NCBI GenBank assembly: GCA_050011875.1
Contig: JBEKIG010000019.1
Coordinates: 1-26,972 of the forward strand
Reading direction: 5' to 3'
Origin: Nitrososphaeria archaeon
Lineage (GTDB): Archaea; Thermoproteota; Nitrososphaeria; JACIWG01
Length of the DNA: 26,972 bases
Part shown: one piece after another, positions 1 to 26,972 of the stretch
Numbering within the stretch: the first letter of the stretch is position 1
How the letters are laid out: each line of letters begins with the position of its first letter
Program-made: the position numbers and the translations under genes
The notes under the pieces: generated by a model
Told to the model about the DNA's origin: nothing
Databases searched by the model: none
The model's input: only the letters and a program-made list of their open reading frames with translations

Positions 1-251
1 ACTAGAAATGCGTTTCCACGTGTAACACGCATGAGCTTCCCCATTGGAGGATCCCATTGAAAGTGAAGCCCACGCAAAACTCCTTTTATCGAACCAGACT
101 GATTCAGCTGAACAAACACTTCTGGAAGTCCCAGATTCTTAAACTGATCTTGCCTGTAGACCTCGGTAAAAAACCCCCGTTCATCTCGAAATATTTCGGG
201 AATTACTATGACCACGTCATCAATGGATGTTCTTTTAGTGGTTAATTCCAA
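1..251 (-). CDS. rfbC: dTDP-4-dehydrorhamnose 3,5-epimerase, 5' part; runs off the left edge
   Basis: Manual translation from TTG at 251: MELTTKRTSIDDVVIVIPEIFRDERGFFTEVY...FVQLNQSGSIKGVLRGLHFQWDPPMGKLMRVTRG. Contains the RmlC motifs DERGFF and GVLRGLHFQ. GGAGG SD at 260-264 on the - strand. Confidence 0.95.
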   Translation of the reverse strand, partial: MELTTKRTSIDDVVIVIPEIFRDERGFFTEVYRQDQFKNLGLPEVFVQLNQSGSIKGVLRGLHFQWDPPMGKLMRVTRGNAFL

Positions 252-378
252 ATGATCACCCTCCTATCGTCTAAACTAACCCAACGCTTATCATTGATGT
301 GTATTTTCCACTTCCAGCGTTATTTTACTACGTCGGGCATGCGGTCACAACCCATTATTATCAACCGCCAGTAACCCG

Positions 379-387
379 TGATAGAAT
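379..387 (+). promoter_or_regulatory. possible extended -10 promoter (TGaTAGAAT) for the gene at 421
   Basis: Resembles TGnTATAAT and lies ~35 bp before the ATG in a divergent intergenic region. Motif match only. Confidence 0.3.
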
Positions 388-420
388 TATCTACAATTGA
401 CACATAGGATGGCGGGCTAA

Positions 421-2346
421 ATGTATAGGATATTCGGACTCTTACTGATATTGGCGTTGGCCTTCTATCTGGCCTTTATCCCCCATATCGGCTATGCCTA
501 TCCGCTTCATGGGGACGAATGGATGCATATGACCTATGCTGAAACCATTGCCGGGACCGGCGCCATCACTTTTCCCGATCCCTTTACCGGGCTCACCGAG
601 ATAAACCTGGGGGATAACCTCTGGGTGGGCTATCACATACTCTGGGCCATCTTCCAGCAGGTCAGCGGCATAGACTGGATCATCCTTTTTAGGTACTTCC
701 CTTCCATTATATTCATGTTCACCGTCCTGGCTGTCTATATCTTAGCCTCCCGGCAGGGCTACGGTTTGGAGGCCGCCTTCTTTACCTGCCTCATACCTAC
801 CACAGGCGGTTTGCTTGGCCCCGCCTTCATGGTTCCCATGGCTCTGGGCATGCTCTTCATCCCGCTATCGATGTTTCTCGCCTTTAATATCAAGACGTGG
901 CCGTCCTATCTGTTGATATTTCTCTTTACCACTTACCTATTAGTATCCCACGCTACAACTGCCATAGTGCTGTGTATCATTCTCGCTCCTTACATCCTGT
1001 TAAATATCAAGGGGAACATCCGGCACGCTGCGGGAGTGTTGTCTGGCCTCGTTCTGCCATTTGCCCTGTCATTGCCCTGGACTTTCCAGATAGCGGTTCA
1101 GACCGCCCGGCAATTGCTGGTACCCCAGTACTTCTCGCCTTATATTGTGTTGCCTGATCTTCTTTGGAAGTACGGATTGATACCGGTCGCTTTCAGCTTC
1201 ATCGGTACCGTCATATTAGTAATAAAGGGCGGTAAGAAGAATCTTGGTTTGGTGCTCGGGCTGGCTTTGTTGCTCCTCATCATGCTTCTATTTATCAGGT
1301 TCCATTACGGTTTGTCCACAGTATATGAACGTGGTCTGACAGCTATGCTGTTAATGTTGAGCATTATAGCAGGCGCAGGATTGTTCTGGGTGAGGAAGCT
1401 AAAGCTACCTGCTGCGTTTCTTAAGAAATACAGATCAACAATTTTCACGGTCGCCGCGCCCGTCGTCTCAGTGTTGCTCTTGGCCGTCGTACTTGCCGTC
1501 GCCATCCCCACCAGGCTCAACGCATCTTTTTACCACATGATCGACGATCAAGACTACCGGGCATTCATATGGATAAAAGATAACGTCGCCGAGGATTACT
1601 CAACTGCCATGTTAGATCCGTGGAAAGCAACAGCCTTTAGCGCGGTCGCTATGAAAAATGCCCTGCATAGGATATGGATGAACCAGGAGCCGGTCGATGA
1701 TTCTATATACCAATTTCTGAACGGCGGAGGCAGCGGAACCACTTTTTTTCAAGACAATAAAGTATCCTTCGTCTATAACCGGCTGCCATGTAGTAGTCCC
1801 GATCTGATAGAAGTGAGCAATAATATTTTTCTCACCAATCCCAATATATCAACCAGTTTTGCTGTGAAAGCTGATCTGCAAAATGGCGGATTTGAGGCCG
1901 TCTATGGCACACCGCCTGCGTACTGGGGTCAATGGTTACAGAATTGCCAGCCATTATTCCTGTTTCCACAGCCGGGTAGAAACGGGGGTACCAGTGCAGC
2001 TATTAGAATATCAGAAATAGGATCATTTAACCCATGGCCTCAAGCTATCTGGACACAAAATGTGCCGGTTGAGGCAGGCAAATCATATATTATAGGGGGT
2101 TGGATAAAAACTGATAATATCACCGGTGAGAATGGAGCTTCAATTGTTCCTGATTGGAAAGGTCCCGGGAATGTTTTTCTCGGGGCGACCCCAATTATGA
2201 AACAACTCAAGGGCACTAACGACTGGATGTATTATCAGGGAAAAGTAATTGCTCCACTCGGGGCAACCGCGTGCACCGTTTGCTGCTCGATAAGCGGAAG
2301 TACAGGCATTGCGTGGTTTGATGATATGGTATTCAAAGAGCAATGA
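421..2346 (+). CDS. multi-pass membrane protein, putative GT-C-fold glycosyltransferase with C-terminal carbohydrate-binding-like domain
   Basis: About 10 or more hydrophobic segments. Acidic DE pair (HGDEW) in the first loop after TM1, as in GT-C enzymes. The C-terminal ~155 aa carry LQNGGFE...VEAGKSYIIGGWIKT...GTNDW...AWFDD, a CBM4/9-like pattern. Confidence 0.6.
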   Translation: MYRIFGLLLILALAFYLAFIPHIGYAYPLHGDEWMHMTYAETIAGTGAITFPDPFTGLTEINLGDNLWVGYHILWAIFQQVSGIDWIILFRYFPSIIFMFTVLAVYILASRQGYGLEAAFFTCLIPTTGGLLGPAFMVPMALGMLFIPLSMFLAFNIKTWPSYLLIFLFTTYLLVSHATTAIVLCIILAPYILLNIKGNIRHAAGVLSGLVLPFALSLPWTFQIAVQTARQLLVPQYFSPYIVLPDLLWKYGLIPVAFSFIGTVILVIKGGKKNLGLVLGLALLLLIMLLFIRFHYGLSTVYERGLTAMLLMLSIIAGAGLFWVRKLKLPAAFLKKYRSTIFTVAAPVVSVLLLAVVLAVAIPTRLNASFYHMIDDQDYRAFIWIKDNVAEDYSTAMLDPWKATAFSAVAMKNALHRIWMNQEPVDDSIYQFLNGGGSGTTFFQDNKVSFVYNRLPCSSPDLIEVSNNIFLTNPNISTSFAVKADLQNGGFEAVYGTPPAYWGQWLQNCQPLFLFPQPGRNGGTSAAIRISEIGSFNPWPQAIWTQNVPVEAGKSYIIGGWIKTDNITGENGASIVPDWKGPGNVFLGATPIMKQLKGTNDWMYYQGKVIAPLGATACTVCCSISGSTGIAWFDDMVFKEQ

Positions 2347-2598
2347 ATTAGAAGAGATGCGATAAAGGATTAATTTATTATTTAATCACGTCAAGATACG
2401 GGTATAAACGTTCCTCGAAATAAGGTTCTTTTTCGCCGTTTTATAGAGGTAAATTTAAATCTTCTGATTTTGCCCTGAATTCTTATAATGGAGAACATCG
2501 TAGCAAAACACCATCAAAAAATATAGTAACTGCTGGACATTTTGATGACAATAATAGATGCGAGATAGGTTACTATATGTTTGATGATGAAAATGCAC

Positions 2599-2627
2599 TT
2601 GCCAAGTGCGTTTACGTAATGTACCAT
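2599..2627 (+). promoter_or_regulatory. putative sigma70 promoter for the carbamoyltransferase module
   Basis: TTGCCA (2599-2604), 17 bp, TACCAT (2622-2627). The -35 sits at the centre of the near-palindrome AAATGCACTTG-C-CAAGTGCGTTT (2591-2613). Confidence 0.4.
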
Positions 2628-2653
2628 ATGATTAAATTTAGGTATATTATAGT

Positions 2654-3193
2654 ATGAATATCGTTGCTTTTATTATTTTAATTCTTCTCTCGCAGCTTGG
2701 TTATTCTATTGGCGCTGTGGCAATGGCAAGCAAAAAAGAATTGAAACCGCAGATAATGGATTTGCTATTATTATTGGCTATTTGGGCCGGTGGGATATAT
2801 TTGGGACTCAGTCTTAATCTAAATAGATGGATCATGATTTTCATCTGGTTAGCTGCCAGTATTATAATAGGAATGTTGGCAGTAATGCCTCGAAAACTAA
2901 ATACAAAAGTGGTTCCAAATAAAGCTATTGGAACAGGTGAGAACAAAGATAATAAATCAATGAACTTGTTTAGAAGACTATGGAATAAATATAAAGAATT
3001 TTTTGCCAGAGTAGGAAGCTTCCAAACGGGAATAGACCTTGCATTGTTCTTTTTTACTGTAATTGTCCCGGCTGCATTAATTTTAAAGATGAGCGCTGAC
3101 CCATTAGGATTGAAATATCGTGATAATAAAACTCAATGGCTTGATAGGATAGAAACCAAAGTTGATCTAGATCAATCCAAGAGGCAGTTTTGA
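2654..3193 (+). CDS. SxtJ-like membrane protein
   Basis: The C-terminus LFFFTVIVPAALILKMSADPLGLK...QWLDR...SKRQF resembles SxtJ-family proteins that accompany carbamoyltransferases. Its stop overlaps the start of the next gene. Confidence 0.7.
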   Translation: MNIVAFIILILLSQLGYSIGAVAMASKKELKPQIMDLLLLLAIWAGGIYLGLSLNLNRWIMIFIWLAASIIIGMLAVMPRKLNTKVVPNKAIGTGENKDNKSMNLFRRLWNKYKEFFARVGSFQTGIDLALFFFTVIVPAALILKMSADPLGLKYRDNKTQWLDRIETKVDLDQSKRQF

Positions 3194-4971
3194 TGTATAT
3201 ACTGGGAATATCTTGTTTTTACCATGATGCCGCAGCCGCACTAATAAAAGACGGCATTTTAATGGCAGCCGCAGAGGAAGAGCGGTTCACCAGGATAAAA
3301 CATGACTTTGGCTTTCCGGAGAATGCAATTAAATTTTGTCTCGATTTTGCCAGCATACACGCAAATGATCTGGATTATGTTGTTTTTTATGAAAAACCCT
3401 TCCACAAGTTCGAACGTATTCTTCAGACAACGCTGCAGACATTCCCCAGGTCCTGGAGGGTTTTTGGGGAAGCAATGTCAATATGGATCACCGACAAGCT
3501 CTGGATGAAAAGTATTATTGGCGACAAAATAGGTATTGAATTCGATAAAATTCTCTTTACCGACCACCATGTCTCACATGCAGCCAGTGCCTTTTACTGT
3601 TCCCCCTTTGAAGAGGCGGCAATCCTAACTGTGGATGGTGTTGGTGAATGGGCGACGGCAACCATGGGAATAGGCAAAGGAACCGATATAAAACTGATTA
3701 AAGAAATGAGGTTTCCCCATTCATTAGGCCTGTTATACAGCGCCTTCACCGCTTTCCTGGGTTTCCAGGTTAATGAGGGCGAATACAAGGTTATGGGCAT
3801 GGCCCCCTATGGTAAACCTAGGTATATTGACAAGATATACGATAAGCTGGTCAAGGTAGCTGATGACGGGTCATTCTGGACAGATATGGATTATTTCTGC
3901 TACCACTATTCGGACAGCAAAACTTTCAATAGCAAATTCGTAGGTTTATTCGGAGAACCCAGGCCAACTGAGATGCATTTCTTTACCTCTACTACAAGGT
4001 TTCCATCCTATTTTGGCGAAAAACCCTCGAACTTCAGCGAACTTTGTCAGCAGAATGAGCATTACGCGGATATAGCAGCAAGTATTCAAACTGTGTCAGA
4101 AGAAATACTGCTCAAGATGGCAAATGCCCTGCACAAAGAAACGGGATTGAAAAAACTTTGCATTGCTGGTGGTGTAGGGTTAAATTCGGTAGCTAACGGG
4201 AGAATCTTGAGGGAAACTCCTTTTGAGGAACTCTTCATTCAACCCGCAGCAGGCGATAGCGGTGGGGCCTTAGGTGCTGCGCTGTATGCATACCACGCTC
4301 TTCTGGGAAAACCGAGATCATTCATAATGGAACATGCATATTTGGGAAAGGAGTATACCAACGGAGAAATAAAAGAATTCTTAGATAGTAATAATATCGG
4401 CAATGAGTATTTTTCAAATGAGGAGAAATTGCTTGATCGAGTGGTAGATGATCTCGTTGATGGAAAAGTCGTTGGCTGGTTTCAGGGCAGGTTCGAGTGG
4501 GGTCCGAGGGCACTGGGCAACCGGAGTATCCTGGCGGATCCGCGCAGTGAGGAAATGAAGGACCTGGTGAATGTGAAAATCAAATTCCGTGAACCCTTCC
4601 GGCCTTTTGCTCCCGTAATTCTTGAAGAGAAAACTGAGGACTTTTTTCAGGGTGGCGCGGACGCCACCAAACAATTTCCAGCCAGGTATATGCTTATGGT
4701 TTTACCGTTTAAAGAGAATAAGGCAGACAGCGTAAATGCCGTAAATCACATGGGAACAGGCAGGCTTCAGACCATTAGGAAAGAATGGAATCCACGATAC
4801 TATAATATAGTGAAGAAATTTGGCGAGGCCACCGGTGTGCCTGTACTATTAAATACATCTTTCAACCTGAGGGGTGAACCCATTGTTACCTCTCCGAGCA
4901 ACGCCTTCAATACCTTCAGTAAAAGTGGCATAGACGTCCTGGTTCTGGGAGATTATATGGTCCGAAAGTAA
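3190..4971 (+). CDS. O-carbamoyltransferase, CmcH/NodU (TobZ/SxtI-like) family
   Basis: Motifs ILGISCFYHDAAAAL, HHVSHAASAF, DGVGE, HSLGLLYS, GEYKVMGMAPYG, AGGVGLN, GPRALGNRSILADP, KFREPFRPFAP and NTSFNLRGEPIV. Confidence 0.95.
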   Translation: MMYILGISCFYHDAAAALIKDGILMAAAEEERFTRIKHDFGFPENAIKFCLDFASIHANDLDYVVFYEKPFHKFERILQTTLQTFPRSWRVFGEAMSIWITDKLWMKSIIGDKIGIEFDKILFTDHHVSHAASAFYCSPFEEAAILTVDGVGEWATATMGIGKGTDIKLIKEMRFPHSLGLLYSAFTAFLGFQVNEGEYKVMGMAPYGKPRYIDKIYDKLVKVADDGSFWTDMDYFCYHYSDSKTFNSKFVGLFGEPRPTEMHFFTSTTRFPSYFGEKPSNFSELCQQNEHYADIAASIQTVSEEILLKMANALHKETGLKKLCIAGGVGLNSVANGRILRETPFEELFIQPAAGDSGGALGAALYAYHALLGKPRSFIMEHAYLGKEYTNGEIKEFLDSNNIGNEYFSNEEKLLDRVVDDLVDGKVVGWFQGRFEWGPRALGNRSILADPRSEEMKDLVNVKIKFREPFRPFAPVILEEKTEDFFQGGADATKQFPARYMLMVLPFKENKADSVNAVNHMGTGRLQTIRKEWNPRYYNIVKKFGEATGVPVLLNTSFNLRGEPIVTSPSNAFNTFSKSGIDVLVLGDYMVRK

Positions 4972-4995
4972 GTTTTTATTTAAAAAGAGAAGAAG

Positions 4996-5175
4996 ATGAG
5001 CATATGGAAGAATTTTATATCTAAATCCGGGACATTCGGTGAGCTATTAACCTTCCTATGGCAAAGAAAACTCTGGTGGATGATCCCTATGATAGTCATG
5101 TTAGTACTATTTGGTTTATTATTCATTTTCGCCGCTGGTTCTCCGTTAGCCCCATTTATATATACGATTTTCTAA
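4996..5175 (+). CDS. DUF5989 / SxtK-like small membrane protein, 59 aa (absent from the ORF track)
   Basis: Manual translation: MSIWKNFISKSGTFGELLTFLWQRKLWWMIPMIVMLVLFGLLFIFAAGSPLAPFIYTIF. The RKxWWxxP and APFIYTxF pattern is typical of this family next to carbamoyltransferases. Confidence 0.9.
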   Translation: MSIWKNFISKSGTFGELLTFLWQRKLWWMIPMIVMLVLFGLLFIFAAGSPLAPFIYTIF

Positions 5176-5196
5176 AATCGATTCCATGATATTGCT

Positions 5197-6618
5197 ATGA
5201 GCGCCATGGACCAGAAGCAAAAGAAAAGGATCACCATCGTGGCTGCGCTGTGGATTCTCTTCGGCATTTCGGCAATGGTGCTTTTTAAGGGTTCAGCCTT
5301 CCTTCGCGTTCGTGAAGTAACTGTGGGGGCGCAGTATTCTGCCCAGATATTCACAATTTATAGTGTTCTTTTTATTCTGGGATACCTATTAGCATCAGGG
5401 TTACTGATATTGGTCACGATCTCCCGCCATCGCCGCGAAATGCTGGTTAAATGCCTGAGAAATCGATGGGTGCTAACTGTGGCCGTAATATACGTTTTCA
5501 TACTCCTCATTGTTGCACTTTTTTTACACTATTCAGTAGCAATTTTACTGTTCGTATGGACAGTTGGACTGTTTGCGACTCTTTTAATATTGGCTAAATC
5601 TGAAAAGCAGCTATTAAGCTGGATGGCACGTATTTTCGTTATGTTTCTCTCCCTACTAATAACCATTTATGCCGTAGAAGGCCTCATTAGAGTGAGCAAA
5701 GCTGACCTAGGATTTAACGGTCGCCAAGGTGGATATAGTTATACATGGGGACATAAGATAGTAAATAACAGCCTGGGATTTCGTGAAAAGGAATTTATTA
5801 TACCAAAGCCACAAAATGTATATCGTATAATGGTTCTCGGTGACTCATTCACACAGGGAGTTGGACTTGCAGAAGAGGAGCGGTATTCTGATCGATTAGA
5901 AGCTTTGCTTGCTACCGAGTTTCATGCTAAGAAAATCGAAGTTCTGAATTTTGGCGTTTGGGGTATTGCGACTGTCGATGAGAGGAATATTCTTATGAAA
6001 TATAAAGACATTGTCAAGCCAGATCTAATAATTGTGGGATTTTGCCAAAACGATACTCAGCCAAGGGCCGAGGACTATTCAATCGAGAAAAGCAAATATG
6101 ATATTTATTTTAACTTAATTGATAGTCTCTCATTATTCGGCCTTGAAGAAGTAAAAGGCATACTCCATTCCGGGTATCAGATTGTGCTGACTAAACTGGG
6201 TTATATACCCTCGTGGCAAGTAGCTTTGCAGAGAACATACGAGGAAGAGTCACCCGATTGGAAGCAATTTGTCGCAGCTCTACAGGATATAAAGACGATG
6301 TCAGATGATATTGGTCTTCCATCTCCTGTATTCGCCGTGCTTAACTCGGGATGGAGATATGATACACCGACTGACTACAATAATCCGGACGATGAACTCG
6401 CTCTTTATCTTAGATGGTATAATCAAGCCGAGAACGCGGCAAGAAAAATCGGATTTACAACCGTAAATTTCAAAGAGGAGTTTGCCAGGCAACTACCTAA
6501 TGAAATTATGGCAGTCAATAGATACGATAGACATCCGAACTCTAGAATGAATGAGATTTACGCGCAGAAGTTGTTTCAAGTTGTAGCACCTATAATAAGA
6601 AGCACTAATGAACGCTAA
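5197..6618 (+). CDS. membrane-anchored SGNH/GDSL hydrolase-family protein
   Basis: Several N-terminal TM helices, followed by SGNH blocks VLGDSFTQG (I), NFGVWG (II), GFCQND (III) and DRHPN (V, DxH). Confidence 0.88.
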   Translation: MSAMDQKQKKRITIVAALWILFGISAMVLFKGSAFLRVREVTVGAQYSAQIFTIYSVLFILGYLLASGLLILVTISRHRREMLVKCLRNRWVLTVAVIYVFILLIVALFLHYSVAILLFVWTVGLFATLLILAKSEKQLLSWMARIFVMFLSLLITIYAVEGLIRVSKADLGFNGRQGGYSYTWGHKIVNNSLGFREKEFIIPKPQNVYRIMVLGDSFTQGVGLAEEERYSDRLEALLATEFHAKKIEVLNFGVWGIATVDERNILMKYKDIVKPDLIIVGFCQNDTQPRAEDYSIEKSKYDIYFNLIDSLSLFGLEEVKGILHSGYQIVLTKLGYIPSWQVALQRTYEEESPDWKQFVAALQDIKTMSDDIGLPSPVFAVLNSGWRYDTPTDYNNPDDELALYLRWYNQAENAARKIGFTTVNFKEEFARQLPNEIMAVNRYDRHPNSRMNEIYAQKLFQVVAPIIRSTNER

Positions 6619-6715
6619 CGAATTATGTGGAGATATATTATCTCCCCCCCCATTGATATTTCTACATGAAATTTACATAACCGATTTATAAAGATGTAAT
6701 TGTATTTACACCAGC

Positions 6716-8176
6716 ATGGATGACCACAACGTAGCTGAGACAGGCCGTTTTGAAGTGCGCGCTTTCGGAAAAGATATCCTGGTATATATCTCGGGTAACG
6801 GGCTTCTTCTACTTTTCACGTTTTTACAGTCCCTGATCATTCCCAAATATCTTTCAGTAGCTGGCTACGGCTACTGGCAGCTTTTTAATCTTTATATCAC
6901 TTATGTGGGTATATTACACCTGGGCTTTCTGGATGGCCTGCTGGTGCACTGGGCCGGCAAAGACCTCAACCAGATAGGCGGAGAGATAAAACCAGCCATC
7001 AGGTTTCTCGTCCTGCAGCAATTAGCGGTTATTATTCCCCTGGGCTTAGTCACTTACTTGCTGCTGCAACCACCTTTCCAATTGATAGGATTAATGGTAT
7101 GCATATATGCCTTTATCTTTAACCTAGCGACTTTTTTCATTCTTACAACGCAGGCTATTAGGCAGTTCCGGTTGCTCACCGTGTTAAATGTGGGTAGAGG
7201 ATTTGCCTTCCTGGCTTTAGTCGTCCTTATTTTTGTTTCAGGCCACCTTGAATACCAATATGTTATTATTGCTGCGCTAGCAGCTTATCTGCTCTTTATG
7301 GTTGCTCTTGCTGTCAGTTACCGACGGTATCTGCAGGGCAATAACTCTTCTGCTCCATCACTGGCTTCCTATAGTAAAAAAAATATTAATATTGGTATAT
7401 TTATACTTCTCGGTAACTTCGTCTTCGTCATCTTCTGGTCCCTGGACCGCCTGCTGGTGAACTCCTCCTTTACTATTGAACAGTTTGCCGTTTATGCCTT
7501 TGCCCTAGCAATGGCCAATATTGTCTTCGTCTTTATCAGAGCGATAGCCGATGTCTCTTTCCCCCATTTATCAGCGGCGGCGCCGGAACAAAGGACCAGG
7601 GCTTATCAACTGGGTAAGCGCGTGCTGATTCTTTGCTGGGCTGTATCAATAGATGCCTACTTCCCGCTCGCCGCGTTGATTCAGTTTTATCTTCCACATT
7701 ACACTGGCAGCCTGCCCATTGTAAAGATCGTGCTGGGAACGATGGGCTTGAGCAGCCTTATACTAATTCTTCACGTTAATTACTACCGGTTATATCGAAA
7801 ACAGCGGCAATACTTCGGCATTGGGATAACCGCGCTGGCTCTTGCAGTCCTGCTGGTGCTGATAGCCATAAAAGTGATGGGCACTTTGGAAAGTGTGGCA
7901 ATGGCTATACTGATAAGTTCCTTCGTATGGTATATTATTAATGAGTTGAGCTTGAAAGCCGTGACAGGAGAAAGCAACGTGACGATATGGAAAAGCCTTA
8001 TAATTATGGGATGCTATTTCGCTTGCTTCTGGATTGCTTCATTCCTCAATTCCTGGTTTATAGCGCAAATGTTGATTTATGCTGGCTTTTTCCTTGTAAT
8101 TAGCTTTGGTTTTTTTCACACTGACTTGCGTGATCTATTACTTATGGTTCAAAGAAGCAGAAATAGACGTAATTGA
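6716..8176 (+). CDS. Wzx-like oligosaccharide flippase (MOP superfamily)
   Basis: 486 aa and highly hydrophobic. IIPKYLSVAGYGYWQLF, LDRLLV and FAVYAFA match the polysaccharide flippase pattern. Glycan-cluster context. Confidence 0.85.
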   Translation: MDDHNVAETGRFEVRAFGKDILVYISGNGLLLLFTFLQSLIIPKYLSVAGYGYWQLFNLYITYVGILHLGFLDGLLVHWAGKDLNQIGGEIKPAIRFLVLQQLAVIIPLGLVTYLLLQPPFQLIGLMVCIYAFIFNLATFFILTTQAIRQFRLLTVLNVGRGFAFLALVVLIFVSGHLEYQYVIIAALAAYLLFMVALAVSYRRYLQGNNSSAPSLASYSKKNINIGIFILLGNFVFVIFWSLDRLLVNSSFTIEQFAVYAFALAMANIVFVFIRAIADVSFPHLSAAAPEQRTRAYQLGKRVLILCWAVSIDAYFPLAALIQFYLPHYTGSLPIVKIVLGTMGLSSLILILHVNYYRLYRKQRQYFGIGITALALAVLLVLIAIKVMGTLESVAMAILISSFVWYIINELSLKAVTGESNVTIWKSLIIMGCYFACFWIASFLNSWFIAQMLIYAGFFLVISFGFFHTDLRDLLLMVQRSRNRRN

Positions 8177-8239
8177 ACGGCAGCAATGGCGAAGTAATAC
8201 AGGCCCGTGAGGGGTTTTATATACAAATAGGAGTAAAGA

Positions 8240-9160
8240 ATGGAATATCCGAGAGTCTCTATCATAATCCTAAACTGGAATGGGCTGGAGGATACTATAG
8301 AGTGTCTTGAATCACTCAAAAAGATAACTTATCCAAATTACGAGGTCATTGTGGTCGATAATGCCTCCGCAAACAACGAAGCCCAGATACTAAGGGAAAA
8401 ATTCGGGGACTATATATATCTGATCCAGAATGATAGGAATTATGGCTTTGCTGAGGGGAATAATATTGCGATCAGACATGTTTTAAGCAAATCTGAGCTT
8501 AAATATGTTTTACTGCTCAATAATGATACAGTGGTAGCCCCGCAATTCTTAGATGAACTTGTGAAAGTGACCAAGCAAGACTGCTCAATCGGCATAGCCG
8601 GCCCGAAGATTTATTTCTATAATAATCCTAACGAAGCCCAGCATACCACGGCAAAAATAGACTTATATAGGGGCAAAGCCGGTTGGGCAGTTGTTAAAGA
8701 GGCGGATTCGGGGCAATTTGAGGACGTTCAGGATACAGCCTGGTGTGATGGTTCATGCTTTCTGGTCCGGCGCGAGGTAATACAAAGTATAGGGTTGATT
8801 GATGCCAGCTATTTTAAGTATTGGGAAGAGATTGATTATTGCCTGAGAGCAAGCAAGCAAGGATTTCGCATCGTTTGCTGTCCTCAAGCCAGGATATGGC
8901 ATAAAGGTTGGTTAAGAATGTGGGATAAAGGTTTCCCATCAATTAAGAGAGTTGAGGCTGTATATTACATGGAGAGGAACAGATTTTTATTTATGAGAAA
9001 GCATGCCGGCAAGCTTCAGATGGCCACATTTCTATTATACTATTTTACGTTCTCAGTTTGGATGATGAGCGGTCATTTATTGGTGCGTCGTAGAAGCCAG
9101 GAAAGCTTTATGTCTTTCCTAAGAGGGGTCAGAGATGGGTTTCAATTACTTGCCGCTTGA
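8240..9160 (+). CDS. glycosyltransferase family 2 (rhamnosyltransferase-like subgroup)
   Basis: VSIIILNWNG, VVDNAS, NYGFAEGNN, LLLNNDT, YWEEIDYCLRA and IWHK. AGGAG SD upstream. Confidence 0.92.
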   Translation: MEYPRVSIIILNWNGLEDTIECLESLKKITYPNYEVIVVDNASANNEAQILREKFGDYIYLIQNDRNYGFAEGNNIAIRHVLSKSELKYVLLLNNDTVVAPQFLDELVKVTKQDCSIGIAGPKIYFYNNPNEAQHTTAKIDLYRGKAGWAVVKEADSGQFEDVQDTAWCDGSCFLVRREVIQSIGLIDASYFKYWEEIDYCLRASKQGFRIVCCPQARIWHKGWLRMWDKGFPSIKRVEAVYYMERNRFLFMRKHAGKLQMATFLLYYFTFSVWMMSGHLLVRRRSQESFMSFLRGVRDGFQLLAA

Positions 9161-9175
9161 GCATCATGCCTGATT

Positions 9176-11467
9176 CTACTTGATATTCCCTTGCGCATCC
9201 TTATATATCACTGCACCGCCGTTGTAATAGATCCTGTTCCTGTTATCCAGTGATACTATATCATCTATATTTACTACGGTTTGTTGCCGCTTCCATGATA
9301 GATCATTGGGGATAATCGCTATTATTACCCCATGATTTATATTGTACTTCCTGAGAAAAATATAGGCACCGTCGGGTATCGGATATTTTCCCTTCAGAGA
9401 TTTGTCCTGCACGGTGATATAGTGTCCAAATTCGTAACCTCTATACGCGGCAAAGAGGCTTCTTCCACTGTCATCAAACCATACTTGTGTTTTGCTGTCC
9501 ATCCGGTCCAGCAACCATAATGCTCCGCTAGCCTCTGGCGGGCTGAACCACGAATATAGATAATCACTGCCGGCGTCAAGAGGATGCGTTATAAAAGATG
9601 TTCCTGGTTCAGCTATAGCGTAGACGAATTCACTGGCAAAAAAGAATAGTGCTATCAACAACAAAGCCAGTATACCCTGCCAAGTCTGCGTCTGATTCAA
9701 TTGATGGGGAAGGCTATCTGTGCTAACGCCGGTCGGTGGTGCCGTCGCGTCACTTGTTGTCAGCCTGGATACCCTCTGGAACCTGAAACCAAGTCGTTTC
9801 CAGCCCAGGTTTAGCTTTTTCCATGTCAGCCCCAGAAATAATTCACCACCGGAGATACAGAACGGCGCCAGAAACAACAATGCTATGGTATAGAGCCTTT
9901 CCACGCTTGAATAATCCGTTAAAAAAGGAACCACTATGCAAACAAGCAGAAAGGAAAAACACGCCAGTGCAAAGATGTCGTATTCTCCATAAACTTTTTT
10001 TCGTGGCCGGGCAATGATCAGCTTCAAAATACCGATGCCAATGAAGAACTGCATCAGCAATAAGAGACCAATGTGAATGTAACGCAGAGCGCCAGGTTGT
10101 CCTGCGGTCAATATGAAGGACGCTTCTCGCGTATTTAAATTGAATAACTCGTTATATAAGCTTGCCGTAAGATGTTGACCTATATGCGCAATTGCGCTAA
10201 ATGTTGATGACTGCGCATTATAAATATACCAGCCAAGAGCTGACACTATGAAAAGTAACACAAAGGTCGTCGTCATCAGGGCGCCTCTTGGTTTATTAAA
10301 GACCAGCCATAAGGATAATGCAATCAGACAAAGAATTAAGAAAACATACGATACGGTATAATGAGATACTATCAGCGCAAATGCGAAAGTGATCAGCAAA
10401 ATTCTTCTATTGAGCTGGCTGACCTGTTTGTCCACAATGATTAATATTATCAGTGCAAGGAAGAACATGCCGATCTCTTGCCTCGGCAATATTGTCATGG
10501 TAGCATAGAACACCGAGATTGTTATCAGATAGAAAGCAGCAAGAAACGCGTTCTTATTGCCTACCTGCCTCTCGTAGACCGTATACAAGCCTAAGGGCAC
10601 CAGGGCATAAAATATGGGCCATATGATAATAAATAACCATCTTCCATCAAGATTTAGTATGTTAGAGAATATGGCGGGTAGAATGGTGACGCTGAGCATA
10701 GCATTATATGGGTCGGTCACCGCGGCTGAATTCCAGACCCCGTTGGCTGCTACTAGGCTATATAGATAGTACTCGTGTCTAGCATCTCGCCCCGTCACGT
10801 CGAAGGATGATAAAGAATAATGAAGAAGCAGAGCCAGTGCAAGTAAGAATATTATCAGGGGGTATAATTCATGCGGGATGAATTTGCCAAAGACAATAAG
10901 GGCTACGACAACGGCGCCCAACCCTAGCACCAATAGCTGAACAGGAATAGCGCCGGTTTGATGTGCGTTGAGCAAACAGTCCCCGAGAATGCTGACAGAC
11001 AGCAATAAGAATAGTAAAAGCGCCGGAGGAGACAATAGAGTTCTACAGTCTATACGTATGGATTCGGCATAACCTTTATCCCTGATGTAGGCTATCAAAG
11101 AGAGGATTCCCAGGACAACCGTCCATGTAATTACTAGAGGCAAGGTTGAAATCGGACGTGAAATGCCGATATACGGGTAGAACCCGTTTATGAGGAATCC
11201 GAGGAACATATCGAAGGCAAGGCTTAAGCCAACACAATATACTAACGTTTTAACCGAGCCCAAATTATGAAGCTTGAAAATCCGAATGATAATAATCCCT
11301 GGAATAAAGGTGAGGTAGATAAGACCAACGGTTTGCCTCAAAACCGGGATATCGATGCCCAAAGCACTCAATCCCAGGAGGCCCAGCACAATGAACTGAA
11401 CAATAGAGATTACGAGAAGGAATTTCTTGATTTCCCAGTCGTTTATCTGAAGAGGGTCAGCCATCAT
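9176..11467 (-). CDS. DUF2206-like multi-pass membrane protein, possibly GT-C fold
   Basis: N-terminus PLQINDWEIKKFL, motifs GRDARHEYY, YNAMLSVTILP, RQEIG and SHYTVSY, and C-terminal NRIYYNGGAVIY resemble DUF2206 proteins. Recognised from recalled family features, not from a search. Confidence 0.75.
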   Translation of the reverse strand: MMADPLQINDWEIKKFLLVISIVQFIVLGLLGLSALGIDIPVLRQTVGLIYLTFIPGIIIIRIFKLHNLGSVKTLVYCVGLSLAFDMFLGFLINGFYPYIGISRPISTLPLVITWTVVLGILSLIAYIRDKGYAESIRIDCRTLLSPPALLLFLLLSVSILGDCLLNAHQTGAIPVQLLVLGLGAVVVALIVFGKFIPHELYPLIIFLLALALLLHYSLSSFDVTGRDARHEYYLYSLVAANGVWNSAAVTDPYNAMLSVTILPAIFSNILNLDGRWLFIIIWPIFYALVPLGLYTVYERQVGNKNAFLAAFYLITISVFYATMTILPRQEIGMFFLALIILIIVDKQVSQLNRRILLITFAFALIVSHYTVSYVFLILCLIALSLWLVFNKPRGALMTTTFVLLFIVSALGWYIYNAQSSTFSAIAHIGQHLTASLYNELFNLNTREASFILTAGQPGALRYIHIGLLLLMQFFIGIGILKLIIARPRKKVYGEYDIFALACFSFLLVCIVVPFLTDYSSVERLYTIALLFLAPFCISGGELFLGLTWKKLNLGWKRLGFRFQRVSRLTTSDATAPPTGVSTDSLPHQLNQTQTWQGILALLLIALFFFASEFVYAIAEPGTSFITHPLDAGSDYLYSWFSPPEASGALWLLDRMDSKTQVWFDDSGRSLFAAYRGYEFGHYITVQDKSLKGKYPIPDGAYIFLRKYNINHGVIIAIIPNDLSWKRQQTVVNIDDIVSLDNRNRIYYNGGAVIYKDAQGNIK

Positions 11468-11495
11468 TTCCCGCTGCTGCTATTCGTTCCAAAGA

Positions 11496-12467
11496 TTATT
11501 GCAAAGACAAGATAGATCCATGCTTTTTTGTAACCCCCCGCTCATGCATTTTCTTGTAGCTTATCACAGCTTTGTCGTAGCCGTTTTGCCCAGTCAAGGA
11601 AGCTAGATAAGCAAGCATAGAAACGATATCTAAAGGATTTGCGATGGCAGCTTTAAAAAAATAGCCTCTTCCTTCGCTCAGTTTTCCCTCGGAGCACAAA
11701 CTAGCCCCCAGGTTGACGTAGAATCTTGCCAGTGTTCGTCTGTCTTTCCTGATGTCTTCAAAATGTTTCTCCAAGATCATTTCTAGACCTCTAGTACAAG
11801 AAGCTGGCTTAGTTGCGGTAAGATGGTCGGGCATGAAATTATGTATTACCAATGGCTCGTCGATTAACTTAATATCGTAGTACTTTGAAATTCTTATCCA
11901 CAATTCCCTGTCTTCGGAGATATGGAAACACTCATCGAACATCCCGACTTTTGAAAGACACTCTCTTCGTATGACAGCGGTTGAAGGATACACAATAAGA
12001 GGGTCTACAAAGAGGCTGTAATGGATATTGCCTTCTCTATTAGCTGTATAAGGTGGTGGTATATAGGTTTTGTTATTTCCTTCTACTTGTATCAGACCAG
12101 TGTATACTATGCCAACTTGAGGCGATGCATTCCTAAAAGCTTTCATCTGTTTCTCAAGTTTCTCTGGGAGCCATTCATCGTCGCTATCCAAAAACGCTAT
12201 ATACTCGCCTTTTGCTGCCATTATCCCAGTATTACGCGTAGCCGCTGGTCCCTTATTTCTCTCATGCCGAATATACGCGATCTTTTTAGAACTAATGCTT
12301 TGTACAATCTCAGATGTGTTATCAGTCGAGGTGTCGTCAACTATAAGTATTTCAAAATCCTCATAAGTCTGATTAAGGATGCTTTGAATGGCTCGCCCTA
12401 CCATGTACCCTCTGTTATACGTTGGTACTATTATACTTACATTTACTTCAGTCACTGTCACAATCAA
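11496..12467 (-). CDS. glycosyltransferase family 2; the true start is probably GTG at 12461
   Basis: VSIIVPTYNR, IVDDTSTD, AATRNTG, YIAFLDSDDEW and SEDRELW. Confidence 0.92.
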   Translation of the reverse strand: MIVTVTEVNVSIIVPTYNRGYMVGRAIQSILNQTYEDFEILIVDDTSTDNTSEIVQSISSKKIAYIRHERNKGPAATRNTGIMAAKGEYIAFLDSDDEWLPEKLEKQMKAFRNASPQVGIVYTGLIQVEGNNKTYIPPPYTANREGNIHYSLFVDPLIVYPSTAVIRRECLSKVGMFDECFHISEDRELWIRISKYYDIKLIDEPLVIHNFMPDHLTATKPASCTRGLEMILEKHFEDIRKDRRTLARFYVNLGASLCSEGKLSEGRGYFFKAAIANPLDIVSMLAYLASLTGQNGYDKAVISYKKMHERGVTKKHGSILSLQ

Positions 12468-12598
12468 CTCCCTTTCAGACTATCAGATTTATCAAAGCCA
12501 TTCTATCACTGAACATACTCTATTACATCGGCGTGTATCCGAATTGCCCACGGTATTTGTCTAGTCATCAATGATAGTCTTTGTCCGGTAGTGAATAG

Positions 12599-13582
12599 TT
12601 ATCCTGATTGGTATATCTTTTCAATCAATCTCATTACTTTTAAGGAATCAGCCGAGTTGGCTGTCGCTACCGGGGCATTCGTGTCTATGCATTGAATAAA
12701 TGTTCTTACCTCTTCTTCAAAGGAATTGTCAATCGAAAATGCAAACCTCTCTTCTTTTGTCCAGACTGCTTCCGGGGCCTCCGTTCGGTTTTCAGCTACA
12801 GACATCTCCTCTTTTCCATATGTCCCCGAGGGTGTTAACAAGCCGTTAATGACGATGTAACCCCGTTCCATGAACATTTCGAAGGAAAAAATGTGTCGCC
12901 ATTGTGTCATCGTGGAGTGAAGCGATGCGACCTGCCCCCGTGAATTCTTCAGGATTGCGAATACGTTATCCTCAATGTCCAGGTGCCAGTACAGATCCGA
13001 GCAAACAGCCTTTACTTCTTCGAACGAGTCACAGAACATTAAGAAAAGATCGAGCATGTGTATGCCCTGGTCCATCAGAATCCCGCCACCGGCATAGGCT
13101 TTCTTGGCGCGCCAGGTGTTGAAGAAATCTTTATCTACACTCTTTCCATAGCGCCCTCTCAGCCACAATATTTTCCCGTATTTACCAGAATCGACCAGCC
13201 TTTTCGCTTCAATAATGCTCTGGTGCTGCCGATGGTTGAAACCAACCATGAATTTACATCCGGGATTTCTCTTTTCAGCACCGATTATTTCCAAAATCTG
13301 GGCCGAATTGACGCCGGGCGGTTTCTCGCAGAAAACATGTTTCCCTGAATCCAGTCCACGAATTATTAAATCTTTGTTCAAATAGTTCGGGGTACAGACA
13401 AAAACAATATCAACATCATCATCGTTAAATATTTCATTGGGCTCTTTGGTAAATTTGAAGTTACCCTCTTGAGGCACGGAATCACATACATATTTCACTG
13501 AACAATCTCGGATAGAATTTATATTGTCCTTCCTTATTCTACCCATCTTTCCAAAGCCTAGAATACCTGCTTTATGATGCAT
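12599..13582 (-). CDS. Gfo/Idh/MocA family oxidoreductase
   Basis: GILGFGKMG Rossmann motif, HVFCEKP, VGFNHR and GGGILMDQGIHMLD. Start moved to ATG 13582, which has AGGAG upstream and overlaps the preceding gene's end. Confidence 0.9.
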   Translation of the reverse strand: MHHKAGILGFGKMGRIRKDNINSIRDCSVKYVCDSVPQEGNFKFTKEPNEIFNDDDVDIVFVCTPNYLNKDLIIRGLDSGKHVFCEKPPGVNSAQILEIIGAEKRNPGCKFMVGFNHRQHQSIIEAKRLVDSGKYGKILWLRGRYGKSVDKDFFNTWRAKKAYAGGGILMDQGIHMLDLFLMFCDSFEEVKAVCSDLYWHLDIEDNVFAILKNSRGQVASLHSTMTQWRHIFSFEMFMERGYIVINGLLTPSGTYGKEEMSVAENRTEAPEAVWTKEERFAFSIDNSFEEEVRTFIQCIDTNAPVATANSADSLKVMRLIEKIYQSG

Positions 13583-14645
13583 TTTGGATACTCCTATAAT
13601 CATTGAGATATTGTTTTAAGCTATCGTCTATCGGGAGCTTCCTTTTTAGCATTTCACCGGGACCTTTAGTTAATATAAAACTAAGATTTTCGTCAACATT
13701 CTTTTTATCCTTAGATAAAGCAACTAAAAATGGCTCCATTTGTTCAGATTCAAGGCGAATATCAGGGTAGTTCTTTTCCAATGCTTTTCTCATCTGTTGG
13801 TAAGATTTCTCTGGCAAAATCCCAAGCCTAAAGGATATATAATTTGCCATATCCATTCCTATTGTAACTGCCTGACCATGGCATACTTTATAGCTTGTGA
13901 TAGACTCGATAGCATGACCGAATGTGTGACCATAATTTAATATGTTTCGGTAATCCCTATCGAATTCATCCTTTTCTATTATTTTCTTCTTAATCGATAA
14001 ACTTCTAAGTATTAGCTCATTGAGTACAGGGCTTGAAGCTGACTCAGTATAATGAGACAGAATATATTCCAGGCTGTCTTCCCCATCTAAAAGGTGAACC
14101 TTAATTATTTCCCCTAAGCCTGATTTTATATCGATTAGTGATAAAGTTTTGAGAAAATTGAAATCTAATACTATATGGTCTGGTGGATAATAAGTTCCCA
14201 GCTGATTTTTAAACTCACCTACATTGATTGAAGTTTTACTTCCGATGCAGCTATCACTCTGTGATAATAGAGTAGTGGGATATAAAATCCATGCTATTCC
14301 CCGGAACAGTATTGATGATACGAATCCAGTTATATCCTGGATGATGCCTCCACCAATTGCCACTAGCCTGTCATCCCTTTTAATACTATTATTTATAAGG
14401 AGCTTTATGATAGTTTGAGCGTAGTCGAGGGTCTTATGCGACTCGCTTGCTTCAACTATCAGATGCTTCTGTTTTGCTAATATACTATGAAGCTTGTCCT
14501 TGTAGTGATAGAATACAGATTGATCAATTATATAAAAGGATTTTTCTGACGAGTTCTTAATCAAAGCCTCGGAGAAATCATCTACAAATATAATGGAATA
14601 GTCTTTTATATTAGACTTCACTTTTAGCTCTTTAAGTGTTGACAT
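13572..14645 (-). CDS. AroB-like sugar-phosphate cyclase (3-dehydroquinate synthase superfamily)
   Basis: GGGIIQDITGF, PTTLLSQSDSCIGSK, KNQLGTYYPP, GLGEIIK, NYGHTFGHAIES, HGQAV and DKK. Context argues against housekeeping aroB. The start (ATG 14645 or GTG 14654) is uncertain. Confidence 0.85.
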   Translation of the reverse strand: MSTLKELKVKSNIKDYSIIFVDDFSEALIKNSSEKSFYIIDQSVFYHYKDKLHSILAKQKHLIVEASESHKTLDYAQTIIKLLINNSIKRDDRLVAIGGGIIQDITGFVSSILFRGIAWILYPTTLLSQSDSCIGSKTSINVGEFKNQLGTYYPPDHIVLDFNFLKTLSLIDIKSGLGEIIKVHLLDGEDSLEYILSHYTESASSPVLNELILRSLSIKKKIIEKDEFDRDYRNILNYGHTFGHAIESITSYKVCHGQAVTIGMDMANYISFRLGILPEKSYQQMRKALEKNYPDIRLESEQMEPFLVALSKDKKNVDENLSFILTKGPGEMLKRKLPIDDSLKQYLNDYRSIQNAS

Positions 14646-15393
14646 AACCACCATCCACGATGATATTCTGCCCCGAAATGTAAGTATTCAGCTCACTTGA
14701 TAGGAATAATATGACCTTCGATATATCTTCAGGGGTAGCAAGTCTTCCCATCGGTATTCTCTTTACTAAATCTTTAATTTCGGTTTCGCTCAATGTTTTT
14801 TTTGTCAGATCGGTTAAAACAAAACCAGGGGAAACGCAATTCACCAATATATTATATGGTGCTAGGTCAATTGCGGCAGCTCTGGTCAGCCCAATTAATC
14901 CAGATTTAGTTGATGAATAAATTGACCTTTTCTCCCTGCTGATCACACCGAATATGGAAGCAATATTGATAATTTTGCCGTAGCCATTTTTTTTCATGAT
15001 TTGGCTTACCTCTCGACATATCACAAAGGGTGCCTTAAGGTTTACGTTAATAATATCACTCCAGTCGGTCAGCGAAGTGTCGTAGATATAATCAATTCTA
15101 TTGATCCCAGAATTATTAATACAGACGTCTATCTTACTAAACTTTCTCAACTCATGAGTCAAGTTAAACAGAGAGTCTTCACTTAAAAAATCCGCGCAGT
15201 AATATTTGATGTTCTTTCTATTGTTCCTTATCAGGTTCTCGTTTAATTCTTTTATTTCATCCGGTCTTGTACCTGTTAGAATAAGCTCGGCTCCTAGCTT
15301 CCCAAAATCATGCGCTAACTGCTTGCCAATCCCATGCGTTGCGCCGGTAATAAGAACCACTTTATTTTCAAAATGAATCTCCATTACGCTCAC
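14632..15393 (-). CDS. short-chain dehydrogenase/reductase (FabG-like SDR)
   Basis: ITGATHGIG, NNSG, YSSTK (YxxxK), VSPGFVLTD and VDGG. Confidence 0.92.
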   Translation of the reverse strand: MSVMEIHFENKVVLITGATHGIGKQLAHDFGKLGAELILTGTRPDEIKELNENLIRNNRKNIKYYCADFLSEDSLFNLTHELRKFSKIDVCINNSGINRIDYIYDTSLTDWSDIINVNLKAPFVICREVSQIMKKNGYGKIINIASIFGVISREKRSIYSSTKSGLIGLTRAAAIDLAPYNILVNCVSPGFVLTDLTKKTLSETEIKDLVKRIPMGRLATPEDISKVILFLSSELNTYISGQNIIVDGGYVNT

Positions 15394-15582
15394 TTCTCCA
15401 AAATCACATCTGGCATTTATGTCTCAACAATGTTTGATTCGGCTTTTTGCTAATATTAATTCTCCAATTCTCTCAGAAGTTCTTGAATATCAGTAACAGA
15501 ATTGGTTAAGAAATTAACAGTCCTACTAACTATACGTGAAGTCGTAAAAAATATTGATGTATCGAGTTGGAAAAGAATCTCC

Positions 15583-15759
15583 CTATAAGGTTCTGTCCAG
15601 AGCACGTCGCTCAGTCTCCCTATCCGAGGCTGTTTTCACATCCTTGTCGTGCCCAGATTGGACCAAGACACCGGTCCTGTGAGTTCCCAAATATGCACCG
15701 GCGGATAATGCAGCCTGCTCGGCTACGGCGAGATATTTATTAAGGTCCACATAATTCAC
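15583..15759 (-). pseudogene. truncated N-terminal fragment of an inositol monophosphatase (SuhB/CysQ)-family gene
   Basis: Manual translation (58 aa): MNYVDLNKYLAVAEQAALSAGAYLGTHRTGVLVQSGHDKDVKTASDRETERRALDRTL*. It matches the IMPase N-terminal A..AA..AG..L and D..T..D...E pattern. The catalytic EE and DPLDGT motifs are absent. Confidence 0.6.
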
Positions 15760-15780
15760 AAGGCGTTTCCTTGAAATAGG

Positions 15781-16413
15781 CTAGTCACGTTTTGTTTTTC
15801 CCAGTCTAAATGCCAGATATGTTGTAATCAGGTGAACAAGTATCAGGTGAATATCCTCAACAGGCCCGTATTCGCCTTTCAGAGTACTTACATGAACACA
15901 ATGATGGCAGGCGTTTTTCATAGAGCCTCCATCAAAGCCAACTATTCCAACTGTAATGCCATTTTTATTGTTGGCATAGTCAATTGCTCTAAGTAAATTG
16001 GGAGAATTTCCGCTTACGGATATGGCTACCAGGACATCCCCGGCGTTAAAAAGGGGCCGCAATTGCGCCATAAAGAGGTTCTCGTATCCCTCATCATTGC
16101 CAACCGCCGTTAGATAGGCGGAGTTGTCAACCAGGCTTAGTGCCTTGTATGGTTTCTTGCCATCCACGATAGTCCCGTAGGTCAAATCTTCAGCAAAATG
16201 CGAACAGGTGGCCGCGCTTCCGCCATTCCCGGCCATGAAGATGGTTTTTCCATTATCCCTGGCCTTTTCAAATACCCCAATCATTTTTTCGATTGCCGCA
16301 AGATCGAGAGTCCCACACAGTTCAGTCAGGTAAGACAGATACCCACGGGCGTAATCTTTTCCAGATTGCGAATTTGAATATATTTTTTCCAACCTATTCA
16401 TCTGTATCCTCAT
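15781..16413 (-). CDS. SIS-domain sugar isomerase, GmhA-like phosphoheptose isomerase
   Basis: FMAGNGGSAATCSHFAED, LTAVGND, ISVSGNSPN, GFDGG and VEDIH. Confidence 0.88.
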   Translation of the reverse strand: MRIQMNRLEKIYSNSQSGKDYARGYLSYLTELCGTLDLAAIEKMIGVFEKARDNGKTIFMAGNGGSAATCSHFAEDLTYGTIVDGKKPYKALSLVDNSAYLTAVGNDEGYENLFMAQLRPLFNAGDVLVAISVSGNSPNLLRAIDYANNKNGITVGIVGFDGGSMKNACHHCVHVSTLKGEYGPVEDIHLILVHLITTYLAFRLGKTKRD

Positions 16414-16452
16414 TAACTATATTCCCCAAAATCACTATTTTCGTTGCGGATG

Positions 16453-17403
16453 CTATTCACAACCATGGCTGAAATGAGGATTAAGAACACTTAACAGGTT
16501 CCTCACGGACTGCATTTCCATTTCCAATCTAGCCTCCCTGGCGTATGACCCGATATGCGGTGTAACCACAACATTGTCAAGCTGGCGTAGAGGTCCGGAA
16601 TATGGCTCTTTGCCGAAAACGTCAAGTGCAGCGCCGGACAGATGCCCGCTGGTTAACTGTAGATAAAGAGCTTCCTCATCAACAACATCCCCTCTGGAGA
16701 GGTTTAGCAGATATGCCCCTTTTCTCATAAGCTCCATTTCTTTTTTTCCAATCATGTGTTTATTAGCTTCACTATACGAAATATGCAGGCATAGGATTTC
16801 GCTGTCTTTTAGCAATTTTTTCATGTTAACTAATTGGACGTGGTTTGACTGGAGCCATTGAAAATCAGGTTCTATTTCAACCCCGGACACGTTTGTACCC
16901 AACCGCAACAATAGTTCGGCCACCTTCTTGCCGATACGTCCCAGGCCAACGATGCCAACTCTCTTACCTTGCAATAAGCTTCCGGTGTCCTTCCTCCAAT
17001 TACCTTTTCTGAGTTCTCTATCAAGAAAGGAAATTCGCCTCAGCAGATCGAAGATCAGCCCGACCGTAAGTTCAGCCACTGCCACTGTGGGGGCATCCGG
17101 CGTATTCAGCACAGCTATGCCTTTCCGTTTGGCAGCTTTCAAATCCACATTGTCCAGCCCGATTCCACAACGAGAAATTACTTTCAGGTCTTTAGCCTTT
17201 TCCAGAACCTGAGCTGTAAGTGGCTCTACCCCGGCAATCATTCCATCTGGTTTTATTTCTAGAAGAAGATTAATTACCTCATCTTCAGTTAACTTCCTGC
17301 CGTGCGGATTAAGGATAACCTCATAGCCAGCGTCTCGAAGAATACTGAGCGGTAGAGAGTCTTCCTTTCCAAAGGCGGACGTGGTGATTAATACCCTATG
17401 CAT
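16453..17403 (-). CDS. D-isomer-specific 2-hydroxyacid dehydrogenase (phosphoglycerate dehydrogenase-like)
   Basis: ISRCGIGLDNVD, GIVGLGRIG, NLSRGDVVDE, AALDVF and TPHIG. Start moved to ATG 17403 (MHRVLITT), which overlaps the aldolase end. Confidence 0.9.
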   Translation of the reverse strand: MHRVLITTSAFGKEDSLPLSILRDAGYEVILNPHGRKLTEDEVINLLLEIKPDGMIAGVEPLTAQVLEKAKDLKVISRCGIGLDNVDLKAAKRKGIAVLNTPDAPTVAVAELTVGLIFDLLRRISFLDRELRKGNWRKDTGSLLQGKRVGIVGLGRIGKKVAELLLRLGTNVSGVEIEPDFQWLQSNHVQLVNMKKLLKDSEILCLHISYSEANKHMIGKKEMELMRKGAYLLNLSRGDVVDEEALYLQLTSGHLSGAALDVFGKEPYSGPLRQLDNVVVTPHIGSYAREARLEMEMQSVRNLLSVLNPHFSHGCE

Positions 17404-18184
17404 GTTCCCACCCCAGCTTATTGCGAATAATGTTGATCCCGCCACGGCATGAATTTCCCAGGAATAGAAAATCCACGCTGAAAGCCAGCAAGCGATAACC
17501 CTGGCCAACTTTTTCTACCACCATGGCTGGATCATCTGGAACAACATGATAGCCTGCTACAGCGCCAAGCCGTCTTGCCGTGTTCTTCACCGAAGTTAAC
17601 GCCTTTACAACTGCCGGATGGTCGAACTGTCCGGGGACACCAAGGGAAGCGGAAAGGTCGTAGGGGCCGATGATAAAAGCGTCAACACCTTTTACCGACA
17701 AAATAGTTTCCAGATTCTCAACCGCCTCAATATGTTCTATCTGAACGATGACCACGCTCCCCGTTTCATTCCACTTTCTATATCCCTCAAAATCGACACC
17801 ATAGGCCTGGGCGCGGGCAAGGCCAACACCACGGAATCCCTGTGGCGGATACTTAACAGCCCCAACAGCTCGTTCAGCATCCTCCTTGTTATTGACCATC
17901 GGAACGATAACTCCATGTGCGCCGGCATCCATAACCCGTTTGATAATGGTAGCATCATTAACTCCCACCCGCACCAGCGGGATGCACCCGCTCAGTTCAA
18001 TTACCCGGATCAACTCCTGTGCCTGGTTAATATCGATGGCGCTGTGCTCCATATCCACTGTTAGCCAGTCAAATCCGGCCTTTGCCATTATCTCAGCGAT
18101 AGCAGGTTCCCCCATAGTAATCCACGATCCTATGGTTAGCTCTCTGTTTTGCAGTTTCGATTTCAGGTTCTTGATTTGATTCAT
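17396..18184 (-). CDS. HpcH/HpaI family class II pyruvate aldolase
   Basis: GFDWLTVDMEHS, GAHGVIVPMV, YPPQGFRGVG, VQIEH and IGPYDLSAS. Confidence 0.92.
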   Translation of the reverse strand: MNQIKNLKSKLQNRELTIGSWITMGEPAIAEIMAKAGFDWLTVDMEHSAIDINQAQELIRVIELSGCIPLVRVGVNDATIIKRVMDAGAHGVIVPMVNNKEDAERAVGAVKYPPQGFRGVGLARAQAYGVDFEGYRKWNETGSVVIVQIEHIEAVENLETILSVKGVDAFIIGPYDLSASLGVPGQFDHPAVVKALTSVKNTARRLGAVAGYHVVPDDPAMVVEKVGQGYRLLAFSVDFLFLGNSCRGGINIIRNKLGWEHA

Positions 18185-19578
18185 TTGTCTCTCACCGGTG
18201 CTGGTCGCTTAGTTAACGCTGGAATATAGGAAGGGGTTAAAGAATAATACCTTTTTCCCAAAGACTCCCCATATTCTACCAGTCCTTCGAAAAACGCGCA
18301 GTACTCTTCATATTGGTCTACGTATAAAGCATCTCTGAAAAATGAGGGGTGAGTATCAAAAATGGTCTGCATAAGATCGCCAAGTTGTGATGCCGAGCTG
18401 TGAGTCCAGTAATAATTTTCATCAGGCTTGCGACCATCGGCGCCAATGACGTAAATCTTCTCGCAGAAAGATGATACGATCGGTAACATAAACTGGGTCA
18501 ATATACTTGTTGATGCTGCCACATAAAACTTGCTCTCAGAAGGAAAGTTATATTTGTCTTTGTGCCCCGCTATTTTATCAGTCCACTCCATTTTGCCCGG
18601 CCTGCGCAACGCCATCCCCACAAGTTCCCATAGTGACATATCCCAGATATCCGGCACCGGCATTCCGATAATATAGCTTTCTAATTCAGGATAATGAGCC
18701 ATGAGCAATGGCACATTATAGTCAGGAACCATAATATAGCAGTGAAATTCTCTCACTGTATCAAGAACCATCCTGCGGAACTCCGCGGCGTAGCGACATG
18801 GACTAAAAAAAAATACAGGGTCGATAAAAGCAAGTAACTGGGGCTGTATATGGCGTAAAAGCGTTTTGTTCTTCACAATGGTGTTGCATACAACCTTGAA
18901 TCCCAAATCATAGTTAAATTCCTCCGCCCGTTCTATTGTGGGCCCAGTTCCGAATACGTATCCCTCCTTACAGCCGGCCGCAGTGCCAAGTAAAGATCGG
19001 TAATTTGCTTTTGATAGAGCGGAGAAACGCTCCTTCTGCCTGCTATCCAGAGTTCGAGAATACATCTTTCTGGCCATTGTACCTTCAACCGTACCGTAGA
19101 ATAATGGATCCACAACGCTTACAGTCGCTAAATGCCGTAAAATACGAGGCTCTAGCATGCTAGTCTTATTCCAGAGTAAGATGACGTCGGCTTGAGAGAG
19201 GTCAACAACTCGTTGATCAACAAGATGAATGTTGTTGGATCGCCCGATATAGTTGAACTGAGATGCCGGTGGGACCAGGGTTTTTAAGTCCGCACTCAAG
19301 AATTCTTTGGATACTGGAATTGAAACCTCCACTTGCGAAAATTCGGATTGAGGAAGATACCATGACGCCCGGTTTACTAAGTCAGCCAGAGTTGCTGCAT
19401 CGCTGACTACCGGATAGTAGATAACACATCTTACAACCTTAGCAGCGTCCCCACCCATTAACTTCAATAACTGTATGGCACCGCAATAAGCATAGGCTAC
19501 CGCTTTTCGCACATAGATTTTAGATCGATGCCTTGGGGCAGTTGCTATGCTCATTATCATAAGCCTCCCTCTGTACAC
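18181..19578 (-). CDS. putative CMP-sugar-dependent glycosyltransferase (Maf/DUF115- or sialyltransferase-like)
   Basis: The C-terminal half has YVFGTGPT, VCN, DP and IYVIGADG, the pattern of Maf/GT42-like domains. It lies directly after a cytidylyltransferase. Start uncertain. Confidence 0.55.
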   Translation of the reverse strand: MYRGRLMIMSIATAPRHRSKIYVRKAVAYAYCGAIQLLKLMGGDAAKVVRCVIYYPVVSDAATLADLVNRASWYLPQSEFSQVEVSIPVSKEFLSADLKTLVPPASQFNYIGRSNNIHLVDQRVVDLSQADVILLWNKTSMLEPRILRHLATVSVVDPLFYGTVEGTMARKMYSRTLDSRQKERFSALSKANYRSLLGTAAGCKEGYVFGTGPTIERAEEFNYDLGFKVVCNTIVKNKTLLRHIQPQLLAFIDPVFFFSPCRYAAEFRRMVLDTVREFHCYIMVPDYNVPLLMAHYPELESYIIGMPVPDIWDMSLWELVGMALRRPGKMEWTDKIAGHKDKYNFPSESKFYVAASTSILTQFMLPIVSSFCEKIYVIGADGRKPDENYYWTHSSASQLGDLMQTIFDTHPSFFRDALYVDQYEEYCAFFEGLVEYGESLGKRYYSLTPSYIPALTKRPAPVRDK

Positions 19579-20249
19579 TTTAACCTTTTGAGTAGCTCTG
19601 CCAGCTTAAAGTCCTGCTCATCATCTATATCTACAGCCTCAAACCTATCCATTTCAAACATCTGCGGCCTAAGTCCGATTCGCCTTTTCCCACTTTGATT
19701 GAAGGACGCCCTGGAAAAGATATAGATGTTGGAGTTTTCTTCGTAGATAGGTTGGAGATCCTGCGTTCGGAGCAGTTCTTTCAGATTGTGATTAACCGGC
19801 TGCCCGTCCTGCCAGTAGAGGCGAACCTGACGACGCGTTACAGAGAAAAGTGAATCATATGTATCTAACCTCGCGAAATAGCGTTCAATGGCCCTATTTA
19901 TGGTCGCCGTAGTTAATAGGGGATTTGTGCTGTGTGTCTGTAAAAAATACTCGCCCTCAATCTGCGAGATATCATAGGCAATGATACTATTCATAGATAC
20001 AAAATCCCCTCTGATTACCTCTGGCCGCTCTATGATGCTCACCCGGTCGAAATTCCGTAATGCATCTTCGGAAATTATCTGACTGTCTGTATCAATAATT
20101 ATATTGGTTATATATTTACTGCCCCTCAAACTCATGAGTATCCAATGAAACAAGGGACGTCCGCAGAAGGATCTCATATTTTTGCCAGGTATGCGCTCAC
20201 TGTGATCTTTCTGTGGCACTAATGCCGTTACCTTAAATTCCCTATCCAT
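19557..20249 (-). CDS. acylneuraminate cytidylyltransferase family protein (NeuA/KdsB-like)
   Basis: HSERIPGKNMR, IIDTDS, QTHSTNPL, YEENS and AVDIDDEQDF. Confidence 0.92.
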   Translation of the reverse strand: MDREFKVTALVPQKDHSERIPGKNMRSFCGRPLFHWILMSLRGSKYITNIIIDTDSQIISEDALRNFDRVSIIERPEVIRGDFVSMNSIIAYDISQIEGEYFLQTHSTNPLLTTATINRAIERYFARLDTYDSLFSVTRRQVRLYWQDGQPVNHNLKELLRTQDLQPIYEENSNIYIFSRASFNQSGKRRIGLRPQMFEMDRFEAVDIDDEQDFKLAELLKRLKCTEGGL

Positions 20250-20389
20250 ATATCATCATGCCTAAATGTTATATAAATATTACACAATATGTCATGGTTT
20301 AATTGTGAATCACCAGCAGGCAGGACATCTAAGCAACCGACATGAAAAAGCTTAGTTTAATCCAGATCACTTCTGCACCATTGCTTTAA

Positions 20390-21427
20390 TCAATTATTGC
20401 CTTCCTTATATCGCCATTTCCCCACAAAGTATCCTAATCCTGTTGATGCAGCGCTTACTAAAATCACGATTATCTGAGCCAAATTTGCCGGTTTGTATAG
20501 CTTCTTTAACCTTTGTGGCAATGATATAGTCAAGAGGCTGCGAAGGAAGAGATCCTCAGTAGCAAGGGGATTATCCGCATAGCGGGAAGCCACCTTGGCC
20601 ATCACGCTTTTCATAATGCCTTCCCTATAGCATCGGTTAAGCGTATATTTCAATGTAGCGCGTTCAGCTGTAACTTTATGGTGTGCAATAGCCTGTGGTT
20701 CATACACGATTGATGCCCCAGGTATCTTGTACTTGATCCTGAGACAAAGTTCAGCTTCTTCCCCTCCGGGGTGCTTAGAAGTTTTTCCGCATGGATCATT
20801 CCTATTGGGACCAAGAGCGGTCTCCCAACCTCCTATTGTTGCGAATACTTCCTTTCTAAAGGCCGCATTACATGATACGACGTTCCTGATCTCGTTATTT
20901 GCCTGGAGAATCAACTTTTTATGGGCGGTACAACCAATAGTAAAGTCAAATTCTTCGGGAAACCAATAGGGAGCTTCAACATTTGGCCATGTGGGCACAA
21001 CCTGCCCGCTCACAGCCATAATTTCGCCGTGTTCAAAGGGTCGGACCAGATTTTCAAGCCAGTCCGGTTCCGCTATAATGTCGTCATCCGCAAAGGCTAA
21101 AATGTTCCCCGTTGCGGCCCGAATGCCAACATTTCTGGTCTCAGATGCTCCCCCGGGGCCAGTATTGAGGGTAATCTTTACTTGAGAATTCCGAGCCGGG
21201 GTTCTTGCCTTTTCATCAGCGACGCCTGATTTTGAATTGTGCACCAATGCTTGAAGATTTCCAAAAAGCTCTTTGTTGTTGTCGATAGCCAAAATGACCT
21301 CTTGTGCCTTCAATGTCTGGTTGAGAATCGAATTGACGACCGCATGGATGTCATCGAGGCGTTCCATCGTATAGGCACATATAATAACGGAGATCTCCGG
21401 ATCCTCTTTAGCCACTATTTCTTGCAA
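20390..21427 (-). CDS. glycosyltransferase family 2 (AglG-like)
   Basis: ISVIICAYTMERL, SETRNVG, AFADDD, WFPEEF and GGEEAELCLR. Confidence 0.88.
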   Translation of the reverse strand: MQEIVAKEDPEISVIICAYTMERLDDIHAVVNSILNQTLKAQEVILAIDNNKELFGNLQALVHNSKSGVADEKARTPARNSQVKITLNTGPGGASETRNVGIRAATGNILAFADDDIIAEPDWLENLVRPFEHGEIMAVSGQVVPTWPNVEAPYWFPEEFDFTIGCTAHKKLILQANNEIRNVVSCNAAFRKEVFATIGGWETALGPNRNDPCGKTSKHPGGEEAELCLRIKYKIPGASIVYEPQAIAHHKVTAERATLKYTLNRCYREGIMKSVMAKVASRYADNPLATEDLFLRSLLTISLPQRLKKLYKPANLAQIIVILVSAASTGLGYFVGKWRYKEGNN

Positions 21428-21433
21428 CGTTCT

Positions 21434-22150
21434 TTAAGAATTTTGAATAGCTAGCATGCCTCGTTCATTGGTCTCAGGGAATTTTTTCCTGAAAATAATT
21501 CTGAGGATTTTCCAGCCGTCCCTGAAGGTTCTTAGCTTTCCCACCCCGCTCATTCTTTGGTGTTCAAAACTTGGCACTTCCTTTGCCTTTAATTTCGCTT
21601 TGCCTATCTCAATGTTCATCTCAATTTCCATGTCGAAGCCGTCAGACCGGATGGGGAGTGTCTTGAAGATGTTTTTCCATGTTGCGTTATATCCATAAGT
21701 AAGGTCTGTGTACTTTGTGCCATAAAACATGTTAGCCAGAAAGACAAAGAACTTATTTGCCCACCATCTGTGAAGTGGCATATCCGAAGTACCACCGCCG
21801 TCAAGAAAACGCGAGCCCTTTACATAATCGTAGCCACTCAGTAATGGCTCAACAAATCTTGGTATTTCTTCCGGGTCCATGGAGCCATCGGCATCAAGGG
21901 TAATAATGATATCTCCGTTTGCCTCGCCAAAACCGCATCTTATGGCATCGCCTTTTCCTTTCTTATTTTGATATATAATTCTAGCTTTCGGGCACAACTG
22001 CCTGGCGGTTTCAATTGTACCGTCCGTAGAGTGTCCGTCCACAATGAGAATTTCATCGACAACTGGGGGAATCTTGGGCAATACATATTGAAGATTATTC
22101 ACTTCGTTCAATGTTAGAACCAGGGCGGTTATCCTCGGAAAAGAATTCAA
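21434..22150 (-). CDS. GT2, polyprenol-phosphate glycosyltransferase (DPM1-like)
   Basis: LNEV, VDGHSTDGT, GKGDAI, TLDADGSMDP, VKGSRF, TDLTYGY and LRTFRDG. TTG start with GGAGG SD. Confidence 0.9.
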   Translation of the reverse strand: MNSFPRITALVLTLNEVNNLQYVLPKIPPVVDEILIVDGHSTDGTIETARQLCPKARIIYQNKKGKGDAIRCGFGEANGDIIITLDADGSMDPEEIPRFVEPLLSGYDYVKGSRFLDGGGTSDMPLHRWWANKFFVFLANMFYGTKYTDLTYGYNATWKNIFKTLPIRSDGFDMEIEMNIEIGKAKLKAKEVPSFEHQRMSGVGKLRTFRDGWKILRIIFRKKFPETNERGMLAIQNS

Positions 22151-22262
22151 ATTACCTCCAAATACTTTGCTGCTTAGCTACGGCAACACGAATTATTCAA
22201 GCGCATGCTTTGTGATTTCTAGCCCCTAATCGTCCTTTATTTTATAAGACATTCACCCTTTA

Positions 22263-23522
22263 CTACCAGCAAATTCCCTCGTATATCTTAGCCTCTCTGG
22301 CCTTGAGCACCCTTCTACCATCTATGACTATCTTGCCGCGGTAATCCAGCGTGTTGAACTCATCCCATTCAGTTAATATCATTACGGCGTCTGCCATTAG
22401 AACCTCATCAGCCGTGGCATATTTTACCGAGTCGGGGAATATTTTCCGAAAATTCGGCATTGCCTGGGGATCATAAGCGGTAACTCTGGCTCCCTCTTCT
22501 TGCAGGGCACGAATTATTTCGATGGCCTTCGATTTCCTGACGTCATCGGTATCCGCTTTAAAGGCTAATCCCAGTATGCCAATCGTCGCGCCTTTCAATA
22601 CCGGGATATGCTTTTTAAGTATGGCCAACATCCTCATGGGTTGATTATGGTTCAGCCTCTGGACCTCCTCCAGGATCCGCGCACGGTAATTGGTATCCTT
22701 TGCACTTGATATTAATGCCGATAAATCCTTGGGCAGACAGAAACCGCCGAATCCTATCCCGGCATTTAGGTAGTCTTTACCGATGCGAGAGTCTAAGCCC
22801 ATCCCTTTAGCCACCTCATAAACATCCATGCCAAGGCTCTTGCATATATTGCCTATTTCGTTAATAAAGGAAACCCGGGTTGCCAGGTAGGCGTTGGATG
22901 CCTGCTTTATCATTTCAGCGGTGCTAAAGTCAGTTCTCATAATGGGCGCTTTGTAATCTTTATAGACCTCAGCAAGCATGTCGCCCCATTTTTCATTTTT
23001 CTCGCCGATGACAATCCGGCTGGGTTTCATAAAATCCTCGACCGCAGTTCCTTCCCGTAAAAACTCCGGGTTTACACAGATCCCCACATAGTCATTATGG
23101 TTTAAAATCGGTACGATAACTTGCTCGGTGGTGCCGGGGACAACGGTACTTCTTACCACGACAAGGTGATCGCTTTTCTTTTCTTTCAGCACTGCTCTCA
23201 ATTGCTTAGCAGGCTCTTCCAGGAAGAAGAGATCAATGGAGCCATCCGCTTTTGGTGGAGTACCTCCGCAAAGAAAGGTGATATCCGTGTCTAAAGCCTG
23301 CCTGTGGTCCGTTGTAGCAAATAAATTAACATCCTTTAATGCAGAGCTCAAGCCCTCTTCATAGATGGGGCAGGTACCGTCGTTTATTTTTCGTACTTTC
23401 TCCGGATCGATATCTATGCCGATAACTTTGTGGCCTTTTAACGCGAAGCCAACCGCCGTTGTGAGGCCTACAACCCCTAATCCGATTACGCTTATTGTCT
23501 TTTTCCCATTTTTCTTGGACAT
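22263..23522 (-). CDS. ugd: UDP-glucose 6-dehydrogenase (UDP-glucose/GDP-mannose dehydrogenase family)
   Basis: GLGVVG, STVVPGT, NPEFLREG, AEMIK, GFGGFCLPKD (catalytic Cys) and GLAFKADTDDVR. Confidence 0.92.
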   Translation of the reverse strand: MSKKNGKKTISVIGLGVVGLTTAVGFALKGHKVIGIDIDPEKVRKINDGTCPIYEEGLSSALKDVNLFATTDHRQALDTDITFLCGGTPPKADGSIDLFFLEEPAKQLRAVLKEKKSDHLVVVRSTVVPGTTEQVIVPILNHNDYVGICVNPEFLREGTAVEDFMKPSRIVIGEKNEKWGDMLAEVYKDYKAPIMRTDFSTAEMIKQASNAYLATRVSFINEIGNICKSLGMDVYEVAKGMGLDSRIGKDYLNAGIGFGGFCLPKDLSALISSAKDTNYRARILEEVQRLNHNQPMRMLAILKKHIPVLKGATIGILGLAFKADTDDVRKSKAIEIIRALQEEGARVTAYDPQAMPNFRKIFPDSVKYATADEVLMADAVMILTEWDEFNTLDYRGKIVIDGRRVLKAREAKIYEGICW

Positions 23523-23615
23523 TGTTCGCCGCGCTCCCCTTTGCTCAGGTCTATATATAGTAAAGATGTTATATTTTTGTTATGCGTCTATCGCCTGTGC
23601 AAATCTAAGACTTTA

Positions 23616-23644
23616 AGATTACAGTATAGCCCAGTCTCTGTCAA
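23616..23644 (-). promoter_or_regulatory. putative sigma70 promoter of the long - strand glycan operon
   Basis: On the - strand: perfect TTGACA (23644-23639), 17 bp, TAATCT (23621-23616), ~95 bp upstream of ugd. Confidence 0.5.
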
Positions 23645-23692
23645 CTGCATTTTCATAACCAATGGTAACTATTTATATTGTTATTTTACAAC

Positions 23693-23740
23693 GTGGATAG
23701 GACTGTGGATAGGACTATTGTCCCATATTAAGTGGGACTA
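23693..23740. repeat. 12-bp tandem repeat plus inverted repeat, candidate operator
   Basis: GTGGATAGGACT twice (23693-23704, 23705-23716), then GTCCCA-N7-TGGGAC (23720-23738). Confidence 0.6.
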
Positions 23741-23838
23741 TCCGGTGATTCACATCCTACAAGAAGTGATATAAAGTTAGGTAATAGTATATTTACAGTT
23801 ATTTATGAACGTTTTGATATTTATGGAGAGGTAATAAT

Positions 23839-24045
23839 ATGAATATAAACCATCACAAAAGCCTGTTTACGACACGTGAATTAGCACGTCTGCTGAATGT
23901 GCACATTAATACGGTGAGGCGATGGAGCGACCAGGGAATACTTAAGTCCTACCGGATTGGTCCCCGCGGTGATCGTCGTTTTTCCCGGGATGATGTGCTC
24001 GAATTTCTCTCAGAGACCTCAAAACAGCCTGAGACGGTAAATTAG
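23839..24045 (+). CDS. small excisionase/BldC-like helix-turn-helix DNA-binding protein
   Basis: 68 aa: LFTTRELARLLNVHINTVRRWSDQGILKSYRIGPRGDRRFSRDDV, a MerR-like winged-HTH pattern. GGAGAGG SD upstream. Confidence 0.9.
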   Translation: MNINHHKSLFTTRELARLLNVHINTVRRWSDQGILKSYRIGPRGDRRFSRDDVLEFLSETSKQPETVN

Positions 24046-24079
24046 TTATCCGATTGGCCAATATGCGCCTAAACAGAAA

Positions 24080-24140
24080 ACTCCGCCAGGGCTTGGCAGG
24101 CTTCACTGGCGGAGTCTGGCACAGGGAGAAAACCCGTGCT
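24080..24140 (+). ncRNA. putative structured cis-regulatory RNA element, copy 1
   Basis: Stem ACTCCGCCAG/CTGGCGGAGT around GGCTTGGCAGGCT, then stem GGCAC/GTGCT enclosing AGGGAG. Ungapped match to copy 2. Confidence 0.55.
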
Positions 24141-24204
24141 TGCCGTCTATTCTAACAAAGCTTCATAGCCAACTCAACCAATATCGTTCAGATCTCATCA
24201 ATTC

Positions 24205-24281
24205 ATAGCACTTTTGTACTCATTAGCTAATAGTACTTTCTTACCAGCTTAAACATAGTACTTTGCGGCCAATAGTACTTT
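24205..24281 (+). repeat. array of four ATAG(T/C)ACTTT direct repeats, candidate transcription factor sites
   Basis: Copies start at 24205, 24230, 24255 and 24272 (spacing 25, 25, 17). Confidence 0.8.
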
Positions 24282-24310
24282 TAGACCATAGAAAAGGGAC
24301 TAAAACGCTA

Positions 24311-24339
24311 TTCATTATTAATACGATGCAAGTTATATT
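24311..24339 (+). promoter_or_regulatory. putative sigma70 promoter for the secreted-protein gene
   Basis: TTCATT (24311-24316), 17 bp, TATATT (24334-24339), between the repeat array and RNA element copy 2. Confidence 0.35.
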
Positions 24340-24377
24340 GATTGTAGCCCGATAAATAAAGGGCCTGAATATTGAAA

Positions 24378-24437
24378 CTCCGTTGGGGCTTGGCAGGCTT
24401 CGCTGGCGGAGCGGAATACAGGGAGAAAAACCGTGTT
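24378..24437 (+). ncRNA. putative structured cis-regulatory RNA element, copy 2, covering the SD and GTG start of the 24433 gene
   Basis: Stem CTCCGTTGG/CTGGCGGAG with three G-U pairs, then stem AATAC/GTGTT. 47 of 58 nt identical to copy 1 without gaps. Confidence 0.55.
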
Positions 24438-26157
24438 GCGCTTTCATAAGAAGATAAAGCGGTATATAGATTCTGCAAAACGATGTTTTGACTGGTTCAA
24501 CAGTAAGAAACATCAGAAGAGCATTTTTCGGTTAGGTTCTCAAATAATTTTCAGCCTGATCATAGTGGCTCAATTTACAGGAACCTCCGCTGCTTTAGCT
24601 GTCAACACCAACAATATGGATAATGCTCAATCCAGTGGCGGCTATTTACAAGAGAAAAACATCACCTGGGGAGATGGGACTATAGAAGATTTGCGTTTAG
24701 AGTCTGATGGTTATTTTTTACTTAATGGAGTCAAACAGCGATTAGTAGGATTTCATTTCGGTGTACCTACCCCAAAATATGATGAGGAATGGAATCCCAG
24801 CGCAACGGGGAGCAAAACACAGTTCTGGACAACTGAAAACCTTGCATTTCTTGATAATATGTTGAGTTATCTTCAGAGCAAGGGTGTTAGAATAATACGC
24901 ATTCCCCTCGTTTATACCTATCTGGCTTCGACAATAGATGAAGCAAATGCTTATAAGGCATTATTCGACCTAACTGCGAAGCATAAGATGTATGTTGTGG
25001 GGTGGTTGGTGGGAAAATGGTTCACTGGTTTTAATTGTGTACAGCCAACTTCTAATTTTGTAATTCCTGGAGGAACAAATGGCGATACACTTGACACATG
25101 GCTTAATAGATTAGTACCTATAGTTGCACAATATCCTAATATTGTTGTAATGAATTGCGAGAATGAGCTTGATGGACCTTATGAATTTTCCAGTACCACG
25201 ACCTCAAGTGGCAACGTGGGCGGGACAACTATGATTGATACTGCTTTTGGTACAGGTGCAAATAATAAAAATCCTGTCGGGTGGACAATTACAATAACAA
25301 GCGGCGCGTGTAGTGGACAGAGCAGAACAGGTTCGTCTCTAGCCGGCACTACAATGACACTTGCATCGGCTTTCTCTGCGAATATTGTCAGTGGCATAAC
25401 CTACACGGCCAAACAGAACTATTCTGTGGCGGATGCAGTAGCACATTTTACATACTTAAAAAATAAATTTAAGGCATCTATACCAAATATTATGATAACA
25501 CATAATTTTTGTGATGTTACTGTTTACGGCACACCATTTACAAAAGCATTGTTACCGTTACTGGACTTTCCTAGTTTTGATGTCTACGCACTAACTGCTG
25601 GTGATGTAACTACTTTAATATCGAAAATCAAATCTACTTATGGCATAAATAACTTTTGGATGGAGGAGATAGGCCAGGCATCACAATCAGTACCTTATGT
25701 AGATAATACTGCTTTCTCCTCTAGTTTTATTGATAATGCATTTACAGGTGGAGCAACCATTGCAGTGATGTACTGTGCCTTGCATGATTACTGGACAAGT
25801 ATGAGTTTTTTCAATCCCCATGGCGTACCTTCGGCAAATACGGATTCACTTTTGACAAATAATATGGCCACATGGCAAACCGCAATTCCGTCCGGCGCGC
25901 CAGCCATAACCGATTCTACGGGAGCGTCTAACATAACCACCACGGCAGCCACGCTCAACGGCAACCTGACTTCAGACGGCGGGGCTGCTAGCACGGTCAG
26001 CGTCTACTGGGGCGCTACAGACGGCGGTACGACAGCGGCAAGCTGGTCCGGCAATGTCGCCGTGGGCACGCAATCCGTGGGCGCATTTACTGCCAACTTA
26101 ACCGGCCTGACGGCAAGCACGACCTATTACTATGACCAATTCAACGGGAGCGTCTAA
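24433..26157 (+). CDS. secreted protein with a clan GH-A-like glycoside hydrolase domain and the first FN3-like repeat; probably the 5' part of a longer gene
   Basis: Basic N-region, hydrophobic stretch and AALA cleavage-like site. FLLNG, GVRIIRIP, NCENE (acid/base-like), SFDVY and WMEEIG (nucleophile-like). Ser/Thr-rich repeat at the end. Confidence 0.6.
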   Translation: MLRFHKKIKRYIDSAKRCFDWFNSKKHQKSIFRLGSQIIFSLIIVAQFTGTSAALAVNTNNMDNAQSSGGYLQEKNITWGDGTIEDLRLESDGYFLLNGVKQRLVGFHFGVPTPKYDEEWNPSATGSKTQFWTTENLAFLDNMLSYLQSKGVRIIRIPLVYTYLASTIDEANAYKALFDLTAKHKMYVVGWLVGKWFTGFNCVQPTSNFVIPGGTNGDTLDTWLNRLVPIVAQYPNIVVMNCENELDGPYEFSSTTTSSGNVGGTTMIDTAFGTGANNKNPVGWTITITSGACSGQSRTGSSLAGTTMTLASAFSANIVSGITYTAKQNYSVADAVAHFTYLKNKFKASIPNIMITHNFCDVTVYGTPFTKALLPLLDFPSFDVYALTAGDVTTLISKIKSTYGINNFWMEEIGQASQSVPYVDNTAFSSSFIDNAFTGGATIAVMYCALHDYWTSMSFFNPHGVPSANTDSLLTNNMATWQTAIPSGAPAITDSTGASNITTTAATLNGNLTSDGGAASTVSVYWGATDGGTTAASWSGNVAVGTQSVGAFTANLTGLTASTTYYYDQFNGSV

Positions 26158-26692
26158 CATAACCTCCACGGCAGCCCGACTGAACGGCGAGGTGACGTCC
26201 ACCGGCAATGAGAACCCCACGGTGCATGTATATTGGGGTCCTGCCGACGGTGGAACGATTGTCGCCAACTGGGCGCATGACCTGAACCTGGGTGTCAAAG
26301 GCGCCGGAGTTTTCTACACGGACATAACTGGGCTGACTGCCGGGGCTACATATTACTATCTCTGCATGGCGCAGAACTCTGGTGGGATGACCTGGGCATT
26401 ATCCAGCTCCAGCTTCACCACCTCTGCCCCTGCTCCTCCGCCAGTCACAGCACCAGCCGTGACCAATTCCACAGGAGGATCTAACATTACCACTACAGCA
26501 GCCACGCTCAATGGCAACCTGACCTCGGACGGTGGGGCTGCTAGCACGGTCAGCGTCTACTGGGGCACTACAGACGGCGGTACGACAGCGGCAAGCTGGT
26601 CCGGCAATGTCGCCGTGGGCACGCAATCCGTGGGCGCATTTACTGCCAACTTAACCGGCCTGACGGCAAGCACGACCTATTACTATGTCTAA
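26132..26692 (+). CDS. FN3-like repeat fragment (units B and A'), out-of-frame continuation of the 24433 gene
   Basis: Same repeat family (SNIT..AA.LNG..., VYWG..DGGT, GLTA.TTYYY). No SD or signal peptide; its ATG sits at the junction. Confidence 0.6.
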   Translation: MTNSTGASNITSTAARLNGEVTSTGNENPTVHVYWGPADGGTIVANWAHDLNLGVKGAGVFYTDITGLTAGATYYYLCMAQNSGGMTWALSSSSFTTSAPAPPPVTAPAVTNSTGGSNITTTAATLNGNLTSDGGAASTVSVYWGTTDGGTTAASWSGNVAVGTQSVGAFTANLTGLTASTTYYYV

Positions 26693-26972
26693 CATAGCCA
26701 CCACGACAGCCCGCTTAGATGGCGAGCTGACGGCCACGGGCAATGAGAACCCCACGGTGCATGTATATTGGGGTCCTGCCGACGGTGGAACGACTGCCGC
26801 CAACTGGGCACATGACCTGAACCTGGGGGCCAAGGGTGCCTCATTTTTCTACACGGATATAACGGGGCTGACTGCGGGAACTACATATTATTATAGCTGC
26901 ATGGCGCAGAACTCTGGGGGGATATCCTGGGCATCATCCAGCGCCAGCTTCACCACCTCCGCCCCTGCCCCT
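26685..26972 (+). CDS. FN3-like repeat fragment (unit B'); runs off the right edge
   Basis: Manual translation: MSNIATTTARLDGELTATGNENPTVHVYWGPADGGTTAANWAHDLNLG...YYYSCMAQNSGGISWASSSASFTTSAPAP, open to the window end. Confidence 0.6.
   Translation, partial: MSNIATTTARLDGELTATGNENPTVHVYWGPADGGTTAANWAHDLNLGAKGASFFYTDITGLTAGTTYYYSCMAQNSGGISWASSSASFTTSAPAP

Follow-up and report, generated by a model that had tools for sequence, protein, structure and literature searches.

How might a carbamoyl group that is activated in the cytoplasm come to be placed on a glycan outside the cell? The question is raised by a contig of a Nitrososphaeria archaeon (GCA_050011875.1, JBEKIG010000019.1:1-26972), all 26,972 nucleotides of which are called the window here. 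Four of its genes are denoted by letters: J (SxtJ-like), I (carbamoyltransferase), K (DUF5989) and L (SGNH protein). As we argue below, they may form an O-carbamoylation machine that hands its group across the membrane by way of a tyrosine.

A four-gene module in an archaeal glycan locus

ORF calling shows J, I, K and L to be real, co-directional and tightly packed genes (Table 1). J and I meet in a TGATG stop/start overlap, the start of I being the probable ATG at 3193 that overlaps the stop of J, and the gaps that follow measure 24 nt (I–K), 21 nt (K–L) and 97 nt (L–flippase). Annotation of the window places GT2, MOP flippase, DUF2206 and sugar-nucleotide genes around the module. ORFs, gaps and Pfam matches agree with an earlier note on this DNA, which had described four closely spaced, co-directional genes before a flippase.

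Table 1. Coordinates (window numbering) of the module, its parts and the flippase candidate
Feature	Position (nt)	Strand	Size and basis
J, divergent SxtJ-like membrane protein	2654..3193	+	179 aa; ORF
J, conserved SxtJ core, residues 106-179	2969-3190	+	hhalign; ends in RQF
I, CmcH/NodU/TobZ-type O-carbamoyltransferase	3190..4971	+	593 aa; Pfam and PDB sequence matches
I, predicted docking surface for K, residues 71-118	3400-3543	+	complex model
K, DUF5989 microprotein	4996..5175	+	59 aa; PF19451
K, C-terminal hexapeptide FIYTIF	5155..5172	+	Tyr56 codon 5161-5163, stop 5173-5175
L, membrane-anchored SGNH protein	5197..6618	+	473 aa; Lipase_GDSL_2
L, N-terminal membrane part, residues 1-169	5197..5703	+	five hydrophobic segments (hydropathy); six helices (AlphaFold2)
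L, SGNH domain, residues ~205-469	5809..6603	+	Lipase_GDSL_2, fold, conservation
L, catalytic set Ser217, Gly253, Asn285/Asp286, His446	5845-5847 (Ser217); 6532-6534 (His446)		
MOP-superfamily (Wzx/MurJ-like) flippase candidate	6716..8176	+	486 aa; Atlas structure search

The name Wzx, which the earlier note gave to the last of these products, finds support in the predicted fold and not in the sequence: the protein has no match in Pfam, NCBIfam or the PDB sequences, and its model superposes on Polysacc_synt, Polysacc_synt_3 and MurJ clusters of the Atlas at TM 0.88-0.77 (0.88 to the Polysacc_synt/Polysacc_synt_3 clusters, 0.84 to MurJ-bearing ones). The candidate probably carries out the export of the lipid-linked glycan on which the module would act.

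The same gene types are known from saxitoxin clusters, where sxtI, sxtJ, sxtK and sxtL stand consecutively with lengths of 1839, 405, 165 and 1281 bp and encode a carbamoyltransferase, two proteins of unknown function (134 aa and 54 aa) and a ~426-aa GDSL protein (PMC2679770); SxtK and SxtL were compared with K and L by gene order and sizes. By comparison, the order here is J-I-K-L, the setting is an archaeal glycan locus instead of an alkaloid cluster, and J is a divergent form of 179 aa. SxtJ and SxtK are described only as ‘hypothesised to work in conjunction’ with SxtI (bioRxiv 10.64898/2026.06.11.731795).

Co-occurrence of the four families

A genome survey bore out the association of the four families from which the earlier note had set out. 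It drew on 48 bacterial loci in which the sequence extends at least 5 kb to either side of K. In 45 of these I is no more than 5 kb away from K, and in 46 J is; L is this close in 24 and, as detailed below, tracks K genome-wide. Since L is absent from this distance in the other 24 of the 48, it is not an obligatory neighbour. In four other archaea with K, the genes K, I and L stand side by side.

In the Acidobacteriota (151 genomes), a carbamoyltransferase is found within 6 kb at 64 of 73 K places. Conversely, K is found within 6 kb of 61 of the 68 carbamoyltransferases that score at least 249 bits and of six of the 82 weaker ones, which sets the K-linked enzymes apart as a high-scoring group of their own. 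With a profile built from K-adjacent copies of L, and in genome counts that ignore shared ancestry, L at E<=1e-20 was detected in 59 of 64 genomes with K and in 5 of 87 without it (K+L+ 59, K+L- 5, K-L+ 5, K-L- 82); one of the five K-L+ genomes is flagged unpublished, and leaving it aside gives 4/86. This L subfamily is thus almost confined to K-bearing genomes, which also hold 148 of the best 150 L places. In 44 of 52 K-bearing Acidobacteriota genomes, however, the best L is separated from K by more than 6 kb or sits on a different contig, and most L copies are thus distant from the module. Five of 151 Chloroflexota genomes contain K, and L at E<=2e-19 is found in exactly these (5/5 versus 0/146). 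The co-occurrence counts put the module arrangement far beyond chance. That the four genes are unrelated neighbours with a coincidental resemblance to sxtIJKL is thus extremely improbable, being contradicted by adjacency and genome-level counts as well as by the stop/start overlap, the short gaps and a complex model with clean controls (see below).

Features of the individual proteins

I matches the Pfam models Carbam_trans_N (3.4e-88, 296.8 bits, cut-off 24) and Carbam_trans_C (7.1e-67, 224.7 bits, cut-off 27), which correspond to the Kae1-like N-terminal and YrdC-like C-terminal domains and both exceed the gathering score. Searches against PDB sequences returned GdmN (6.4e-90), NovN (4.6e-88) and TobZ (1.2e-78, full length, residues 9-593), and the NodU model was hit at 1.6e-42, which falls far short of its equivalog cut-off. 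In an alignment of 32 sequences, invariant columns include many of His, Asp and Gly, and a copy on a Candidatus Aminicenans contig shares 80% identity with I. By homology to TobZ-type enzymes, for which this chemistry is established, I would form carbamoyl-AMP from carbamoyl phosphate and ATP. TobZ, GdmN, NovN and NodU have the same two domains and, in the accounts available, act on small molecules directly, no J, K or L partner being involved.

Only part of J justifies the label SxtJ-like that the earlier note had attached to it. The protein has no match to PF19588, a Pfam family named after SxtJ, at E<=10 (gathering score 24.4 bits), and a PF19588 scan of the whole genome found nothing in the window, the best hit (E 0.39) lying on another contig. 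Its core, in turn, is homologous to ORFs that do bear this domain: hhalign aligned the J family (30 sequences) with 17 SxtJ ORFs, all 17 of which match PF19588, at 98.2% and E 4.7e-14 over 74 columns, covering residues 106-179 of J. Ahead of this core, J has three hydrophobic helices of its own. Its 342 relatives among 1.8 billion representatives are mostly of ~170 aa and full length.

K is a DUF5989 protein (PF19451; 68.7 bits, E 4.5e-19, cut-off 27) in which a basic N-terminal helix is followed by a single membrane helix and a tail free of charges. In 30 sequences, L21, W22, W28, P31, S49, P53, F54, I55 and Y56 are invariant. The mean number of K+R residues is 4.9 ahead of the membrane helix and 0 over the final 12 positions. 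This charge bias, together with an N-terminal helix that touches the cytoplasmic enzyme in the complex model, predicts an N-terminus inside and a C-terminal tail outside. The tail reads exactly F-x-Y-x-x-F in 99 of 102 K homologues and in 78 of 81 K ORFs of related loci, the latter figure being inflated because the 78 loci were fetched with a pattern containing APFIY. Its FIYTIF corresponds to the FXYXXF ‘acyl shuttle’ motif of DltX and PatA, the tyrosine of which carries acyl groups to SGNH transferases (PMC12148441), and is nearly identical to FIYANF, the tail given there for PatA. On the strength of this motif, Tyr56 may be the carbamoyl carrier. A Pfam search at E<=10 returned only DUF5989 and a chance Wzz match for K and none to DltX, so the motif may be convergent.

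Modelling of I, J and K together supports binding of K to both I and J. K scored 0.60, 0.63 and 0.67 in the model, and the score of 0.63 compares with 0.00 for the best of three controls; 116 of 157 solved complexes attain the score mark, as do 2 of 215 mismatches, counts that hold only roughly, given that we used our own alignments. At least 55% of contacts are common to the runs, and partner pLDDT is at least 65. K is contacted by residues 125-143 and 177-179 of J, and its own confidently placed residues are 5-44 and 59 only; the model does not place the tail in the active site of I.

L matches Lipase_GDSL_2 (4.2e-09, 37.6 bits, cut-off 32.9) and keeps the block I Ser, II Gly, III Asn and V His. 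G215, S217 and H446 are invariant in 29 sequences and G253, N285 and D286 at least 90% conserved; the fold is that of SGNH enzymes, with Z 15-20 to solved members. AlphaFold2 places helices at residues 6-39, 46-77, 80-88, 90-109, 112-132 and 136-169. In hydropathy plots, family members show one, three or five helices ahead of the domain, relatives of L mostly having one and some three. These odd helix counts and the greater number of K+R residues on the N-side flank predict that the SGNH domain faces outward, the topology on which the earlier note had relied.

The nearest solved structures, among the matches listed, are esterases and the slow protease CgnD, and neither PatB nor DltD is among the best 50 matches listed of each of two structure searches. 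The closest of those listed is CgnD of the crocagin pathway (8a2n_A; Z 19.8, rmsd 3.9 over 228 residues, 13% sequence identity), followed by a match at 17.7. CgnD is soluble, acted very slowly as a leader-peptide protease in assays and is described without a reported J or K partner, and its cluster also encodes a carbamoyltransferase, CgnI (PMC10070186). Block II of L is the glycine usual in hydrolases, whereas PatB and OatA have an atypical residue here (PMC12148441).

These likenesses to hydrolases speak for an explanation that we consider unlikely overall: I could be a membrane-tethered cytoplasmic enzyme that carbamoylates a lipid-linked glycan or sugar nucleotide, with J and K anchoring or orienting it and L acting as an outward esterase that trims carbamoyl or other esters. 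It would fit the direct, partner-free transfer to the acceptor by the solved enzymes TobZ, GdmN and NovN, a complex model in which K and J hold I at the membrane and no relay is seen, and the annotation of SxtL, by proposal, as a decarbamoylase (PMC2679770, PMC2885083). A hydrolase in need of a carbamoylated substrate would likewise co-occur with K, and L does not adjoin K in half of the loci. However, an anchor alone leaves unaccounted for both an invariant terminal F-I-Y-T-L/I-F across the membrane and its identity with a proven acyl-shuttle motif (PMC12148441). Copies of L number up to 13 or more per genome alongside one or two of K, which suits many acceptor-specific transferases better than many trimming enzymes. 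Furthermore, the 5 kb around 12 dispersed L genes were found to contain neither I, J or K nor an MBOAT, an AT3 or a tyrosine-tailed micro-ORF, meaning that these copies have no donor system of their own nearby.

A possible carbamoyl-tyrosine shuttle

Our preferred reading, held with about even confidence, is that the module carries out O-carbamoylation by way of an acyl-tyrosine shuttle and does so without MBOAT or AT3. I would make carbamoyl-AMP at the cytoplasmic face of the membrane, where J and K are predicted by the complex model to hold the enzyme, and Tyr56, within the FIYTIF that ends K, would receive the carbamoyl group, as the motif suggests. Outside the cell, the tail of K would offer its carbamoyl-tyrosine to Ser217 of L, itself anchored in the membrane, and L would then transfer the group to a hydroxyl on the surface glycan that the genes of the surrounding locus assemble and flip. 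We infer each of these chemical steps, the acceptor and, above all, the crossing of the membrane by the group or the K tail; the hand-over from K to L and on to the glycan is modelled on those from DltX to DltD and from PatA to PatB.

In teichoic acid D-alanylation of Bacillota (DltX-DltB-DltD), DltX is a microprotein that spans the membrane once and has, at its C-terminus outside the cell, an FXYXXF motif whose tyrosine bears the acyl group, and DltD is an SGNH-type protein anchored by an N-terminal helix, the serine of which takes the group and puts it on the envelope polymer (PMC12148441). K and L match this architecture. Unlike in the Dlt system, there is neither an MBOAT (DltB) nor a carrier protein (DltC) here, the loader is a soluble ATP-dependent carbamoyltransferase with an SxtJ-like protein, the microprotein belongs to DUF5989, and the group would be carbamoyl instead of D-alanyl. 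PatA/PatB and other MBOAT-SGNH pairs, as well as AT3-SGNH proteins such as OatA, are likewise described as handing an acyl-tyrosine to an outward SGNH transferase, but there the motif is fused to the membrane acyltransferase, which supplies both the tunnel and a catalytic histidine, and acetyl-CoA serves as the donor (PMC12148441). The earlier note, which knew of no described mechanism, had overlooked these tyrosine shuttles.

Its proposal of acylation without an MBOAT agrees with our searches, which found neither MBOAT nor AT3 in the window ORFs, in 117 neighbour ORFs of 17 annotated related loci or in 31 neighbours of the 12 dispersed L copies. Nothing like the MBOAT tunnel was found as a membrane route in the window ORFs or the 17 related loci. 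Two further points count against a relay: the active site of I is cytoplasmic, with Tyr56 of K predicted outside, and carbamoyl-serine intermediates turn over slowly. The idea that two small membrane proteins pass the group across was too simple, in that K has a shuttle motif and J has none. Trans-membrane carbamoylation as such draws support from co-occurrence, topology and the absence of an MBOAT, and is weakened by an L that lies near K in only half of the bacterial loci and by the missing route.

The acceptor may also differ from the one we favour. We know of no carbamoylated glycan from this organism, and a real relay could serve a small molecule, peptide, lipid or protein outside the cell, the glycan setting being incidental. 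This would account for the 8 of 17 annotated bacterial loci without glycan genes nearby and for S. meliloti pSymB, where the module stands alone next to a two-component regulator; it would also fit the saxitoxin alkaloid cluster with its same gene types (PMC2679770) and the peptide-alkaloid pathway, equipped with a carbamoyltransferase, from which CgnD stems (PMC10070186). We nevertheless regard it as rather improbable, since the module is packed here between glycosyltransferases and the MOP flippase, glycan genes flank it in the other 9 of the 17 loci (carbamoyl-phosphate synthase in one), and envelope polymers are the targets of all proven tyrosine-shuttle/SGNH systems covered by PMC12148441.

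A carbamoyl-tyrosine shuttle of the kind we favour would extend beyond this locus, as in other genomes a single I-J-K loader appears to supply numerous L paralogues scattered over the genome. Our literature search found no paper that describes such a shuttle free of an MBOAT. If true, the module would represent a hitherto undescribed version of a mechanism that was solved recently in bacteria.

The gene module and its setting

The window spans an entire contig of a 2.64-Mb genome that is 97% complete. An archaeal origin is indicated by Ribosomal_L37ae, a marker that among the control genomes was detected in archaea only; a check for a methanogen gave no match to McrA in the genome. Its genes of interest are collected in the table below. 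The stop codon of J and the ATG of I overlap (TGATG), and the remaining intergenic gaps amount to 24 nt between I and K, 21 nt between K and L, and 97 nt between L and the flippase candidate.

Features of the window and their family matches (Pfam E-values where given)
Feature	Position	Strand	Product	Description
641-aa protein	421-2346	+	641 aa	N-terminal half hydrophobic, C-terminal half not; without family match
J (ORF1)	2654-3193	+	179 aa	SxtJ-like membrane protein (predicted)
I	3190-4971	+	593 aa	Carbam_trans_N 3.4e-88, Carbam_trans_C 7.1e-67
K	4996-5175	+	59 aa	DUF5989 4.5e-19
L	5197-6618	+	473 aa	Lipase_GDSL_2 4.2e-09
'Wzx' ORF	6716-8176	+	486 aa	Directly after L
763-aa protein	9176-11467	-	763 aa	DUF2206
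Sugar-pathway run	12599-23522	-		GFO/IDH/MocA oxidoreductase, 3-dehydroquinate-synthase-like protein, SDR, SIS domain, D-2-hydroxyacid dehydrogenase, HpcH/HpaI aldolase, 465-aa protein without family, CTP_transf_3 cytidylyltransferase, two GT2 enzymes, UDP-glucose/GDP-mannose dehydrogenase
574-aa protein	24433-26157	+	574 aa	Without family match

Three of the four labels that the earlier note had assigned to the module from the sequence, namely carbamoyltransferase for I, DUF5989 for K and SGNH/GDSL for L, agree with Pfam. Among solved carbamoyltransferases, I matches GdmN, NovN and TobZ (6.4e-90 to 1.2e-78), the last over residues 9-593. The fourth label, 'SxtJ-like' for ORF1, is borne out only at the level of families. 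ORF1 itself has no usable family in Pfam or NCBIfam, and in a whole-genome scan the SxtJ model PF19588 matched nothing in the window. A word-index search returned five close relatives, all unnamed, and a further search among 1.8 billion representatives returned 342, mostly full-length and of ~170 aa. Relatives of a J-type ORF from one RefSeq contig, in turn, carry a PF19588 match and are named 'SxtJ family membrane protein' by NCBI, and all 17 of 17 such J-type ORFs match PF19588. Aligned family to family, ORF1 and these 17 ORFs give an hhalign probability of 98.2% (E 4.7e-14) over ORF1 residues 106-179. On this alignment, ORF1 is a divergent SxtJ-like protein, extended at its N-terminus by three helices of its own. 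For the putative Wzx flippase, no usable match was found in Pfam or NCBIfam; its Atlas model superposes on Polysacc_synt/MurJ clusters with TM scores of 0.88-0.77.

By Pfam and family annotation of the window's ORFs, the module is set among glycan genes. Three GT2 enzymes flank it and two further ones lie within the minus-strand pathway; the DUF2206 membrane protein and an RmlC fragment are additional neighbours of this type. Judged by its gene content, the minus-strand run resembles a pathway for making a CMP-activated acidic sugar, in which an HpcH-type aldolase and a cyclase resembling 3-dehydroquinate synthase would replace the usual synthases. The 641-aa and DUF2206 proteins are possible polymerases or transferases of archaeal glycans, of unknown type.

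Distribution of the four families

The earlier note had proposed co-occurrence of the four families across genomes as a check, and such a pattern was indeed found, with I, J and K as near-constant neighbours and L tracking K genome-wide. Relatives of K, searched for with an alignment of 30 DUF5989 proteins, occur in at least 550 species. From these, 78 loci were kept, bacterial by title and from many phyla. HMMs iterated from the window's proteins detected I in 70, J in 66 and an L-type protein in 38 of the 78, in many gene orders, J-I-K-L among them. When only the 48 loci in which K has at least 5 kb of sequence on either side are considered, 45 have I within 5 kb of K, 46 have J and 24 have L, and the same strand as K is used by I in 45, by J in 45 and by L in 15.

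An even sample of 151 Acidobacteriota genomes gave a similar picture. K is present in 64 of them, at 73 places, and at 64 of these places a carbamoyltransferase gene lies no more than 6 kb away. Of the carbamoyltransferases with scores of 249 bits or more, 61 of 68 are this close to K, as against 6 of 82 for weaker ones. The near-constant adjacency and the attachment of K to high-scoring enzymes therefore make I-J-K an almost obligatory unit around one branch of the carbamoyltransferase family. Among viral contigs, a membrane-type K was found at one locus only. The phylum sample around one further genome (G405) offered no contrast, as 17 of its 20 genomes have K.

The partner L adjoins K in only half of the loci yet follows it genome-wide. 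With a profile of 29 L proteins, built from K-adjacent copies, and a cut-off of E<=1e-20, 59 Acidobacteriota genomes have both K and L, 5 have K alone, 5 have L alone and 82 have neither, counts in which related genomes are not independent. Leaving out G454, an L-only genome that carries an unpublished flag, changes the L-only count from 5 of 87 to 4 of 86. Up to at least 13 copies of L occur per genome. Of the best 150 L places, 148 are in K-bearing genomes, but only 15 are 6 kb or less from K. In 44 of 52 K-bearing genomes the top-scoring L is separated from K by over 6 kb or is on another contig, the latter being no proof of distance. In Chloroflexota, where K occurs in 5 of 151 genomes, L at E<=2e-19 is found in exactly these five, three others reaching only 1e-13 to 1e-14 with partial alignments. 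Twelve dispersed L genes, drawn from two genomes, were checked for I, J, K, MBOAT, AT3 and tyrosine-tailed micro-ORFs over a distance of 5 kb, and all of these were absent; the one small ORF seen, of 34 codons, is of doubtful reality. In the stretch 2407-8858 of locus L092 (genome G402), one dispersed L-type SGNH gene sits between genes for two YfhO-like membrane proteins of very large size (841 and 945 aa), and may belong to a further envelope-modification unit using the same SGNH family.

Annotation of 17 bacterial loci (117 neighbour ORFs) placed nine with glycan genes and eight in unrelated surroundings. At one of the 17, in a member of the Gemmatimonadales (L035, 1015-5501), I-J-K adjoins genes for the large and small chains of carbamoyl-phosphate synthase, which fits carbamoyl phosphate as the donor. 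The full set is also present on pSymB of S. meliloti 1021 (L086; NC_003078.1, ~482.2-486.4 kb), where the L-type SGNH gene (442 aa) is divergent from J-K-I, K has 49 aa and ends in FIYTLF, and I has 610 aa. This set, in a stretch for which the PLSDB record is unannotated, adjoins a HisKA_3 kinase and a LuxR-type response regulator.

Within the phylum of the window's archaeon, K is rare: it was found in 6 of 401 genomes, 5 of them over the cut-off, both figures including the window's own genome. That genome has a single copy each of K, I and L, and in four K-bearing class-mates K, I and L are adjacent. On a Candidatus Aminicenans contig (L002), which shares the J-I-K-L order and where a LuxR-type response regulator adjoins the module, I (3690-5465) is 80% identical to that of the window and K 73%, but L only 21-23%. 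Together with the rarity of K in the phylum, these identities suggest that the module has passed between bacteria and archaea, and that L has either been exchanged or has evolved much faster.

The tyrosine tail of K and the catalytic set of L

In teichoic acid D-alanylation, as far as the cited account describes it, DltX is a membrane microprotein with a C-terminal extracellular FXYXXF 'acyl shuttle' motif. The invariant tyrosine of this motif accepts D-Ala from DltB, an MBOAT protein, and hands it on to the serine of DltD, its SGNH partner; in PatA, which supplies PatB, the motif (FIYANF) stands at the C-terminus of the protein itself (PMC12148441). The K protein of the window ends in FIYTIF. 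An FXYXXF-type tail is common to K and DltX, although Pfam does not assign K to the DltX family, and it is likewise shared with PatA, where it forms part of the acyltransferase itself. Across 30 sequences, P53, F54, I55 and Y56 of K are invariant. The exact F-x-Y-x-x-F end is found in 99 of 102 K homologues and in 78 of 81 locus ORFs, the latter figure being biased since these were retrieved with a pattern containing APFIY. On average, 4.9 lysines and arginines precede the helix, and none is found in the last 12 residues.

When I, J and K were folded together using an alignment of each family, with K as the scored partner, K scored 0.60, 0.63 and 0.67, compared to 0.00 for the best of three controls. 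The runs had at least 55% of contacts in common and a partner pLDDT of at least 65. Of 157 solved complexes, 116 reach the pass mark, as do 2 of 215 mismatches; given the self-made alignments, these rates are only a rough guide here. In the model, K residues 5-44 and 59 contact I residues 71-118 and J residues 125-143 and 177-179, which supports a predicted I-J-K complex at the membrane, in which K has its N-terminus on the inner side. For I, J and K, three of the four proteins that the earlier note had named for multimer modelling, the model predicted contacts (K score 0.63 versus 0.00), but did not position the tyrosine tail of K in the active site of I.

In L, G215, S217 and H446 are invariant among 29 sequences, and G253, N285 and D286 nearly so, which shows the catalytic set to be intact. 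Five hydrophobic segments precede the SGNH domain in the window's L, compared to one in most relatives and three in some, and the N-side flank of the last helix is usually richer in lysine and arginine than its C-side. An odd number of helices and an N-terminus inside would place the SGNH domain outside the cytoplasm, the orientation that the earlier note had anticipated.

The AlphaFold2 model of L has a mean pLDDT of 74 and a confident SGNH core. Foldseek returned generic SGNH esterases at 12-19% identity, while VIA-align placed CgnD (8a2n_A) first (Z 19.8, rmsd 3.9, 228 residues; next row 17.7). PatB, DltD and AlgX are not among the matches listed by either program, which speaks neither for nor against a closer link. 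CgnD is a crocagin biosynthesis protein whose gene cluster also encodes a carbamoyltransferase, CgnI; the account of it that bears on activity describes a very slow protease, with assays of up to 96 h and failed PMSF labelling (PMC10070186). The true or ancestral role of CgnD may be linked to carbamoyl transfer.

A candidate relay for carbamoyl groups

The reading that we favour, at about even odds, is acylation through a tyrosine shuttle, with a soluble ATP-dependent carbamoyltransferase, docked at J and K, in place of an MBOAT protein. Held by J and K, I would act as the ATP-dependent loader, and the carbamoyl group would be carried on Tyr56 of K, passed to Ser217 of L and from there placed on glycan. 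On chemical grounds, transfer from an aryl carbamate to a serine nucleophile is plausible. Membrane crossing is the weak point of this relay: I has its active site inside, Tyr56 is predicted to be outside and a tunnel protein is absent. Either the tail of K itself would move, perhaps helped by J, or the relay model is wrong.

The main rival is carbamoylation at the inner face, with J and K as tethers and L as an esterase trimming outside. A trimming role is the old proposal for SxtL in the passages concerned (PMC2679770, PMC2885083); we consider this arrangement rather unlikely. A role for J and K as a small flippase for a carbamoyl-lipid was also considered and rejected, as the module is without a lipid-carrier enzyme and many J forms have only ~76 aa.

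Returning to the shuttle, a bolder and more tentative extension is that it is widespread and MBOAT-independent: one cytoplasmic I/SxtJ/DUF5989 loader may charge the terminal DUF5989 tyrosine, from which dispersed, outward-facing SGNH transferases (in some genomes 13 or more) would carbamoylate diverse envelope polymers.

Glycan O-carbamoylation as such is already known, for example from the Pseudomonas LPS core, and the tyrosine acyl shuttle (DltX, PatA, OatA) was elucidated only in 2023-2025. To our knowledge, this shuttle has so far always needed a membrane enzyme, either MBOAT or AT3, together with an acyl-thioester donor. The literature search found no publication mentioning DUF5989 and, by the titles and abstracts of the papers listed, none tying DltX or 'acyl shuttle' to carbamoyl in this sense. 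Where sxtJ and sxtK are treated in the pertinent passages, they are called 'unknown' or said to act 'in conjunction' with SxtI (PMC2679770, PMC2684587, PMC2885083, bioRxiv 10.64898/2026.06.11.731795).

If true, the proposed relay would add a third route of shuttle loading, one that relies on a soluble enzyme driven by ATP, and would make carbamoyl a new group among those shuttled. The breadth of DUF5989 and its frequency in Acidobacteriota make the module a common one, and S. meliloti 1021 offers a tractable model. The proposal also provides a testable function for SxtJ, SxtK/DUF5989 and SxtL-type SGNH proteins, which have been without one for 18 years. Should the shuttle prove widespread, sxtJ, sxtK and sxtL would be redefined, SxtL being the enzyme of the last carbamoyl transfer and not a decarbamoylase, and the crocagin pair CgnI/CgnD might have descended from it. 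Many soil and sediment microbes, archaea included, would then carry hitherto unnoticed +43 Da decorations on their envelopes.

What the first reader, a model, noticed from the sequence alone, without database searches (positions are those of the whole stretch)
4996..5175. Unannotated 59-aa protein ends in FIYTIF-COOH, resembling the DltX/AlgI acyl-shuttle tyrosine tail
Seen: a single TM helix followed by ...SPLAPFIYTIF-stop. Established: DltX and AlgI/PatA-type MBOAT systems have a terminal hexapeptide of the form F-I/L-Y-x-x-F whose Tyr carries the acyl group to an SGNH partner. Inference: this Tyr is transiently carbamoylated and donates to the adjacent SGNH protein, extending the tyrosine-shuttle mechanism to carbamoyl transfer.
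Basis: partly seen in the sequence, partly recalled or inferred. Interest (0 to 1): 0.7.

Follow-up and report, generated by a model that had tools for sequence, protein, structure and literature searches.

The report
Tyrosine-tailed microprotein beside a carbamoyltransferase
A 59-residue membrane protein encoded between a carbamoyltransferase and a surface-facing SGNH enzyme ends in the same tyrosine tail that other bacteria use to hand acyl groups across the membrane, so it may carry carbamoyl groups out to cell-surface sugars.

Summary
Window 4996-5175(+) encodes a 59-aa DUF5989 protein: a basic N-flank, one transmembrane helix, then an uncharged 12-residue tail ending PFIYTIF-COOH.

- **Tail conservation.** The tyrosine lies 4th from the end in 291 of 298 relatives examined.
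- **Match to the known motif.** The tail fits the published FXYXXF "acyl shuttle" of DltX and PatA. It shares P-F-I-Y-x-x-F with 10 of the 26 motif-bearing cyanobacterial MBOAT C-termini I retrieved (PFIYFRF in 9, PFIYFNF in 1).
- **Operon.** It sits in SxtJ-like / TobZ-type carbamoyltransferase / DUF5989 / membrane-anchored SGNH, inside a glycan-synthesis island.
- **Wider occurrence.** The same four-gene set occurs in many bacterial phyla. It matches sxtI-J-K-L of saxitoxin clusters, so SxtK is inferred to be a DUF5989 protein.
- **No MBOAT.** None was found in this genome.

The proposed mechanism, carbamoyl-Tyr56 donating to Ser217 of the SGNH protein, is plausible but not shown.

- No route is known by which a cytoplasmic enzyme could load a tyrosine predicted to lie outside the membrane.
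- An SGNH gene lies within 4 kb in only 24 of 43 well-flanked loci.
- DUF5989 does not match the DltX profile.

Verdict: a real, widespread and apparently undescribed likeness. I read it as a new variant of the tyrosine-shuttle principle, with confidence about 0.45.

The parts
2654..3193 (+). 179-aa membrane protein 'J': three N-terminal helices, then the SxtJ-type core (amphipathic basic helix, an 18-residue hydrophobic segment with a central Pro, and a charged tail ending ...RQF-COOH)
   Evidence: No Pfam hit at E<=0.01 except a sub-threshold DUF5363 hit. Local phmmer/hmmsearch iteration starting from it collects 62 ORFs in 61 of 80 loci, window included. Members of that set match Pfam SxtJ PF19588 at 36.3, 42.4 and 60.6 bits against a cut-off of 24.4. 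Alignment. Its stop overlaps the carbamoyltransferase start.
3190..4971 (+). 593-aa O-carbamoyltransferase (NodU/CmcH/TobZ type), no transmembrane segment, so cytoplasmic
   Evidence: Carbam_trans_N E 3.4e-88 and Carbam_trans_C E 7.1e-67. Closest solved structures are GdmN (E 6e-90), the novobiocin carbamoyltransferase, and TobZ (E 1e-78).
4996..5175 (+). The finding: 59-aa DUF5989 microprotein 'K' (SxtK-like)
5053..5088 (+). Juxtamembrane motif FLWQRKLWWMIP (residues 20-31): the basic, aromatic cytoplasmic-side collar of the helix
   Evidence: K25, W28 and P31 are invariant in alignment A1. These columns carry high information. The N-flank has net positive charge in 244 of 291 sequences.
5074..5133 (+). 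Single transmembrane helix (about W27 to A46)
   Evidence: Read from the sequence itself. Hydrophobic columns -32 to -14.
5137..5172 (+). Uncharged C-terminal tail GSPLAPFIYTIF. The hexapeptide FIYTIF is 5155-5172 and Tyr56 is 5161-5163
   Evidence: Columns -7 to -4 (P, F, I, Y) carry the most information in the family at 3.9-4.3 bits, but the counted set was selected for Tyr at -4, so the Y column is invariant by construction. No Lys or Arg in the tail in 279 of 291 sequences.
5197..6618 (+). 473-aa SGNH/GDSL protein: about five N-terminal helices (residues 6-166), then an SGNH domain with Ser217 (GDSFT), Asn285, Asp444 and His446
   Evidence: Lipase_GDSL_2 at 37.6 bits and Lipase_GDSL at 30.1 bits. 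Alignment A2 of 33 DUF5989-adjacent SGNH proteins: His446 invariant; Gly215, Ser217, Asn285 and Glu161 at 90% or more. AlphaFold2 model has mean pLDDT 74.6, with most 10-residue blocks of the SGNH core above 90. Residue numbers checked.
421..2346 (+). 641-aa polytopic membrane protein with no Pfam match (context: glycan island)
6716..8176 (+). 486-aa polytopic membrane protein with no Pfam match (context; possibly a flippase or polymerase, not shown)
8240..9160 (+). Family-2 glycosyltransferase (context)
   Evidence: Glycos_transf_2 E 1.9e-22.
9176..11467 (-). 763-aa DUF2206 membrane protein (context)
   Evidence: PF09971 E 2.5e-55.

Best explanation
The 59-aa protein is the tyrosine-bearing shuttle of a four-part, MBOAT-independent machine that O-carbamoylates a surface glycan.

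Shown:
- The operon is J, carbamoyltransferase, K, SGNH, and the same set recurs across phyla.
- The tail motif is invariant and matches the DltX/MBOAT shuttle.
- The SGNH catalytic residues are intact.

Inferred from charge distribution:
- K lies N-in, C-out.
- The SGNH domain lies outside.

Inferred by analogy with DltB-DltX-DltD and PatA-PatB:
1. The cytoplasmic TobZ-type enzyme makes carbamoyl-AMP from carbamoyl phosphate and ATP.
2. Held at the membrane by J and by K's basic amphipathic N-terminus, it passes the carbamoyl group to the hydroxyl of Tyr56.
3. The uncharged tail swings to the SGNH domain, where Ser217 takes the group.
4. Ser217 passes it to a sugar hydroxyl.

The loading step, meaning how the group or the tail crosses the bilayer without an MBOAT funnel, is not explained.
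For: 1. **Motif.** The tail PFIY[TS][LI]F-COOH has Tyr at -4 in 291 of 298 sequences. It fits the FXYXXF motif whose Tyr is acylated in PatA and DltX. It matches published DltX tails. [FY][IL]YF.[FY]-COOH ends an ORF of at least 300 aa in 26 of 30 fetched MBOAT loci, and 10 of those 26 also share the preceding Pro (PFIYFRF in 9, PFIYFNF in 1).
2. **Profile comparison.** K against the last 60 residues of MBOATs gives probability 73%, E 3.1e-5, aligning collar, helix and tail in register.
3. **Same build as DltX.** Published DltX is about 48 aa, with a basic N-end, a 22-aa helix and a 15-aa outer tail. K is 59 aa, with a basic N-flank, about a 20-aa helix and a 13-aa uncharged tail.
4. **Partner.** Of 54 SGNH ORFs found in K loci, 24 lie within 150 nt of K on the same strand. 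Most of the 54 are 340-450 aa with one N-terminal anchor helix, which from recall is the DltD build. Of 33 aligned, 31 match Lipase_GDSL_2 and 10 match the AlgX acetyltransferase SGNH domain. The catalytic Ser is kept in at least 90% and the His in all 33.
5. **Extra pairs.** Further K-SGNH pairs sit beside one carbamoyltransferase in L001, L040, L075 and L077.
6. **Linkage.** A carbamoyltransferase lies within 4 kb of 40 of 43 well-flanked K genes. Carbamoyl-phosphate synthase genes are adjacent in a 4-member cluster spanning 3 loci and in L121.
7. **No MBOAT.** None was found in the window's genome (97% complete) or in 4 other K genomes. K is therefore not a DltX for a distant MBOAT.
8. **Setting.** The neighbours are surface-glycan genes: GT2, GT4, Wzy_C and Wzz.
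9. **Chemistry.** This enzyme family carbamoylates hydroxyl groups (family knowledge).
Against: 1. **Topology gap.** The enzyme is soluble and cytoplasmic while the Tyr is predicted outside. No polytopic conduit such as MBOAT or AT3 recurs near K.
2. **SGNH is not universal.** It lies within 4 kb in 24 of 43 well-flanked loci, is adjacent in 19 of 30 short cyanobacterial loci, and is absent from 8 picocyanobacterium-type loci. Those 8 instead carry a cytoplasmic TPR protein overlapping or abutting K.
3. **Similarity is motif-deep.** With the last 8 MBOAT residues left out, hhalign falls to probability 1.3%. K does not hit Pfam DltX even at E<=10.
4. **A J-K fusion raises doubt.** L122 (206 aa) would put the tail inside the cell if J's third hydrophobic segment is a true membrane span.
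5. **Chemistry (from recall).** Carbamoyl-serine enzymes usually turn over slowly, and unsubstituted aryl carbamates decay readily.
6. **The fold does not tell transferase from hydrolase.** The nearest structures are generic esterases.
Confidence: 0.45

Rival explanations
1. K is a non-covalent adaptor. Its N-terminal helix and membrane span tether the carbamoyltransferase (with J) to the membrane, where a lipid-linked sugar is carbamoylated on the cytoplasmic face. The conserved tail is only a docking peptide that recruits or positions the SGNH protein or another outer partner. No carbamoyl-Tyr forms.
For: K and J travel with the carbamoyltransferase far more constantly than with SGNH: 40, 27 and 24 of 43. 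A natural carbamoyltransferase-J fusion (L127, 747 aa) has all three domains over Pfam cut-offs. The DltX tail peptide alone binds DltD and DltE with micromolar affinity, so such tails do act as docking peptides. This reading needs no transmembrane chemistry.
Against: A docking peptide rarely needs one invariant Tyr at a fixed distance from the C-terminus across many phyla. It also does not explain why the motif equals the catalytic motif of MBOATs, down to the Pro in 10 of 26 motif-bearing tails. Nor does it explain why an outward-facing serine enzyme is wired into a carbamoyltransferase operon.
Confidence: 0.25
2. The SGNH protein is a hydrolase, a decarbamoylase or deacylase, as long proposed for SxtL. 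It trims or edits the modification outside the cell. K's tail acts as a regulator or pseudo-substrate of that esterase, or is unrelated to it.
For: The sxt literature assigns SxtL to 'decarbamoylation' on homology grounds (passages of PMC2679770 and PMC2885083). The structural neighbours of the SGNH domain are esterases and thioesterases such as TesA and Axe2.
Against: In the passages read the SxtL assignment rests on homology and no experiment is cited. 10 of 33 K-adjacent SGNH proteins match the AlgX-type transferase domain. A biosynthetic operon that couples addition to immediate removal is uneconomical. This reading leaves the invariant Tyr unexplained.
Confidence: 0.1
3. The likeness is convergent and functionally unrelated. 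The aromatic, uncharged tail is kept for packing at the membrane surface or inside a J/K oligomer. K is an assembly or stability factor, called 'regulatory' in some sxt tables.
For: No homology beyond the tail. No DltX profile hit. A Mar Drugs review table lists sxtJ and sxtK as 'regulatory' (passage of PMC7073992). The picocyanobacterium-type operons lack SGNH yet keep FIYTII.
Against: A random six-residue end has about a 7e-5 chance of fitting F.Y..F. Here the match also includes Pro at -7, Ile at -5, the same position at the very C-terminus, the same protein build, and an SGNH neighbour. All of these are independent of the hexapeptide pattern.
Confidence: 0.2

Closest known systems
DltX (Pfam PF12459), the D-alanyl shuttle microprotein of the Dlt pathway
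   Same: About 50-60 aa with a basic cytoplasmic N-end, one membrane helix and a short outer tail. The C-terminus is F-I-Y-x-x-F (DltX ...FIYNEF; here ...FIYTIF). It is encoded next to a membrane-anchored SGNH protein.
   Different: No profile match. No DltB-type MBOAT, DltA or DltC was found. The linked cytoplasmic enzyme is an ATP-dependent carbamoyltransferase. Positions -3 and -2 are T/S and L/I instead of N and E. The host range covers many Gram-negative phyla, cyanobacteria and one archaeal assembly.
C-terminal acyl-shuttle motif of bacterial MBOATs (PatA, AlgI and relatives)
   Same: P-F-I-Y-x-x-F-COOH after the last membrane helix. 26 of 30 fetched cyanobacterial MBOAT loci end [FY][IL]YF.[FY], and 10 of those 26 share the Pro. 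hhalign gives probability 73%. They work with an SGNH partner.
   Different: There the motif is fused to an enzyme with many membrane helices that forms the transmembrane funnel. Here it stands on a free microprotein with no MBOAT in the genome. The similarity vanishes without the last 8 residues.
SxtK with SxtI, SxtJ and SxtL of saxitoxin gene clusters
   Same: Same four gene families. Locus L126 has a 339-aa Rieske protein, a 485-aa MatE protein, a 612-aa carbamoyltransferase, a 134-aa SxtJ (60.6 bits), a 54-aa DUF5989 (77.4 bits) and a GDSL protein. The first five equal the published lengths of sxtH, sxtM, sxtI, sxtJ and sxtK. The GDSL ORF was called at 446 aa from the earliest start, against 426 aa for published sxtL. 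The tail there is FIYTLF.
   Different: The window's set lies in a glycan island in the order J, carbamoyltransferase, K, SGNH, not in a toxin cluster. Papers call SxtJ and SxtK 'unknown' or 'regulatory', and SxtL a decarbamoylase.
TobZ / GdmN / NovN O-carbamoyltransferases
   Same: The neighbouring enzyme is a full-length member (E 1e-78 to 6e-90). From family knowledge, it transfers carbamoyl to hydroxyl groups through carbamoyl-AMP.
   Different: As I recall, those enzymes act alone on soluble antibiotics. This one is wired to two small membrane proteins and an outward-facing SGNH protein.

Membership tests
DUF5989 (PF19451) | Match to the Pfam profile over the gathering score | tested here: met
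   68.7 bits against 27, E 4.5e-19, profile positions 2-49 of 49. Found again in the genome search.
DltX (PF12459) | Match to the DltX profile | tested here: not met
   No hit for K, for its last 30 residues, or for two cyanobacterial K proteins at E<=10. No match in the window's genome, while the controls B. subtilis and L. lactis ring. The K profile against PDB sequences gave no DltX chain at E<=10.
DltX (PF12459) | Microprotein with a basic N-end inside, one helix and a short tail outside | tested here: inconclusive
   The charge rule supports N-in, C-out: N-flank net positive in 244 of 291, tail without Lys or Arg in 279 of 291. The J-K fusion L122 allows another reading. No experiment.
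DltX (PF12459) | C-terminal FXYXXF with an invariant Tyr | tested here: met
   FIYTIF here. F.Y..F at the end in 99 of 102 and 127 of 150. Tyr at -4 in 291 of 298.
DltX (PF12459) | Works with an MBOAT (DltB) that loads the Tyr | tested here: not met
   MBOAT PF03062 gives 0 matches in the window's genome (97% complete) and in 4 other K genomes. No MBOAT among the recurrent neighbour families.
DltX (PF12459) | Hands the acyl group to a membrane-anchored SGNH protein encoded alongside | tested here: inconclusive
   Adjacency is met in the window (21-nt gap) and in 24 of 43 well-flanked loci. Transfer is not testable here.
DltX (PF12459) | Covalent acyl-Tyr intermediate | not testable with these tools
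   Needs mass spectrometry or radiolabelling.
SxtK / SxtJ module | Small ORF after an SxtJ-family gene and an O-carbamoyltransferase, followed by a GDSL gene | tested here: met
   The window has J, carbamoyltransferase, K and SGNH. J joins the Pfam SxtJ family only through local profile iteration. L126 shows the published sxt gene lengths, with DUF5989 in the sxtK position.
SGNH hydrolase/transferase superfamily (neighbour gene) | Blocks I, II, III and V with Ser, Gly, Asn and His | tested here: met
   Ser217, Asn285, Asp444 and His446. Foldseek E about 2e-7 to TesA and Axe2.

The most novel reading that the evidence does not exclude
Carbamoyltransferase + SxtJ + DUF5989 + SGNH is a previously unrecognised, MBOAT-free transmembrane group-transfer machine. 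It would extend tyrosine shuttling from acyl to carbamoyl groups. In this reading carbamoylation of surface glycans happens outside the cytoplasm, with the SGNH protein as the final transferase. The long-unexplained SxtJ, SxtK and SxtL would then be parts of one carbamoylation device, and SxtL would not be a decarbamoylase.
Probability: 0.3. Interest if true: 0.85.

Novelty: new variant of a known kind. Interest (0 to 1): 0.72.

Why it matters
The tyrosine acyl shuttle has so far been tied to MBOAT proteins. A free shuttle microprotein wired to an ATP-dependent carbamoyltransferase would show two things: the principle is modular, and it can carry a non-acyl group.

The family is large. It has 5,254 cluster representatives at E<=0.001 and is over the Pfam cut-off in 74 of 401 sampled cyanobacterial genomes. 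It spans many phyla, and 'DUF5989' occurs in no paper of the searched library.

The idea gives a concrete, cheap test for a domain of unknown function: look for +43 Da on one tyrosine. It would also explain how surface polysaccharides could be carbamoylated after export. And it offers a role for sxtJ and sxtK, which the sxt papers read here (2009-2026) still list as unknown, 'regulatory' or only hypothesised to work with sxtI.

Tried and rejected
- **Complex prediction.** K with SGNH residues 130-473, both with alignments: ipSAE 0.13 and 0.10, under the mark of 0.32. No verdict, so not used as evidence either way.
- **Fetching DltX sequences for a profile-profile test.** A locus id was not accepted as a centre (error). 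After getting handles, the phylum of G001 held no DltX over cut-off in 301 genomes. DltX was therefore compared only through two published tails and the Pfam profile.
- **PDB sequence search with the K profile.** One chance hit at E 0.73.
- **Longer fused forms.** Only 2 weak hits among 8,000 scored candidates, which is weak evidence. Three 203-212-aa proteins with a four-helix N-domain fused before K were seen among the representatives.
- **Carbamoyltransferase-K 'fusions'.** L037 (658 aa) and P0114 were first taken as Rosetta-stone evidence. I then rejected them: in L037 the C-domain lies in another frame, and P0114 loses the enzyme's normal end. Both look like frameshift read-through.
- **Search for an SGNH partner elsewhere in genomes that lack an adjacent one.** All five genomes gave several weak SGNH hits, and the positive control scored no better. 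Uninformative.
- **Foldseek of the SGNH model.** Only generic esterases, no DltD, PatB or AlgX signal.
- **ESM Atlas.** Only the protein's own family.
- **Earlier findings of this scan.** Nothing for this place.
- **Sequencing runs.** No RNA holder listed. 20 DNA runs, labelled soil, peat or wetland metagenomes apart from one coded organism, hold the stretch. Nothing was laid.
- **PDZ- or TPR-type tail receptor.** No PDZ gene recurs near K. The TPR proteins that overlap or abut K in picocyanobacterium-type loci have no signal peptide or membrane helix, so they cannot meet an outer tail.
- **DNA synteny with five relatives.** None found.

Full report
**Observation.** Window 4996-5175(+) is an intact ORF of 59 codons plus TAA. 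It has a Lys/Arg-bearing N-terminal third, the motif FLWQRKLWWMIP, about 20 hydrophobic residues, and an uncharged tail GSPLAPFIYTIF-COOH. It matches Pfam DUF5989 at 68.7 bits against a cut-off of 27. It lies 24 nt after a 593-aa carbamoyltransferase gene and 21 nt before a 473-aa SGNH gene. A 179-aa membrane-protein gene upstream ends inside the carbamoyltransferase start codon region. The four genes therefore read as one operon. The rest of the 27-kb window encodes glycosyltransferases, sugar-nucleotide enzymes and large membrane proteins, so the setting is surface-glycan synthesis.

**Is the tail more than chance?** In the window's own genome only 4 of 13,133 ORFs of at least 40 aa end in F.Y..F, against 0.94 expected. 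The other three are short ORFs with no obvious hydrophobic helix by eye.
- Among 102 relatives from a 5.8-billion-protein index, 99 end in F.Y..F and 101 have Tyr 4th from the end.
- A profile search of 1.84 billion cluster representatives found 5,254 with E<=0.001. Of the best 150, 127 end in F.Y..F and 145 have Tyr at -4.
- Pfam-profile searches of 401 cyanobacterial genomes found the family over cut-off in 74. Of 46 K ORFs recovered from the fetched loci, 45 keep the Tyr at -4 and the exception is a truncated copy.
- Pooled, Tyr is at -4 in 291 of 298. Positions -7 to -4 (P, F, I, Y) are the most informative columns of the family. That column count was made on the sequences chosen for Tyr at -4, so the Tyr column is invariant by construction.
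- Caveat: all retrievals used profiles or patterns that include the tail. The genome-contig scan used the tail itself as one of its two search patterns. The weaker about 5,100 representatives were not seen.

**Comparison with the known shuttle.**
- Passages of the 2025 J Biol Chem paper on PatAB (PMC12148441) state that DltX carries D-alanine on an invariant Tyr of a C-terminal FXYXXF 'acyl shuttle' motif. They also state that PatA auto-acetylates the equivalent Tyr445, and that the group then goes to the catalytic Ser of the SGNH partner.
- Passages of PMC5541007 give a 48-aa DltX with an 11-residue N-end, a 22-residue helix and a 15-residue outer tail ending TFIYNEF.
- Passages of PMC13653941 give the peptide ending KFIYNEF. 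It binds DltD with Kd 2.4 uM, and an AlphaFold3 model places its last four residues in the catalytic pocket.
- I also fetched 30 cyanobacterial MBOAT loci. 26 have an ORF of at least 300 aa ending [FY][IL]YF.[FY], most often PFIYFRF (9), EFLYFQF (6) and PYIYFDF (4). The DUF5989 tail PFIYT[LI]F thus shares Pro -7, Phe -6, Ile -5, Tyr -4 and Phe -1 with the commonest MBOAT tail, and 10 of the 26 motif-bearing tails have the same Pro.
- hhalign of the K family against the last 60 MBOAT residues gives probability 73% and E 3.1e-5, with collar, helix and tail in register.
- When the last 8 MBOAT residues are left out it drops to 1.3%. The likeness is therefore motif plus architecture, not demonstrable common descent.
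- K does not match the Pfam DltX profile even at E<=10, and the K profile finds no DltX chain among PDB sequences. K works-like, but is not, a DltX.

**The module.** In 79 loci from many phyla, plus the window, local profile iteration found:
- a carbamoyltransferase in 68 of 80 loci;
- a J-type protein in 61;
- an SGNH protein in 43.

Many of these contigs are cut short. For the 43 K genes with at least 4 kb on both sides, the counts within 4 kb are 40, 27 and 24.

J-type proteins match Pfam SxtJ. The window's J joins them only through iteration and alignment.

The SGNH neighbours are mostly 340-450 aa with one N-terminal anchor helix. 31 of 33 match Lipase_GDSL_2 and 10 of 33 match the AlgX acetyltransferase SGNH domain. 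The His is kept in all 33 and the catalytic Ser in at least 90%, along with a near-invariant Glu at the outer end of the anchor.

The window's SGNH protein has about five helices before the domain. Its model has mean pLDDT 74.6, with most 10-residue blocks of the core above 90. Its structural neighbours are generic SGNH esterases.

Other recurrent neighbours are GT4 and GT2 transferases, Wzy_C, Wzz/kinase, GDP-mannose dehydratase and carbamoyl-phosphate synthase. No MBOAT or AT3 protein recurs. MBOAT is not found in the window's genome or in four other K genomes. Two K-positive cyanobacterial genomes (G002, G327) also show none.

**Link to saxitoxin clusters.** Papers list sxtI (1839 bp, carbamoylation), sxtJ (405 bp, unknown), sxtK (165 bp, unknown) and sxtL (1281 bp, GDSL lipase, proposed decarbamoylase) as neighbours (passages).

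In cyanobacteria the order carbamoyltransferase, J, K, SGNH is common. Locus L126 reads as follows:
- a 339-aa Rieske protein;
- a 485-aa MatE protein;
- a 612-aa carbamoyltransferase;
- a 134-aa SxtJ;
- a 54-aa DUF5989 protein;
- a GDSL protein.

The first five are exactly the published lengths of sxtH, sxtM, sxtI, sxtJ and sxtK. The GDSL ORF was called at 446 aa from the earliest start, against 426 aa for published sxtL. The small protein ends FIYTLF.

I infer that SxtK is a DUF5989 protein and that the toxin cluster borrowed a general module.

**Topology.** K's N-flank is net positive in 244 of 291 sequences and the tail lacks Lys and Arg in 279 of 291, which predicts N-in, C-out as in DltX. 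By eye in the alignment, the SGNH anchors follow basic N-termini, which predicts an outer catalytic domain. The carbamoyltransferase has no membrane segment and is closest to soluble GdmN, NovN and TobZ.

A natural carbamoyltransferase-J fusion (L127) puts J's N-end in the cytoplasm. A natural J-K fusion (L122) fits an outer K tail only if J's third hydrophobic segment is re-entrant rather than spanning. That segment is 18 residues long, has a central Pro, and has basic residues on both sides. This is unresolved.

**Mechanism and its gap.** A cytoplasmic, ATP-using group-activating enzyme, small membrane proteins and an outward-facing serine enzyme in one operon is the logic of the MBOAT-SGNH and Dlt systems. 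The only protein here that carries their catalytic motif is K. I therefore favour a carbamoyl-Tyr56 shuttle to Ser217, with confidence 0.45.

How Tyr56 is loaded is not explained. There is no funnel-forming protein, and an SGNH gene is missing near about 44% of well-flanked K genes. In picocyanobacterium-type operons a cytoplasmic TPR protein takes its place and the tail ends FIYTII.

The rivals are a non-covalent adaptor or docking role (0.25), convergence without shared function (0.20), and an esterase-centred reading (0.10).

**Host.** The genome encodes ribosomal protein S4e, which rings only in the four archaeal controls, so the assembly is archaeal. DUF5989 was found in none of 40 relatives and the window has no DNA synteny with five of them. 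The closest K loci are bacterial. Gene transfer or a mis-binned contig are both possible.

**In print?** 'DUF5989' gave 0 papers. 'Acyl shuttle' together with 'carbamoyltransferase' gave 0 papers. A search on carbamoyltransferase, SGNH, polysaccharide and carbamoylation gave 6 papers, none of them on this topic by title and abstract. Subscription-only papers were not searched, and no supplementary files were opened.

Noticed in passing
whole window (contig C19 of G000); L166: The assembly is archaeal: ribosomal protein S4e is present, and that family rings only in the four archaeal controls. Yet DUF5989 is in 0 of 40 relatives and the nearest K loci are bacterial. The module is either horizontally acquired or the contig is mis-binned (assembly contamination estimate 4.8%).
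   Followed up: partly
L126:1188-7432: An unnamed cyanobacterial locus has Rieske, MatE, carbamoyltransferase, SxtJ, DUF5989 and GDSL genes. The first five have exactly the published lengths of sxtH, M, I, J and K; the GDSL ORF was called longer than published sxtL. It is probably part of a saxitoxin cluster. The small protein ends FIYTLF.
   Followed up: partly
window 2654-3193 and J proteins of L001-L127: SxtJ-type proteins also have a conserved extreme C-terminus, [RK]-Q-[FYW]-COOH, after a DPLxLK...W tail. They also share an 18-residue hydrophobic segment with a central Pro and basic residues on both sides, which may be re-entrant rather than spanning.
   Followed up: partly
window 5677-5679 (Glu161 of the SGNH protein): A Glu at the outer end of the SGNH anchor helix is kept in at least 90% of 33 K-adjacent SGNH proteins. 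It is a candidate contact for K or for catalysis at the membrane surface.
   Followed up: no
L112-L118, L120: Small-genome cyanobacteria carry a 590-aa TPR protein, then K, J and the carbamoyltransferase. The TPR gene overlaps or abuts K. No SGNH gene lies in the 12-kb loci, and the tail ends FIYTII or FIYTVI. The TPR protein has no signal peptide.
   Followed up: partly
L001, L040, L075, L077: Extra K-SGNH gene pairs lie beside a single carbamoyltransferase, as if each SGNH enzyme had its own K.
   Followed up: no
L127:2627-4867; L122:1552-2169; P0155, P0191, P0233: Natural fusions exist: carbamoyltransferase with SxtJ (747 aa), SxtJ-like with K (206 aa), and a four-helix domain with K (203-212 aa). 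P0171 looks like a K front joined to a J-type tail.
   Followed up: partly
window 12599-20249 (- strand): A run of genes for a 3-dehydroquinate-synthase-like enzyme, an SDR, a SIS-domain protein, a 2-hydroxyacid dehydrogenase, an HpcH-type aldolase and a CTP_transf_3 cytidylyltransferase suggests synthesis of an unusual CMP-activated sugar acid for the same glycan.
   Followed up: no
L030:8207-10222: A GDP-mannose dehydratase/epimerase gene is interrupted by an intein with a LAGLIDADG domain.
   Followed up: no
window 2654-6618: The stretch is held word for word in 20 public DNA runs, labelled soil, peat or wetland metagenomes apart from one coded organism, dated 2014-2020. Some may be the source. 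No RNA run is listed.
   Followed up: no

Follow-up and report, generated by a model that had tools for sequence, protein, structure and literature searches.

A repeated leader element and a predicted antisense RNA gene beside a secreted-protein gene

The window analysed here, a stretch of 26,972 nucleotides, carries a gap-free direct repeat (24081-24138 against 24378-24435, with 47 of 58 bases identical in a pairwise alignment), and this locus raises the question of what a copy of a gene's leader does where no gene follows. The initial annotation took both copies for the same kind of + strand element. This holds for copy 2, a structured + strand leader in which a secreted-protein gene has its Shine-Dalgarno sequence (SD) and its start codon. 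It is not supported for copy 1, which has neither a gene nor a + strand promoter and has a minus-strand promoter and a hairpin with a U-run instead. The two are probably not two instances of one control element. Copy 1 looks like a gene for an RNA of about 70 bases from the opposite strand that would be able to pair with the copy 2 leader, and we put the probability that copy 1 encodes an antisense RNA targeting copy 2 at roughly 0.6. What is observed are sequence features and their conservation; that the RNA is transcribed, that it pairs in the cell and which way it acts are inferred.

The repeat and its relatives

A repeat search of the window recovered the two copies as family D3 (61 nt, 82% identity). 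At least 47 matches in 58, multiplied over all position pairs in the window, are expected by chance about 5e-7 times. The window's own genome (G000) has two copies of the element and no more, and homologous copies are present in other genomes and in metagenome contigs, so the repeat is no chance event. Its reading as a tRNA-like or att site was set aside because no integrase is present.

The alignment and the structural details first described were reproduced on recount and by direct reading. In stem 1, TTG takes the place of CCA while the TGG facing it stays as it is; both copies have the same apical GGCTTGGCAGGCT; the five pairs of stem 2 all survive the change from GGCAC/GTGCT to AATAC/GTGTT; and AGGGAG and GTG lie within stem 2 in both copies alike. 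The annotation had also suggested checks against Rfam and for homologues. The element has no matching family: release 15 at gathering thresholds returned no matches on either strand of the whole window, and permissive settings around the element gave two chance-level snoRNA matches only (E = 6-8; 14-15 bits against cut-offs of 43-50).

Relatives of the element were found beyond its own genome. A blastn search of copy 2 against 40 relatives of G000 gave chance matches of 14-23 nt only, and model R1 in 151 genomes of the class of G000 and the target protein in 401 genomes of that class each recovered G000 alone. The family surfaced only after the search was re-centred on the order of another genome (G154), and it has members in uncultured Dehalococcoidia, where 16 of the 151 genomes of one order carry related copies. 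For comparison, 33 copies were tabulated and 32 used, L101 being dropped as short and poorly aligned.

Predicted antisense RNA, proposed target leader and likely regulator

The features assigned to copy 1 are as follows.

24080-24139, + coordinates: copy 1, the upstream copy, with no gene behind it
24073..24142, minus strand: predicted antisense RNA of about 70 nt, the transcribed part of copy 1 (both ends estimated, +/- 3 nt)
24149..24177, minus strand: sigma-70-type promoter with -35 TTGAGT (24177-24172), 17-nt spacer, TGT extension (24157-24155) and -10 TAGAAT (24154-24149), from the promoter scan ('TG before second hexamer')
24070..24115, minus strand: terminator-like hairpin with a 10-bp Watson-Crick stem (24080-24089 with 24106-24115) and a 16-nt loop, then UUUUCUGUUU, from the terminator scan and fold
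24119..24139, minus strand: 5' hairpin of the antisense RNA with anti-start (CAC) and anti-SD (CUCCCU), a 7-bp stem GCACGGG/CCUGUGC in the fold

On the minus strand, copy 1 has TTGAGT-17 nt-TGTTAGAAT upstream and the 10-bp hairpin and U-run downstream; the RNA start was placed 7 nt past the -10 and its end in the U-run after the hairpin. The predicted RNA folds as two hairpins (-30.9 kcal/mol). The annotation had proposed a search for a trans RNA containing CCUGCCAAG, and the predicted minus-strand product of copy 1 is such an RNA. The hairpin at 24070..24115 is the sole terminator-like site found by a scan of 23500-24700. Its stem is G+C-rich, and it is atypical as a terminator, having a 16-nt loop, with a sub-stem alone recognised by the scan. 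The U-run is weak in three of eight copy-1 loci, and the A-rich 5' flank is common to copy-2-type elements also (U in the first 8 nt about 5.4 versus about 4.4, by our averaging). On the + strand, copy 1 lacks the promoter found before every copy-2-type element, and the frame behind it has 10 codons.

Copy 2 and the gene that it precedes comprise the following.

24311..24339, + strand: putative target-gene promoter, TTCATT (24311-24316), 17 nt, TATATT (24334-24339), with a predicted start near 24346
24347..24364, + strand: small GCCC/GGGC hairpin where the leader is predicted to begin (5' end), read from the sequence
24377..24437, + strand: copy 2 leader element, the proposed antisense target (fold; model R1, 80 bits)
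24377-24386 with 24403-24412, + strand: hairpin 1 of copy 2, with three G.U pairs (fold)
24415-24419 with 24433-24437, + strand: hairpin 2 of copy 2 (fold)
24421-24426 and 24433-24435, + strand: SD AGGGAG and start codon GTG, within copy 2
24433..26157, + strand: target gene (ORF) for a secreted protein whose long basic N-region and signal peptide are followed by FN3-like repeats

The TTCATT-17-TATATT arrangement scored below the promoter-scan threshold; in copy-2-type loci TATATT is invariant and lies 17 nt past a TTnAnT hexamer, with a variable spacer. The hairpin at the 5' end of the leader is kept in relatives as GCCCGATAAATACAGGGC. A sigma-54 promoter in GGCTTGGCAGGCTTC was rejected by eye because its GG and GC elements are out of the required register. 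The SD and start codon do lie within stem 2, as first described, with a sequestration that is weak (five pairs, of which three are A-U and one G-U; copy 2 fold z = -1.3). The statement that the stem works only as + strand RNA is right for copy 2 and wrong for copy 1, whose stem is purely Watson-Crick like those of all copies with an antisense promoter. Among the functions originally offered, that of an antisense target is the role now proposed for copy 2.

The target ORF has 574 aa in the window and no Pfam match, and a 991-aa version on contig L034 has FN3-like domains. The window is shorter than L034 by 97 and 119 nt in the target gene, which is truncated here because of an assembly difference. 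Searching 5.8 billion proteins with the target gave three matches without useful names, and the ESM Atlas gave glycoside hydrolase and FN3 clusters at scores of up to 0.79, which are leads only.

Two features upstream of these may concern regulation.

23839..24045, + strand: 68-aa stand-alone MerR/excisionase-type HTH protein (HTH_17, by Pfam)
24205..24281, + strand: four direct repeats ATAG(T/C)ACTTT starting at 24205, 24230, 24255 and 24272

The 68-aa protein has HTH_17 and MerR domains only (Pfam 6e-13 and 2e-8, respectively) and is likely the transcription regulator of the locus. Its best solved relatives are MerR N-domains. A homologue adjoins the target-type gene in most related loci, often divergently, and AGTAC-type repeats precede the + strand promoter in related loci; the four direct repeats are a candidate operator for the HTH protein. 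A 419-aa ORF upstream encodes a UDP-glucose dehydrogenase (Pfam). Two contigs from metatranscriptome run X1 (85-95% alike, without strand information) cover 23727-23940 and 24187-24303 only; as they come from a relative, are unstranded and leave copy 1 uncovered, they are uninformative on copy 1.

In the proposed mechanism, the secreted-protein mRNA would start at the + strand promoter with a leader made up of the small 5' hairpin, the long hairpin and the weak SD/GTG hairpin. Copy 1 would be a separate small minus-strand gene, giving a transcript of about 70 nt from its TTGAGT-17-TGTTAGAAT promoter, with the anti-start/anti-SD hairpin at the 5' end followed by the complement of the long hairpin, which together with the U-run would serve as terminator. 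This RNA would be complementary to copy 2 from the long hairpin through the start codon and, by analogy with known antisense RNAs, may pair with the leader, perhaps beginning between the two fully complementary 16-nt loops. Pairing would block ribosome binding, mark the duplex for cleavage, or both. The duplex predicted between the copy-1 RNA and copy 2 has an energy of -116 kcal/mol, versus -45 +/- 4.6 for shuffled sequences. Genome by genome, no co-variation of copy 1 with copy 2 was seen (mean duplex energies of -122 kcal/mol for cognate and -119 for non-cognate pairs).

Conservation and alternative readings

The minus-strand promoter distinguishes the copies. TGTTAGAAT and its 17-nt spacing are found at all eight copy-1 loci, with TGTTAGAAT identical and the spacer sequence variable, and every one has a TAnnAT-type -10 at 10-12 nt past the start codon. 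The -10 is also present in six of seven distant leader copies (TATTAT, TAAAAT, TACAAT), at 7-10 nt in three of four gene-less orphans and in the upstream copies on L106 (TATAAT) and L105 (TATACT, by eye), and in none of 13 copy-2-type copies. Variation in the hexamer is confined to positions 3-4; the background of TGNTANNAT is 60 in 144,442 nt. The promoter scan reported minus-strand promoters in L041, L095 and L106 too, the last being TTGACT-18-TATAAT with 11 of 12 matches. In the distant relatives L095-L098 and L068 the -10 lies 10 nt past the target start codon, which places the antisense promoter within the first target codons, so the RNA would be cis-encoded there; third codon positions are among the conserved -10 bases in these genes, and the encoded amino acids differ. 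A -35 at the optimal 17-18 nt is found in gene-less copies only, and the distant genes have TTGAC just 7 nt from the -10. The terminator scan did not report the long-loop hairpin in L095 and L106 because its loop limit is 8 nt. Some genomes with a leader of the copy-2 type (G523 and G489, and contigs L052/L055) have neither a copy 1 nor an internal antisense promoter, which means either that the leader functions without the RNA or that the RNA gene was missed.

The stems follow the same division. Of the 171 cells that the 9-bp core of the long stem gives in the 19 copies with an antisense promoter, 167 are Watson-Crick, none is G.U, three are A.C and one is other; of the 117 cells in the 13 copies without it, 97 are Watson-Crick, 13 G.U, five A.C and two other. 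An A.C cell in the + strand stem is a G.U pair on the minus strand. Copies bearing G.U on the + strand number 0 of 19 versus 6 of 13 (Fisher p = 0.002, a figure that overstates independence because the copies are related by descent). Copy-1 stems are perfectly Watson-Crick over all nine pairs in seven of eight loci, with one mismatch in L041, at the end next to the loop. The 19 RNAs predicted from the minus strand fold alike into two hairpins: 97.8% of cells are paired, both sides have changed in 7 of the 20 pairs, and the covariation score is 0.239. Not one of 500 shuffles reaches any of these three values, and the 5' hairpin is conserved with compensatory changes across all 19. The leaders of L095-L098 and L068 fold better on the minus strand by 5.6-11.5 kcal/mol; in the short L101 the strands differ by only 1.6.

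Copy 1 is about 2 kcal/mol more stable on the + strand, so its folding energy by itself is no argument for the minus strand; its z-scores are -3.2 on the minus and -2.9 on the + strand. Both copies may instead be + strand RNA: a cis-regulatory element present twice, to which a protein or ligand would bind, with copy 1 a second site or decoy in the 3' UTR of the HTH mRNA or before a short leader peptide. Both copies do fold on the + strand, and an apical 5-bp stem with G.U, nearly invariant, forms on that strand only, its pairing surviving A/G changes and, in L104, a double change of U.G to G-C. Copy 1 is probably included in + strand read-through transcripts as well, there being no terminator between the HTH stop codon and copy 1. 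On 14 copies the + strand fold pairs in 93% of cells, with double changes at only two pairs, a result that 215 of 500 shuffles equal. We nevertheless consider this reading unlikely. It leaves unexplained the conserved TTGnnn-17-TGTTAGAAT behind copy 1 and the conserved block that ends at the -35; the frame after the copy 1 GTG has 4-44 codons in relatives, and in L041 the nucleotides are kept across a 1-nt insertion; and G.U pairs possible on the + strand only never occur in copy-1-type copies. AUACAGGGA resembles the CsrA site consensus, but a CsrA/RsmA-binding leader or decoy was rejected, as PF02599 was found in none of five genomes (G000, G154, G414, G475, G441) by a search that was positive in E. 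coli, B. subtilis and T. maritima.

That copy 1 is a functionless, decaying stub of a duplicated gene start (leader and first codons), with its antisense promoter a relic of an ancestral cis-antisense arrangement, seems quite improbable. The bases after the copy 1 GTG (TATTCTAACAAAGC...CTCAA) do resemble codons 4-12 of the distant targets, for example TTTATTGTAACACAGGAGTCAAG in L098, and gene-less orphans with short frames exist (L094, L099, L100, L108), of which L094 no longer has the -10 and has acquired G.U pairs. Decay does not fit a block from the hairpin to the -35 that is 84% identical over eight loci, above the adjoining HTH coding core (77%) and far above the 60-nt flanks (51-58%), nor the Watson-Crick stems, the invariant TGTTAGAAT and the optimal -35 spacing that is confined to gene-less copies. 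Strand-neutral covariation of the long stem over 26 copies, with double changes at five pairs and with G.U and A.C intermediates, together with the DNA-binding protein gene that is always close by, would suit an inverted repeat acting as DNA, an operator palindrome or cruciform bound by the regulator and duplicated into two sites. This is very unlikely: copy 2 in the window is mismatched as DNA at three of ten half-site positions, the element lies within the leader, downstream of the predicted transcription start, and a monomeric MerR/BldC-type protein would have a better candidate operator in the AGTACTTT direct repeats that lie upstream of the promoter; the antisense promoter and the conserved SD/start part in copy 1 would also go unexplained.

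Known systems and possible origin

An antisense RNA encoded by copy 1 would resemble several described regulators. SymR of E. coli is described as a cis-encoded antisense RNA over the 5' end of symE, with its promoter inside the first part of the target coding sequence, and as repressing in trans as well when so supplied (PMC1891008). A SymR-like layout is seen in L095-L098 and L068, where the promoter -10 lies inside the first codons of the target. Unlike SymR, the antisense gene in the window is on a separate diverged copy, 297 nt upstream and 82% identical, and the target is a large secreted protein, whereas symE encodes a small SOS-induced toxin-like product. As in antisense genes of the SymR and RNA-OUT kind, sequence evidence places a promoter of its own (24177-24149) opposite the target sequence, and the complementarity to the target SD and start codon is extended (47/58; -116 kcal/mol predicted). 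RNA-OUT of IS10 (with RNA-IN) and CopA of plasmid R1 (with CopT) are stem-loop antisense RNAs of about 70-90 nt over the translation start region that pair from their loops, and they control transposase and replication genes of mobile elements. Compared with them the loops in the window are unusually long (16 nt), and the hairpin would need to double as terminator.

IstR-1/TisB and OhsC/ShoB are type I toxin-antitoxin loci whose sRNA is encoded in trans, close by. In another such locus, ZorO/OrzO, as reported in PMC3919570 and PMC5397157, the small RNA gene adjoins its target and the RNA pairs with the long 5' UTR of the target. Here too a predicted small RNA gene adjoins the target and is complementary to its 5' leader, but the complementarity spans about 60 nt and not just a short seed, and the RNA gene can be recognised as a duplicate of the target's leader. 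A type I toxin-antitoxin system was rejected, as it needs a small (<~60 aa) hydrophobic toxin and the target, at 574 aa (991 aa in L034), carries a signal peptide and FN3-like repeats. A hydrophobic ORF of about 40 codons is seen in the orphan L108 alone. MtlS of Vibrio cholerae is described as complementary to the 5' UTR of mtlA, and as thought to occlude the ribosome binding site, with proximity of the transcription sites being important (PMC4615234); it is strictly cis-encoded, whereas the family seen here would have cis and nearby trans forms.

The regulator has a possible counterpart in BldC of Streptomyces, described as MerR-like and 68 residues long, lacking dimerisation and effector domains and binding to direct repeats in a head-to-tail manner (PMC5859096). 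Like BldC, the HTH protein in the window has 68 aa and is HTH_17/MerR only, and it lies beside four direct repeats; unlike it, its likeness to the BldC structures 6AMA and 6AMK, compared by sequence, is weak (E = 0.03-0.05).

The literature found on Dehalococcoidia with antisense RNA was unrelated work only. If true, the arrangement would be the first concrete, testable small-RNA circuit for these uncultured bacteria, consisting of a small MerR/BldC-type regulator, a structured leader and an antisense RNA, and controlling secreted proteins beside glycosylation genes. For annotation, it would caution that a direct repeat of a leader may be a small RNA gene on the opposite strand.

The distant relatives would encode the RNA in cis, and the window's lineage and one other would bear it on an upstream copy that has no gene. 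The presence of cis- and nearby trans-encoded forms of seemingly the same RNA in one family would make this a clean natural case of a trans-acting sRNA gene arising by duplication of the 5' end of its target. A fuller scenario is speculative and, taken whole, unlikely: the antisense gene would have been born in the first codons of the target and copied out onto a gene-less stub beside the BldC-like regulator, perhaps separately in the L105/L106 lineage, and the stub promoter would have improved once the coding constraint was gone. Read-through from the regulator would then carry the sense stub as a target mimic that soaks up the antisense RNA, coupling transcription of the regulator to de-repression of secreted-protein synthesis.

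L041 and L046 carry solo copy-1 units with no + strand gene behind. The CTTCATAGC that copy 1 (L034) and the upstream copy on L105 have in common in their promoter spacers was rejected as a sign of common descent, being too weak and differing in register. The layout of the window recurs in the lineage of L105 and L106, where the upstream copy combines a perfect stem and 5-6 U with a -10, and the downstream copy lies at the ribosome-binding site of a protein, with G.U pairs and no -10. The translation of this downstream protein contains, by eye, a subtilase-like motif.

The repeat pair and its setting

The initial annotation reported a duplicated two-hairpin RNA element, and its observation of the repeat is confirmed. 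Positions 24081-24138 and 24378-24435 form an ungapped alignment in which 47 of 58 bases are identical, and a repeat search of the window returns the copies as a 61-nt family of 82% identity; about 5e-7 such pairs are expected by chance over all position pairs of the window, so this is not a chance repeat. The window's genome holds these two copies only. Direct reading of the sequence bears out that CCA in stem 1 becomes TTG opposite an unaltered TGG, that GGCTTGGCAGGCT is the same in both copies, and that stem 2 changes from GGCAC/GTGCT to AATAC/GTGTT with 5/5 pairs retained, enclosing AGGGAG and GTG in each copy. The GTG of copy 2 does start a secreted protein. Rfam gave no family match over the whole window at gathering scores, in line with the original failure to assign a family, and none around the element at E values up to 10. 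The interpretation of the repeat as a translational control element is partly supported: copy 2 is a structured leader at an SD and start codon, but copy 1 has neither a long ORF nor a plus strand promoter.

Features of the window around the element
Upstream, minus strand: two GT2 glycosyltransferase genes and a UDP-glucose dehydrogenase gene
23839-24045, plus strand: HTH_17/MerR-type protein, 68 aa
24080-24139: copy 1, beginning 33 nt past the HTH gene stop codon
24205-24281: four direct repeats ATAG(T/C)ACTTT (24205, 24230, 24255, 24272), upstream of the putative plus strand promoter
Between the direct repeats and copy 2: AT-rich stretch
24377-24437, plus strand: copy 2, then the GTG (24433) of the target gene, encoding a long basic N-region and signal peptide

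AGTAC-type repeats lie beside the small HTH gene in all related loci. In the window their spacing of 25, 25 and 17 nt would be compatible with a BldC-like monomer that binds head-to-tail. The HTH protein, which is a MerR-type domain alone and matched the BldC structures 6AMA and 6AMK weakly (E = 0.03-0.05), probably acts on these repeats.

The target ORF of 574 aa stops at 26157; overlapping ORFs in different frames come next (region 26130-26972). The related locus L034 (Dehalococcoidia bacterium UBA1162), which shows identity to the window across 3.1 kb, is identical until 26133 and then has 97 and 119 additional bases in the FN3-repeat region; its target reads on without a frame break for at least 990 aa. 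The frame breaks in the window are probably tandem repeats (period 535 nt, families D1 and D2) collapsed in assembly.

Relatives and the two kinds of copy

A 20-position pattern, run against a single genome for each prokaryotic species, hit 17 loci. Six of these, from five Dehalococcoidia/Chloroflexota MAGs, are true homologues; the remaining 11 are matches in unrelated coding sequence. L052/L055, L053 and L056 came from a scan of metagenomes. The covariance model R1, built on 14 copies, found no match in 150 other genomes of the class of G000, the window's genome, and matched 16 of 151 genomes in the order of a second genome, G154. The target protein family is present in 13 of 201 genomes of that order, and R1 located more diverged elements immediately before those target genes. 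In all, 33 copies were tabulated. The target protein was not found in 400 other sampled genomes of G000's class. A locus identical to the window's occurs in G414, a member of G154's order, where the family is common. Either the placement of G000 separates it from its real relatives, or the contig was assigned to the wrong bin (contamination of G000 is 4.8%).

Copy-2-type elements always stand at the SD and start codon of a long ORF. Those ORFs that were scanned encode secreted proteins, one FN3-like and one GH28-like. Upstream of them, the window's subfamily has direct repeats of the AGTAC type, the motif GGACTAA...CTATT, and a TTnAnT hexamer with, 17 nt further on, a TATATT that never varies. 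From sequence we read the hexamer pair as a plus strand promoter; the mRNA would then start near 24346, with a leader of 87 nt. Copy-1-type elements lack this promoter, and no long ORF follows them: the frame that begins at their GTG runs for 4-44 codons, and L041 retains the nucleotides across a 1-nt insertion. The HTH gene directly precedes copy 1 in most loci. In L041 and L046 copy 1 stands alone, wedged in with the HTH gene on one side and the end of a minus-strand gene on the other.

By eye, ORFs resembling transposase fragments replace the HTH gene upstream of copy 1 in L045, and copy 1 itself in L052/L055; the module has therefore been reshuffled by mobile DNA in some genomes. In L037 a signal peptidase I gene (915-1541; Peptidase_S26, 9e-38) lies between the HTH gene and copy 1, which fits a secreted-protein locus.

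Minus-strand signals of copy 1

Beyond copy 1, relatives keep only ATTCTAACA and, 17 nt on, (A/C)CTCAA, while the intervening bases vary. Read on the minus strand, these are TTGAGT-17 nt-TGTTAGAAT, a sigma-70-type promoter with an extended -10. A promoter scan reported it at 24177-24149 with a TG flag, and reported the same promoter in L041. In 8/8 copy-1 loci TGTTAGAAT lies 10-12 nt past the start codon and has a TTGnnn hexamer 17 nt away. A transcript would begin about 3 nt beyond the start-codon complement, pass through the anti-SD and the long-hairpin complement, and end in UUUUCUGUUU. In the window's copy 1 the long hairpin has a perfect 10-bp stem and, with UUUUCUGUUU on the minus strand, is the sole terminator-like site that a scan found in 23500-24700. 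The predicted RNAs of 15 such copies (72-78 nt) all contain a 5' hairpin, the long hairpin and a U-rich tail. Identity across eight loci is 84% for the block that reaches from the hairpin to the -35, compared with 77% for the best-conserved 150 nt of the adjoining HTH gene and 51-58% for the block's 60-nt flanks.

Pairs in the 9-bp core of the long stem in 32 copies (short, poorly aligned L101 excluded; stem arm of the L046 copy 1 assigned by hand). The G·U pairs exist on the plus strand only; A·C is G·U on the minus strand
19 copies with the antisense promoter: Watson-Crick 167, G·U 0, A·C 3, other 1
13 copies without it: Watson-Crick 97, G·U 13, A·C 5, other 2

The three G·U pairs of copy 2, originally described as workable only in plus strand RNA, are real; changes of this class are confined to copies that need no minus-strand fold. 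The RNAalifold consensus of the 19 predicted antisense RNAs is two hairpins with 97.8% of cells paired, 7/20 pairs altered on both sides and a covariation score of 0.239, values of which none was attained in 500 shuffles (slid controls pair at 35-48%), although the shared descent of the copies makes these figures and those of the strand test overstate independence. A plus strand covariance model of the kind first suggested, from the first 14 copies, contains only two double changes, a number that 215/500 shuffles attain too.

Proposed antisense pairing and other lineages

Antisense signals recur in a diverged subfamily (L095, L107, L096, L097, L098, L068) that has no second copy. Here a TAnnAT -10 (TATTAT, TAAAAT, TACAAT) lies exactly 10 nt past the start codon, in codons 5-7, with a TGn extension in five of the six loci. 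Variation is confined to hexamer positions 3 and 4; third codon positions are among the conserved bases, but the encoded residues differ (HNST, YCNT, HFSK, NCRT). The first 8 nt past the long-hairpin complement contain 4-7 U, and the minus-strand fold is better by 5.6-11.5 kcal/mol in five elements (all but L107). This layout is that of a cis-encoded antisense RNA, for example SymR (PMC1891008). An antisense -10 occurs in 0/13 copy-2-type elements. L105 and L106 again have two copies, separated by about 200 nt. In the upstream one the stem is perfect, the frame is short, the U-run has 5-6 U, and TTGACT-18-TATACT or TATAAT is present (11/12 promoter matches in the L106 scan). The downstream one lacks a -10, contains 1-3 G·U pairs and provides the RBS of a gene with a subtilase-like motif in its translation, seen by eye. 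Loop and SD-region variants are lineage-specific and common to both copies of each lineage, a pattern that might come from selection for complementarity, from gene conversion or from independent duplication.

We consider it somewhat probable (about 0.6) that copy 1 is an antisense sRNA gene and copy 2 its target leader. The RNA would pair with the leader from the long hairpin through the start codon (predicted duplex -116 kcal/mol vs -45 +/- 4.6 for shuffles), hiding SD and GTG and perhaps creating an RNase III substrate; the effect is assumed to be repression, by analogy with SymR and MtlS. Several points weigh against the antisense reading. No transcript was seen: the one public RNA run gave only two contigs, from a relative, both away from copy 1. 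The terminator-like hairpin has a loop of 16 nt, which is long; L045, L046 and L053 have a weak U-run; and U-richness is fairly high in the complement of copy-2-type elements as well. Copy 1 and copy 2 show no genome-by-genome co-variation, and a copy-2-type leader occurs with neither copy 1 nor an internal -10 in genomes G523 and G489 and in contigs L052/L055. An apical 5-bp stem with two invariant G·U pairs and one U·G to G-C double change (L104) forms on the plus strand only, so the leader has its own plus strand structure. An antisense regulator of a well-known kind, with none described in the window's lineage, is the most likely reading; a literature search on Dehalococcoidia and antisense RNA found no related report.

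Orphan copies also occur. In L108 (genome G459, about 1560-1690, plus strand) a gene-less copy carries an antisense -10 (TGTTAAAAT), and a hydrophobic ORF of about 40 codons comes after it, an arrangement that superficially resembles a type I toxin-antitoxin pair; the orphans L099, L100 and L094 have frames of 5-22 codons only. L068 (G154 C1:136695-136766) is a paralogous leader in which a C-G to U-A double change leaves the long stem intact. The loop of L068, ATTAGCTTCGCGGGCCGG, is wholly different, so it would not pair loop-to-loop with the copy-1 RNA of G154, and it carries its own internal -10, TACAAT.
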